64,000 nucleotides of DNA from the NCBI GenBank assembly GCA_004431415.1, contig QPMI01000432.1, positions 310,001 to 374,000 of the forward strand, read 5' to 3'. A program made the position numbers and the translations under genes. This stretch comes from Cyanophora paradoxa CCMP329. Lineage: Eukaryota > Plantae > Glaucophyta. Positions 1-64,000 of the stretch are shown piece after piece (positions within the stretch are counted from its first letter, which is position 1; every line of letters starts with the position of its first letter). The notes under the pieces are model-generated. The model worked only from the letters and a program-made list of their open reading frames with translations, had not been told where the DNA came from and ran no database searches.

Positions 1-495
1 GCCTGCAGGCTCCCCCGCCATCCTCTTCTCCCCCCCGTGCGCCCGCCCCGCCCTTCCAAAGCGCTCCAAAATCTGAGCGCCCCGCAGGAGCGCCGAGCGC
101 CCGGACCCCGACTACGAGAGCGAAGACGCGCAGCCACCGCCGCCGCCGCCGCCGCCGCCTCCGCCACCAAGGCCGCAGCAGCAGCCGCAGCGAGAACCGC
201 CGCCGCCGCCGCTTCCTCCGCCACAGCCTCAGCCGCCGCGCCCGCGCCGGCGGCGGGCCCGGCGAGCGCCCCGGAGGCCGCCGCGGAGGGGGAGGCGCCC
301 GGCCGGGGCTCGCTGGAGAGGCGGAGCCGGCAGCGGATGCACCGGATGAAGGCCCGGTCGGGGTCCCGGGGCGAGGAACCGGAGGGCGGGAGCAGCGTCG
401 GGAGCCCCGCGCGGGACGACGCCGGTACCCCCGTCCGCTCCGTCCACCCCCTCGGCGCCCCCGCAGCCAAGTACATCTACCAGCACGCCCCCTAG
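1..495 (+). CDS. 3' end of a hypothetical Ala/Pro-rich low-complexity protein (5' part outside window)
   Basis: Open frame to TAG at 493-495, followed by an AT-richer stretch shared with the convergent NAA10 3' end. No recognisable domain. Confidence 0.35.
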   Translation, partial: ACRLPRHPLLPPVRPPRPSKALQNLSAPQERRAPGPRLRERRRAATAAAAAAASATKAAAAAAARTAAAAASSATASAAAPAPAAGPASAPEAAAEGEAPGRGSLERRSRQRMHRMKARSGSRGEEPEGGSSVGSPARDDAGTPVRSVHPLGAPAAKYIYQHAP

Positions 496-615
496 CCTAG
501 CTTGAGTTGGCTTATGATTCGCCGTTCCCTGCACCCATCCCGCCCCCGCCCCGTCGTTATTCTGCATCCTATTCTATTCTAAATATCAGTAACGAGAACA
601 GAGGACAGCGCGGCG

Positions 616-1755
616 CTACGATTTGCCGCCCTTCCCGCCGCCGGCCCCTTTCCCGCCTCCGGATGCCGATACGGCCGCCCCCGCCATCGCCTCCGTAGCG
701 CCAGCAACGTCCGCCCCGCCGTGCCCTCCCGCCCCGCCCTTGCCCTTCCGCTTCCCTCCGCCCGCCGCCGCCGCCGCCGGTGGCGCCGCCGCCGCCCCGG
801 CTCCCGCCGCCGCCGCCTCCTCCTTCTTGGCCTCCTCCTTCTTGGGGCCGTCCTTGGCCGCCTCGCCCTCCTTCTTCTCATCCCTGGACTTCTTCTCCTT
901 GAGGGGCTTCCGCATGTCGTACGCGTCCTCGCTGTCCGCGTAGTACTTCGCCTCGATGTCGTGGATCCTGCCGGCGCGCGCGGCGGGGCGAGGCTCGAGG
1001 CTCGGCGGGGCGGGGCGGGGCGGGGCGGGGAGCGCGCGCGGGGCGCACTTGTAGCCGAGCGTCTCCGTGTAGAGGTGGAACGCGGCCCGGTTGCTCTTGC
1101 GCACGTGGAGCGAGACGTACTCGGCGTTGAACGTGTCGACCATCGCCCGGTCTGCCGGCCGCGCGCCGCCCCGTCGGGGGCGAGCTAAGCGATGCGGGAG
1201 CGGGGAATGCGCACGCGCGGCGTTCATGAGCTTCGTGGCGAGGCCCAGCTTGCGGTGCGAGCGCAGCACGGCGAGGGACGTGATGTGGCCGTGCGGCTCG
1301 CCCTCCTCCTCCCTGCGCCGCCCGCGGCGTCGGCCTGCGCCTAGAGAGCCGCCAGCGCGAGCGGCGGGGCGCACATCTTCGCCAGCACGTAGCCCACGAT
1401 CTTCCCATTGTGATCCTCGGCGACGTAAAGGAGCTGCGGCCAGGAAAGGATGTGGTAGAAGTAGTACTTCATCTGATAGTTCTCAGGCAAGCAGAAGAGG
1501 TTGCATGTTTGCATCGCCAGCAGGTCCTCGACCTGCGATGAGCGCGTAAGACGACTCGCGGCGCGAGCCGGTCGGACGGCGGCCAGCGCGACATCTCGCC
1601 CCGCATGCGTCCGTCGCGCTCACCGTCGCTGGCCTGCGGGCGGAGGCGCGTTAGTTCGGGAGCGGGCACGGCGGCGGCCGAGCATCGCCGTGCGACGGAG
1701 AGAACAGACTCCGGAAAACAGAACGAGGCTCGAATGCGCACCGGATGTTCACCAT
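616..1755 (-). CDS. NAA10: N-alpha-acetyltransferase 10 (NatA catalytic subunit, ARD1), multi-exon
   Basis: Spliced translation [48 protein letters not shown]...[36 protein letters not shown]...[16 protein letters not shown]...[17 protein letters not shown] matches ARD1/NAA10 family motifs. Includes a 10-nt exon at 1624-1633. Confidence 0.96.
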
Positions 1756-2014
1756 CTTGTCGCGCGCTGTGCTTCGAGATTTGCCGGTACCCCTCCAAAA
1801 GCGCCTGTCGCCTGAGCAGCAACCAGCGCGAGCGGAGCTGAACGAAACCGTCGGCGCGATAGCAAGCGATCGAAAGCCGTGAGCTGTTCGGCGTAGTCAA
1901 GAGCCCGGCACCGCCTTTGACGGGAACCAAAGCGCGGTCAATCTGCGTGAACCCCATCGATTCCGCGAAGAGCGTGCACGATCGGACAACGGCCACTGGC
2001 CGCCACCGGCGGCT

Positions 2015-3897
<1,883 letters not shown>

Positions 3898-4284
3898 CCA
3901 ACGATCCCGAACAGCCCTCTCTGCAAATGCAAATATCGCAATCCCTTGTCGAGCCCATGCCGCATCGTTAGACGGTACCACTCATGGTCGACTCTCAATA
4001 CTGTACAACAGCTAAACTGACGCTAGAACGGCGAGGATCAAACAAAAACGGAGCATGCGCAAAAAGGTCGGGAGCGCTGTCCAGCGACGCATGCGCAGAA
4101 GCTGCCCGCGCCAAGCGATCGCGCCGGTCACAAAAAGCGCCGCCAGCGCCTGCGCCGTGTTCCAATCGCTAGCAATACGCGGCGCGCTGCCGGCCCTGCT
4201 TGCGCGGAGTTAGGTATTGCGTCCAACGAGCGAAGTCGGGTCAACGCACGAGGCAAGCGGGGGCGTTGACAAACGGCGCGGCGG

Positions 4285-4611
4285 TCACTTCTCGATCTTG
4301 TCCTTCGGCATCACGGTGCAGCCGCGGCCGCACGTCCGCTTGCACATTGGCAGATTCATCTCGGTGCAGAGGAGCTTGCAGGCGTCCGAGCACGCCTTCT
4401 CGGGGTCTGGATCGCACGCGTAGAAGCACTTCTTATCGGAGTTCTCGTCGGAGTGGAGGATGATCAGCTGGGGGACCAGCCGAGTCAAGAAGAGAGAGCG
4501 CGGCGGCTCGAAGCACACGCCGACGCAGGCTTGCTTCTTCGCGGGCGCGCCGGAACGCTTGCCCTCGTCTTTGCCGCCGGGCTGCAGCTGGCGAGCTGCT
4601 TTGTTGCCCAT
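4285..4611 (-). CDS. Small Cys-rich hypothetical protein with N-terminal MG (possible myristoylation); 3' end uncertain
   Basis: MGNKAARQ... start, then CFYACDPDPEKACSDACKLLCTEMNLPMCKRTCGRGC; probable intron ending CCCCCAG near 4470; head-to-head with the next gene. Confidence 0.45.
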   Translation of the reverse strand: MGNKAARQLQPGGKDEGKRSGAPAKKQACVGVCFEPPRSLFLTRLVPQLIILHSDENSDKKCFYACDPDPEKACSDACKLLCTEMNLPMCKRTCGRGCTVMPKDKIEK

Positions 4612-4783
4612 CTGTTGCCGGGCTGATTTCGGCGCGAGGGCGCGGGACGCCCCCGAAGCGACTGCGATCCTAGCTGCTAGCTCCTACGAAGCCGCCGACG
4701 CGATGCCGCCGCCGCCCGCTAAGCGATCGCAGACGAGGTTGTTTTTTTCTGGCGGGGTAGCGGGAGTTCAGAAGCTGGTCGCC

Positions 4784-6875
4784 ATGAGCAGCATCAATGG
4801 TCGCGTTCCCGCACCCAGTGAGATGCGTAGCTTCTTTCGGAGCTGACGCGACGCGTGTGCAGGCGGCTACCTTGACATCTATCCTGCTGGCTGGGGCCTC
4901 CTGAAGGAGCGGTGCGACCTGCATGATGCGCACGACGCCGATCGCAGCTACAGCTCTCGCTCGCAGGCCGCCGTCCCCAAGTTCCCGCGGCAGTCAATCG
5001 AATGAGCCCGGATTCGTCTATCTCTCGGAAAGGTTGATTCGCGACCACAGTCTCAGGGCTGGCGACTTCGTCGAGGGTGCCTTCGCAGCTGCGCCACGCC
5101 CTGCATCGTCCGCTGAGCGTCCAGCGCAGGTCCCGTCGAGGCACCGCGTGCGCAAGGGTCCAAGCGCTCGCGGCCAGAGGTGGGCTGCGCCTCCCGTCAG
5201 GCGGCCCGCCGCCCCCGCCCGCTTCGCTAAGCACCCTGGGCGCCCCTCCCTGGCAGATGGTCTCGATCATCCGCGTGAACGCGAGGCCAGTGGACGAGAA
5301 GGGCGACAGGGATCGCGACCGGGACCGCGGCGACAGAGACCGCTCACCGAGGCGGCCGCGCACGCCGCCGCGGCCGTCGGAGCGGGCGGCCGCCGTGCCG
5401 GTTCCCGTCATGCCGGCGATGCCCTACGTGCCGACCGCCTCGGGCGTGATTCGCCTCGGCGGCCGCGCGACGCATTCGATCCTTGACGTGAGCGCTATCC
5501 CCTAAGCCTAGCTCTTCCACCCGCTCGGCCTGTCTGACTCGCCAGCCGTCCGGCAGCAACGCATGAACGGCGGACCGGGTGCGACGCCGGCTGCCCAGCC
5601 GCCGCCGCGGCTCCGCGCGAGCTGAAGCGGGCGCAGATCTGTACGTACCCCCGCAGCTGGTCGAGCGGTACAGGCTCCGGGACCGCGATGACGTGAAGGG
5701 CGCCATGGGGCCCTCCGTACCCCCATTCAAGGCCCGCCCGCCCGCCCCCGGCCGCCCCGCACGCGCCTCTGCTGATCTCTCCCTCAGATGCCGTCCCTGC
5801 TCGATGTCTTCGAGGTGAACGGGCGCCCAGTGCAGCCGGCGGCCGTCGCCGCCGCCGCCGCCCTGCCCCTCATGTACCCGCTCGCCGCCGCCGTACCCCT
5901 CATGGCGGCCGCCGCTGCGGGGATCCCCGCGATGCCGATGGGCCGGGGCCGCTCGCCCCCGCCCCCGAGGAACCGGTCCCCACCGCGGCCGCGCTCCCGC
6001 TCCCGCTCCCGCTCCAACTCGGTGGACCCCCCGAACCGGGTCATGCCCCCCGCCAAAGTCGACCCGCCTGTCCGCCTCGACTGCGGCCGCCTGCGCCTGC
6101 CCGACGCCTCCGGACCGGCGCGCCCGCCCCGCCCCGCCCCGCCCCGGCGCCAGCTGAGCGGGGCGCGCGCAGGGGCGGCTGGAGGGGACGTGCGGGCGGA
6201 ACGAGGTGACCGTGCCGGCGGAGCTGGTGAAGGAGTTCCGCCTGCGGGATGGCGACTTCGTGGAGGGTCCGTACCCCTCGGCCCGCCGTCCTCCTCGCAA
6301 GGTAGCCGGCCGGCTGACGAGGCGCCAGGGACGTGCGTGGGCCACGGGGACGACTCGAACGTGCTGGTGGAGGTCTACTCGATCAACTGCGGCAAGCGCC
6401 GCGCCGCGCGGGACAAGGAGCGGGCGGCCCTCGTCCGCGCCGGATTCGACCCCGACGCCCGCCCCGAGGCGAGCATCGCATTCTTCCGTACCCCCGCGCA
6501 GGCCAGCGCGCGCTGATGCCCCCTCGGCAGGCATCGGCGGCGGCGCGGGAGAAGGAGAAGGAGCGCGAGGGGCGGCGGGAGCGGCGCTCGGAGGGCCGGG
6601 ACGCCGGGGCGGGCAAGGAGGAGAAGAAGAAGTCGGAATCGGAGAAGGGGGAGGGGGAGGCGAAGGAGGCGCCGGCGCACTCGTCGGGGGTCAAGTCGGT
6701 GGTCGTCGTCGTCTCGAAGGAGGCGGAGGGGGAGGCCCCCGCGCAGGGCGCGCGCCGCCCCGCCACGCCGCCCCGCGACCGGCCCCGCACCCCGCCGCGG
6801 CCCGCCCGGCCCCGCACGCCCCCGCGGCCTTCCTCGGCCGCCGACGGGCCCGACTCGAAGCGCCAGCGCAGCTAG
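4784..6875 (+). CDS. Protein with three tandem Rho-factor-like RNA-binding OB domains and RS/RP-rich linkers, multi-exon
   Basis: Spliced repeats GYLDIYPAGWGLLK...FVYLSERLIRDHSLRAGDFVEG...MVSIIRVNARP; GVIRLGG...GGPDLYVPPQLVERYRLRDRDDVKG...LLDVFEVNGRP; EVTVPAELVKEFRLRDGDFVEG...VLVEVYSINCG align by eye to the Rho RNA-binding domain (GVLEILxDGFGFLR...[25 protein letters not shown]...LLKVNEVN). Confidence 0.75.
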
Positions 6876-7311
6876 CCAGGACGCTGTACATGCCGTGTGC
6901 CGCGATATGGCGACTCGACGTCGAGTCGGCGATAAGCGGGAATGGGCGAAATGCGAAAATCGAATGGGGCTGAAGAGGGGTTACGGGAGGGAAGGCCCCG
7001 GAAGGGGTAGCGGGGGGTACACTGGGGTGGCCGGGGTACGGGCGGGACAGAGCAAAGGGGGCCTCGAAGCCTAGGGAGGTGGCGGCGAGACCGGCGCCGA
7101 GTCAGTGACAAAGCTACAGCTGCCACCAGCGCTGCAGCATGTCACTCGCAAGCCTGGCGCGCGTCGTGCACGTGTTGCCCTCCTGCACGACGCCGCAAGC
7201 GAATCATACGCAAGCCGCCGTGATGTCCACGGTGCTGCCAAGCCGGCGCGCGAGAGCTGAAGTTAGCGGTTAGGCGAGTGCGGCGGCGTGCCGCGTCTCA
7301 GAGCCGCGCCA

Positions 7312-9120
7312 ATGGATTTCCGCTTCGGACGCCGCCACGCCGTGCCGATCGAGTCGCGCGGAGCGGCCGGCGGCGTCGCGCCCCTCGGCCTGCTCGAGAG
7401 GTGCGCTGGCCAGCGGCCGCTGCGCGCGTTGTTCGCCCCTCCGACGCGTACGCTGCGGCAGGTGGTACGCAGCGCAGCCGGAGCCGAGGATCTTCTGCAC
7501 CGCAGCGGAGTTGGACGAGCCGCTGGACCTCACGCGCGAGAGGCTCGTCGCCGCGATGCGCGACGTGGCCTCGCGGCACGCGCTCCTGCGGGCGAGCCTG
7601 CTGGTCGGGCCGGAAGAGGAGGCCCCGCGGCCGAGCTGCGCGGCGTACGCGTGCTTCGGGCCGCGGGGCGGGGATCCGGCGCCTCGCTTCCTCGTGCGCT
7701 CCGTGGAAGAGTTCGGGCGCCTGGAAGCGGAGCTGCCCGTGCGGGTCGAGGCGGCGGGGCGCGCCTGGCCCGAGGCCTTCGCCCAGCTCGCCAACGCCGC
7801 TTTTCGCGACGCCGGGAGCGCCGCCGCCCAGCGCGAGCTGCTCTGGAAGCTCCTCTACCTTCCCCCGGCCCCCGCTTCCCCCGATGCCTCGCGGGACCCC
7901 GGCCGCGGCCGCGGCGGCTCCCTCCTGCTCGTCTTCCACCACGTGATCGGCGACGGTGCGCCGCCCCGAGCGCTTGCTCGCCCTGCCTTGCACTGCCTGC
8001 CTCCTAGGCCTGCTCATGGGCGGCATGCGCAGGCCTCTCTGCCGCCTCGGTGACGCTCGAGCTCCTGGAGGCGCTGGCTCGCCCCGCCCCCGCCCCCGCC
8101 CCCGCGCCGCCGCTCGACCCGCTCGAGAACAAGGTGCGCCCCGTCTAGATCTCTCGGCCGCGCCGGGCGCGGCGCCGATGCCCTAAACGTACCGTACCCG
8201 ACCCGCAGCTGGACGTGCGGGCTCAGCTGGGGGACATCGTTCGGGCCTTCTTCCTAAGCGATCGCAAGGAGGCGGGGTACCTGGGGCCCCCGGAGCCGCC
8301 CGTACCCGTCCCGCGCCGGCCCGTGCACGTGCCCGGCCGCCCGGGGGCCGCCCTCCCCGCCCTCGCCACCCCGGCGCCGCTCGTGCTGGAGCGGCCCTCG
8401 GAGCCGCTGGCACGGCGCTGCCGGGAGGCCGGCGTGAGCGTCGGCGCGGCGCTCTCGGCCGCCGGCCTCTTCGCTCTGGCGGCGGTCGCGGAGGAAGGGG
8501 ACCGGCCCCTCCCCGCCTCCCTCACGACGCCCGTCTCGCTGCGGGGCCGCGCCGGCGTCCCGCCCGGCGCCGTCGGGAACTACATCTGCGGGGCGGCCAC
8601 GCGGCACGCGGTCGCCCCGGGCACGCGCTTCGCGGGGCTGGCGGCGGGCGTCCGGAGGGAGATCGAGGCCGACGCGCCGCGGGCGGCGCGCGAGATCGGC
8701 CTCGTGGGGATCGCCGGCGGACGGCTCCCCCGGCTCGTGCTGGAGCGCTGCGAGGCGGCCGGCCCCAGCATGCGCACCTCGAGCCTAGAGGTCTCCAACC
8801 TGGGGGCCCTCCCCGCCCCCGCCCTCCCCTGCGCCCTCCGCTTCGCCCAGGGGGTACACTACCACGGGCCCCTGTTCGCTCTCTCGGCCGTGACCGCTGC
8901 CGGGCGCCTCTCGGTCACCATTGCGTGGCCCGAGCCCGTGCTGGAGGCCGCCACGGGGCGGCGCTTCGCGGCCGCCTTCGACCTCGCCCTGGATACCTTC
9001 CTCGCGGCGCCGGCCCCGGCGGGTCCGGCCCTGGCCCCGGCCCCAGGCGACTTCTCTTTCGCCGAGTTCCTTCTCCTCTGGCGCCGGACGCCCGGCGAGA
9101 TCGCCCGCAGGTGCCAGTGA
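7312..9120 (+). CDS. CoA-dependent acyltransferase of the condensation-domain / alcohol acetyltransferase (PapA5/AATase-like) fold
   Basis: N-terminal PLGLLER, RHALLRA and LLLVFHHVIGDG (HHxxxDG catalytic motif); C-terminal PVSLR...VGNY and VSNLG; long terminal exon. Confidence 0.7.
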
Positions 9121-9463
9121 CCAGGCCCCGAGTGCCAGACCTGTGTCGATCGCGAGTTGAACATTTAAATTTGTGTGAATGACAATCCCCTACTCGGCGC
9201 CACTGCAGGGTCCTATCTATGCGGCGTAGGGGCTGCGAGGTGCCGCCCGGGATCCGGATCCCGGACCGCGGCCGCGGCGCGGCGCGCGCAGCGCAAGCGC
9301 TGGCGCGCGCACTGAAGTCTGAGCAAGCCTCCAGGCTCAAGCCTCAAGCCGTCAAGCCGGAGCATCGTTGCGAAGTGGCCCGCCCTACGAGCCAAATCTG
9401 TGCAGGACACTCGAGCAAGCAGCTTCGACGCCGAGCGGCCCCGCGCTATAGCTTAGCGCAAGT

Positions 9464-10864
9464 ATGACGGGCCCGGGCTCGACGGCCGCGAGCATGACCC
9501 GCGCGCCGGGCGCCACGCTCCAGCAGAGCGCAGCGCACCCATCAGGCTTCTGGAGCAGCAGGCCGGCATATAGGAACACCAGCAACGTTTTCAGCGACCC
9601 GCTACGCCTGCCGGACGAGTACGAGCCGGGTGAGCGCCGAGACCGCTGCCCCGACCGCCTCCGACTCGCCTCCGGGCCGCTCTGCGTGCCGCGTGCCGTC
9701 CTCTTCGCCCTGCCGCTGAGCGCTGGCGCTCGGCCTGCGCAGGCCCCGGCGCGTACGACATCAAGGGCGAGTTCAAGCCGCGCCCGACCAAGAAGAAGAA
9801 CAGGGAAGAGTACTTCAGGGCAACGACCTTTGGCGGGGGCGACCGCTTCGATGGGCGCACCTCGACGGGCTGCTACCTCGACGCCACGACCTCCGCCGTG
9901 CCGGGCCCCGGCGCCTACCGCTCCAACATCAACCCGGAGGCGAGCCTCGGAGGGCGCTGTTGGCCGCGCAGCCCGCGGCGGCGGCTTCTGACGCCGCCGC
10001 GCAGGATAAGGCGCCGCACAGGCCCCTGCACACCCTGCCGCACAGCACCCTCTCCCGCTCCAAGACCTATGAGGTCCCGCCCTACCCTCCCGCTCTGCCT
10101 CCCCTCCCCTGCCTTCCCCGCCCTGCCTGACGCCCTCGCCCCCGCCCGCAGCCGCTGGACGAGAGCTGGAAGGGCGCGACGTACTCGCGGCCGACGCTGG
10201 ACGCGATGTACCCCGACCACGTCTTCGAGCAGAAGGAGGTCGCCGTGGCGCGCGAGGCCGTCAAGGTGACGTCACCGGCCCGATCCGAAGACAGATAGCT
10301 GGCTGGCTTAGCTGAAACGTCACAGGCGCTGGACGTCTTCGACAAGATCCTGACGGCCAAGCAGGAGCGCCAGCGCCGCTTCGCCGCCCTCAAGGCGCGC
10401 CCGCCCCCCTCGGCTTCCGCCCCGCCCGCGGCTTACGCGCGCGCAGCTGGACGAGCCGCTGCGGCCGCCGACGCCCCCGCCCCCGCCCCGTGCGCCCTGC
10501 CCTGCCCCGCCCCGCCGCCGCCTCGCACTCGAAAGGGAAAGTGACCAGCCTCTCCGCGGCGCAGCGCCCCCGGAGCCGATCGACGAGCAGTGCCGTGCGC
10601 CCCCGCCGCCCCCGCCCCCGCCCGCCCACTCGCCTTCTCCTTAGCCCCCGGGCAGCGCCGGAGGATGCGGAGCGGGCCAAGCTGGACGGCCTCCGCGCCA
10701 AGCTGGACGTTGGCTTTTGCACGCGGCTGCTGGCCGAGCTCAACCGCGTGAACCCCGCCCTCGGGCCCCCGCCCGCCCTCTTCGACCTCCTCCTCACCCT
10801 CCACCTCTTCCTCCCGCCCCCGCCCGCCCCCGCCACCCCCGCCGCCGCCGCCCCGCAGCCGGGC

Positions 10865-10896
<32 letters not shown>

Positions 10897-11560
10897 CGCC
10901 CGGGCTCGTCCAGCGCCACCGGCGCCCGCCGCGCCTCCGCCGCCTCCGTGCCCCCGCCTCCCCGGGCCCGCAGGGCCCCGTCCCCGCCTCCCCCGGCCCG
11001 CCGGGCGCCGCGGCCGCAGGAGCGGCAGCGGGAGCGGGGCGGCCGGCGCGGGGGAGCCGCCCGCGGCCGGGCCGCCGCCGCTGCCGGAGTGGGGCGCGCT
11101 GAAGGCCCTCGTGGCCCCGACGGCGCTGCCGCCGGCGCTCGCGGCGTACGACGCGTGGGGCCCGCAGCCGCCGGCGCGGCGCCTGCGCCTGCAGGCCCAG
11201 CTCGGCTCGCTGCCGCGCGAGGAGGTGGAGCGCGCGAGCAAGGCGGCCGTGGCCCTCTACGACTGGCTCGCGGCCGCCCTCGAGGTCCGGCGGCGCGCCG
11301 CGCAGGCGACGCAGCAGCCCGAGCGGGCCGTCCTGGAGGAGCCGGCCCCGCTGTCCCTGCGCGCCCCGCCGGCGAGCCCGGGGAGCCCCGGGCCGGGGCC
11401 GGGAGCCCCGGGCCTGCCGGCGGGCCCGGGGCCCGCAGGGAGAGCGCCGCCCCGCCGGCGCCGGCCCCCCCCGCAGCACCCAAGCCGTAGCCCGCGTCTC
11501 AAAGAAGAATCATGCTCACTTTTTCATACTTACTGTCTCGGGGCTCAGCGGCTGCCATGA
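9464..11560 (+). CDS. SHIPPO/PGPGAY-repeat ciliary-type protein with a C-terminal helical domain, multi-exon; exact stop uncertain (11490 or 11560)
   Basis: EP|GPGAYDIK and VPGPGAYRS (sperm-tail PG-rich repeat motif); C-terminal EVERASKAAVALYDWLAAAL. Confidence 0.55.
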
Positions 11561-11802
11561 CCTACGCACTACCAGGCCACTATGCCTGGAAAACGGGTCG
11601 AGGGCACTAGGATAGGCATCGGGAAAATCAAAGTCACACAAGTTCATCGGTTTGAAAGAACGAATACTTACTGTTACGCGATCGGGGATGCATATGTGTG
11701 TACCATAACCTACATCCTACTAGGCCTAGAAAAGTTGAGGGTCGAGGGCACTAGTCACAAGCTTGAAAGGGGTGCTCGGGCGAGCGGCCCGGCCGGCCGC
11801 TG

Positions 11803-13560
11803 CTACCTAAGGGCCGAGCGGGCGAGGGCGCGGATGCGGTGGAAGTCCACCGAGTACCAGGGGTGCCACTCCGGGTACAGCAGCAGATCCGGGTCCTGCA
11901 GCCGGGTGAGGAGAAGAATAGGATTGAGCCCGGGGGGGTACGTGGCACGCACGGAGCCGGGGAGGGAGAGCTGGCGGACGAGGGCGGGGGCGTCGCGGTC
12001 GCCGCCCAGTACCCCCCCGTCCGCAAGCTCGATCATCTCCTCCGTCGAGTGGGGGCCGTAGACCTCCCCCTCGCCCCCCGCATCCTGCCGCCCCGCCCCG
12101 CGCGGTCGTACCCCCGCTCGGGGGGGGGGAAAGGAGGGAGCGGGGGCCAGGGGGGTACGCGCACGAAGCAGAACTCCCAGAGGAGGGGGTCGAAGCTCGC
12201 GAGGCCGTACTCGTCCACGGCGCCCATGCCCACGGGCCTGCCCCGCCGCTCAGCGGGCGGATACGAGGCGGGAAAGGGGGGTACAAGGAAGGGGAGCGCA
12301 CCGCGTGCTGGGGCGCCTGTAGGGCGCCGGCCCGCCGCTGCCCTCCGCGTTGCTGTTCCCTGCGCCCGCGCCCGCCCCAGCGCCCCCCTCGTCGGAAACC
12401 GGGAGCGACGAGCCTCCGGTGGCGGGGCGCCCGTGCGCACCCGAGGCGGCGGGGCGGGCGCCGGCGCCGGCGCCGGCGCCCGAGCCGGCGAGCGGGGAGC
12501 CGTCGGGCCAGTCGAGGACGAGGTGGCGCCCCTGAGGCCAGTGCGGCTTCTGAAGGAAGAGGGGGCCCGTCGGACGCGGGGGGGGGGGGGGGGGGGGGGC
12601 GGCCCCGGGGGGGTACGCACGTGCTCCTCGCGGGGTTTCACGGGCGCCCGCCACAGCTCCGGGTCCGAGGGGCCCGCCTTGCCCGCCTTGCCCCCCGCCG
12701 CCGGCGGGGGCGGCCTGGGGGGCAGCCCGTGCGAGGGGCCGGGCCCGGGCAGCGGCGGGAGCACGGCCGCTGACGAGGCGTCAGGGCCGCAGCCGTGCAA
12801 GAGAAGAAGAAGAAGAAGTGCTAGCAAAGGCACCGAGGCCGGCGAGGCTCCCGCCCATGAGGTCGATGGCCCCGGCGCCCCCGGGGGCCTCCTCGACGCC
12901 CACGGCGACCTCGTGCAGGCTCGCCGCCGAGCGCGTCCCGTCGCTGAAGCTGCTCCGCGCCCTAACGAACGAAGTTAGGCGGGCGGGCGGGCGGGCGGGC
13001 CCGGGGCCGGCTTCAGCTTCGGGGGCCCCGCGGCGGCGCACGTGACTGCCGTGGGCGTCGACCCGGTGCTCCCGCTCGCGTCGGGCGGCGCCACGGAGAG
13101 GAAGGGGCCGGGCGGGGTCGTCCTGTCCCCGGGGGCGAGGCGGGAGGCCGCGACGCGCAGCGCGGGGGGCGCCTCGCCGTCCTCCGCCCCCGCGCAGGCG
13201 CCGAGCCCGACGGCCGCCTCCCAGCTCATCCGGCCCGGCGGGAGGATCTGCGTCACGGGCAGCGTGCACTCCGCCTGCGCCTGCGGGGCCCTCGCGTGAG
13301 CTCGCGCGTGGTTGAAGCTGAAGGGATGGGCCGCCGCCGCCGCGGCCTGGCGTGCCTTTCCCTTCGCGTCCTCCACGGCGAACCGGACGAGCAGGCTCTC
13401 CGCCTGCGCGTCGGCCAGTTCGAAGCGCGCCCGCGCCGCCCCGTCGTCCGCATTGCCAGCACTGCCCCGGCGCGCCAGTCAAGGGCTCCGAACCGACAAA
13501 GCGCGCCGCGCGCCGGGGCGGGCGCAGGTACCTGGATTGGAGCACGATGCCGTTTCCGGT
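11803..13560 (-). CDS. Hypothetical protein with a degenerate C-terminal GYF-like domain; 5' end uncertain
   Basis: Spliced WEFCFVR|DAGGEGEVYGPHSTEEMIELADGGVL...ALVRQL...WYSVDF resembles the CD2BP2-type GYF pattern (WEY...YGPF...M..W...GYF...DF). Confidence 0.45.
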
Positions 13561-14249
13561 GACGAGGGACGCCCGTATCAGCGTCCGCGACCGGCGGCTA
13601 AACAGTCTGCGTTCGTGGCGCGGTCGGGCCCGGGCTTGCTCTAGCTGGGCCGGGACGGCAGGGTCCGGCGCACCCTCGCTTCGGCTTGGACCTCTCGGTG
13701 TACGATATCTCTAGCTGGAGGATCATCGGGACGCGCAGCGGGCGACCAGCGTCCGCCGGTCACCGACCGGGCGCCTGGCCCCGCGCCGGCTCCAGCACCC
13801 CGTACGCAACTCTGGCGGCTCGGCCAGCTTGTCCTAGGCCTGCGCCTGCGTGCGGGCGCCGTCCGGCGAAGAAGGCAAGGTGCGCAGTACCCGGCTGCCG
13901 TCGCTCCCCAGGCCTCAGCTCCACCCCCCCAATCTGAGTGTCCGTGCTTCTGATTGGACACCTACAACTCTTTCTCCCCCCCCCTTTGCCGATCGAGCTG
14001 CGCAGGCCCTCCTTGGACCTGCCATCCACGCGTACCCATTCCGCACGGAGCACCACGAAGGAGCGTCCAGCAGCTGCAGGCGACTGACGCGCTCAGCAGC
14101 GCCGCAGCCGAGCCCTTCTCCATCCATTTTTACGTAGGAAGCCCCAGCGGGAGCTCGACTCGGCGGTCTGACCGGCTGGGAGGCGCCGAAAGGGAAGCCG
14201 GCCACGGCGGATCGTGCCGAGCTCCGGGGGCGTTGGCCTTGGCTTCGCA

Positions 14250-16588
14250 ATGGCGGCGCCAACGACAGCCAGCACCTCGCCCGCGGCGACTGAGACACAA
14301 TATGTGAAGCTGCCCGGCAGCGATGGTCCGGCCCCCGGGCGCCCGGCCCACTCGGCGCGAGGCTCACTCTTGCGCAGTGTCGATCCCCGTGACGGTGTAC
14401 AAAGGCTCGGAGAGCGATGAGGACCCCGCGTTCAAGGTGCAGATCTTCGGGGACAAGAACTACGAGGGCGCGACAGCCATCGCGGGGCCGGGCCAGACGA
14501 AGCTGCCCTACCCGTTCGCGGGCGATGTCGAGTCGCTCATCGTGCCGACGGGCATGAAGGCGACGCTCTACCAGAACTGTGCGCGGCGCGAGCGCACCGC
14601 GCGACGGGCCGGGCCGCGGCTGACCCGCCCGCCCGCCCGCAGCGGACTGCACGGGCGTGCGGCAAGAGTTCGGCGAAGGCAGCCACCCGAGCGCGGGCCA
14701 CAACGGGAAGCTGATGCCGCTGTGCATCCGCGTGAGCCGTGCGCCCCCGCCTGCCCGCCCGCCACCCGGCGCCGCGCCGCCCTCCAGCTGAGCGCGGGGC
14801 GCGCGCAGCCTTCGTGAAGGTGGACGCGGCGGCGGGGACGAAGCTGCTGGACGTGGGCCACCACGAGCTGGAGGGGGCGTGCGGCGTGCCGCCCATCAAC
14901 CGCATCGACGTGCCAAAGGGCCGCGAGGCGCTCGTGCAGCAGTGCGAGAAGCACTACTCGCTCGCCGCCGGCTCCTTCCGCAACGTCGAGGAGGCCTTCG
15001 GCGTCCGCAAGGTCTGCGTCGACGTCCTCGGTGCGCCCGCGTGCCCCGGCCCGGCCCCCGGCCCCGCCCCCGCTCCCGCCCCCGTCCCCAGCCGGGCGTC
15101 GCCAACCGAGGCCGGCGGCGGCCGGGCGCAGACACGGGCGACGCGAAGCCTGACAGCCTGGACCCGAACAGTGCGCCGTCTTTCACGCGTCCATTGCGCT
15201 CTTGCGCCCAGCATGCCTTCGCTGGCGGCGCTTCTGGGTGCGGGTTGCTGACCCCGCGCCCTCCCCGCCCCGCGCGCAGAGTGCCCGGTGAAGATGCCGG
15301 CGAAGCCGACCATCTTCACGGGGATGTTCTTCGGCGGGCACAAGTTCTCCTTCGACGAGGGCGAGCGCCTCCCGACCCCGCCCCGCACGGCCCAGGCCTC
15401 GGCTCACCTCGCCCCGCCCCGCCTCGCCTCGGCCGCGCAGGCAAGCACGCCCTGACCGACCCCGCCATCAAGTGCTTCAACTCCTCCCTCATCATCCCCG
15501 GTGCGCCTGCGCGCGGCGCGGCGCGCTGTCGGGTCGGCGGGGATGCGATGGGATAGGTTGGTAGAGGGGTCTTGGTGCCTCTCAGATAGCGAGAGAGTCA
15601 GTTTGAGTCCCGCTTCTCACGCGCCTCTGCCGCGGGGCGGGCTGTGCAGACGGGTACCTGGTGACGATGTTCACGCGGCCGGACTGCACGGGGTACAGCG
15701 CGCAGTACGTGCCGGGGTGCAAGTCGAGCACCTCGGGGGACCTCTTCACCCAGGCCCAGTGCATCATGGTGCGCGCGGCCCGCCCCCGCCACGGCCCCGC
15801 CAAGCTGAGCGGCCCCCTCCCGCGCGGACAGGTGGACAAGCTGAACGGGGCGCCGCTGCCGACGTTCGGCGGGGGCGGCTTCCCCGGCAGCGCCAACTAC
15901 CTCTCCACCGCCGTGCGCCCGCCCCGTGGGGGCGCTAGAGCGCGGGCCGGCGGGCGCTGGGGGTGTTAGTTTTAGTGGCGCTAGAGGTGTAAGTTTTAGT
16001 GTTGTTAGCTTCGGGATCCCCACGCGCCTCGTTGGGCGAGGGAGAGCTCCTGGCGCCGCCCCGAGGGCCCGCGCTGACCCGCCCCTGCCCGTGCCCCCGT
16101 CGAGCAGAAGGCGGTGGGCATCAGCCTCGCGGAGGCCCAGTCCATCGGCAACACCGGCGAGGTCCGCCCCCGCCCCCGCCCGGCCCCTTGAGAGGGCGGC
16201 CCGGCTCACGCGCTCGCTTGCGAAGATCCTCGTCAAGGCGGACGAGTCGGCGCTGGACGTAACGGGCGAGTGGAAGGACGCCGAGAAGCCCCGCGTCGAG
16301 GCCTCCGAGGAGCAGGAGCAGGAGCCCCTCCCCGCCGCCGAGAGCTCCTACGAAGCCGGCGCCGCCGCGGCGGCGGCGGCGGCGGGTGACGGCGGCGACG
16401 CCGGCTACGTCTACGTCGAGGTGCGGTACCCCGCCCCCGCGTCTGGCGGCCCCGGTAGCCCCCGTGCCGACGCGCTTCGTTCGCAGGACGTGTCGGAGGA
16501 GATGATGGCGGCGCTGGCGGGGGGTACGGGGGCCGAGGCGGGGGGGCACGCCTCCTCCGACTGGATGGACGACCTCGCGTCCGAGTGA
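14250..16588 (+). CDS. Beta/gamma-crystallin-domain-containing protein, multi-exon, acidic tail
   Basis: VQIFGDKNYEG...GDVESLIVPTGMKATLYQN|SDCTG and TIFTGMFFGG...NSSLIIP|DGYLVTMFTRPDCTG match Greek-key beta/gamma-crystallin motifs (FxxxxFxG ... SxxVPxG ... LY). Confidence 0.6.
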
Positions 16589-17264
16589 CGGGCGGGCGGG
16601 GCCCAGAGGAGCCCTCTGGGCGCAGGCAGCGCTAGCGGTAGTCAGATTAGGTCGCGTGCACACGCTCAGCCTATTAACTAGCAGAAGTTATTCTAATTTA
16701 ACCCACCAGAACTCGAAGCCAAAGCGTGTCGCGAAGCAGGACCGGACAAGATGCGCGGACAGACGTCGACCCTGATCATGAGACCCTGAGATCGAGGCCT
16801 AGGGGCCGGAAGTTCGAGGCGACGAGGTCGGCATCACTGAGTCATGGCCGGCATTAACGTTGACTCAGCAACGACTTCGACGAGATGCATGCGAAAGCAT
16901 GCTCATGTATACGTGCGCGCAGATCTAGATCACCATAGCATTTGCTACCTAGTACGAAGGTAAACGTTAACGTTCATTATCGATGTCAGCCCCGGGCCCC
17001 CGCCCATCCCAATATTTGTGAGGCACCTCCCGCGGCCGAGGCTCGCAAATGAGCATGCCATGATGCGTATGCAGTCTCAGAGTCTGCGAACGTGAATTCA
17101 CACACACATGTATACCCTGATTTAGAATCCGATCCCGGCCCAGAAGAGACCCGCAATACGTGCAGCGCAAGAAGAGACATTCGAAGTTTGCAAATATTAT
17201 GTGACAAATCAAGTACATGTTGCGAAGAGACAGCAACTACCGTAGACCACAAGTCATTGTGGTC

Positions 17265-19090
17265 GAGCTCAAAATCGACGAATCGAAAGCAGAACGGAAC
17301 TAGAGCAGACTACGGTTCGAGGAGCAGACGCTTAATAGCCGCGGACGGGGGCGGCGATGGAGTAGCCCGGGCCCGAGGGGACGGGGCGGGTCTGGGGCGC
17401 GGTGTAGCCGCCGGCGGGGCGGGCCGCGATGCTGTAGCCGGGGCCCGAGGGGACGGGGGTGGTGGAGCGCTGGGGGGAGACGTTGGTGGGGCGGGACGCG
17501 ATGCTGTAGCCCGAGCCGGAGAAGTTGGAGCCCGAGGTCGGGACGTACGAGCTGGCGCCGCCAGCGGGGCTGGCGATCGAGAACGAGCTCGAGGAGCTCG
17601 AGCCGTACGACGAGGAGGACGAGCCGTACGAGGACGAGGACGACGACGAGTAGCCGTGGTTGATGGGCTTGGCGCTGTAAGACGACGAGCTCGACGACGA
17701 GTAGCCGTGGTTGATCGGCTTGGTCGAGTAGCCGTGGTTGATCTGGCCCGAGCCCGACGACGAGTAGCCGTGGTTGATCTGGCCAGACGAGCCGTAGCTG
17801 GACGAGCTCGGGGCGCTGTAGCTCGGGGCCGGGGCGCTGTAGCTCGGGGCCGGCGCCGAGTAGGACGCGGGCGCGCTGTAGCTAGTCGACGAGTACGAGC
17901 CCGGCTTGGACGCGATCGCTGCGCGCCGACCGTCAGCGCTGCGACGCGGGGCGGGGGCGGGGCGGGGCGGGCGGGCGGGCGCACAGTAGCCGGGGCCGGA
18001 CGGGGTCTGCTGGGTGCGCGGGGGCGAGATCGAGGTCGGGCGCGACGCGATGCTGTAGCCCGGGCCCGAGGGGATCACGGTGGTCGAGCGCGGGGGCGAG
18101 ATGCCGCCGGCCGGCTTCGAGGCGATCGCTGCGGCCAAAGTGAGCGGCGGCGCGCGGCGCGGGCGGGCGGGCGGCGGGGCGGGGCGCACAGTAGCCGGAG
18201 CCGAACGAGCCGGACGACGAGTAGCCGTGGTTGATCGGCTTGGCGCTGTAGGACGACGACACCGGGGCCGCGATGGAGGAGGTCGCCGAGTACGAGGCGG
18301 CCGGGGCGGCGTACGAGGAGGACGAGCCGTAGGCCGGCTCCGCGTACGAGGACGAGCCGTACGACGCGGGCGAGCCGCCGACGGCGCGGACGGCGTCGTC
18401 GACGGAGTCGGCGGCGGTGTCCAGGGCGCGCGCAGCCGAGCCGACGGCGTCCTTGGTCGCGTCCAGAGCGCGCGACGCGCCCTTGAGCGCCGACGACGCG
18501 GTCGAGAGCGCGGTCTCAACCTGCTTCATGCCTGCGCGCGCGACGCTCCGATGTCATTGCGCGCGCAGGGGCCACGTGCGCGCCCCCGGCTCGCTGCCTC
18601 ACCGTTGGCCTGGACCGAGAAGGTAATCTCGGCATCAGCAACGAACTTGCGCTCAGTGCTGAACTGGTGGGCCGCGCGCGCCGGGCGCTGCTTCAGGAGC
18701 GCCGCGACGTTCGAGGTCGCCGGGCGGGCGACGACGGGCGCGCCGCGGGTGGAGATGGTGGCCGGGGCCGCAACGACGAACGCGGGGGCCATGGTGTCCT
18801 AGGCTGGCTGCGGCTGCTAGAAGGTCGAACGAACGAGTGTGAGCACCAAGGCACCAAGGCCGAGTTTTGGTACCGGCGCCCCATGGCATTATTGTCCCAA
18901 TGAACCGGCGGGCTGTACCCTGGCGCCGTTGCAACTGGCCGGCTTGCAAAACATCATTGCCGCGTCGAATATAGTGGGTTTCGCCGCAGCCGAAATTCGA
19001 ACCCCGTGCGCGCGCGAGACGTTGGCGCGCGCTCGATCGATCCGGTCCCGGCCTCTGCGCGCGCTGTAGCGCTAGCTAGCGCTAGCGCCG
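17265..19090. repeat. Left arm of a ~1.8 kb inverted segmental duplication (partner 26165-28015)
   Basis: Reverse complement matches 26165-28015 across the CDS, introns, ~300 nt of upstream sequence and part of the 3' UTR. Arm ends are approximate. Confidence 0.9.
17332..18792 (-). CDS. Plastid-targeted Ser/Gly/Tyr/Pro-rich repeat protein, copy A (4 exons)
   Basis: Transit-peptide-like exon 1 (MAPAFVVAAPATISTRG...FSVQAN), heptad-pattern helix, then GYSIA and INHGY repeats. Near-identical to 26455-27914. Confidence 0.85.
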
Positions 19091-19349
19091 CGGCGCGCGC
19101 CGCGCGCTCGATCATCGGATTAGCTGCAGCCTGCAGCTGCGCATTCGCGCATGCGCCAGCTGCGGCGGCTGCGGCGCATTTGCATGCTGCGCTGCGACGC
19201 GCTATGTTCCGCGTCCGCGCGGCCCCCGCCGCGGCACTGGAATACGTCGAATTCAAACTGCGGTCTTGAAAATCCTGGTACAAAGCAGCCTAGCTGTGGA
19301 CTCGAGCTAGCTAGCACGCGCTGCGCACGCTGCAGTCTGCAGCCTGTAT

Positions 19350-22184
19350 CTAGATGGTGAGGTCCTTTGCGGGGTCCTTCCGCGGCGGGGGCGCGGGGAG
19401 GGGCACGCCGCCGCCGCCGGCGGGGGCGGCCTTGGCGGGGGGCGGGGGCGGGGCCCCGTTGGGGGCGGCGTGCGAGCCGTTGGACTCCTGCGCGGCGCCG
19501 CCAGCCTTGTGGCCGCCCTCCGAAGTGAACGAGCCCCAGCGGTCGGCCTGCGTGCCGCGGGGGGCCTCAGGGCCACCGCGGCGCTGGGCGGGCGGGCGGG
19601 CGGGGCGGGGGGCGGGGGGACGGACGACGATGGCGGCGGCGGCGGCGGCGCCGTCCTCGGTGCGGACGCGGGTGCCGAAGGACTCGGCCGCCTTCTTGAT
19701 CTCCTCGTTCGCGAAGAGGGCCTTGAGGAGGATCTGGCACTTGGCGATGCAGAAGCCCTTCAGCCCGTACGGGTGCCAGCCCACCTGCCAGGTCAGGCAG
19801 CAAGCTGCGTCAGGGGGAGGGCGGAGGCGGGGGCCGGGCCGGCGGGCGGGCGGGCGGGCGGGCGCGCCTTGAGGCGCTCGACGAGGGCGCCCCAGAAGAT
19901 TTGATCCGTGGTGCGCCCGCTCATGACGAAGTCGTTGGGGAGGACCACCACGGGTCGCCCCGCGTGCAGCGCCGCCTGCACCGTCCCCGCCCCTGCGCGC
20001 CCCGCCCGTTGTTGGCCCGCTGGCGGCCGCGGGGCGAAGGGCGGAGAGCGCGCACCGCCGTGGCAGATGACTGCGGCGCACTTGGGGAAGAGCCAGTCGT
20101 GGGGCACCGGCGACGTCAGCGGGTGCACGTTCGGCTGCCGCGCGCGCCGCCGCGTGAGTGAGGGCGCGCCGCGAGGCAGAGCAGGGCGGGGCCCGCGCGC
20201 ACGGGGATCCTGCAGTTGAGGTACTGGGGTGGCGCGCGGGGCCTCAGCGGCGGGGCGGGGGCGCGTGGGGCGCGCGGGAGCGAGGGAGTCAGGGGGGCAC
20301 CTTCTTGTCGCACTGCGGGGGCGGTCAGCGAAGGAGCGAGCGGCGGGGGCGGGGGGCCCGAGCGGGCTCGCCTGGAGGACGGTCCGGTAGGCGGGGCCCA
20401 TGTTGCCGAGCACGTCGCAGAAGATCTCGTTCAGCGCGCACCGCCGCCCCTCTCCGGGGATCGCGTGCTGCCCGCCCGCCCAGCTGAGCGCGGCGCGGCG
20501 CGGCGCGGCGGGCCGGGCGAGCGGGGCCGCACGCACGTGGGCGCTGCCGAAGCCGATGTAGATGGGCGGCTCGCCGGCGTTCAGGAACTGCAGCAGGTGG
20601 TCCTTCGGGCCTGTCCGGCGCGTCATGGGCCAGGCCGCGCGCCCACGCAAGGAGGAGGCGGCCGGCGGGCGGACCCGGCGTGTAGAGGGCGGCCTCGCGG
20701 AGCGTGGAGGGGCCCACGATGTGCCTGAGGGGCCACCGCGTCAGCTCGGGCGGCCCGCGGCGGCCGGGGCGGGCGGTGCGCGCTCGTTGGGCCGCCAGTC
20801 GAGGGGCTTGGGGATGAGGGCCGAGCTGATGAGGTGCATCACGGGGACGTTCTTCGTGCGGAAGACTGCGCGGCTCGTTAGAACGGCGCCGGCTGGCCCC
20901 GCGAGGCCCCGCGCACTGGCGGTGGGGCTGGTGTCGAGGGGGAGGGCGGGGAGGCCGTTCTGCGGGGGGAGCGGGCCGGTGGGCGGGGGCCGCGGCGGGG
21001 TACGCGGAGGGCGGCGCGGGTACACTCACGTCCTTGCGGCGCTGGTTGACGAAGTCGAACCAGAGGAAGTACCACTGGAACTTCTGCAGGCGGCGGGACG
21101 CGCGCGTCACGCCGCGCCGCAATGCCGTTCTGGCCTGGGTACACCGCACCGAGAACCACTTCCACTTGAGGCCGTTCAGGAACTTCAGACGGGATTGCTG
21201 CGCGGCCGTGAGCGGAGATGCGCGCGGCGCAGGCGCAGGCGCAGGCGCGGCCGCGCACCCCGTCGCCGTAGCCTGCAGGAGCGCGGCGCGGCGGCAGTGT
21301 CAGAGCGCGCGCGCGGTCGGGCGAGCGGGGGTACAGAAAAAGCACGCACCGATCGGGGGGGCGAAGGCGCTGGTGGGGCACATGGGGATGGTGAAGAGAA
21401 CGAAGTAGGGGATCTTGAGGATGTCGGCGATGCTCGGGCCGTAGTAGCTCGCCGGCGTGTTGAGCCCGAGGATGTCCGGATTCCAGCTCTTAGCTGCCGC
21501 TAGAGTACCTGCGCCCGCGTCAGCGCGCCGCTTCGCCCGCCGCCAACCTTCCCGCGCGGGGGCCACTTGCCGTCCCACCACTCTGCGGGCGGCGGAGTCA
21601 GCGGCGCGGCGGGCGGTGTCGCACTCTAGCTGCCGAGAGCTGCTTATGCAGGCAGGCATCTGAGCTAGTGCAAGCTGGGAAGTTCAGCGGTCTGACGAAC
21701 CATGCATCAGCGGCCTGAGGAATCCCTTCGTGCGCGCGTCGCGATTCCACCAGCTCGCATCCTAAACGAAGACAGAGCGATTAGATAACGCACGCAGCCT
21801 CCGCTCAGGCGTGGATGGCGCTTCGCTCATGGGCGCCGAGCGCACCTCCAGCTGACGCCCGGATGGCTTCTCCAGCGCGCTGACCTCATCGCCGCCCACT
21901 GCATGCCGCTGTGAGACGACTGGGAGCGACGAGGCGCGTGCGTGCGGCCCAGCGCGCCTTCGAAATGAACCAGGCCGTGCCTCTCCACAAGCGCCTTGTA
22001 GTCCTTGTGGGCCGCGACGCAGACCTGAAAACGATCAATTCAGCACATTTAAATCTCTTCCGCCTCGAAGCGCCCGCGAATCGCAGACCTCGAAACCACC
22101 CGTCTTCCGCAGAGCGACGCCGACCGCGGCGACGCCTTGGACCTCGCCGCGTGGCCCGACGGCCACGAGCAGAACCCGCGGCAT
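19350..22184 (-). CDS. Sterol 3-beta-glucosyltransferase-like GT-B glycosyltransferase (UGT80/ATG26/GT28-N type), multi-exon; start may lie further upstream
   Basis: RVLLVAVGPRGEVQ, VCVAAHKDYKALVERHGL, FTIPMCPTSAF, LIPKPLDW, FLNAGEPPIYIGFGS, VPHDWLFPKCAAVICHGG|AGTVQAALHAGRPVVVLP, DQIFWG. Confidence 0.88.
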
Positions 22185-22699
22185 GTCGCGGGGCTCCTTC
22201 CTCGGCGATTCCGCTAGGCCGACGGGGGGTACTCTGCTTTGTGAGAATGGGAACGTATGAACTTGGGCGCTCCGGCGCTCACGCTCCCGGGCTCGAGCTC
22301 TGCATCAGATCTTTAGCTCTTACACGCCCGCGGCGCCATCCGAAGCACATCTCGCACTAAAAACTAAGCAACTAAGCTGCAACTTCCAGCGCGGGGTACG
22401 CTCGCTTGAGGGTCCAACCATGGAGTGAGGCCCCCGAGCCGAGGAACGACCCCTCAGGCGATCCAGGGGGCTCATGCCGGTCGCGCTCGCCCGTGCGCCG
22501 CGCCGGCCCAGCATCTGATCGTTGCTGATTTCCGCGCTGACGTCGACCACGGCTAGGCTCCGGCGTTTCGGCGAGCGATGTTAGCGAACTATGGAGCGCG
22601 CTGGAATTGCTTGCGAAGCGCATGGATCGCGCGGAGAGGCGCCTCCCCAGACCTGCGCAGGTCTGCCAGCCCGCAGAGGCTGCAGCCCCGGAAAGCTCA

Positions 22700-23570
22700 C
22701 TTGTGCGCAGATCTCAATGATGAGGCGAGCTCTCACATTGTACACGTACGCCCCGCCCCGCTTCTGACGCCCTGCGCAGCAACCTCCTCGTTGGTGCACG
22801 AGCACGAGGCGCCGGCTCGCCCGCGACGCGCGACCTGACCTTGCTTTCTTGCCAGGCGTATGGGTTTTCCTCTCGCGGTACGAGGTGTACATCCGCCGGA
22901 GCAACCGCACGAGGGGCTGGGCGAGCAAGGTCTGCGGGGCTCCCTCGCCGCGCCCCTCTCTGCAAGCAGTCTTGACGCTACCCCCGCAGTTCCTCCCCCC
23001 TTCGCTCAAGCCCTCTGACTCCTTCTCGGCGGTCGTCTTCGAGGGATACGTGCACGCGCTCCTGCGCAGCTTCCCGTTCTTCATCAGCGCCTACCTCCTG
23101 ACTCGGTCCGCCTGCTCTTCCCTCGCTCCAGCCCCTCTCTGCTGCTCGTGACCTGATGCTTCATGCACGGGGCAGACCACAGCGCTGGAAGCGCAGCCTG
23201 GCCTACTGGCTCGCGGCCACTGTGTCCCTCTATTTCGGTGCTCGCGGCCCCCGCCCTCTGCACTTCCCTCATCATTCGCCCATGTGACCTTGCCTCCAGG
23301 CCTGTTCTCCAAGGTCGCGCCCTGGGTACGCAGGAGCTCCAGCGCATCCCGCGGCGCGCCGCAGCGCGCACAGTCCTTCGACCTGATCATGACGCGCGCG
23401 GCAGTGCTTCCACTTCAACTTCTTCATCACCGTCGCCCTCAACTCGTCCCGCATCACGAAGTGGATCGGCGGGCTCCTCTAATTGAAACGAGTGCTCGCG
23501 GCGTACGCAGTTGCACAAAACGTGTACAGTTTCGCAGTTTCCAGATCGTCTTGCTATGTACTCTGTAAAT
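22700..23570 (+). CDS. Probable coding exons of an unidentified hydrophobic protein (or the 5' part of the downstream kinase-like gene)
   Basis: Short exon-like segments bounded by CAG/GT (e.g. VWVFLSRYEVYIRR, WKRSLAYWLAAT, CFHFNFFITVALNSSRITKWIGGLLIET). No family recognised. Confidence 0.3.
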
Positions 23571-23869
23571 CAAAAAGACGCTCATGATCAGCTGGAGCCT
23601 CGTCCACAGCGCGTTGGCTGAGTGACGCCGGCTGCGCAGCTCCACCTCAGCGCGTTGGTCGCCCCCCTGAAGGCGCCTATCCCCCTCCTCCATCCCCTCC
23701 TCCTTCCTGGCGCCCGGCCGACTCCCTTCTGACCCGCACCGCAGCTGGAAGGCGTGTTCTTCTGAGGCCGGCCGCTTGATTATCGGGCTCGGGCCGGCTC
23801 GGACTAATGCGCGCACTAATGCGGGCTCGCCCGTACCCCCCCCCCCCCCCCCCCTTCTTCCTCCGCCAG

Positions 23870-25570
23870 CTTGCAGTCTTTCGTCGGCAGCTGCGGGACC
23901 TGGTCGAGTCGGCGCGCCGCCTTTCGGAGCGGGAGATCGGCTCGATCCTCGCTCAACTCGCAAGCGTGATGCGCTCCGCGTCGGCCCGGCCCCCGCAGCC
24001 TGTGCCGGCGCTGACGCTGCGGCGCCGGCCGCGCGTGCGCAGCTCGATCACATCCACAGCGCGCCGGTCGCCGTCTTCGATGAGCGAGGCCTCCGCGTCA
24101 AGGGCACGCTCGCCCACTGCGACCTGACGGCGCGTACCCCCCTTCCTCGCTCCCTTGCTCCCCTCGTCCCCGCCCTGAGCCGCCCCGCAGCTGGACAACG
24201 TTTTCTACGTCCAGCGCGGCGGCCGCATCATCGTTAAGCTGGGGGATTTTGGCATCTGCCGCATCGAGTCCACCGGCGCGAGCTCGCCAGCGCAGGTGCC
24301 CCTCCCCCGCCCCTCCCCAACCCCCCCTCCCCCCCCCCTCCCCTTCCCCCGCCCCTCCTCCCCCCTCCCTTCCCCCGCCCCTCCCCTTCCCCCGACCCTC
24401 CCCCCTCCTCCCCTTCCCCCGCCCCATCCCCCACTCCCCACCTTCCCCCCTCCCCCCCCCCCCCGCTCCCCTCCCCGGTCTTCGATACCCCCGGATTCGA
24501 GCTCGGCCGCCCCTCCTCAGAACGGCTTCGTCAACCTCTCGATCGCACCGGAGGTCGGCCTCACGAGCGGCGCCCAGTGCGACTGGCGGTCGGACGTGTT
24601 CGCCCTGGGCGTGATCCTGCTCTCCCTGTGGGCCGGCGTCGCGTTCCAGTGGGACCGCGTGCGCGCCTCTCTGAAGCGGCGCCGCGCCCGCGCTCACGCC
24701 GCGCCCGTCGGCGCTGGCAGGACGGCACCGACCCGCGGGATCTGGTGCCGGCGCTGGGCGAGGTGCGCTGGGCGGCGCGTGCGCGCCCGCGGCGCCTCCC
24801 GCCGGCCTCTGACACCGTCGCTTCCGTGCCAGGTCGAGGGGGAGGACGGAGCGGCGGGCGACAGCCGCGGGCTCGCCGCGCTGGGGCGCGACCTGCTCAA
24901 CCCCGACCCCGCGAGGTGCGCGAGGCCCCGGCCTGCGGCGGGGGCCCTCCCGCCCCGCCCCGCCCCGCCCCGCCCCGCCCGACGGGGCCGGCAGGCGGCC
25001 CTCCGCGAGGGAGGTGCTGCGGAGGCTCGCCTTGGGCGCTGGCGACGCCGCGCAGGCCCTCCGCGCCCCCGCCGACGGCGCGCCGGCCCCGGCCCCGGCC
25101 CCCGCAACCGCCATCGAGACGCTCAGGCGGAAGACATGGGGTACGCGCCCTTCGCCCCTGCCCCACAAGCTTGTCGCTCGCTGCTGCCGCTGCCCGGCTG
25201 ACGGGGCCCTCAGCGCGGGCCTGCGACCCGCACGCGTACGCGGTCGCTGGGGGCCGCCCGGTGGGCTTCGGGGCCGCCGTCGCGGCCGCGTGCACGCCGC
25301 CGCAGCCGGCCGCAAAGCGGCCGCGGGCGGAGGCCCCCGCGGCGGCTGCCGCCGGGCCGGCGCCCGCCATGCATACGGCCAGCAGCTGCGGTTGGTGGCC
25401 GGCGGCGGCAGCGGCGCAGACCGGGCTCTATGGCCCCGCGGCCGGGCGGGGCACTGTGGTGGCTCGGGAGCTCGAGGCGATGCAGACGCCGTCGACGTCG
25501 CCGCGCATCTCCGCGAATTTCGAAGCTCTTGATCATGATCATGATCATATGCATGTACATGTACATGTGT
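23870..25570 (+). CDS. Protein kinase-like protein (C-lobe clear; N-lobe and both ends uncertain)
   Basis: LRDLVESARRLSEREIGSILAQLAS...DHIHS, HCDLT|LDN, VKLGDFG, IAPEV, WRSDVFALGVIL, LLNPDPAR. Confidence 0.7.
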
Positions 25571-26164
25571 GACTCAGTGCCACGGTGACTCAGGCTAGAC
25601 TGGCGGGACTCGGGGCCCGGGGAGTTCGAATTCTAGCCTCCTTGCCTACAGCTGCATGGAGCCTGGAGGCGCCGGCGGGGCCGCCGGGCCCGCGGCCGGG
25701 GCCCGGGGGCGGCCGGGGAATCGGCGGGGATCCCCGGACGGCCGCGGACTTCAATCTCGAATTCAAAGCTCTAGATCTTTTCTCGGTCTTCAAGTCTTGA
25801 TATCGATATCGATCTTAATTGATATTGATCACCGGATCGGATCACTGAGTCATCATGATCATAGCATGATCACCGTGGCACTCGGTGCACGGTGACCGTC
25901 GGACCGGGGATCCGGATCATCGGATCACTGCGCATGCAGCATGCGCATGCATGCGCACAGTGATGCACTGCGCATGCGGCACTGCGGCACTGCGCGCGCG
26001 GCAGCTGCAGCTCAGCCTGCAGGTCCCACGTGCACGTGCATCGGCCGCGGGTGCCGCATGCGCAACGCGTACGGCGGCAACGTGCGGCCGGCCGCGGCCC
26101 GGGCATGCGCAGCGCATGCAGCGCATTATACGTTGGCGGCGCAACTTGGCGCGATGATATGAAG

Positions 26165-28015
26165 CCGCGGCCGTAAGCGCTAGCGCTAGCGCTGGCGCGG
26201 CGCTGGCGCTCGATATCAAGCACGCGCGCCAACGTCTCGCAGTTCGAATTTCGGCTGCGGCGAAACCCAACTATATTCGACGCGCGCAGCAATGATGTTT
26301 TGCAAGCCGGCCAGTTGCAACGGCGCCGGGGTACACCGCCCGACGGTTCATGGGACAATAATGCTATGGGCCGGTACCAAAACTCGGCCTTGGTGCCTTG
26401 GTGCTCACACTCGTTCGTTCGACCTTCTAGCAGCCACAGCCAGCCTAGGACACCATGGCCCCCGCGTTCGTCGTTGCGGCCCCGGCCACCATCTCCACCC
26501 GCGGCGCGCCCGTCGTCGCCCGCCCGGCGACCTCGAACGTCGCGGCGCTCCTGAAGCAGCGCCCGGCGCGCGCGGCCCACCAGTTCAGCACTGAGCGCAA
26601 GTTCGTTGCTGATGCCGAGATTACCTTCTCGGTCCAGGCCAACGGTGAGGCAGCCAGCCGGGGGGGCGCGCACGTGGCCCCTGCGCGCGCAATGACATCG
26701 GAGCGTCGCGCGCGCAGGCATGAAGCAGGTTGAGACCGCGCTCTCGACCGCGTCGTCGGCGCTCAAGGGCGCGTCGCGCGCTCTGGACGCGACCAAGGAC
26801 GCCGTCGGCTCGGCTGCGCGCGCCCTTGACACCGCCGCCGACTCCGTCGACGACGCCGTCCGCGCCGTCGGCGGCTCGCCCGCGTCGTACGGCTCGTCCT
26901 CGTACGCGGAGCCGGCCTACGGCTCGTCCTCCTCGTACGCCGCCCCGGCCGCCTCGTACTCGGCGACCTCCTCCATCGCCGCCCCGGTGTCGTCGTCCTA
27001 CAGCGCCAAGCCGATCAACCACGGCTACTCGTCGTCGGGCTCGTTCGGCTCCGGCTACTGTGCGCCCCGCCCCGCCGCCCGCCCGCCAGCGACGCGCGCC
27101 GCCGCTCACAGCGACCGCAGCGATCGCCTCGAAGCCGGCCGGCGGCATCTCGCCCCCGCGCTCGACCACCGTGATCCCCTCGGGCCCGGGCTACAGCATC
27201 GCGTCGCGCCCGACCTCGATCTCGCCCCCGCGCACCCAGCAGGTCCCGTCCGGCCCCGGCTACTGTGAGCCCGCCCCGCCCCGCCGCGCCCCCGCCCCGC
27301 GTCGCAGCGCTGACGGTCGGCGCGCAGCGATCGCGTCCAAGCCGGGCTCGTACTCGTCGACTAGCTACAGCGCGCCCGCGTCCTACTCGGCGCCGGCCCC
27401 GAGCTACAGCGCCCCGGCCCCGAGCTACAGCGCCCCGAGCTCGTCCAGCTACGGCTCGTCTGGCCAGATCAACCACGGCTACTCGTCGTCGGGCTCGGGC
27501 CAGATCAACCACGGCTACTCGACCAAGCCGATCAACCACGGCTACTCGTCGTCGAGCTCGTCGTCGTACAGCGCCAAGCCCATCAACCACGGCTACTCGT
27601 CCTCGTCCTCGTCCTCGTACGGCTCGTCCTCCTCGTCGTACGGCTCGAGCTCCTCGAGCTCGTTCTCGATCGCGAGCCCCGCCGGCGGCGCCAGCTCGTA
27701 CGTCCCGACCTCGGGCTCCAACTTCTCCGGCTCGGGCTACAGCATCGCGTCCCGCCCCACCAACGTCTCCCCCCAGCGCTCCACCACCCCCGTCCCCTCG
27801 GGCCCCGGCTACAGCATCGCGGCCCGCCCCGCCGGCGGCTACACCGCGCCCCAGACCCGCCCCGTCCCCTCGGGCCCGGGCTACTCCATCGCCGCCCCCG
27901 TCCGCGGCTATTAAGCGTCTGCTCCTCGAACCGTAGTCTGCGCATATTCTCCTGTACTTAGCTCAGAAGGTTCCGTTCTGCTTTCGGATTCTCTCGGCTC
28001 GCGTCAATTTTGAGC
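26165..28015. repeat. Right arm of the inverted segmental duplication (partner 17265-19090)
   Basis: Near-identical exons; indel-bearing upstream region and introns relative to the left arm. Confidence 0.9.
26455..27914 (+). CDS. Plastid-targeted Ser/Gly/Tyr/Pro-rich repeat protein, copy B (exons 26455-26644, 26718-27059, 27121-27264, 27328-27914; 420 aa)
   Basis: The four GT-AG-bounded exons total 1263 nt and form one open frame. Transit peptide, helical segment, 6 GYSIA (+1 FSIA) and 5 INHGY motifs. Confidence 0.88.
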
Positions 28016-28602
28016 TTCTTTCGGAGCCGCGGCCCCGCGCCGATGGCTCAATTTCACTGTTGGTAGATCGCCAACGACCAGCATGATACAGTGTACTTGT
28101 ACTTGAATTTGTTGAATACTACAGAAGATATCTTACACGTCGCTGGCAATTGCGCACTGGGGTGAAGTTGGGGTCGAGTGAATGCCATTAAGAGGATCTC
28201 CACTAAAGCCTTGAAGCCTTGAATCACTGAATACTAATCTGATATCTTATAATTATATGATCATGATGACTTCGCATCTTCTGCCGTGCCACTGGGCCAC
28301 GGTGTTTGCTACCTCGCAAAATTGGCTGCCAGGCTGGACCTTAGAAACTTTAAATTTAGCTTCAGGCTTGATAAAGCGGCTGCCAGGCTGTATGCGCGTG
28401 CGCATCGCCGGCGCGCACGCCCGGCCGTCAGGGCGTGGCGGCGCGCCTGGCGACCGGGCCCCACTCCCACCGTTTCAACACCGCGTGCGGTTAGTGCTTT
28501 GCGACACTGACAGACGTCGACGAGTACTTGTCCGAGGCTAACACGGCTAGGCCTAGGCCAAGGTGCGCTGCCGCAGTGCAGCTAAGGCGCCGGCCGGGGG
28601 CG

Positions 28603-31600
28603 CTACGAAGAGGGGGCCCCGGCGGCGCGGGAGGGCGACGCCTTGCCCCAGTCGCCCTGCATCACCGTCCGCTGCGCGTGCTGCAGGGGCCCCAGTCAGG
28701 GGCAGGGGGGGCGGGGCAGGCGGGAGGATCGAAGGCCCGGGCTGGGCGGATGGGGAAACAGGAGGGCAAGGAAAAGTAGAGGAATCTTAAACAAGAGTCC
28801 ATTTAGGTCTACCAAGGAACAGCCCATCCAGGTCTCGTCTACCGAGAACCGGTCTGCAGGCGGGCGGGCGGACCTGGCGGAGGAGGGAAACAGAGGAGGG
28901 CAAGGAAAGGAGAGGAAACGAGAAGAATTGCGAGAGTCTATTGGAAGTCTAACTAGAAGAGCGAAACTAGAAGAACTAGAAGTCCATCTTTCCATCTCGT
29001 GCTAAGACAGGAATCTGAGGGATCTGGTCGGGCGGGGGGGGGGGAAGGGCGGGCGGACCTGGCGGAGGAGGGAAACAGAGGAGGGCAAGGGAAGGAGAGG
29101 AAACGAGAAGAATTGCGAGAGTCTATTGGAAGTCTAACTAGAAGAGCGAAACTAGAAGAACTAGAAGTAAGTCCATCTTTCCATCTCGTGCTAAGACAGG
29201 AATCTGAGGGATCTGGGCGGGGAAGGGGGGTGCGGACCTGGCGGAGGAGGTGGTCGGCAAGGACGAGGGCCGTCATCGCCTCCACCATCGGCACCGCCCG
29301 CGACAGCACGCACGGGTCGTGCCGCCCCTGCTCGCGAGAGAGGAAGAGGAAGAGGAAGAGGGGCGAGGAGGGTGGCCCGCCGTCAGCGTAGGGCGGCGGA
29401 AGAATTCGAAGGCAGGGGGGGCGCTCAAGTTATTATTAACGTTTCTATTAACGTTAGAGTCTTAATATGTATTATCTTTTGCATCAGAATCGTCTCGTTC
29501 GCCATCTCTAGAGGGACGGGGGTCACAGGCCGGCCGAAGGGTTCGAGGCTCCCCGCCCGCCTGGCCGAGCGGCAGGCGGCTCTACCACATCTAGCCGCCG
29601 CCGAGCCCAGCCCGGCCCGGCCCGGCCCCTCGGCCGCCCCCGAGGGGGACCCCGGAGAAGGGAAGGAGCAGGGGCGCAGGGGGCGATTGCAGAACTAGGC
29701 GAGCGCAAGAAGGGGTGCGAAGAGAAGGAGAAGGGGGCCCGGGCCGTCTCCCTTTAAAGAGGCCCGCCTAGCGCCCAGGCCGCGTGTCCCCTGAAGCTAT
29801 CCTTTCCTAAGGGCGGCGTTACCATTAACGTTTCTATTAACGTTAAGAGTCTAAATACGTGTTATTTTTTCCATCTGGATCGTTCGCCCATCTGCGCTGC
29901 ACGGACCTTGGCGCGGAGGGTGGTCTCTTCGCCGTCGGAGGTGACGGTGCGCTGCTCGATCGCGATCGTCGAGGTCGGCTTGAAGGCGACCCGCACCACC
30001 TGCGAGCCCGCCGCGTCAGACCGCGCGCCCCCGCCCTCGCCCGCCCGCGTCAGACCCCCGGCCGCGGCCCGGTCGGCCGGGCTCCTCTATTTTATCTATC
30101 CCATCCGCCGCCCCGCCGCCCCGCCCTCTTTGCGATCCGCGTCAGACCGCGCCCGCCCGCCCGCCCGCGTCAGACCCCCGGGCGCCTCTGTCTCATCTAT
30201 CTCATCCGCCGGCCCACCCCGCCCTGGCGCCCGGAAGGGGTACAGGGGCTGCAGGGCGGCGCACGATGTCCTCGCCGTTGGAGATGCCGCCCTGGATGCC
30301 CCCCGAGCGGTTCGTCCGCGTCCGGATCTGAGGCGGGGGCGCCGTCAGCGCGCGGCGGGGCGGGGCGGGGCGGGGCGGGAGGGCGGGCAGGGGGGAGGAC
30401 GGCCTGACGGGCAGGCACGCCGGGCTGGTATAGATTGCTAGATTGATACTTTGAGCCCCCTAGATGCTTGAAAGAGCTTAGAGCGTCTCGGGCGGAGCGC
30501 GCGGCCGTCTAATCTAATCTAAATCTAAAGAGCGCCCTTATCGCCTCCCTGATATGCCTCCCTGAGCCTTGCGGGCGGGCGGGCGGGGGGCGCACGTGGC
30601 CGTCCTGGTCGACGTAGAACTCGTCGTTGTGCTCCTGGCCCGTCAGGAGCGTCCCCTCAAAGCCCGAGCCCACCTGCGGACCAGCGAAGGCCGCGTTCAG
30701 AGAAGGGGCGCTCAGCGTTCGTTCACCAGCGGGGCCGGGGCGGGGCCGGGGCGGGGCCTGGCTAGTGGCGCGGCTCGCTAATGGGGGAGGGAGGAAGGCG
30801 GCGTTTGACGCAGGAGCGCTCAGCGTTCACGAGCGGGGCCGGGGAGGGGCGGGGCGGGGCCGACCTCGAAGCCCTTGGACGCCGGGAGCGACATCATGCC
30901 TGCGAGCGGGCGGGTGAGGGTGAGGCCGGCGGGAAGCGCGCGCTGGTCTGTTCTTCTTCGGGTTCCGAGGTTCTTTGGCTGGCTAGTGGCGCGGCTCGCA
31001 GGGGCGGGCGACAAAGATATGATCCGAGGCGGAGGCGGCGAGGCGAGGCGGGGCCGTGGCCGTGGCCGCGGGGGCGGGGCGGGGCGGGGCGGGGCGGGCC
31101 CTTGGCGAGGTCGGCCTCGAGCTTGTCGAAGACGGGGGCGCCCAGGCCCACGGGGACGCCCCGCGCCACGCACTCCACCACCCCCCCGATCGAGTTCCTG
31201 CGGAGCGGGAGCGGGAGCAGGGGCTGCTTAGGCGGGGGCGCGGGCAGGGAAGCTTGCTTGGGCGAGCGAGCCTTGGTTCTAGCATGAGGGGCGGGGGCGG
31301 GGCGGGGCGGGTGCGGGGCGGACCCCTTCTTGCGGATCTCGTCGATGACCGCGAGCATGCGCTCCGCGGCCGCCGCGTCCGGGCACCGTACGATGTTCGA
31401 CTCCACCTGCGGCGACGCTCACCGAGGCGGCGGAGAGCAAGGGCGGCCGCCCCGCGAGCCTGCTCGAGAGTGACCGCGGAGGGGTCGATCGAGGCCTCCA
31501 CCTGAGAGGCCGGGCTCGACGAGTACTCTCAGTCAGGAATCGGGGGGTACGTGCGCGCACGTCGCGGACGCGCTTGACGTAGCCCACGATCTCGACGCCG

Positions 31601-32694
31601 GCCGCCGCCGCCAGGATCTTCTTGGCGATCGCTCCGGCCGCCACTCTGGAGGCCGGGGCGCCGGGCGTGTCGGGGGCGGATGGGGGGAGCTGGGCGGGCG
31701 GGCGGGCGGGCGCGCTGCCGCACCGGCCGATGGTCTCGCGGGCGGAGGAGCGGCCGCCGCCGGCGACGGAGCGGAGGCCGTACTTCTGGTCGTACGTCAT
31801 GTCCGCGTGCGAGGGGCGGTACTTCACCTGCGAGCGAAGCAGGCGCCCCCAAGCGCGCTCGCTCGGACGGGAACGCGGGCGGCGCCGGAGGGCGGGAGGC
31901 GGGGCAGCGGGCGCACGGCCATGTCTTCGTAGTCGCCCGAGCGCTGGTCCTTGTTCCGCACCAGCATGGCGATGGGCGTCCCTGCGGCCCGCCCGCCCGC
32001 CCACCCCGCTCGGCACGCCGCCCGCCGCGCCCCGCCGCCGCCCGCCCGCCCCGCAGCGCAGCGCACCGGTCGTAAGACCATCCGCCACGCCGGAGAGAAT
32101 CTCGACGAGATCGTCCTCCTTGCGGGGCGTCGTGATGCGGCTCTGGCCGGGCTTTCGCCTGCGGCGCGGCACGTCACGGCCCGACGCGCCCGCGAGGCGA
32201 GCGGAAGCCGCGGGAAGCTCGGAGAGGACGCTCGAACCTGTCAAGCTCCGCCTGGATCTCCTCGACGGTGATCGGCAGCGAGGGCGGGCAGCCATCGACG
32301 ATCACACCGACGCCCCCACCGTGCGACTCGCCGAACGTGGAGATGCGGAACAAATGTCCGAACGAGTTGCCGAGGCCCGCCCGCGTGCGCAGGTCTCCCT
32401 CCGGCTGCGCGCGGGCGTCGAGATATTAGCTGAGCGGCGGTCGCGGATCGGCCAGCGTACCTTCGGGGCCAGACGGACGGCGGCCAGCCGGGCGCAGTCC
32501 ACCTCGCCGAACAGCGCCTCATGACGGGCGGAGCGCACGAACATGCCCGCTCGGCACGGGGCCGGGAGGAAGGCCGAGGTCCGGCGCGCCGCCGGCGCGG
32601 CGCGGGCCCCCGCGGCCTGCCGGCTGCACAGCGCAGACGACGCCGACGGGGCCGCGAGGCCCTGGGGCGCGACGATCGCTGCGTTGCAGAACAT
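28603..32694 (-). CDS. aroC: Chorismate synthase, plastid-targeted, multi-exon
   Basis: Transit peptide [10 protein letters not shown]..., [82 protein letters not shown]|[18 protein letters not shown]...LLRQ|HAQ. Confidence 0.97.
28861..29250. repeat. ~180-185 nt tandem duplication inside the last aroC intron, carrying copies of the exon end and donor site
   Basis: The unit beginning GGCGGACCTGGCGGAGGAGG recurs at about 28867, 29052 and (as the true exon end) 29232. Confidence 0.9.
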
Positions 32695-32743
32695 TGCTCG
32701 ACAAACTGCCGTACCCCCACACCAAAATCGATTTTCTTCAGCG
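32695..32743. promoter_or_regulatory. Putative ultra-short bidirectional promoter/5' UTR region between aroC and the divergent gene
   Basis: Only 49 nt between the inferred divergent ATGs (32694 on -, 32744 on +); locally AT-richer. Confidence 0.45.
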
Positions 32744-35014
32744 ATGCCGCGCCGCAACTTCGGAACCTTCGGCGACGCCTACGGTGCGTCTCTAAACGAC
32801 TCGTTCTGTGCTCTGCCTTCCGCACGTCGGGCTTCGTGGCTCCCGCCAAAGTCGCGCGATCCCGGCGCTCACTGTAGCTCGGCGCTCGACGCGCAGACGA
32901 CCCGGCCGCGGAAGGCGACGATGTCGCGGATGATTACGTCGACGAGCTCGGGTGCGCCTGGCCGCGTGATCGCGCTGGACCAGAGTTCCTAGTAGTTCGG
33001 CCTTCCGCCGGCACCAGTTCGCCATCCATGCGGTCGTTTAGCACAGAATGCATTTGCGACGTCGCTTACCGCGGCGCGACACAGCGGCGACTACGGATTC
33101 CGCCGGACTGGTCCTGGCGTGAAGGCGCAGACCCAGGAGGTCGGCGGCAAGAAGCTGCTGGTCCTCGGCAAGAAGGAGAAGAAGGAGGCCCCGAAGGAGG
33201 AAGTCCTCGCCCAGGTCTGAGGCTGTAGAGATATTTCTTCGCGCCACCCATCAACTGACGGCCGCGCGCGCAGGCGGGCATAGAGAAGAAGGAGGAGAAG
33301 AAGACCTTCACATGGAAGAAGGCGGAGCCGGAGGTGCAGGCTCCGCCTCCGGAGCCCGCGGCCCCGGAGCTGGTCCACCCCGACTCGATCAAGAAGGACG
33401 ACTACGCGTCCATGACCGACTATCTGAATGGTTCGATTTACTCGAGCGCTTTCCTTATTCCAGCCTCTCACGCGGGGCGGCAGCCAAGCGCGAGGCGCGC
33501 GAGAAGTGGGCCGCGCACGAGAAGACGCAGGCGTCCCTCAAGGTCGAAGAGTTCCCCGATCTCGGCGTTCTGAAGATGCAGCCCGCCGCAAAGAAGTCTC
33601 CGCCGCCGAAGAAGGCGGCGCCTGCGCCCGCGCCAGCAGCCGCCCCCGCCGCCCCCGCGTGGGGACGGAAGGCCGAGGCGGCGCCGGCGGCCGAGCCCGC
33701 CGAGGAGCGGCCTAAGGAGCAGAAGGAGCCGGCGCCCGAGCCGGAGAAGCGCAGCCCCGCTCCCGCCGCTGGCGGCCCGCGCGGCTCGTCCTGGGGCGCT
33801 CCCGGCGGCGAGCGAGCCTTCCCCGAGCGCGGCGCCGATGCCGAGCGCTCTCCCACCTCTGACACGGGCCGGTGCGTATCCATTTGTGCCCGCCGCTTCC
33901 TCGAAGCGAGGGCGCTCGGAACTCACTCGGCCGGCAGGGAAGCCAGCTGGCGGCGACCGGAGGCGCCGGGCAGCGATCGGGCGTCCCCGGAGCGCGAGCG
34001 TCGCGACTGGCGGTCGGAGCGCGATCGCGCGCCGGCCCCGAGGCGCGAGCCGTCGCCGCCCCGTCGGGCCTCGCCCGAGAAGACGTGCGCTCGCCCCCAG
34101 CCGTCCCGCCGCCCGCCGCCCTCCGTCTGACCGTCCTTCCTGGACGAACAGGGACTGGCGCCGCCGCGAGTCTCCCCCTCGCGAGGCTCCTCGCGAGCGC
34201 GGCTGGGGCGACCGCGGCGCTGACCGCGCCCCTGCCCGCCGCGAGAGCCCCCGCCGGGATGAGAGGTCTGCCCGGGGCCTTCCCGCCAACCTGTTTCGAT
34301 TTGGACGCTCAACCCGTGCTCAGGGATACTCGCGACTGGCGTCGGCGCGACTCGCCTCCGCGCGAGGCACCGGCGCGCGAGGCACCGGCGCGCGAGCGCG
34401 GCTGGGGCGAGCGCGGCGCGGCTCGGCGCGACTCGCCGCCCCGTGACCGGTGCGCCTCGCCCGTGACGCCAGAAGCTTCAGCTCACAAACTGCTGCCTCC
34501 AGCGACACCAACGACTGGCGCCGGCGCGACTCGCCGCCGCGGGAGGCGCGCGAGGAGCGCGGCGCCGGGCGGCAGTGGACCGAGCGCGCCGCGCCCCGCC
34601 GGGAGAGCCCTCCCCGCCGGTCCGTCGCCCACGGCCTCCGCCTCGCGGCCGAGCCTGACGTGCAGCAGGGAGACTGGCGGCGACTGGCGCCGTCGCGAGT
34701 CTCCTTCCCGGGAGGCCCCGGCGCGCGAGCGCGGCTGGGGCGAGCGCGGCGCCGCTCGGCGCGACTCGCCGCCGCGGGAGCGCGGGTGGGCCGAGCGCGG
34801 CAGCGCCCGGCGCGACTCGCCGAAGGAGGAGGCTCCGCGTGAGCGCGGCTGGGCCGAGCGTGGGTCGGACCGCACTGGCGGCGACCGGTGAGTGCCAGTG
34901 CCTTTGCTCTCCGCGGGCTAGGTAGTGGGTGTCTGAGTGCTCGCTACCCAAAGGGAATCTGGCGGCCGCTGGAAGAACAGGACAGGAGAGTCCCCCCCGA
35001 AGACCCGCAACTAA
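32744..35014 (+). CDS. Hydrophilic low-complexity protein with DWRRR(E/D)SPPREAPxRERGWGER repeats, multi-exon
   Basis: MPRRNFGTFGDAY start, KVEEFPDLG motif, repeated DWRRRESPPRE/RERGW units, final exon ending ESPPKTRN-stop. Confidence 0.6.
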
Positions 35015-35505
35015 AGTGCCGTCGTCTGGTGTCTCTGCCGTCTGGTCGCACGGGAGCCTGCGTCCACGTCTCGGATCGGATCGGATTTGAATCACAGACG
35101 GCTCTGTCCCCGTCTGTCTTCGAACTATCTAGTTAGCTGTAGGCTCTTTTCTCCATCTCTTCGAATTCAGGCAGATCTGCAGTTGTCGCCATTCTCCTTG
35201 GGCGACCCGTTTCACTATCAAATACATAACAGTCCGCTTTCCTCCTGGCTGCAGTCTAAATTGCCCTCCGCGGCTCTGCACCCACTCCGCGCGCCCCGCA
35301 AATGGACACAGCGCACTGCAACATGCATTTCGAAGCCGAGAAGCTGCGGTGGGGAGAGGAATGCTTACTGCGAGGGGGGGACGAAGGGGGGGAACGCTAG
35401 CTAGGAATGTACACGGGGCGAAGGGGTTCAGACTGGAGCGGAGTGCAGAGAGGGGGGTTGGGGGAGGGGGAGACGCGGCGGGCATGCCCCGCGCGCGCTG
35501 CCCTG

Positions 35506-37526
35506 CTACTCGCCGGCCCAGCGCGGCTCGGAGCCGTAGGCGGGCTGCTTGTCGTCGTGGTGCTTGTGCTCGTGGCCGCCATGCCCGTGGTCCACAACGC
35601 CCACGCCGCCGTCGGAGGCGTGGTGCTGCTGCTCGTGGGCGTGGTGCTGTTCGTGCGCGTGGTGCTGCTCGTGCGCGTGGTGTTGGGCGTGGGCGTGGTG
35701 CTGGGCGTGGGCGTGGTGCTGGGCGTGGGCCGGCTGCGTGTCCCGCGGATAGTACTGCGTCGAGTACGAGACCACGGCGTCCCGCATCGGCTCCGGCACG
35801 AGCCTGCGGTCCAGGGCGTGAGGCGGGGGCGGGGGGCGGGGGCGGGCGCGAGGAGGACGGGAGGCCGGCCGGGGCGCACGTCATGTAGATGGACTGATAG
35901 TTCGTCGGCTGCTGCATGATCCAGCGCGCCTGCGGGCGCCGCGTCGGCGGGGCGAGGCGGGGCGGGGCGAGGCGGGCAGGGCGGGGCGCACGATGCCCTC
36001 GGCGGTCATGGAGCGGAACGAGGCCTGCAGCTGCTCGAGCTGCTGCTGGATCTGCATCTGCTGCGTGTTGTACCCCCCCGACGAGCCGTCCTGTCCCGAG
36101 CTGGACGAGCCCGTCGTGGCCGTCCCGTAGTACGAGACCTTCTGCCCGTACTGCGTCTGCCCGTACCCCGAGAGCGAGGCCGCCGAGGCCGCCGCCGCCG
36201 CCGCGTCCGGCGAGGACATCGCGTGCGCCACCGAGACCGACGGCGCGTGCCCGTACACCGTGACCGCGTTGATCGGGTTCCCCTCCGCGTCCACGGGAAT
36301 GTCCGCTGCCGGCCGGCAGGCGCGGTCAGGCCCAGACCGGCGCCGGCGGGAGAGCGCGCGTCGCTCGCACCTTCCGGGCGGCAGCGCTTGCGGCCCCGCG
36401 CCGCCTTGAAGTGGCCCTTCATCTCTGCGAGGAGCGCGCTCGGTGCGGGGCCGGCGGCGGGCGGCGGGCAGACGGGCGGCGCGGCGCCGCACCCTCGGGG
36501 GTGATGTACGGCGAGTACTGCTCAAGGTTCAGGCCGAGCTGCCGTGCGACGGTGACCAGCTCCTGCTTCGTCAACTGCGGCAGGTACCGCACTGCACCGC
36601 CGCCCGCCCGCCCGCCCCCTCAGAGCGCAGCGGGGGGCCGGGCCGGGTCGGCCGGCGGTGCGCACGCGGCTTGTTCGGCTCGTCAGGCTTGCCCACGTAC
36701 TTCTCGCGGCATTGCTGCGGGCAGGGGCGTGAGCGCGCGCGCGGGCGCAGCGGGGCGACGCCAGGCACCTGGTACTCGGGGCAGCGCGAGATCGCAGTCA
36801 TGAGAGCGGACTTGGCCTGGGCGTCTGCGGAATACGTGATGAGCGCGCGTGGCTGCTTGGCAGGAGACGGAGAGCTGCCGGCGCACAGGGGTTCTCGGCC
36901 GTCGTCTTGCCCTTCTTCTTCTTGCGCGTCGGGTCGTCGTCAACTGCGAACGAAGCCCGCCTCAGCGTCCCCGGTGCCGCGAGGCGAGCATTATGGGACG
37001 CAGTTCACGCACGCTGATCCCCCGGGTTCTTGCGCGGCCGGCCACGGGCCTTCTTCGAAGAGTAGCCGCCATCGGAGAGCGGGGTGACAGCCAAAGCTAA
37101 AGGCGCGGGGCTGCTGGAGCCGTTCGAGGACATGCCCACCGAGGTCGAAGCCGATACTGTCTGGTGCTGAGGGTTGGGGACGAGCGCGTAGTTCGAGACT
37201 TGCGGTTGGCTAGTGTAGTACGGCGCGTACAGCTGCCCGTTGCTGGCGGACTGATACTGGCTTGGAGACGGCTGCCCAGGATCTCCTGGGCGAGTTTGAT
37301 AGTACTGCTGCTGAGGTGGCTGCTGCGGAGTCGTCGGCTGGCCCGCCTGGGAGGCCTGTTGCGCGTAGCCGGACGAGGAGAGCGGAAGCCCCGGTGATTG
37401 ATTCGGAGGCGGCTGTCCGTACGCCCCGCCTTGAGGGCCGGAAGCGCCCGGGACGTACGCGGAGGAACCGTAGGATCCTCCAGCCGAGGGCAGCGAGGAC
37501 GCCGGTGGGAGGTGTTGCCAGCTCAT
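35506..37526 (-). CDS. Putative nuclear DNA-binding protein (AT-hook, HeH/SAP-like helix pair, His-rich tail), multi-exon
   Basis: Q/P/S/Y-rich N-terminus, KKARGRPRK AT-hook, RKKKGK basic patch, LTKQELVTVARQLGL, HAQHHAHEQHH repeats. Confidence 0.55.
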
Positions 37527-38454
37527 CCTTCTTCACCAGCGCCGTTTACAGCTTCGTTAAAACCTGAGAACAGACGTCAGCGAATTCCGAGACGGGCCCA
37601 GGCGGGGAGCGAAGGAGGGCAGCGAGCGGGCCATTACGCGAACCTGGGCCGACGCGACCGCTCGTAAGGGAGCCCACGACGCTCTCTACGTGAGGAGGGC
37701 ACTGGCGAGGGGCTGGCGTCTCCAGAATGCCCTGTGGCCGGTTTTCGGGCGTTGGCTGGGGATCGACGAAACCGGCGGACCGGCTTTCTTAGGCTCGGCG
37801 CACGCTGAATCCGATGCCAGGAGCGCCCAAGGAAATCCGACGCGGCAGGGCGGCCAAAAAAACGAGGGAAGAAAAGATCGAAAACCAGAGGGGGTCGACG
37901 GCTTGACGGGTACAGCGCGATCTCGTGCGCCGCAGCACGTCGATCCGCGGTGCGCCCCCCGAGCCCTTTTCTGAGGCTAGTGCATCGTGCGCATACGGGC
38001 AACCATGCGCGGGCCGCCCTCCCGCTGGGAAGGAGGCGCTTAGGCGAGGACTCGGGGGGTCTCCCGCCCCTCCTTGCCTTTTTCCTCGTCTAAAGAATGA
38101 CCTCCTGTGTGTTTAAAGAATGATCTGCTCACTCATACGCTTCCCCCAGGGCGCGGGCGTGGCTGGAGTTCTGGTTGACCACTTCCGCGAGATTGAGCTC
38201 AGTGCGATCCCTCCCCACTATACGCGTGCTTCCTAGATTTCAACCCCATTCCTGCCAAAGCGGACGGCACTTTTCGGACTCCGACTTCCGTTGAAAAACG
38301 TCGGGCCCGCAGTTCCTGGCGTTCTATGTAGTCATACTACCACGCGCCGTGCTTAAAGTTATACGATGTCGCTGATACCAGCTCCCTTTCCGCGCAGGGG
38401 ACAGAAGGAGGGCTCATCGGGCTCGAGGTCCAAAGCCGAATCGGCGAGGCCGTG

Positions 38455-40332
38455 ATGGCTGCGGAGGTGGTTTTGGACACTCGGGAGAATCGAGGCGCGC
38501 ACGTATGCGAACCCGAAACACCGAGTAATCCGTTCTTCGGGGGTCCGAGCTCCGACACCCCAACCGTTATCCGCGGCGGATCTGACCTGCCCGCGCCCCG
38601 ATGTCGCAGGCTCGAGCTCCCGATCTTTGTCTGAATCCGAAGCGCTGGGCACCGCGACATCGTGCGGCACGTCGTGCTTCAGCGTTGTCGAGGGGAGCGA
38701 GGTGTCGAGTAGGAGTCTGGCCAGCGACGTCTCCGTTCTGTCAGGGGCGACCTCTCCGCTGCCCACGCCAGGAGCCTCTCCCCGTATTCTTCCTCTTCCT
38801 TCTCTGCAACCAGCCGGAGCATCGTTTTTGCAAGGACCCCCCAAACCCCAACCCCAGCAGCCCTCGAGCCAGCGCAGCCTCGCCTCGTCCTCCGCTTCTT
38901 TTTTCACGTTCGATGAAGACGAGGAGTCTCAGTGGCTAAAGAACGAGCGCACGAAGGAAAAGGAGACTGCGGCCCCGGGAGAGTCGTCTTCGGCCGGCTC
39001 GTCGGCGAAACCCCCGCGGCCCCTCTCCCGCGGGTGGCCCGCGCCCATGGCGGCCGCGGCGAGCGCAGCGGCTGGCCCGGCGCCGGCAGAACCGACGGCA
39101 GCGCCCGCGGCGGGGGAGGGCCCCGCGGAAGACGGTGCCTCGGAGCGGGACCGGCTGGCGGAGCTGGCGTCGACGGCGGAACGGTGGAAGCGGGAGGTCG
39201 CGCAGCTGCGGCGCGAGAGCGGCGAGCTGGCCGTCAAGCTGACGAAGGCGGAGGTCGAGAACGCGGGCCTGCACCGCGCCCTTGACTCGTGCAACCGGGA
39301 CATCCGTGCCCTCAACCTGCGCGTCGCATCCCTCTCCGCCTACCAGCAGCAGGCCGAAGCGTACGGCTACGGCCCCGCGCCGGCGGCGCCGCCCTCGCAG
39401 CACGGGAGCCACGGGGCATCGCCCTCGCCGGCCCCCGGCGACCGCATCGCGCTGCAAGCTCAGGTCGACGATCTCACCGCGCAGCTCGTCGAGAGCTCCG
39501 GAGAGGCGTGCCGGCCCCGCCCCGCCCCGTCCCGCACAGCCGCTGACGCGCTCGCCCCGCAGGTCCGCCGGCTCAAGGCCCGCCTGCAGGCGCTCGCGAG
39601 CGGCGGGCAGCGCGCGAACGCGGACCTGAGCGCGCGGCTCGAGGCGATCTGCGACGAGAAGATCGAGGTGGTGCGTGAAGTAGGAGGGGCCGGCGCGGCG
39701 CCGCCTCGCCCCACGCCCCGCGGCGGCGCCTGACCGGGCGAGGCGAGCAGGAGCAGCGCCTGGCGAGCGCGGAGTTCGATGTGGCGATGCTCAAGGAGGC
39801 GCTGGGGCGGGCGCAGCGCGAGCAGGCGGCCGCCGTCGAGGGCTCCCGCGTCCTGGGCGCCCTCCTCGCCGCCAAGGACCTCGAGGCCCGCGCCTGGGCC
39901 GCCCAGTGCGAGGAGCTCCGGGGCGCCGGCGGGGCCCCGCTGGACCCGGCCGCCCGCCACCTCTGCGCCGGCTGCCAGGGCCGCCACGCCGCCGCCCTCG
40001 CCGCCGCCGCCCCGCCGCTGCCGGCCGGCCTCGCCGCCGGGTGGGAGGCACCGCCGCGCCCGCTGGCCTCCTCCTCGCCCCAGGCGGGGAGCCTGCCCTT
40101 CTCGCCGGCGGGGACGGCCCTCGGCGGGGCGCCGGCGCCCATCGGCCCCTTCTCCCTCGCCTCGCCCCTCCGCTCCCCGCCGGCCTCGCCCCTCCGCACG
40201 CCCCTCTCCGCCATGCCGAGCCCCTTCTTCGGGAGCCTCGGCGGGCCCTTCAGCGCCCCCTTCGGCCCCGACGCGAAGGCCGTCGGCGGCGGCGGCTCGC
40301 CCCTCCGCAACCCGTCCGGCCCCCCCTGCTAG
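38455..40332 (+). CDS. Coiled-coil hypothetical protein, multi-exon
   Basis: Ser-rich N-terminus, extended heptad segments (ERWKREVAQLRRESGELAVKLTKAEVENAGL, LQAQVDDLTAQL), SP-rich tail. Confidence 0.6.
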
Positions 40333-41047
40333 GGGGCGCCACCTTTTTTTTCCCTTGCGGCCCAGCGCCGCCCCTTTTTTTGCGATCCGCACGGCAGTAA
40401 TATTACCGCAGCAGCCTCGCGCAGCTGTTTCTTTCCCATCACCTCCGCAGCTTTGATTATATCCCTCGTAGGACAGCACCTCGCACTGCGCAACAGGCGC
40501 AGTCCAGATAAATATGGCTCTTGCAGCTCGCCTTTGCTCGGGCGCCTGCAGAATAGATTCTGTATGCATCGTTCTATGGTACGCAGTATGTTGAGACGAG
40601 AACAGTGCTGTAATTTCAGTACGAACAACACGCTTCCTGATGTCGATGTGCATGCGCACGTACGTGCGACGTCGACTTCGCGATCGCAGCTGTGCGAGTG
40701 CTAGCTTGGGCGGCCGGCGCCGCGAGTCGACGTCGACGTCGGCGTCCTATAGCTATAGCTATAGCTAGCTCTTGGCTAGCGCTGCACTGCGGCCGCGGCA
40801 CGCGCGAAGCGCAGCTGCCAGCTAGCTATATAGCGCTGCGCATGCGTGCGCGCGCGCGGCATTGCAATTGGGCTGGGGCGCGGGGTGCCCCGACACACGG
40901 CGCGCCTCGCTATATATCCTCCGCTTTCGTGCGTGCGCGCCATCCAACTAGGCTGCAGTTGACCAAGCCTGGCAAGCCAGAGGGGAGGGGTACAGAGCCC
41001 CAAACTATTTCTCCCCCCCCCCGCGGCCCTCGACGAGCAAGGCGAGG

Positions 41048-43086
41048 ATGGGCAACCAGGTGCATGGCGGGCGGATACACTGCACCTTCTGCGGGGGAAA
41101 GACCTGCAAGCATGAGGACTTCCGCCGGCAGGGCGGGGCCAGCGCAATAGACGGCCTGCACTCCAGCTGGGTCACGCCCAACCTGCTCGCAATGCAGCGG
41201 CCAAGTACGCGCATCATCAAGGAGCACGACGTGCTTGCGCAGTTCAAGAAGTGCGGCCGACCCTTCGCTCCACAGCGGAGCAGCCCTAACGCCCGCCGTG
41301 CAGGCACAGCATCGGCGCCGTTATAAACTGCCAGATTCCTAACGAGCAGTGCGCCCCCCTCTCCCCAGCCCTGCGGCGCGGCCTGAGCGACCCTCCCGGC
41401 AGCGCCTTCTGCGGGGACGGCATCGACCCGCGCTGCGGCTACTCGTACTGCGCAGAAGATCTCGCTCAAGAAGAGAGTGCGCGCCCCCGGGCCTCTCGCC
41501 CGCTAGCATTGCAGCCCGCGCTGGGCCCTGAGGCCGCGCCCGCCCGCCCGCCCTCCCGGCAGTCCACTTCTACGAATTCGGCTGGATCGACATGTCGGTG
41601 CCCAGCCTGGAGCGCATGATGAACATCGTACAGGTCGTAGACTACGTCATCCGCAGCGGCCGCAAGGTCCGCCTCCGCCGCCGCCGCCCCGCGCGCCCCG
41701 CGAGCCGCGGGCGACCGTGCGGGGTGGCTCCCGCCGGCCAGGTCGCGGTGCACTGCCACGCGGGGCTGGGTCGCACCGGCCTCGTGATCGCCTGCTACAT
41801 GATGTACGCGGACAAGCTCGGCGGCATCGAGGCCCGCGAGGCCGTCCGCGCCAAGCGGTGCGCCCGGCCCCGGCCCCAGCTGCCGCCGCCCGGCCCGCTC
41901 CTGAGCTCGCGGCGCGGCAGACCGGGCTCCGTGCAGTCCAAGTCGCAGGAAATGTTCCTTCTCGAGTTCGAGGAGCTCCTCGCGAGGCGCGCGCTGCCCC
42001 CGGCTTCCCCTCGCACCCCCCTCCCTGACCCCGCAGCAGGTACCGCCTCGTCTTTCCCGACGCGGCCGCGGCGCCCCGCCTCTCGTGTGCCACGTCCCGC
42101 TTCTGCCCTCCCGCCGCGCGGCCGACGGACGGGCGCGCGCGCGCGCGCGCGGCAGGCTGGAAGAGGCTCTGGAGCGGCAACGGGCGTACCTGCACGGGGA
42201 GGAGCGCCGTCTCCGCCGCCGCCTCCCCAAGGCACGCTCGCTCGAGCTCAGATGCGGCTCAGATCGAGCTCAGACGCGGCTCAGATCGTGGACGCGGTGT
42301 GCGGGCGGCTGCAGGGCGTGGCGGCGGCGCGGCTGCGGCCGGCCGAGGAGGTCGCCGAGGCCCTCGCGCGGGGCGCGGAGGGCGACGCCGCCGCCGCCGC
42401 CCGCGGCGAGGCCCTCAAGGTGCCAAATGAGCCCTGCCTCCTCGCCCCGTGCGCCCCGGCCCTCACCAGGGGCCAGGGCGAGGTGAACAGCGACCGCTGG
42501 GGCGGGCTGGAGGCCGAGGGGGAGCCCCGCGTGCTGGCCGCCCTCCTCCTCTCCTGGCTGGAGCAGCTGAAGGGACCCCTCGCCGCCCCGCCCTCGCCCC
42601 CCGCAAAGCCGTCGCCCTCGCCCGCGCCCTCGGCCGGCCCTGGGACCGAGACCGGCCCCGCCAAGCCGTCTGGGGGCAAGGCCAAGGGCAAGGGCGGGGC
42701 GGAGGGCAGCAGCGACGGGGAGGAAGGGGAAGAGCGGGGCGGACCGTCGCCGGCACCCTCCTCCTCCGCGTCGTCTTCCAAGGCGTACGCCGTGCGGCGG
42801 GCCGCGCGGCCGGTGCTGGAGGCCGTCGAGGCGACCCTGCGCTCGGTGTGCCCGCCCGCCCCGCCGCCCGGCGCCGGCGCCCCTCCGCCCCCTCCTCGTG
42901 TTTAGAGGCGCGCCCGCCCGCCCGCCCGCGCAGGTGTCTGTGGCGCCGGAGGGGGCGCTGAGGGCGGCGTGCCGGCGGCTGGCGGGGGCGCTGGCGCAGG
43001 CGGCCGAGGGGCCCATAGTGGACGCCCTCGCGGCGGACCTGGAGGCAGCCGCCCGGGGGCACAGCCACCCCGCCGACGGCGGCTGA
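41048..43086 (+). CDS. PTPDC1: Protein tyrosine phosphatase domain-containing protein 1 homologue
   Basis: CTFCGGKTCKHE, AIDGLHSSWVTPNLLAMQRPS, FYEFGWIDMSVP, active-site VAVHCHAGLGRTG, PGSVQ, C-terminal LLLSWLEQLKGPL. Confidence 0.9.
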
Positions 43087-43546
43087 TCGATCATGAGCGG
43101 CAGCGAGCGCGGCCTCGCCTCGCCTCGGCGCCCCCGCCCCGCCCCGGCCCAGTGCTAGTCTCTCTTCCTCGTCTTATCTTATCGATGCGTTATATTTGAT
43201 GTCGAATGATCACGAATGCCAGCGATAAAAGGCCGGATCCGCGAAGCTAGCCTGGGATCCAGAGGGGCCTGGGGGCCGGGGGCCTTGCGCAGCGGGCGGA
43301 GAGCGAGGCGCGGCGGGGTCGCGCCGGCGCCGCGGCCGGCCCTGGGGCTCGCGAGTGTTCGGCCCTGGACGCGACACAGCGCCGGCGGGCAATTTGCCGC
43401 CCAGGCACTGGCACGGCTTGGCTGCCGCTGCTGCGCGCCTCTTGAACGTGCCGGATGGGTGGATCGCTAGACGGCCGCGGCGCGGCGTAGCCCTTGGGCC
43501 GGGGATCGGAAATGTCCACGAATTATCGGCTCCGGGAGCGCTCTGG

Positions 43547-44569
43547 TCACGGCCCCGCGCCCGTCGGCGCTGCTGGCGCCGCGGCCGTCGGCGCCGCGGG
43601 GGGGTACGAGCCGTCCCGCGAGTCCCCCTCCGCGATCACGACGATCCCGTCGCCGCGCACGAAGAGCTGCGGCGCCGGCCGAGCCGATCAGGCGCCGCGC
43701 GACCGCGGGCGCGGGCGCGGGCGGGGCCCAGCGTGGCCCCCACTCGCCTGGTTCACGTGCCGCCGCCTCGTCTCCAATCGCGCCAGGCGCATGGGAGGAG
43801 GGGGGCGGGGCGCCGGCGGCCCGGGCCCCTGCGGCCCCTGCGGATCTGCCGCGCCCTCGGGCGCAGCTGCAGCGCCCCTATAGCTCGAGCTCGCGCCCGC
43901 CTTCGCGGCCGGGCCGCTCTCATCCTCGGGCTCCCAGTGGGTCACTGTCCACTCCTCCTCTACATCCGCTAGAACCTGCCGGGCCGGGGCGCGAACCTCA
44001 GGTCTGGCGGGCGCGCGGCGCGCGGGCAGCAGCCTACCATGTTCAGGTGCCGGTCGAAGGCGCGGATGTAGCCGACGAGCGTCCCGCGGACCGTCTTCAT
44101 CCGCCGCACCCATATCTTGACGCGCACGCGCCTCTCGAAGAACTTCCGCACCAGGCTCAGCGGCCCGGTCTTGAAGGACGCTGCGGGCGCCCGTCGGGCG
44201 AGGCTAGCGCACGGGCGCGCGCGCGGGGCACGGACCGGCGATCTTGTCAACAACGCCAGTACGCTCCGCGATCAGGGCTGCCTCGGCGTCACGGGCCTCT
44301 TTCTTCGCCGCGGCCTCAGCTTCGCGCTTCGCTCTCGCTGCCTCGGACTGCTCCAGCGTGCGCCCGTCGCTCCAGTCCGCATCCGATGCTGGCAGCAGGG
44401 GCCGGCATCGCGTGAGGTTGTCGAGCGGCTGCTCTTCGGGGCAGGGCACCGCGACGCCGGGCTCGTACAGCGCCCGGAGCGGGTCTAGCTCGTCGCTCGA
44501 GAGGTCAAGCGAGGGGTCTCGAGCGCTGCCTGGAGGCTCGGGCGGCTTGCCCTTGCCTCGTCGGGACAT
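43547..44569 (-). CDS. LSM11: U7 snRNA-associated Sm-like protein Lsm11 homologue
   Basis: N-terminal LDLSSDELDPLRALY...PLDNL; GPLSLV...RVKIWVR...VRGTLVGYIRAFDRHLNM|VLADVEE (Sm1); long insert; RRHVNQ|LFVRGDGIVVI (Sm2). Confidence 0.85.
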
Positions 44570-44693
44570 AGGGTCGGTGCGGTCAGGAAGGGGGGATCGA
44601 GAGGGGGGCACACGAATTCTGAGAGGGCTCGTCGCACAGCACAGCAGCGAGGATCGCATTGTCTAGTAGAAGAGCAGCTAGGAAGCTTGGGGA

Positions 44694-47082
44694 ATGTCAT
44701 TCTCGAGCCCAGCGACCGAGCCTGGTGGTTCTAATCGCCCGATGACGCGCGACGTGCCACAGATCCTGTTGAAGGACATCCCCTGGGTGAGCGAAAACGC
44801 CACATAGAGAATCCAAGCCGCCAGCCCCGCGCGCTGCCGTGCCGGAAGCGACGCGTAACTATCGCTCGCAGGAGACATACAAGGCGGCGTCGCTGTTGTC
44901 CGCGAAAGACGTTGAATACATACGCTCGTACGACCACCAGCCGCAAGAGCGCCAGCAGAGCCTCTTGGACAAGGTCCGTGCACGAAACAGCCCGACAGCC
45001 GCGACCGCCACGCCTCGTAGTCCCGGCGCGCGTTCTGACCCAACGCAGGAGGGAGTAGCTTACGTTGATGTCTTTCTTACGATCCTGAAGAACATCAGCA
45101 AGGAAGATGCGGTCCAGTATGTGCTTGCCCTTATCGAGGACATGCTTTCGGGTGCGCCCCACTCGCCCCCAGCGCACTCTCTGTCGAAAGCTAAGCGCGT
45201 CGCGCCGTTCGCCTTGCAGTCGCTCCGGAGCGGCTGTCGCTGTTCCACGCGCTCATTCAGAAGGATGGCCCGCAAAAGGTCTTCCATCCTTTCCTCCGGT
45301 GAGCGACCGTAGCTTTCTTTCGCGAGCTTCTCGCTCGTCGCTGCCGCCGTGCGCGCCGGTCGGGCGCTGACCCCTCGCCCAGGCTTCTCTCCAGGAACGA
45401 TTCCTTCACGGTCCAGAAGGCGGCGCACATCGTCTCGCAGCTCTTCGCGTCAGTCCTGCGTTGGTTTCCTTTCTGCGCGCGCCAGCTGAGCTCGCGGCGC
45501 AGGACCTCGAAGGAGTGCCCGCAGGAGGAGCTCTCGACCATCATGAACTGGGTGATGAACAACCTGAACAACGGGCAGACGTCCGACGCCGTCCTCACCG
45601 CCGTCACCGGCGCCCTCATGCACCTCCTCCGCATCCCGGCCGCGCGCGCCACCTTCCTGCAGTCCCGCGGCCTCACCCTGTGCGCCCCGCCCCTCGCCGC
45701 TCGCGCCGCCGGCGCTCTTCGCTCACGCGCGGGCCCCGCGCGCAGCCTCGTCGCCCTCCTCAAGTCCAACAGCATGCAGCTGACGTACCAGACGACCTTC
45801 TGCCTCTGGGTCCTCTCCTACCAGAAGGAGGCCATCCCCGCCTTCGCCGAGGCCCAGGTACCTGTCCATCCTCCCCCCCGCCCGCCTTCTCTTCTCTTCT
45901 CCGCCCCGCCCCGCCCCCGCCGACCGCGCGTGCCAGGTCGTCCCGGGGCTCGTCTCGCTCCTGAAGACGATCGCGAAGGAGAAGATCGTCCGCATGTCCA
46001 TCGCCACCCTCGTAGTGCGCTCCCTCGCTCGTACTCCGCCGGGCCCGGCCTGCGCGCGCCCCGCTCCCTGCCTCGCCTGACGGGCCGCGCGCGCCGCCGC
46101 CGCCGCCGCCGCAGAACCTGTCGAACAAGGGCAACTACTCGAACGAGATGGTGCAGCACGGCATGATGCGCACCCTCAACACGCTCTCCTACCACAAATG
46201 GGCCGACGGTGCGCCGCCCCGCCCCCGCCCCCGCCCCGCCCCCGACGGGCGCCCCGCGCTTTGCTTTGCGTGCGAGCGAGCGAGCCGCGGGGGGCGCAGA
46301 GGACCTGGTGGACGATATGAGGATACTGGCCGAGGCCCTGCAGGCGAACATCAAGGAGCTCAGGTGAGCGGTGGGCGGGCGGAAGGGGCGGGAGGGAGGG
46401 AGGGCGGGGCTGACAGGCGCGCCCTCGCGCAGCTCGTTCGACGTGTACAAGCTGGAGGTGCTCTCGGGGAAGCTGGACTGGACGCCAGTGCACAAGGAGG
46501 AGTCCTTCTGGAAGGAGAACGTCACCAAGTTCGAGGGCGACGACTGCCGCGTCCTCAGGTGAGCGCGAGGGAAGGGGGGGGGGGGGGCGGGGGCGGGGGC
46601 GGGGGCGAGTGTCGCCGGCCAGGGTGCTTGGGAGCCTAGAGGCTAGGGGGACGGCTAGCATGAGGGGGCACCGCCCTTCCTCGCGCCACTGCCTTTGCTC
46701 TCCGCCGCCCTTCCCGCCTTGAACCTTTATCTCCGGCAGGGTGCTGGTGAGCCTGCTGAAGTCGCCGACGGCGTCGGCGAAGGACCTCGCGATCGTGTGC
46801 CACGACCTCGGCGAGTTCGTCCGCTTCCACCCCCGCGGCCGCCAGTGCGCCCCGCCCTGCCGCCCTCGCTCCCCGCGTACTCTATCGATCGGCCCGCCTG
46901 ACCTATCCATCTATCTCTCCCCGCGCAGGCTGCTGCAGTCGATGGAGGCGAAGGGGACGATGCTGGGCCTGATGGCGCACCAGGACGCCGAGGTCAAGAA
47001 GCACGCCCTCGTCGCCGTCCAGCGCATGCTCTGCCAGCACTGGGAGGCCCTCTCCTCCCTCTCCTCCTCCGCCGCCAAGTGA
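44694..47082 (+). CDS. ATP6V1H: V-type proton ATPase subunit H (VMA13/VHA-H), multi-exon
   Basis: DIPW|[87 protein letters not shown]. Confidence 0.96.
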
Positions 47083-47324
47083 CCTGTTGCAGCTGTAGCC
47101 GCAGGGCCGCTCTAAGCTCTGTTTGAAGATAGTCAATTATACAGATCCATGCGTTAAATTTGCGTCGGCCCGGGAATTTGCAGTTGGCGTGGAAACAGGG
47201 GTCCCGGCCCAGAGCTCGGCAAACGATGATGTGGCCTGCGAGGATGGCTTCATCTTCCACACACTCCGCCGGCCCGCGGGCCTCCTAGACGTCGACTCGA
47301 TGATCCCTAGAAGGCCTCCGATGC

Positions 47325-47392
47325 GAAGCCTGGGGCGGGCCGCTGATCATGAGGCCTTGAAGCCTGGGGCGGGCCGCTGATCATGAGGCCTT
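47325..47392. repeat. Perfect 2 x 34 nt tandem repeat
   Basis: GAAGCCTGGGGCGGGCCGCTGATCATGAGGCCTT occurs twice in tandem. Confidence 0.9.
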
Positions 47393-48327
47393 GCAAGGCC
47401 TCGAAGCCTCAGGGCCCGGCCTCGGGCCCGGGGCCCGGCCTGTGACTCAGTGATCATGACAGGTTGCCGGTCCGACGGTCCCTCTCAGTCTGCAGCTGCC
47501 AGGCTGAGGCTCCAAGCCTTGCCAAGTTGAAAAATTCCCCGAGTTCATCTTGACACAGTGAGCCTCGCTCATGATCATGATCTGATCATTACTCCCGGCC
47601 CTGCCTGAAGCTTGCAATTGCCAGTTCAACGGTTGCCAAGCTTGAAATTGAACTCGGAAGAGCCGCCGAGCTGCAGTGATCATGAAGCCCGGTCTTGATC
47701 ATCATGGCATGAACTTCGGAAGCCTCGCAGACTGGTAACTTAGTAATCCGCCCCGGCGGGCCGGGCCTGCCCATGACTTGCCAAGGGCCGCCGGGCTAGC
47801 CCAGTGGCTTACTTCAAGGTTTTCAAGTTGTTTTCCTGCCTGCCTGGGCCTAGGCCTCCCGGCTTCCAGTCCGCCGGTGCCGCGCTCCAGTACTGGAGTG
47901 ACTAGCGTACAGCGATATAGCGAGGGCCCCGGCGGGCCCCGGGCGTGCGCATGGCGGTAAAGTGTTTTGTCTACGAAGTTACTGTACAGCGAGCCCATAG
48001 CTAGCTATAGGCCTAGGCCTCGAAGGGGCCGGGCTGGGCCCCGGGCCGGGGGCGGCCACGGGCTGAGAGGGGGGGGGAGGGGGGGGGAAGTGGGGGGGGG
48101 GGGAAGGCGGGGCCGCCCCAGTTGGTGGCGTATCGTACATCGCTCCGGGCCCGGCCCGGACGGCCCGGCAAGGGCGCGCGCGGGGAGAGAGGGGGTGGGA
48201 GGTGGCCGGCCGGTATACATACAGGCGCAAAGCCGCAGCCGCAGGCCGGGCCAAGCGCGCGCCCAGTGGCGCGGTCGCGCGCCGGGGGCCGGGGCGGCCG
48301 GCCGCGGCCGCGGGCCATGGGGGGCCG

Positions 48328-50091
48328 CTAGCTGTCGAGGCCGGAGAGGAGGGCGCCCTCGGCCGAGACGGCCGCCCACGCCATCCGCGGCGTCGTGAAC
48401 GCGTGCCCCAGCTGCCCACGCGTACCCCCCGCCGGGTCAAGCCCAAGGAGGGGCCTGGGGGGAAGGGGGGGAGGGGGAGGAGGGGGTGGGGGGTAGGAGG
48501 GTGGGGGGGCGGGTACGAAGCTCCTATGGAAAGCTAGCTGGGGCGGGGTGGGGGGGCGGCGCACGGTGCCGTCGGGGGTGAGGACGATGCAGCCGCCGCA
48601 GCCGTCGACGCGGGCGCGCATCGCCTCCAGGGCCTTTCGCGCCGCCGCCTCGGGCGCCAGGCCCGCCTCCACGCCGTGCAGCACCTGCCGCGCCAGCGTC
48701 ACCTGAGCGAGGGTCAGAGATGGAGAGCTCGAGAAGGAGGGAGGGAGGGAGGGAGGGCGGGCCTTCATGATGGACTCGCCGTGGCCCGTGCAGGAGACGC
48801 CCCCGCTCGCGTTGTCGGCGTACGCGCCGCAGCCGACCAGCGGCGAGTCCCCCACCCGCCCCGCCTTCTTGGCCGTGATGCCACCTACCCCCCGCGAGCC
48901 GGTCGGCAGGAGAGGGGGGGAAGAGGGGGATACCGGTGCCGGCCGCACCGGTGGAGGTGCCGCAGGCGATGTCGCCGCGTGCGTCCAGCGCCACGCACCC
49001 GACCGTGTCCGTCGAGCCCCGCTGCGCCCGCCCGCCCGCCGTGAGCGGCGCGGCGCGGGAGAGAGAAGAGAGAGAGAGAGAGACAGAGAGATATAGAGGG
49101 CTGCGCTTCGGAACGGGCGCGCCTTGAGCTCGTGGCGGTTGAAGAGGGTGCTGACCGTCGCGCGGTACTCCTGGAAGCGCTTCCACTCCAGCTGCACGTG
49201 CCGCCCGGCGGGATCGAATTCGAATCCGAGCGGGCTCAGGGTGAGGCGGGCCCCCCCGAAGGCTCTCACCTGAGCGGCCTCGGTGACGAGCTCCTCGGGG
49301 CGCACAGACTCCACGCCCATCTGGGGAGGAGGCTCTCAGGAGGGTGCTTGGTTCCGCGGGGCCCGCCCCGCCCCGGCAGGGCCGGGCCGGGCCGCGCGTG
49401 CGGGGCGGCCGGGCGGACCTCGCGGGCGAACTTGTTGGCGCCGGCGCCGACGAGGAGGCAGTGGCGGGTCTGCTCCATAACCTGCCGCGCCAGGCTCACC
49501 GGGTTCCGGATGTTCTGCGCCCCCGCTGACCTCAGCCCCGGAGTGCCCCGGGACGGGCAAGGGGCGGCGCGCGCGCGCTCGCGCTCGCCTGCACAGCGGC
49601 GACGGCGCCCGTCTTGAGCGTCGCACCGTCCATAACGATCGCGTCCATCTCTACCTGCCCGCGCCGCTTAGGAGAGCGGGGGAGAGGCCGGCGGGCGGGC
49701 AGCAGACCTGTCCCTCCTCGTTCAGGACCGAGCCGGTGCCAGCGTCGAAGGTCGGGTCGTCCTCCAGCACGCGGATCGCCGCTTCAACCGCATCCATTGC
49801 GCTCCCGCCGCGCGCCAGCACCTGCGGCCCCGCCCGCGTCGCGCCGGGCGCACGAGAGAGAGGCCTTCGCCGCACGTGTCCCGCACCTGGTGCCCCGCCT
49901 TCGCTGCGGCCTCGCAGCCGCGCACGCTCGCATCGGCGATCTCCTCGGGGATCGCGTACGCTCCTGCGCACGGGCGGCGCAGCATGTCAGCGCTCGGCCC
50001 GGCGCTGGCCAGCGCGCGCTCAGCCAGGCTTACCGCCGTGCACGATGATGGCAATAGGGCGGCTCAGGTCCGCGGGCGGATTCGGCGCCAT
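48328..50091 (-). CDS. ASRGL1: Isoaspartyl peptidase/L-asparaginase (Ntn hydrolase, ASRGL1/IaaA type), multi-exon
   Basis: IIVHGG, AVEAAIRVLEDDPTFDAGTGSVLN, VEMDAIVMDG, autocleavage DTVG, ACGTST|GG, GRVGDSPLVGCGAYADN, SCTGHGE. Confidence 0.95.
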
Positions 50092-50319
50092 CGCAGCGCG
50101 GTGGCTGACCCGGTTGGTGGCTAGAAGTGGGTGCCGCGGCCGGAGAAATGTGGGTGCGCTGGCGCGTGCGGCTTTAACGCAGTTCTTGGTCTGGGCTTTC
50201 TCAGAAGAATTGCAGATGGTTCGTGGAAATGGATGCCCTTGGGGTTTATAAGGCGGTCGAGCTTGCTTCTTTCGTCGCGTACCCCCCACCTGCCCATTCC
50301 CCCGAATCCTTGCTCAACG

Positions 50320-50903
50320 ATGGCCGACGACAGCGCCCCGAACGTCGATCTTAAAATCCGTCGTCCGTCGGACTCCGGCGCGGACCGCGCGCTCGCCGGT
50401 GAGCCCAGCCAGAGCAAGGTGGACGCGCCGGCGCCGGCGCCGTGGTGGTGCAATTAATATTACAAATTTGACGCCGACGCGGCGCGCGCACAGGCGACAC
50501 AGGAGCGGTCCCCTTCGAGTGCAAGAGCTCCTTCGGCAAGGAGGTCGAGTGCGGTGAGCGCGCTCGGGGGCCCGCAGATCGAAATTCGACGCCGGATCGG
50601 AAGAAATTCGAATTCGATCCGATATCGATTCGTTTAATGTCCGAGCTCGCGCTAGCCGCGCCGAGCTCCGATCCTGGGATCTCCGATTTGCTAGTGCTCG
50701 CGAGAGGGAAGCGTGCAGCTGCGGGACATATATCCGGACGCCGATGCTGATCGCTCGCGCGCGCGCACTGCCGCGCGGCAGGGACGACTCTGAACGCGCG
50801 GGAGGAGGACTTCAACGCGGAGCCCGTCTCGCAGGCGCCGCCCCCGACGGGCCCGGGAGGCCGCTGGGAGGCCGACGTGGAGACGCAGGCGCGCAGCGGC
50901 TGA
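50320..50903 (+). CDS. Small hypothetical protein (3 exons)
   Basis: Splices in frame: MADDSAPNVDLKIRR...ALA|GDTGAVPFECKSSFGKEVEC|GTTLNAREEDF...ARSG-stop; AT-rich 3' region follows. Confidence 0.5.
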
Positions 50904-51175
50904 GGCCCGCGGCCGCGATGCGATCTCGAGCTCTGAAGCGGGCCGCCAGCTCGAACAAGTCCTTCGATTCAAATAGGGAGCCGTAACATGCGTATCTACT
51001 ATAAATAAAAAGAGCCACTGACTTGCCGCGCGCGTCAGTTGGGTCCGGGGAAGGGAATTTAATCATGTGAACGGGACTGTTGCACTGCAGTGGCTTGGCA
51101 TTCACAGCGCGCACAAGACTCGCACAAAATGGGCGGGGGGGCTGCAGTTTGGCAGCCCCGTGCGGGACTGCACTG

Positions 51176-52797
51176 TCACTGCACGGCCTTGGTCTTCTTT
51201 CCGCCCTTGGTGTCCTTGGACTTGGCGGCCTTGGGGGCCGCCGGCTTCTTGGTCTTCTTGCCCTTGGAGACGCCGGCGCCCAGGAGGCGCGCGGCCTTGG
51301 TGCCGAGGAGGCGGGGCGCAGCGAGGGCCATGAGGCCCTTCATGCCGGTGGCCTTCTTTGGGGCGGAGGCCGACTTCACGACCGGCGCCTCGGCGGCGTC
51401 GAGCTCGGGCGCTGCCCCCTCCTCGTCCGAGGAGACCTCGATGGGGTCGTCCCTGAGGGCAGAGCGGGTAAGGAGAGGGAGGAGGGGTGGGGGAAGGGGG
51501 GGGGTGGGGGGGGGGGGGGGGGGGGAGGTTGGGCGGGGAAGGAGACGGAGGGGCGGCAGACCCGGTGGCGGAGGCGTTGTCGGACTCGTCCGAGGAGATC
51601 ACGGTGGCCTTGCGGCCACCCGAGCGGCGCTTTGGCGTATCCCTGCGGGCTGGGATTGAGGAGCGATGGAGCATCCGGGAGCAAGAAAGAGGGACGCACT
51701 CGTCGTCGTCCTCGGGCAGCTGTGGGGCAGGCAGGGCCGCAATCGGGGCAGGCGGGGCCGGCATCACCAGGCAGGACTTGGGGCCGGACTGCAGAGTGGC
51801 CGTGCCGTTCCTGCAGGGACGGCGGTGGGCACACGAAAGCAAACAGACGCGGGAGAGGGGTGGAAAGTGCCCACCGGAATGCGTCGTAGAGGGCGTCAAG
51901 CGCCTGGGTCTTCTCGTCCTTGGCCGTGATCACGTACTCCCGAGTGTACTGCTGGGGGATGAAGTGGACGTGGCCATCTAGTACCGGAAACCACACATTG
52001 GTAGCCGACGTAGTGCTCGCCGCAGTAGTCGCAGCCCCAGACGTTCGCACCGGCCGCCGCTTGCAGCTGCTTGTCCGTGCAGCGATTGCAGCCGCGCCGC
52101 GAGGCGAGGTTGTGACTGCCAGCAGGCGGAATCGATCCCGCAGCAGCCGGCTGCCCGTGCTCTGCGATTGAGCGCTGTGAGCTCGCATCGCAAGTCGAGC
52201 ACTTGGTGCGCCTCGCGGACCGACGTGTACAGGCGCCGAGGCGGCGGTCGCGGCTTCCGCGCGCGCGCGCAGCGATGCTCTGCAGCTCCGGCTCATCTGC
52301 GACAGCGTATACACGTAGCGAAAAGGTAAGTTTCGAACGCTTCGAAAGCATAATGACCGCGTACCACGTAAGCGGTTCTTTTCACAGGATGCAGTTGCGT
52401 GGTGTGCCACCACCTTCGCCGGGCCGAAGCGCACGAAGTGGGCAGCGCAGAGGTCACAGCCCCACACGTCTTTGCTGCCGGTGGCTTTGCTCTTCTGCTG
52501 ACAGTCCCCGCACTCAGGCCGCTCGCTGAACGCGTGGGCGCCAGCTGCCCGGGTTTTCACGGCTGCGCTGCTTGCCGCCGGATGTCTACATCGCAGCACA
52601 TGACTGTAAAGCGCGTCCCTCGTGCAGAAGTGCTGGCCGCAGTGCAGGCACTTGCCGCCGTACTTCTGCCTAGATCCGCCGCAGCCTGGCTGACTGCAGG
52701 GCTTGCTGGCCGGCTCGATATCGACTCCGATGGCGATGCCCGGCGGTGGCTTCGCGCCGCCGCTGCCGCTCGGGCGGCCGGAGCGTGGGAGGCTCAT
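51176..52797 (-). CDS. Cys/His-rich putative zinc-binding protein with a Lys-rich tail, multi-exon
   Basis: CSQPGC...CLHCGQHF...HVLRC and two related modules, CGDC...VWGCDLCAAHF and CNRC...VWGCDYCGEHY; C-terminal KKTKKPAAPK. Confidence 0.55.
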
Positions 52798-53324
52798 TGC
52801 AGCGAACGCAGGAGATCGTGCGGGTACCGCAAAAAGACTTTCCGCAGGGTAAGTTCGCACTCTCCAATGCGATTGGCTAGCACGCGCGGCGTCCTCCTAC
52901 GCGACCGCGCTCGCGCCCGGCCTCGCTCTTGCAGTACGGAATGTCGGGCATAATGCAAGCATTGACCTCGAACTGGTCCGGCCCGTATATCTGCTCCCTG
53001 TGCGTCGCTGGACCCCTTTTTGTCCCGGGTGTTGGTGCCTGTTCCTGGATCACCCTTTGGTCGGACGGGACCGGGAGACACGGTTTCGGGGTCCCCTGGG
53101 GATGGGCTTTCAGCATGTACCGCGCGGCCCGGGTTTTGCGGAGGTCGGGGAAATGGGATTTGGGGTAGGGTTGGGCCCGAGGGACAGGGACAGGGGAAGT
53201 GATTTTCCCTTCCCCAAAAATAATAGCGAAATCGAATGGAGAGCGCTGCCTTGAAAAAGGATCCCGGGGGGCCGGGTCTGTACACGCGGGGGCGGGGCCC
53301 CCTGCATCTAATCTAGGCCGAGGC

Positions 53325-56300
53325 CTAGTCGCCGAAGATTTGGTCCTTGAGGGCCATGATGGCTGCGCGGGCGCGCGCGGGAAACTCGGTCAGAGCGGCG
53401 CGGAAAACGCGCAGCGGGGGAGCTCGAGGGCGGGGGTACCGAGGAAGAGGATGTCGAGGCCGGGGAGGGCGACCTCTCGGAAGGCGCGGAGGAAGAGGAG
53501 GAGCGGCTCCATGCCGAACCAGTCCTGCGCCTGCGAGAGGCCCGTGGACTGGAGCCAGCCCTCGCGCTGGTCCGCCGAGAACTTGAGCCCGTACAGGATG
53601 ACCAGGTACGAGCAGAAGGCCGAGAAGAGCAGCGAGAAGATGTACCCCGCGTAGGCGAGGAACCACGGTAGGGGCTGCGGCGGCGGCGGCGTCTTCTTCG
53701 CCTGCAGCTCGTAGACCCCTGCGGAGCGAGCGGCCCAGCGAGTGAGCGAGCGAGCGAAGCGAGGGCAGCGCAGCGCATGCGCACGGGCGGCGGCGAGGGC
53801 CTGGGCGAAGACGCCCTTGCCCTCGGCCTGCTTCTTGAGCTCCTCGACCTTCTTCTCGTGCTTGAAGCGCTTCATGCGGCGCCGGACGGCCTCCTGCACG
53901 ACCGCCGCGTCCAGCGTCGTGCTGCGGTAGCGGTGCCCGCGCCACGCCGACTGGATCCGCCGCGCCGCCGCCTCCGCGTTCTCGCTGAAGGTCGGCCGCA
54001 GGAAGTGCGGCAGCGGCGCCCCGCCGGCCGCCGGCGAGCCCCCGCGCGGCGCCGGCGCCTCGCCTTTGGCGCCCTTGGCGCCCTTGGCGGCCGCGGCTGC
54101 CGCGACCGCCTCGGCGGGGGTGAGGGGCCGGCCCTTGAGGGCCGCCACGCCGGCCGGGATGGGCGGCGGCTGCGGGCGGTCGGCCATCGGCGGGAGCACG
54201 CGCCGCCGCGGCCGCATCATCTCGCCGAAGGGAAGCGGCGGGGGCGGGGGCGGGGGCGGGGCGGCCCGGCTGCGGGGCAGGGCGTCAGAGGGCGAGCGCG
54301 AGGGCGAGAGAGAAGGGCGGGCGAAGGGAAAGGACGCAAAAGAGGGCGCACATGCCGGTCTTGAGGGCGTGGATCTTGGCGCGGACGGCGTGGCCGCGCC
54401 AGACGCGCTGCAGCATCACCGCCGCCCGCTGCACGCGCTCCGAGTCCGCAGCGGCGGCGCCCGTCTGCGCGGGCAGTGAGCGGTTGGCGCGGGCGCGGGG
54501 GGAAATAGGCGGGCGCACGGGCAGGGCCCAGCGAGCGGCGCTGGACTGCGAGCTGGAGGCCGAGGAGGAGGCGCGGGGCACGGCGGGCGCCGCCGCGGCG
54601 GGGGCCGCCGCCGCCGCCGCCCGGGGGGCCGCGAGGCCCCCTCGGGGGGAGTGTCGGGGGCGAGGGCGAGGAAGCGACGCGAAGGGGCGCCCGTGAGGCG
54701 GGGCGGGGGCGGGACGGGCCCGCGGCGGGGCGGCCCCGGGTGCGGCGAGCCGTCCGAGCCCGTCTGGGAGTCGGCGGAGGAGCCGACGGCGGCGGCGCGC
54801 GCGGCGCGCAGCACGAGCAGCGCCGTGTGCGAAGCCCGCGAACGCCACAGCGCCTGCACGCGCCCCGCCGCCTCGTTCGGCGAGCGCGGCGCCGGGCGGC
54901 TCGGGCGCGGGACCGCGGCGGCGGCCGCGAGGCGCGGCGCGGAGCGGGCGGCGTGGGAGAGGCCGCCGGGGGCCGGGGCGTGCGCGGCGGCGATGTGGGA
55001 GGACGGGACGGGGCGGCGGGGCCCGGGCCCCGCGGCGGGGGAACGCCCCCGAGGGGCTCGTTGCGGGCCGCGAGGGGCAGGTGGGAGGGGCTCTCGGATC
55101 CCGAGCCCGAGCCGCTGGACGAGCCGCGCGGGCCCGGGCGGCGTCGGCCCTCGCCGGCGGCGCCCGCCAGGAAGTGGGGGATGACGGGCCCGACCTCGTG
55201 GCCGGACGCGGGGCGCGGCTGCCGCCGGGGCCGCGGGGCGCCCTCGCCGGGGCCCGCGGGCGGGGGCGGGGGCGGCGGGGGCGCCCCCGGCGGGGTGAAG
55301 ATTCCGATCCCGACGGCCCCGATGGCGTTGAAGCCGTCGGTCAGATCCTCGTCGCTCTCCGCCCGCGGGAGCGGGAGCGGCGCGCCGCCGGCCGCCGCGG
55401 CGCGCACGAGGTCGCGCGCCGCGCGCTCGGCCCGCGCCTGCGCCTCGATCTTGGCCCAGTTCTTGCGGGTGCGGTGGCCCCGGTAGGTCGCCTGGATGCG
55501 CGTGACGGCCCGGGAGATCGGGTCCGGCACGCCCGGCCGCCGCGCCGACGCCCCGCCCGCGCGCACTTGCATGCGCACGGCAAGCGCCAGCGGCAGCGCC
55601 TGCCCGTCGGGGCCCCGCGCCGAGGGCGCCCCCGCCCGGAACGTCACCCCGCCGCCGCGCGCCGTCTTGCTCCCGTCGCCACCACCGCCGCGCGCCGACT
55701 TGCCGCCGTCGCCGCCGCCGGGGCCGGCCTTGCCGCCGGCGCGGGCCGTGTCGGCGGTGACGACGAGGCCGACGCCGGCCTTGGAGGACACGGGGACGGC
55801 GGCCTCCGGGGCCACCTTGCCGTCCGATCCCTCCTTCCCGTCCTTCCCGTCCTTGCCGCCCTTCTTCAGGTCCTCCTCCTCGCCCTCGACGACGGCGAAG
55901 ATGGTGCGGCGGCGGGGCGGGAGGACGGCCCCCGCGCCGATCATCGGCGGCGGCTGCGGGCCCGTCCGCTTCGCCAGCGCCGGCGCCACCTTCCGGAACA
56001 TGTACACGAAGAAAATCTGGACCCGGCCCTCGTCAGAAAAATCATTTTTTTTTTTGGGGGGGGGGGGTGGAGTTTGCCTTGGCGGGGAAGAGGGCGACGG
56101 CGGCGATAACGGAGGATATGATCTTGCGGGTCCAGGCCCCCGCGCTGTTCGCGTCGCCCGTCCCGAAGAAGATCGCGTTGATCGCCAGCGTCCCCGTCGC
56201 GAAGGCGAGCAGGCAGGTCAGGCGCCGCGGCCGCGTGTACGGGTCGTACGGCTCGACGACGAAGATGGAGATCAGGATGTGGTTCGTCGTGAACATGTGC

Positions 56301-59300
56301 CGCATCCCGACCTTGAGCTTCGCCCAGAAGCCCTTCGTCTTGGCGAGCTCCTCCTTGCGCAGCTGGTTCGGGGTCTTCATAAAGGCAGTGGCCTTGGCGG
56401 CGCGGAGGTTGCCCCAGCCGGCGCCGCCCTGCGCGCGGGCCGCCTTGGGCTGCAGCGCCTCCACCTCGGCGATCTTGGCGGCGGCCGCCATCTTCTCCTT
56501 GAAGGCGCGGCGCTGCTTGCGGTCGATCCACCAGCCGACGGCGCAGCAGACGAGGTAGAAGAGCCATAGCGCGCCGATGACGAAGATGCAGCCGGCGTTG
56601 TAGATGTCCATCGTGAGGAACAGCGAGGCGTCGCCGATGGGGTCCACCGAGTTGAAGGTGGGCAGGAAGTCCTCGGCGCCCTCGGTCTCCGTCGCGAAGT
56701 CGGTCAGGTGCCAGCAGAAGCAGACGGCCATGACCGTCCCGTTCGGCCCGTCCCGCGCGATGTCGCCCAGGGCGCAGCCCTTGCGCGAGAGGATCCCCGC
56801 CGTGTGGTTCACCCACGTGCACGCCGGCACGCCTGCGCGGGGAAGAAGAGTGAGCGCGGCGGAACAGAACGGAGGGACGAGCAAACGGAAAGAGACGCAC
56901 CGGTGGGGGAGACCTGGGGGACGTAGAGCACGACGGGCTCGGTGGAGGAGAAGGGGATCTCGGCGCCGGCGGCGTCGTGGAGGGTCAGCGACGCCACGTT
57001 GCTGCCGAGGCCCTTGGCGTTCTTGAGGAAGGTGAAGAGGTCCGAGGGCGTCTCCGCCTGCACGATGTCGATCGTGTTCGACGCCGCCTGGTCCGACTGC
57101 GTGAAGTCCGCCGCGCCCGAGGCGGCCCCACTCTCGCCGCCCTCGCCGGCCTGGCGGATGCGGCGGCCGTGGGCGTCCGTCGCGCCGCCGACGCTGCCGG
57201 CGGCGAGCGTCCCGTTGCCGAAGTCGCTGCCCGCGAGCTCCGCCTCGAGGCCCGAGAGGCGCCGGCGCCGCGCGGCGGCCACCGTCTGCCCCGCGTTCAT
57301 CGGCAGCTTCATGCTCGTCCCCTGCGCGCGCGCGCGCCGCCGCGTCGCGTCAGAGGCGAGTCGGCGCGGGCAGAGCGGAGCGGGGGGGCGCACGGGGAGG
57401 CCGTTGACGCCGGTCGTGTTGGTGACGGTGCCGCCGACGGAGGCGTCGTCGGCGCGCTGGCTCGTGATGGCGACGAGGGGCGTGGAGAGCTGCTGCGCGT
57501 TCTGCCCGGGCACCGCCTGCGCCACGATGCCCTTGGCCACCACGGAGGCCACCAGCGAGACGGTCTGCTGCGACCGCCGCACTTCCTCCTTCATCAGCGC
57601 CTCCTCCTCCTCCGGCGTCAGCGGCGCCGGCGTCGGCCCGGGCGCCTCCGTCGGCGCCGGCGCCGCAGTCGGCTGCGCCGGCGCCGGCGTCGGCGTCGGC
57701 GCCACAGGCGCCACAGGCGCGGCGGCGGCGGCGGTGGGCGCGGCGGTGGGCGCGGCTGTCGTGGAGTTGGACGCGGTGGAGTTGGACGCCGTGCTGTTGC
57801 TTGCCGTCGCGTTCCCGGTCGCGTTGGCCGCCAGCAGCGGCGTCGGCGTCGGCGTGACCTGCAGCAGGTGCCGCAGGAACGGCCGCCGCACGGCGCCCTG
57901 CGTCGCCGCGCCGCCGCCGCCGGCGCCGCCCGCAGCGCCCTCGCCCGACGGCGGGGCGGGGAGGACGGTTTCGGGGGCGAGGAGGAGATGGCGCAGGGGG
58001 GCAGCGCCCTTGCCCGAATTTTTGTTGTACTTTGCGGTGGCGACGTTGACGACGGAGATCTGGATCGAGGCGATGACGTTGTTGACGACGTTGACGACGG
58101 ACTGCGCGGCCGAGAACGGGATCGCCTGCACGGCCTTGGCGTTGGCCGCCGCGGTCTGCACCGCCTCCGTGGTCGTCGCGTTGGTGCCCGTCTCGTTGCG
58201 GGCCGTGTTGGTGCCCGACTTGGAGCCGCCGGTCACGGCCGACGTGAGGAGGCTGCCGACGATGTTGAGCGACGTCTCGCGCATGGCGGGCGTCAGCGTC
58301 TGCGGGTTGCCCGTGATGGCCGCCACCGCCGACACGCCGGCCGCCGCCGTCTCGCCCGTCACGACGGTCACCGTCTGCGTTGCCACCAGGATCGCCGAGA
58401 GCATCGTCCCGCGCACCGCCTGCTCCTTCGCCTTGTCCGCCGCCGTCGTGATCGTGCTGACGCCGGTGCCCGTGCCGCCGGCGCCCGTGCCCGTGCCGGT
58501 GCCGACCGAGACGGTGGCGCCGCTCCTGTCCGTCTGGACGCCGGCCTTGGTGTTGAGGACGCCGCCGATGGTGTTGGCGAGGAAGAAGACCGAGTCGAAG
58601 GAGCCGGTGTTCTTGAGGGCCGTCGCCTGGCCGGCGACGGCGGCGATCTTCTCGAGGGAGACGGTCACGGGCTTGCTCGTGATGCGGAGCGTCTCGACGG
58701 CGGCCGAGCCCGACTGGTCCACGATCGTCATGTTGAGCTCGATCTGGTTGTTGGGGAAGCCGCCGGCGGGGAAGGGCCCCAGCACGAACGTCGACTTCTC
58801 CTCCGGGGCGGCCGGGAAGTAGGCCACGGGCGAGGCCGGGGAGGTCCGGTAGGCGACCTGGTACTTGATGGGGAGGAGCTCGGGGTCGGCGGCCCACTGG
58901 TCCGCCCGGATCTCGAAGTAGGAGCTCAGCATGTCGCCCTCCGTCGCGTTCAGCTCGACGAAGCCGCCCGACGGCGGCACCGCCACGCGCACGAGCAGCC
59001 GCGCCTGGCCCACGCCCGTCTGCGGCCCCGGCCCGCGCGGCGTGAGCGACGGAGGCGGGGCGGCGGGGCGGGGCGGGGCGGGCGGGCGGGTCGCACGGTG
59101 TCGTCGGCCCAGAGCTTGGCGAGGACGGCGGGCGAGGCGGCGGCGTTGGCGGCGGCGCCGGCGGGGTTGACCTTGGCCTTGAGCTGGAAGGTGTAGGAGG
59201 CGCCCGGGACGAGCGCGCCGGCGCGGACGACGAGCGAGCTGCGGTAGCGGTCCGGCACGAGGAGGACGGCCGGGTCGTCCAGGTCGATCACCGACTTGGG

Positions 59301-62300
59301 CTGGTTCAGCACGCTCCAGCGGTACGCGAAGACCGCGTTCGGCTCCCCGGGGATGTTCGACGAGCCCTGGAGCTGCGCGCGCGCGCGGGGCGGGCCGGGG
59401 CTCAGCCTTAGACAGAGTCCACGTTGTGGGCGGGGGCGGGCGGGGGCGGACGCGGAGGTCGTCGTTGGCGTTGGCGCGGGAGGTGCGCAGGGGCTGGATG
59501 GCGACGATGGGGACCGTCTCGACCTGCTGCTGCCCGGCCGTCTCCACCACGCGCGGCTTCACGCGGATCTGCACGAACGTGCTGTCCCGCCGCGGCACGC
59601 CCGCCCCGCCTTTCGTGATGGTCACGTTGAAGAGGTACCTGCCGGCGGCGGCGGCGGCGGCGGCGGCGTCAGGGGCGCTCGAGCTCGACGGAGGGGGAAC
59701 GCGGGCGGGCAGAGCGGAGCGGTCGAGCGGGCGGGGCGCACTCGCGGTTGTCGAGGAGGTCGCCGGCGGCGATGACGAGCTGCGAGCGGAAGCCGCGCGC
59801 CGGGTTCGGCTCCGTCGGGTTCGGCTCGTTGACGGGCGCGAGGGGGTTGACGGAGCAGGTGGCGGCGCCCGTGGCGCAGGCGCAGGGGGCCTTGCTGGCG
59901 AGGTCCGTGCAGCTCCAGACGAAGCCCCAGGTCTCGCCGTCGACCGAGTCCGGGTCGAGGGGCACGGCCGTCACGAAGAAATTGTTCTCGTAGACGACCT
60001 CGCGGAAGTTGCCGCCCGTGATGCGCGCCGAGATGAGGTTCGGCTGCAGCCGCACCGTCACGAACGCGTCCGAGAAGAGCGTCGCGTTGCTGCGCTGCTG
60101 GCCCCGCAGCCGGAACGTGTACGGCTTGGCGACCGCCATCGCCGCCGTCGGGACGGCCATGCGGAGCGAGGCGGCGAGGACGGCGGGGCTCGACGCCGAC
60201 GGCGGGAGCGAGAGGAGGGGCACCTCGCTCGACGCGAGGGACCACGTGAAGTCGAGCGGGTTGAGGGCGGCGATCTCGGGCGCGATGCACGGGCTCTGCT
60301 CCGCGATCCCCGACAGGATGACGATGTCGTTGGCGACGAGCGGGTTGCGCCGCGCCGAGACGGTCGCCGAGCCGGCGATGGAGATCTTGGGGAGGGTCAG
60401 GCGCGTCTTCTCCACGCGGGCCGTCGCGAAGGAGGTGGAGCCGAGGAAGTTGGAGACGGCGACGGTGAAGGCGTACGTGAAGTCGAGGCGCATGAGGTTG
60501 GCGGGGATGGCGACGCGCGAGGCGTTGGGGACGAGGCCGGCGAAGATGGCGAGGATCTCCGTCGCGTTGGGCGCGTCGAACGCGACGCTCCACCGGAAGC
60601 GCAGCGGGCGCGCCGCGCCGCCGGACGAGGCGGAGGCGTCCAGGCTCACGCCGTCGCACTCGCCGATGCGGAGCGGGGCGTTGATGGAGGCGACCGTCTT
60701 GAGGGGGTTGGCGGGGAGGCCGAGGGCCTTGGCGCCGCGGGCGTCGGCGGAGCCCGGCTCGGCGCCGCGGATGACCTGGCGGCGGAGGCCGACGAGCTCG
60801 CCCGGCTGGATGTCGGCGTTCGTCCCGAAGACGACGGAGAGCATCGAGGCCGAGTTCCACGAGCAGCGGTGGCCGACGCCGAAGGCCTGCGACAGGGGCC
60901 GCAGCGGGCCGAAGCTCGCGTCGATCACGACCGAGCAGTTGAAGAAGGGCGCGAGGACGCCGCCGCGGTCCGTGTCCCGGTCGAACGAGATCTCGAGGCC
61001 GTTGCCGGCAGGCACGAAGGTGGCCGAGAGGAAGACGGGCGCCGAGGTCATCTGCACGGGGACGACGTAGGGCGAGCCCTTGATCGGCACCCCGTCCATC
61101 GTGACGGCGACGGTGAACTCGCCCGAGACGAGCGGCGTCCACGTCGTCAGGAACGAGGAGCCCGTCGGGTCGTCCGGGTTGACGGTCGGCTCCGTCGGGC
61201 CCCTGAACGGGACCAGGCCCTCCTCGATGTCCGCGGGGGCCGTGATCGACACCAGCACCGCCGGCGCCTGCTGCAGCCGCCGCGCAGCCGTGCTCGCCGA
61301 GGAGCGCGCGCGCCCGGTGGCGATGTTGCCGTACTCGTCGGCGACCCAGGTGACGAGCGGCTGCGCGACGCCGGCCTGCGCCTTGCCGCCGCCGTCGGCG
61401 CCGGTGCCGTTCGAGAAGGAGCCCTTAGGGGAGGGCGGGCCGGGCAGGAGGACGATGACGAAGGGCGAGCCGACGATGTGCTCGCCGCCGACGGTGACGT
61501 TGAGGTTGTAGGCGCCCACCGCCGTCACGTTCACCGACGTCGAGTACGTGCCGTCCGCGTTGGAGAGGGCCGAGTTCTGCACGAGCATGTCCGGCCGCGC
61601 AGGCGTCGCCACGCTCACGTCGAACGTCAGGACGAGGGCCGAGCCGTCGAAGACGAAGGGCGCGCGCCGCGGGTTGCCCCACAGGTCGGCCGCGATCACC
61701 CGCCCGTTGATGCCCGTCCCCGCCGAGTACTTCGGAGCCGCCGACGGGTCGTAGCCCTCCAGCCGCGAGTAACGCCCGCGGGGCCGCGAGGCCCGGATGG
61801 CGATCGGCGCGGGCCACGCGCTCGCGAAGAAGGGCAGCGCGTCGGAGCCTCGGAAGGCGCCGACGGGGAGCAGGGCCGTGCCGGTCTGCAGCGCGATCGA
61901 GAGCACGTACGTCCCCGAGACAGTGGCGTTGACGTCGATGCGGTAGAGGCCGCCACCCTGGTAGGCCCCGACGAACGTCGCCGGCCCCGGGGGCGCCGAG
62001 CTCGCCAGGTTGTCCGCCGCCTCGCCGCCCGTCCAGACGAGGGTCGCGACGAAGACGTCCCCGGGGGTCTCGCGGGCGTTGCCGTACGAGTCGGTGGCGA
62101 GGACGAAGTAGGAGGCGTTGACGCCGGCCCGCAGCGAGTCGAGGACGGCGGCGCCGGGGGCGCGCTGGCACGGGCTGACGACGTCGAGGAGGCCGACCTC
62201 TTGGGAGCACGTCTCGGCCACGTAGGAGCGGGAGGCGTTCGTCGCGCCGACGACGACGCGCAGCACGAGCGGCGCCCGCGGGGCGACGACGCCATCGATG

Positions 62301-64000
62301 GCGACGACGAGCTCGTAGGTGCCCTTGATGTTCGCAACGAAGGTCACGACGTAGGGCGATCCCGGGCCGTCGCGCTGCGTCGGGTTGCCCATCGGGAGCG
62401 CGACGCCCAGGTTGCTCGACGCGTTCCCGACGAAGGAGGCCGAGTAGGAGTTGTAGGGGCGGAGGTTCCCCGCCGAGTCGCGCACGCGGACCACGAAGCT
62501 CGACTCGCGGCCGGCCTCGAGCTCCGCCGCCAGCTCCACGAGCGTCTGCGACGGGTCGACGGGGCCCGCCGTGATGGTGATCGCGAAGGAGGCGACGTCG
62601 GCGACGGGCGCGCCGTTGATGGTGACGACGAGGCCGTAGGCGCCGGAGACGGCGCTCCTGTACGTGAAGGTGTAGTTGCCGTCGCCCACGTCCACGATCG
62701 GGCCGATCTCGAGGGCCGACGACGACGCCGTGACCACGACCGAGTCACCGCCGGCGCAGCGCGAGTAGTTGCCCGTGTCGAAGGCGCGGACGGCGAGGGT
62801 GCGGAGCTGGGTTGCCTCGGTGGAGAAGGGGCCCTCGAGGCGCGAGGCGGCCGCGGAGGTCCGCGCCGCGTCGCCGATGACCGTCACGTTGAGGCCGCGC
62901 GCAATGGAGACGCTCGTGCCGTCGGGCGAGGCGCGCCCGACGGGGATGCTGCGGAGGCCCGTCGCCAGGGCGCAGATGGGGTCGCCCGTCTGCAGCGGCG
63001 GGATGAGGACCGAGACGTTGCCGGCGCCCGTGTCCGAGGGCATCGCGTGCGCGTCCAGCAGCCGCGCGCCCGAGTTGGAGATCTGCACGCCCAGCAGTGC
63101 CGCCAGCTGCCGCAGGTAGTTCGTGCGCGTGGCGGCCCCGGCGAGCTGCGCCTGCACGCTCGCGAGGTCCTGCCCCGTCGTGAACGACACGTTGACGGCT
63201 GCCGCGGCGCGTCAGCGAAAGGCGAGGCGCGCACGCGCGCAGTCGGCCGCGTTGGCAAAGCGCACTTTGGAAGGCGCGGGCGAGGACGGTGACGGAGAGC
63301 GTGGCGGTGGCGCTGGCGCCGAGATCGTTCGAGACGGTGAGGTTGAAGAGGTAGCGCCCGCGCGTGTTGAGGTTCGTCAGCTGCAGGGGCGCCCCCGGGA
63401 AGACGGCCCCCGCGGGGAAGTCCGTGAACGTGAGGCCGTCCGCGGAGACCAGCGTGAGGAGGGAGCGGGGCGGCGCCTCCACAAGACCCCACTGCAGCGA
63501 CGTGATGGAGCCCGACGGGTACAGGTTCTGGTCGCGGCTCGCGCTGCCGAGGGTGAGGATCCAGGCCGGCATGTTGACCGTGGCCGCCGTCGCCGAGCCC
63601 GTCGCGTCCGTCGCGTCCACGCTGAAGAAGGCCCCGTCGCCCGCCGCCGTCGGCGCGATCACCGGGAGCGGCGGCAGCACGACTGCGGAGCGGGGCGCGT
63701 GAGGAGGGGCGGCGGCCAACGCAATGCAAAGCGAACGGCTGCCGCGGCGCACCGCGGGCGACGGTGACGAGGAACGGGCTGCCGGGCACGGCCACCCCGT
63801 TCACGAGGACGCTGACTTGGGCGGTGTAGCCGGCGAAGGACTTGATGTTCTGGGGCGTGTAGGAGACCTGCCAGAGTCCCTGCGCCGACTCGGCGACGGC
63901 GGGCGCCGCGGCGGTCGTCCCCACGAGGCTCGGCACGAAGGCGTCCGTGGGGCCGACGACCACCGAGGCCGTCACCGCGCTGGCGAGGGCGCCCTGCGTG
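53325..64000 (-). CDS. Giant polycystin-1-like membrane protein (Ig/filamin-like repeats, PKD/REJ, GPS, TMs, 3 IQ motifs); 5' part outside window
   Basis: Filamin-like DGTYSTSVNVTAVGAYNLNVTVGGEHIVGSPF; REJ-type SLDASAS...LRFRWS and GFVWSCTD; GPS CTW...GC...CFCWHLTDFA; TM; PYTRPRRLTCL; IQ motifs IQATYRG, LQRVWRG, IQSAWRG; PC1-like YLVILYGLKF...WL. Confidence 0.85.

Follow-up and report, generated by a model that had tools for sequence, protein, structure and literature searches.

Eukaryotes have been stated to lack homologues of the bacterial terminator Rho, and Rho has been advocated as a drug target on this ground (PMC11347177). A gene of the glaucophyte Cyanophora paradoxa raises the question of whether the RNA-binding OB domain of Rho is nonetheless in use in a eukaryote and, if so, what it might do there. 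The gene lies in a stretch of 64,000 nucleotides of contig QPMI01000432.1 (hereafter the window). Its initial annotation had read it as an SR-like protein made of three Rho-type OB folds, and had suggested that the module was acquired by endosymbiotic or horizontal transfer and could read the C-rich introns of this genome. We confirmed that the reuse of Rho-type OB domains in this eukaryote is real, and it is undescribed in the literature that we searched. No paper on proteins of this architecture turned up, as the annotation had anticipated.

A nuclear gene with 11 exons

The segment 4784-6875 of the window (plus strand) is a multi-exon nuclear gene, the public model of which is EukProt EP00741 Cyanophora paradoxa tig00020610_g12044.t1 (493 residues, 11 exons; here P0001). 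Splice junctions and expression were taken from the public annotation. The segments of P0001 match the letters of the window exactly, one after the other, and its exons total 1482 nt, i.e. 493 codons and a stop (Table 1). An independent model of the same segment that allowed GT-AG introns only had ten exons (1377 nt), closed in frame and agreed with P0001 at most junctions, including those of the 22-nt mini-exon. In P0001, the introns that begin at 5732, 6118 and 6469 have GC-AG ends. Of these, 6118-6172 matters for unit 3, since its strand b1 (VRLDCGRLR, encoded by 6070-6117) is retained only if this intron is used. The gene holds ten short introns with GT/GC-AG ends, all restoring one frame. 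Their C content is 44%, and the GC content of the gene is about that of its flanks.

Table 1. Features of the P0001 gene in the window
Feature	Positions	Strand	Residues	Remarks
Upstream region	4612..4783	.		Common to divergent minus-strand ORF 4285-4611; in-frame ATG 4703 (ORF list)
Whole coding region	4784..6875	+		P0001 mapped onto the window; stop 6873-6875
Exons 1-6	4784-4799, 4863-4911, 4967-5076, 5130-5179, 5257-5487, 5557-5578	+
Exons 7-11	5637-5731, 5788-6117, 6173-6266, 6329-6468, 6531-6875	+
Unit 1	4796..5289	+	5-86	Rho-type OB fold over five exons; core piece 4995-5078
Linker 1	5290..5430	+	87-133	DR repeat, then RSPRRPRTPPRP, then P/V/A/M-rich stretch
Unit 2	5431..5832	+	134-206	Rho-type OB fold, N-terminal half degenerate; includes mini-exon 5557-5578; core piece 5639-5710
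Linker 2	5833..6060	+	207-282	A/P/M-rich stretch, then RS tract GRGRSPPPPRNRSPPRPRSRSRSRSNS
Unit 3	6061..6393	+	283-354	Complete Rho-type OB fold; core piece 6194-6268
C-terminal low-complexity tail	6394..6872	+	355-493	K/E/R mixed-charge stretch, RPRTPPRP repeats, end DSKRQRS; split by intron 6469-6530

Three Rho-type OB units

P0001 matched the Pfam family Rho_RNA_bind (PF07497) in three separate stretches, one of them in unit 2, with 79.7 bits (gathering cut-off, 27 bits) and an E value of 1.4e-22. The best stretch, in unit 1, aligned residues 7-86 with positions 3-71 of the 73 of the profile, and this unit shows 37-51% identity to the OB domain encoded by genuine bacterial Rho genes. S1CSD-TOTE-2 scored 25.8 bits, and no match to CSD or OB_RNB was obtained.

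The core pieces of the three units lie in separate exons and can be aligned with one another, L, LR, D and V being invariant. Searched alone, the core exons of units 1, 2 and 3 each matched positions 23-50 of the Rho_RNA_bind profile (E 3.6e-5, 0.012 and 0.0035, respectively), while the flanking short exons, searched singly against Pfam, gave no match. When the core pieces were combined into an HMM, a search of the six-frame translation of the window found only these three places (53-58 bits), the next-best scoring 7 bits. Single-exon phmmer searches of the PDB gave no match; with a profile of the three core exons, the top 12 PDB entries were all Rho, aligned to residues 78-101 of the E. coli protein. 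These data bear out the claim of three homologous units and support their assignment as Rho-type RNA-binding OB folds rather than generic CSD, S1 or RNase II domains.

Predicted fold of the units

The AF2 model of unit 1 (mean pLDDT 81) had the topology b1-b2-b3-helix-b4-b5. All of its Foldseek matches listed (to rank 50) were Rho, 1pv4 among them, and VIA superposed 77 residues on residues 47-125 of E. coli Rho (Z 12.1, rmsd 2.4 Å). Unit 3 was modelled with five strands and a helix at pLDDT 80-95. In unit 2, the C-terminal half reached 84-88 and the N-terminal strands stayed below 55. For the model of units 2 and 3 together, the Foldseek matches listed (to rank 50) were Rho with a single exception. 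In a wide VIA search, Rho entries scored Z 12.1, 8.7 and 8.7, as compared with a maximum of 6.7 among RNase R, Lin28, Unr and Csp (5-5.7 for the Unr CSDs) and 5 or lower for Teb1, RPA, SSB and PriB. The nearest ESM Atlas clusters were all Rho_RNA_bind; a separate feature search of the Atlas gave no informative match (best score, 0.77). Thus, units 1 and 3 are confidently predicted to be complete OB barrels with Rho as their closest solved structures, although the AF2 alignments contained bacterial Rho fragments, which makes the models partly dependent on the sequence evidence. Generic cold-shock and RNase R folds ranked below Rho in the fold searches.

Absence of the Rho motor and helix bundle

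As the initial annotation had noted, the motor of Rho is lacking: Pfam detected no ATPase (ATP-synt_ab, RecA-type) in P0001, and with E. coli Rho as the tblastn query, the best E value over the whole window was 1.0. Rho_N (PF07498) was not detected in P0001 at E values up to 0.1. P0001 therefore differs from bacterial Rho (PDB 1a62, 2a8v), with which its units share the domain family by sequence and predicted fold and the motif G.L.I...G.G.L...(Y)V.P..(I)R...LR.GD.V.G.....L..V..VN, in having three OB copies per chain, in lacking Rho_N, the RecA ATPase and any sign of a hexameric ring, and in being encoded by a eukaryotic gene with introns and low-complexity linkers. Several RNA-contact residues are also replaced, as detailed below.

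Linkers and C-terminal tail

Disordered arginine-rich tracts (DR, RS and PRTPPRP) connect the units, and a K/E/R-rich basic tail follows them. Composition analysis recovered the tracts DRDRDRDRGDRDRSPRRPRTPPRP and RSPPPPRNRSPPRPRSRSRSRS that had been described in the linkers, as well as the RPRTPPRP repeats, which lie in the tail. Linker 1 contains 11 R, 9 P and 7 D, with 6 DR and 4 RD dipeptides, and its exon (5257-5487) had no Pfam match. Linker 2, modelled by AF2 at a pLDDT of about 50-60, has 6 RS and 3 SR dipeptides and a net charge of +10. The tail contains 24 R, 23 A, 18 E, 16 P and 13 K (net charge, +12) and matched no family in Pfam or NCBIfam.

SR proteins consist of one or more N-terminal RRMs and a C-terminal RS domain, at least some 50 residues long and rich in consecutive RS/SR dipeptides. 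P0001 resembles SR and SR-like splicing factors in that arginine-rich low-complexity tracts (RS, SP, RD/DR) stand beside an RNA-binding module. However, Pfam detected no RRM in P0001 or its exons, and the RS content is confined to one internal tract of about 28 residues with six RS dipeptides, far below a classical RS domain, the remaining tracts being of the DR, PR or K/E type. The term SR-like, used in the initial annotation, is therefore a loose label that falls outside the usual definition. Judged by composition only, P0001 may be nuclear and act in RNA processing.

Paralogues and other relatives

The Cyanophora genome encodes two paralogues, P0002 and P0003, with stronger matches to Rho_RNA_bind (116-129 bits) and sub-threshold ones to Pfam CSD (19-20 bits; cut-off, 27). 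The three genes sit on different contigs, and P0001 is the most diverged of them. P0002 and P0003 hold units 1-3 of P0001 collinearly, plus more, and unit 2 is collinear with unit 2 of P0003. This indicates that the array is older than the gene duplications.

Two further proteins carry several Rho-type OB units per chain without the Rho ATPase. One is a bacterial mobile-element protein (P0005), in which, unlike in P0001, OB units alternate with Rho_N and the neighbouring genes encode an integrase, a transposase, TraG and ParB. The other is P0007 from the dinoflagellate Cladocopium, which differs from P0001 by an additional RRM and an RNA-methyltransferase fragment. Its domain mix would fit an RNA context for eukaryotic Rho-type OB units. 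Word-based protein searches returned the Cyanophora paralogues and, beyond these, just two ordinary bacterial Rho proteins. Since scoring was confined to the 8000 candidates with the most shared words, a blank is weak evidence. One scan of GTDB genomes found nothing. A further one yielded seven ordinary Rho genes (both of the two checked carry the ATPase), and of the two matches in a metagenome scan, one was an ordinary Rho and the other a chance similarity.

Proposed mode of action and alternatives

We consider that P0001 is probably a "beads-on-a-string" nucleic-acid-binding protein encoded by a nuclear gene, in which three Rho-type OB units on disordered arginine-rich linkers bind single-stranded RNA independently of ATP. 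Each unit would provide a weak single-strand binding surface, and avidity among the three, connected by flexible linkers, would give binding to pyrimidine-rich single-stranded RNA. Extra non-specific affinity for RNA and help with partition into RNP bodies would come from the charged tracts, as would, possibly, control by phosphorylation. Acting without ATP, P0001 would be an hnRNP-like or RNA-chaperone-like factor of the nucleus or cytoplasm rather than a terminator. Its module would derive ultimately from a Rho-bearing bacterium and not from the cyanobacterial ancestor of plastids. By analogy, UNR/CSDE1 and other multi-cold-shock-domain proteins, which bind single-stranded RNA by avidity through tandem small OB barrels, are the closest working parallel. 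Their domains, however, are members of Pfam CSD (PF00313) with RNP1/RNP2 motifs, whereas P0001 has no CSD match.

A role in organelle RNA metabolism, with import into the cyanelle or mitochondrion and processing or stabilisation of organellar transcripts, appears unlikely. It has a precedent in Arabidopsis RHON1, which acts with RNase E in chloroplasts through a Rho-like RNA-binding module (PMC3458557). Like P0001, RHON1 is a nuclear-encoded, motor-less eukaryotic protein that reuses part of the N-terminal RNA-binding region of Rho. It nevertheless contains the helical Rho_N module, in one copy, instead of the OB domain, is chloroplast-targeted and is restricted to vascular plants. Upstream of the annotated start codon the frame stays open as far as 4460, and a start at ATG 4703 instead of 4784 would add 27 residues. 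The statement in the initial annotation that P0001 lacks an obvious transit peptide thus holds for the annotated ATG and otherwise hinges on the choice of the start. As annotated, both P0001 and P0003 open directly with strand 1 of unit 1, which argues against the organellar role. Furthermore, nucleo-cytoplasmic proteins are the more usual carriers of RS, DR and K/E tracts and of a basic C-terminal end.

The preferred reading, an ATP-independent binder of single-stranded RNA, has also to be weighed against binding of single-stranded DNA, e.g. at telomeres, promoters or R-loops with a C- or pyrimidine-rich strand. The primary site of Rho also binds single-stranded DNA, as in 1pv4, which was among the matches, and tandem OB arrays are typical of single-stranded DNA binders; Teb1, RPA, SSB and PriB stood lower in the fold lists. 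We regard this role as improbable. The Z scores of these four were well below that of Rho, the dinoflagellate relative joins its units to domains that point to RNA, and RS-type tracts are commoner in RNA-binding proteins.

P0001 could also be a decaying or repurposed paralogue that has kept the OB fold but lost nucleic-acid binding, acting through its disordered tracts or having little function left. The residues expected to touch the ligand bear on this. We took F62, F64, R66 and E108-Y110 to be contacts from Rho13N-RNA structures, in addition to the primary-site residues Y80 and G51/G53 (PMC1950744). In units 1, 2 and 3, F64 is replaced by L, V and R and the equivalents of R66 are K, R and E, the alignment of the N-terminus of unit 2 to these positions being uncertain. 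Y80 is retained in units 1 and 2 and lost in unit 3, and G53 is retained in units 1 and 3. Most aromatic and basic contact-equivalent residues are lost, whereas F64 is present in P0002 and P0003, as is an aromatic residue at position 80. Because the units also stand on very long branches, the longest of the OB tree described below, RNA binding by P0001 may be altered or lost. That binding has been given up altogether is nonetheless rather doubtful, since the frame is intact over 11 exons, the fold-determining residues G53, L91, R92, G94, D95 and G99 are largely retained and units 1 and 3 are modelled with confidence. Reading of C-rich introns by P0001 is only weakly suggested: despite the C-rich introns of the gene itself, the F64 equivalents are lost in all units and Y80 in unit 3.

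A superficial resemblance to Rho of generic cold-shock, S1 or AbrB/MazE-like modules is very improbable. A small beta-barrel and a "...LxxGDxV" motif are common to all these domains, and single exons gave weak matches to S1CSD-TOTE-2 (E 0.0038) and MazE_antitoxin (E 0.036). Full-length P0001, however, scored far higher with Rho_RNA_bind than with S1CSD-TOTE-2 and had no CSD, S1 or MazE match, and the fold searches placed Rho well above all other OB folds. A generic CSD or S1 fold was thus rejected as largely refuted. The SpoVT/AbrB-MazE swapped hairpin was also rejected, its one exon-level match having no full-length counterpart and the fold matches being of OB type.

Finally, a bacterial contaminant or annotation artefact, which might come to mind for a domain otherwise almost entirely bacterial, is hardly conceivable and was rejected, since the ten introns restoring one frame, the flank-like GC content, the paralogues on different contigs and low-complexity linkers atypical of bacteria mark the gene as genuinely eukaryotic.

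Origin and wider occurrence

The initial annotation had considered an endosymbiotic source. A cyanobacterial one is unlikely and was rejected, because all surveyed Cyanobacteriota lack Rho (PMC11347177). In a tree of 29 OB units, the very long branches of the P0001 units, at 1.35-2.9 changes per column, were the longest. This tree supported no donor and no single origin, and neither P0005 nor P0007 grouped with the Cyanophora units with support.

A broader scenario, which we put forward tentatively as a possibility, is that glaucophytes and some dinoflagellates, independently or not, captured the RNA-recognition module of Rho, multiplied it without the motor and thereby formed a class of nucleo-cytoplasmic RNA-binding proteins specific to eukaryotes, which would read pyrimidine- or C-rich single-stranded RNA, e.g. 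the C-rich introns of this very GC-rich genome. If true, a Rho-derived OB module would for the first time be known to work outside bacteria. A motor-less eukaryotic Rho-OB family qualifies, rather than overturns, the view of Rho as strictly bacterial. It suggests that the RNA-recognition module can be used as a stand-alone building block, and it would represent a case of domain transfer from bacteria to eukaryotes followed by internal repetition, with the plastid ancestor an unlikely source. To our knowledge, almost no RNA-binding proteins have been studied in glaucophytes, and P0001 offers a candidate from this deep-branching algal lineage. That a bacterial mobile element and a dinoflagellate also hold motor-less arrays suggests that the pattern is broader.

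Identity and fold of the units

The gene studied was already present in the public annotation without a name, with the PF07497 label attached automatically. Its protein, P0001 (EukProt EP00741 P012465, gene tig00020610_g12044.t1, 493 aa), was returned by an exhaustive profile search. The Pfam profile Rho_RNA_bind (PF07497), the OB domain of the bacterial terminator Rho, matched three stretches of the full protein (79.7 bits, E 1.4e-22, cut-off 27). The sole other Pfam match was the related domain S1CSD-TOTE-2 (25.8 bits), and none of the profiles for CSD, S1, OB_RNB, RRM, Rho_N (Rho's N-terminal helix module) or ATPase matched full P0001. In a 16-sequence alignment, homology to E. coli Rho residues 48-125 spanned the entire domain, units 1-3 showing 26-28% identity.

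The repeat was also apparent in the exons. The core pieces of the three units, one exon each, were mutually alignable, as were their last-strand pieces. Each core exon singly matched Rho_RNA_bind at identical profile positions (E 3.6e-5, 0.012 and 0.0035), and an HMM of the three matched only these three sites (53-58 bits; next best 7) in a six-frame translation of the 64 kb. This bears out the three homologous units claimed in the initial annotation. When a profile of the core exons was searched against the PDB, the top twelve distinct sequences were Rho, with alignment to E. coli Rho residues 78-101.

AlphaFold predicted a b1-b2-b3-helix-b4-b5 topology for unit 1 (mean pLDDT 81; 19 rows of units as alignment input) and the same for unit 3 (pLDDT 80-95), while in unit 2 the C-terminal half alone was confident. 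Because the input alignments included bacterial Rho fragments, these models are not fully independent evidence. With Foldseek, Rho occupied every rank to 50 among the matches listed for the unit 1 model, and every rank among those listed for a second model (units 2-3) except for Teb1 at rank 46. A wide fold search, independent of Foldseek, gave E. coli Rho 47-125 as the best match (Z 12.1, rmsd 2.4 A, 77 residues), followed by two further Rho entries (Z 8.7 and 8.7); RNase R, Lin28, RNase II, Unr and CspB came at Z <=6.7. The closest ESM Atlas clusters were Rho_RNA_bind throughout. Rho was thus ahead in both the Pfam and the fold searches, and generic CSD, S1 or RNase II folds did not describe the units better, in keeping with the Rho-type OB units proposed initially.

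Gene model

Ten predicted exons joined by GT-AG introns gave a single frame of 1377 nt, in a window with about 70% GC all along. The P0001 sequence mapped to the same interval as eleven exact segments. Most predicted junctions were common to both models; the differences are listed in the table. All ten predicted introns of the public model measured 53-77 nt.

Features of the studied gene, its surroundings and its bacterial relative
Feature	Position	Description	Basis
Gene studied	4784-6875 (+)	annotated start at 4784	public model
Divergent ORF	4285-4611 (-)	108 aa, Cys-rich, N-terminus MGNK	
Open frame around annotated start	4460-4846 (+)	same frame, open upstream to 4460	
In-frame ATG	4703	would extend P0001 by 27 residues (MPPPPAKRSQTRLFF...)	
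First donor	4800	differs from GT-AG-only model	public model
Acceptor	4966	earlier than in GT-AG-only model	public model
Additional exon	5130-5179	not in GT-AG-only model	public model
Mini-exon	5557-5578	22 nt	both models
GC-AG introns (starts)	5732, 6118, 6469	3 of 10 predicted introns	public model
Retained segment	6070-6117	unit 3 strand 1; retained only with GC-AG intron at 6118	public model
Linker 1		contains DRDRDRDRGDRDRSPRRPRTPPRP	composition analysis
Linker 2		Ala/Pro/Met-rich stretch, then GRGRSPPPPRNRSPPRPRSRSRSRSNS	composition analysis
C-terminal tail		K/E/R-rich, RPRTPPRP repeats, terminal DSKRQRS	composition analysis
P0005	L002:6440-10270	1276 aa	
Neighbour of P0005	L002:3983-6151	723 aa	

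We favor the public model because its junction preceding the final strand of unit 1 reads 'SRPEM', where a paralogue has the matching 'KPEM', and because the retained segment encodes the modelled strand 1 of unit 3. This strand was predicted with a pLDDT of 80-90, and the fold model indirectly supports the GC-AG intron at 6118. The choice between the upstream and the annotated ATG bears on any targeting prediction. The MGNK of the divergent ORF is a possible N-myristoylation start. Since 172 bp separate this ORF from the start codon of the studied gene, a bidirectional promoter may be common to both.

Relatives in Cyanophora and origin

Two paralogues on other contigs, P0002 (722 aa) and P0003 (622 aa), matched Rho_RNA_bind with 116-129 bits. 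Both contain five units: three clear ones, long Ala/Pro- or Gln-rich regions, and then, towards the C-terminus, two Rho-type units that have diverged much further. P0001 and P0003 were collinear, unit 1 aligning with unit 1 and unit 2 with unit 2 (E 1e-10), and unit 3 with unit 3, which indicates that the three-unit array is older than the gene duplications.

Unit 1 shared 37-51% identity with the OB domains of bacterial Rho genes (Caldisericota, Clostridia, Daviesbacteria), a sample that is uninformative on the donor because it was selected by motif; the ATPase was present in both of the two genes examined. A maximum-likelihood tree of 29 units was unresolved, with support only for the pairing of orthologous units of P0002 and P0003, and the units of the studied gene had very long branches (1.35-2.9). 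The initial annotation had left the choice between endosymbiotic and horizontal transfer. The former, from the plastid ancestor, is unlikely, since functional Rho is absent from all 33 Cyanobacteriota surveyed (PMC11347177); the likelier route would be horizontal transfer from a different bacterium or from a mobile element.

Absence of a motor and putative function

A tblastn search with E. coli Rho over the whole window gave no match (best E 1.0). With no ATPase in P0001 by Pfam either, the protein is motor-less, as first proposed; it therefore cannot be a Rho factor and cannot translocate. The description 'SR-like' holds loosely, for one short RS tract, and fails for the RRM, which is absent.

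In E. coli Rho, Y80 touches nucleic acid, and primary-site function requires G51, G53 and Y80 (PMC1950744). In P0001, units 1 and 3 retained the equivalent of G53, and units 1 and 2 that of Y80. The F64 position was occupied by L, V and R, and the R66 position by K, R and E, in units 1, 2 and 3, respectively. As the F64 position differs in all three units while P0002 and P0003 keep F64 and an aromatic at position 80, P0001 is the most diverged member.

Most likely, the three OB units, carried on linkers that are flexible and charged, would provide ATP-independent, multivalent binding of single-stranded RNA, the putative target being probably pyrimidine-rich. The nearest working analogy for such a mechanism is the multi-cold-shock-domain protein UNR/CSDE1. 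The more specific proposal that P0001 reads C-rich introns is weak, despite the sense-strand composition of its own predicted introns (44% C and 31% G, versus 35% C in the window). As alternatives, P0001 might have an organellar role like that of RHON1 (PMC3458557), bind single-stranded DNA, or be a decayed paralogue.

Relatives beyond Cyanophora

Eukaryotes have been reported to lack Rho homologues (2024 survey; PMC11347177), and among ten papers that mention the domain's Pfam/InterPro accessions, the seven listed dealt with bacteria only. Our literature search turned up no publication describing eukaryotic proteins with tandem Rho-type OB units and no motor, in agreement with the initial statement that no family with this architecture was known. 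Word-based searches and pattern scans yielded no more multi-unit relatives; since these tools are insensitive here, this does not demonstrate their absence.

Outside Cyanophora, the exhaustive profile search returned two proteins with Rho-type units, P0007 and the metagenomic P0005. In P0007, from the dinoflagellate Cladocopium sp. Y103 (s3075_g4.t1), three Rho-type OB units are combined with an RRM, an extended low-complexity region and part of an RNA methyltransferase of the RsmB/F type; this gene model may be a fusion. It places Rho-type OB units in a second eukaryotic lineage. P0005 contains four Rho_N modules and at least four Rho-type OB units, without an ATPase, and its neighbour combines a Rho-type OB domain with a biotin/lipoyl-like domain. 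Their contig, L002, is bacterial and mobile-element-like (integrase, DDE transposase, TraG, ParB), and the linked pair may represent a system for conflict or anti-termination assembled from Rho RNA-binding parts.

Follow-up and report, generated by a model that had tools for sequence, protein, structure and literature searches.

An abundant, orphan protein of the Cyanophora paradoxa plastid, encoded by two nearly identical nuclear genes, is the best candidate identified for a scaffold of the Rubisco body in glaucophytes. A role of some kind in this central body appears likely, and the reading favored here, with some reserve, is that the protein is a direct Rubisco linker, the multivalent scaffold of the plastid Rubisco body. 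The central body of Cyanophora is a mass of Rubisco with neither a shell nor a traversing thylakoid, and, being shell-less, needs some cohesive agent. Carboxysome kept from the endosymbiont's past, or pyrenoid: its nature has been debated for decades. The protein is the first concrete candidate for the way in which glaucophytes build it, and the question could now be addressed with one recombinant protein and purified Rubisco. Should it be the linker, CcmM would have been swapped for a host-made scaffold in a lineage of primary plastids where rbcL and rbcS remain a plastid-encoded pair, and a linker would be added for a cyanobacteria-like Form IB Rubisco; it may also reveal how a pyrenoid without starch sheath or traversing thylakoid keeps a carbonic anhydrase in position. 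No glaucophyte linker or named central-body scaffold was found in the literature available without subscription; among linker reviews of 2026, one leaves glaucophytes out and another names them once, in passing.

The gene lies in a stretch of 64,000 nucleotides from strain CCMP329 (contig QPMI01000432.1), referred to as the window, which is about 70% GC, intron-dense and eukaryotic. Two copies of the gene and the segment duplicated with it are placed as follows:

26455-27914, forward strand: gene copy A (splice model), corresponding to 9509_cds:2612 of the older gene set, with peptides in exons 2 and 4
17332-18792, reverse strand: gene copy B, intact, with exons 18792-18603, 18531-18190, 18128-17985 and 17918-17332
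26223-27941, unstranded: duplicated segment of about 1.7 kb, comprising the gene and about 230 bp upstream; its partner at 19031-17305 is 97% identical and the flanks diverge

Copy A is made up of four exons on the forward strand (26455-26644, 26718-27059, 27121-27264 and 27328-27914), separated by GT..AG introns of 73, 61 and 63 nt, which when joined give 420 codons and one stop. The coordinates in the initial annotation, which was made from the DNA alone, were right, and its 420-residue precursor is encoded by this spliced four-exon gene. Exon 3 is supported by its splice sites, by both copies and by the paralog described below, and is without a matching peptide; the older model, 9509_cds:2612, lacks Gly64 and skips exon 3. 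Introns 2 and 3 each interrupt the Ser codon of a GYSIA motif (see below), and the similarity between these two introns is little higher than that between introns 1 and 3. The antisense frame of the Ser-rich region of exon 4 (27593-27721) reads as a strongly acidic peptide, which is probably a by-product of codon use.

Copy B differs from copy A at 9 of 1263 coding nucleotides, of which seven are synonymous and two produce V219T, the sole amino-acid difference between the encoded proteins. The protein is indeed encoded twice, as had been proposed, by two intact copies in a head-to-head inverted duplication that is recent. An allelic or assembly artefact is unlikely to lie behind the pair, because the flanks of the copies diverge and the Cyanophora genome is reported to be haploid. 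The further proposal that the duplication supplies dosage is a weak argument, since duplicated sequence is so common in this genome (34.7 of the 99.9 Mb of the assembly).

From the N-terminus onward, the precursor of copy A is organized in the following features:

26455-26640, forward strand: stroma-targeting transit peptide, residues 1-62, with Phe at position 5 and ending Val-Gln-Ala
26720-26869, forward strand: alanine-rich heptad helix, residues 65-114, from AlphaFold and a heptad table
26729-26785, forward strand: conserved 19-residue helix core, residues 68-86, compared by hand with the paralog and with LCIB tails
27014-27031, forward strand: first INHGYS motif, residues 163-168, read from the sequence
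27053-27347, forward strand: first GYSIA triplet, residues 176-232, net charge +5; the same triplet and spacer motif occur in the paralog
27348-27437, forward strand: YSAP repeats, residues 233-262, uncharged
27462-27599, forward strand: four INHGYS motifs in a Ser-rich block, residues 271-316, near neutral and prion-like, with no predicted structure
27720-27911, forward strand: second GYSIA triplet, residues 357-420, net charge +5, reaching the C-terminus; a peptide covering residues 339-376 has been identified

The presequence has Phe within its first 10 residues, Val at -3 and Ala at -1, as is typical of the organism, and shows no visible second signal for lumen or periplasm. Its presence had been predicted correctly, with an end placed at about 63 residues that most likely falls after Ala62. 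In the helix that follows, Leu, Val or Met occupies every a position of the heptads, Ala most of the d and g positions, and Ser or Ala often the e position; Leu/Val/Met at a with Ala at d and g is typical of tightly packed alanine coils. AlphaFold, run exon by exon without an alignment, predicts one continuous helix from about residue 66 to 115 (pLDDT 90-96), in agreement with the heptad helix of about 50 residues that had been proposed. The rest of the protein is mostly below a pLDDT of 50, with no secondary structure predicted in exon 4, and this, together with composition, supports disorder outside the helix.

Residues 114-420 are composed of 32% Ser, 12% Gly, 12% Pro, 11% Ala and 9% Tyr, have a pI of 9.7, and contain a single acidic residue, which bears out the earlier description of a low-complexity region almost free of acidic side chains. 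Trp is absent from the whole protein, and 23 of the 29 tyrosines stand in a Gly/Ser-Tyr-Gly/Ser context, as in prion-like domains. GYSIA occurs at residues 176, 201, 224, 362, 386 and 410, and INHGY at residues 163, 273, 285, 294 and 311; by comparison, no comparable 5-mer appeared more than three times in any of 5000 shuffles of the region. The five INHGYS motifs are as first counted, and so are the six GYSIA copies with the last at the C-terminus, except that this sixth copy lacks the Lys or Arg that was said to precede Pro. The GYSIA copies form two triplets and not an even array (period 23-25 residues, gap 138), and the spacings of INHGY are 9-17 and 110. The spacer motif of the GYSIA repeat, Ile/Val-Ser-Pro-x-Arg-Ser/Thr, may resemble a phosphorylated stretch before the EPYC1 helix, a likeness that was given no weight.

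The Cyanophora paradoxa plastid proteome of Kohler et al. 2015 (PMC4510345) includes the protein, unannotated, as 9509_cds:2612. Four labelled peptides, located in exons 2 and 4, were obtained from isolated plastids and the entry stands in the list of nucleus-encoded plastid proteins (PMC4510345). Plastid import, which had been set beforehand as a test by which the proposal could be refuted, is supported by these peptides. They begin at Ala85 (the most N-terminal), 99, 102 and 339, starts that we infer to be internal cuts and not the mature end, because a peptide beginning at residue 62 or 63 would span Gly64, which the listed sequence lacks, and because the N-terminus of the paralog was mapped just before its helix. 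A mature start at Ala85, if true, would remove the conserved helix core.

When plastids were washed with Triton to remove the periplasm, the protein was retained at a ratio of 1.22, compared with 1.20 for RbcS, 1.12 for activase and 1.06 for RbcL, and periplasmic entries dropped to 0 or to values under 0.5. A periplasmic location is excluded by this retention, which cannot tell the central body from the stroma. Repeat proteins rich in Ser, Gly, Tyr and Pro are often components of walls or matrices, which would suit an envelope, peptidoglycan or other structural protein with no tie to carbon fixation; given a presequence of the stroma type only and the failure of the periplasm wash to deplete the protein, such a function is scarcely probable.

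On column, the protein amounted to 26.1 fmol from intact and 21.1 fmol from Triton-washed plastids. The corresponding pairs are 95.6/66.9 for RbcL, 80.4/63.5 for RbcS, 51.5/38.2 for activase, 5.2/4.4 for HU and 107/84 for ApcE, and the mean of all proteins is 14 fmol. These label-free values correspond to 2.2-2.5 chains of the candidate linker per L8S8 holoenzyme, which may be an overestimate, because the abundance scale is compressed at its top (ApcA reads 185 against 107 for ApcE) and RbcL may therefore be underestimated. A linker-like abundance nevertheless holds, the figure being near the twofold excess of CsLinker (6.24 µM against 2.95 µM of holoenzyme, or about 2 per holoenzyme). Among the retained nuclear-encoded entries examined (table parts 1 and 11-17), in which sequences are shown to about 400 letters and with small dropouts, it is the only abundant low-complexity repeat protein. 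Phycobilisome linkers and Calvin-cycle enzymes, too, occur in amounts that span 26 fmol.

Abundance likewise bears on two further readings of the protein. It might be a scaffold of the plastid nucleoid or of RNA granules, which would hold nucleic acid via its basic Ser-Pro-x-Arg repeats and condense via its Tyr-rich region. A pI of 9.6, three Ser-Pro-x-Arg motifs (which we take to recall the SPKK minor-groove motif) and a FUS-like pattern of Tyr would be in keeping with such a role. The net charge, though, is just +11 over 359 residues, there is no RGG, RRM or HU-type domain, the protein exceeds plastid HU fivefold, and the LCIB-like helix (see below) stays unexplained, all of which leaves the nucleoid with little probability. 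Less probable still is a spacer of the phycobilisome or thylakoid surface. Cyanophora does possess many nuclear-encoded phycobilisome linkers, at 20-100 fmol, and linkers of this kind often carry disordered Tyr/Arg-rich arms; the candidate, however, has no PBS_linker or CpcD domain in Pfam, no corresponding PDB match and no membrane anchor, and amounts to about 0.5 copies for each phycobilisome (with ApcE and ApcF both at 107 and two of each in a complex).

Searches for homologues of the candidate linker were made by individual exon. None was found in a library of 5.8 billion sequences (exons 4 and 2, with query length limiting), in metagenome and viral scans, in bacterial and archaeal genomes, or by exact look-up. 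Pfam and NCBIfam revealed no domain for the exons scanned, and the PDB gave only generic coiled-coil matches for the helix and nothing for the other parts. As the libraries lack even the Cyanophora protein itself, these blank results are uninformative on other glaucophytes. Linkers are typically lineage-specific orphans, and the orphan status of the candidate would match that habit. A profile of the repeat, compared with 1.84 billion representatives, gave one match, P0001 (L001:3205-3702; E 2e-4), which was rejected because the match is to the spacer only and the ORF is a repetitive singleton on a bacterial contig; it appears to be a repeated element of bacterial DNA that was translated spuriously, and has no relation to the candidate. 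Weak matches to viral spike heptads and to tropomyosin were set aside as generic coiled-coil likeness. A likeness of GPGYSI to the SHIPPO or PG-rich microtubule-binding repeat was dropped as well, there being no Pfam match at E up to 1.

The "carboxysome-like" part of the initial proposal is unsupported, in that no CcmM or CsoS2 domain was found: Pfam and NCBIfam gave no RbcS-like domain, gamma-CA domain or CsoS2 repeat in the exons scanned, and the repeat profile matched none of the CcmM chains among PDB entries (E up to 10). The idea of a remnant of the RbcS-like domain of CcmM was rejected. The Trp-containing Rubisco-binding motif of the EPYC1 and PYCO1 families is absent, with no PDB or library match. 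Nor are there helical stickers of the type sought by FLIPPer; the repeats are rich in Pro and Gly, with no helix predicted, and the FLIPPer definition calls for a spacing of 20-120 residues, to be compared with 23-25 and 138 for GYSIA and 9-17 and 110 for INHGY. By sequence, the candidate linker lies outside the EPYC1, PYCO1, CcmM, CsoS2 and phycobilisome-linker families.

The plastid proteome contains a paralog of the candidate, 12104_cds:4323 (PMC4510345 Table S2, unannotated), which is plastid-located and has its own transit peptide and the same helix. Over residues 68-86 the helix core is identical at 16 of 19 positions (compared by hand), and the paralog also contains one GYSIA triplet with the conserved spacer motif, as well as YSAP repeats. 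The helix and GYSIA module are kept, and the presequence and Ser tracts diverge. At 1.5 fmol from intact and 2.4 fmol from Triton-washed plastids, the paralog is about 9-17 times less abundant than the candidate and, with a Triton ratio of 2.36, relatively enriched. INHGY is not in the modelled, visible part of the paralog, whose model ends at Gly-Tyr; the model looks truncated, and an intron may have been missed at this point. These comparisons modify the sticker-and-spacer picture first drawn for the protein. Its repeats stand, but the paralog keeps the spacer within the GYSIA repeat as well as the motif, so that what is conserved is a repeat of about 24 residues and not a short sticker in a random spacer; INHGY does not occur in the portion of the paralog that is visible.

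A second recurrence of the helix is in the LCIB-type carbonic anhydrases, and it is new in this analysis. Two stroma-type LCIB proteins, 25875 (of which 54037 is probably the missing N-terminal fragment) and 37097, carry after the catalytic domain a helix that matches the 19-residue core, with 10 and 8 of 19 residues identical and BLOSUM62 scores, calculated by hand, of 41 and 33. In both, the residues at a, d and g agree and those at e mostly do, and the exposed positions differ. The tail helix is absent from a third LCIB, 53135, which has a twin-Arg signal. With the core alone as query, a random background the size of the table should yield a score of 41 on 0.02 occasions and a score of 33 on 0.7. 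When the entire helix is aligned locally instead, some five matches scoring 41 would be anticipated per table, with P about 0.08 among eight CCM proteins. The long Ala-rich coiled coil of 38366 scores about 26 on the core and about 38 on the whole helix. It is important to emphasize that the core was picked out after the LCIB match had been seen, and that supplement sequences were compared by hand; because of this post hoc choice and the small dropouts in the listed sequences, the match is suggestive only of a tie to the CO2-concentrating machinery. A link to Rubisco activase, which has two GGYS motifs in its N-terminal extension where the whole table has 18 other occurrences of GYS, would be weaker still.

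The LCIB match raises the possibility that the protein forms a peripheral layer of the central body, or a self-assembling matrix, that positions LCIB without binding Rubisco directly, with another factor, for instance activase or Rubisco itself, responsible for condensation. The clearest sequence link of the protein is to LCIB tails and not to Rubisco, most of its tyrosines lie in the self-associating context noted above, the LCIB/C of Chlamydomonas collects at the periphery of the pyrenoid, and activase is very abundant (51.5 fmol). Even so, the protein is 2-3 times more abundant than the two helix-bearing LCIBs together (about 11 fmol), the conserved basic GYSIA triplets have no counterpart in LCIB, and electron microscopy reveals no encapsulating layer, and an LCIB matrix of this kind is considered unlikely.

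Other entries and features noted in the course of these comparisons deserve mention. The twin-Arg LCIB, 53135_cds:10437 (PMC4510345 Table S2), is present at 40 fmol and is 44% lower after Triton before normalisation; it is a candidate for the lumenal or periplasmic carbonic anhydrase of the Cyanophora CO2-concentrating mechanism. A cupin-like plastid protein, 26300_cds:6234, has an N-terminal patch of Ser, Tyr and Gly like the low-complexity region of the candidate, and this protein or the long Ala-rich coiled-coil protein 38366_cds:8304 (both PMC4510345 Table S2) could be a further central-body component. Cyanophora RbcS contains Asn-Gly-Tyr-Ser after its first helix, an INHGYS-like sequence that is probably a coincidence. 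The nuclear proteins 16151 and 37902 have tandem N-terminal repeats that we take to be CP12-like.

By analogy, the nearest working model for the candidate linker would be PYCO1 of Phaeodactylum tricornutum, a protein with prion-like domains in which the Tyr motif GTGYNP drives self-association and a separate Trp motif, KWSPR, binds RbcS (PMC10288592); neither motif is described as a helix. Like PYCO1, the candidate has disordered, prion-like repeats, two motif types and non-helical aromatic stickers, and Gly-x-Gly-Tyr is common to GTGYNP and the GYSIA repeat. PYCO1 has its Trp motif and serves Form ID Rubisco, whereas the candidate would serve a Form IB enzyme, lacks Trp and has an N-terminal coiled coil, and homology between the two was not detected. 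Because PYCO1 binds Rubisco by its other motif and not by the Tyr motif, the likeness favors condensation more than Rubisco binding. A further point against a linker is that the stickers are non-helical and without Trp, in which they differ from EPYC1, from CsLinker and from the motif by which PYCO1 holds Rubisco.

The candidate linker shares other properties with EPYC1 of Chlamydomonas, CsLinker of Chlorella and SUPA1 of Ulva: all are plastid-targeted, basic, rich in Ser, Ala and Pro, disordered and lineage-restricted, with five or six stickers and (for CsLinker) about two chains per holoenzyme. The stickers of these three are helical and spaced evenly, about 50 residues apart, whereas those of the candidate are Pro/Gly-rich and 23-25 residues apart in two triplets, and its only helix is the single N-terminal coil. 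In Chlamydomonas the pyrenoid is organized through motifs common to partner proteins. In carboxysomes, one scaffold, CcmM or CsoS2, condenses Rubisco and recruits carbonic anhydrase. This double role is proposed for the candidate too, the docking of the anhydrase more tentatively, but its gene is nuclear, contains introns and has no bacterial relatives, and the Cyanophora body has no shell. The hornwort RbcS-STAR (reviewed in PMC13655443) offers a precedent for a coiled coil that builds a condensate, as proposed for the candidate; STAR is fused to RbcS, whereas the coil of the candidate is on a separate protein and the RbcS of Cyanophora is plastid-encoded and has no extension.

The binding steps by which the protein would act as a direct linker, all of which we infer, can be outlined as follows. 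Rubisco would be held by the two basic GYSIA triplets; within a triplet the repeats would engage a single holoenzyme and so provide avidity, and the long neutral region between them would reach a second holoenzyme. Tyrosines of INHGY, YSAP and the SYS/SYG sequences would add self-association, like the Tyr motif of PYCO1, and the N-terminal alanine coil would bundle several chains and so raise the valency. More tentatively, the coil may pair with the tail helices of the stromal LCIB proteins and thereby keep carbonic anhydrases at the body.

A fuller form of this proposal, tentative and on balance doubtful, is that the glaucophyte central body rests on a two-part scaffold of independent origin. 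Non-helical Tyr repeats would condense a Form IB Rubisco of the cyanobacterial type, an alanine zipper shared with the tails of stromal LCIB proteins would both oligomerise the protein and dock the anhydrase, and the GYS code would extend to activase. If true, the logic of the carboxysome, with Rubisco and anhydrase on one scaffold, would have been reached from host-made parts of the pyrenoid type.

The two gene copies lie among the following features of the window:

19600-22500, reverse strand: glycosyltransferase family 28-like gene (weak Pfam match), between the two copies
about 22650-23500, forward strand: small membrane-protein-like gene, between the two copies
23900-25500, forward strand: protein-kinase-like gene (weak Pfam match), between the copies, with no evident plastid presequence
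28862-28983 and 29047-29168: direct repeat of 122 nt with 99% identity, located at the chorismate synthase 3' end
29214-32550, reverse strand: gene for chorismate synthase, carrying a Met-Phe-Val presequence; the plastid proteome lists the processed N-terminus as 39838_cds:8861 and a C-terminal fragment as 39525_cds:8379 (PMC4510345), which confirms Cyanophora as the source
35509-35841, reverse strand: exon with an 18-nt tandem repeat and a His/Gln/Ala-rich tract
56000-64000, reverse strand: very large gene encoding transmembrane segments along with stretches of Ig/filamin-like and REJ/polycystin-like character, read from the sequence

The 122-nt direct repeat is possibly a local duplication or an assembly stutter. 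IQ-like motifs are found at 53750-55530, near the very large gene.
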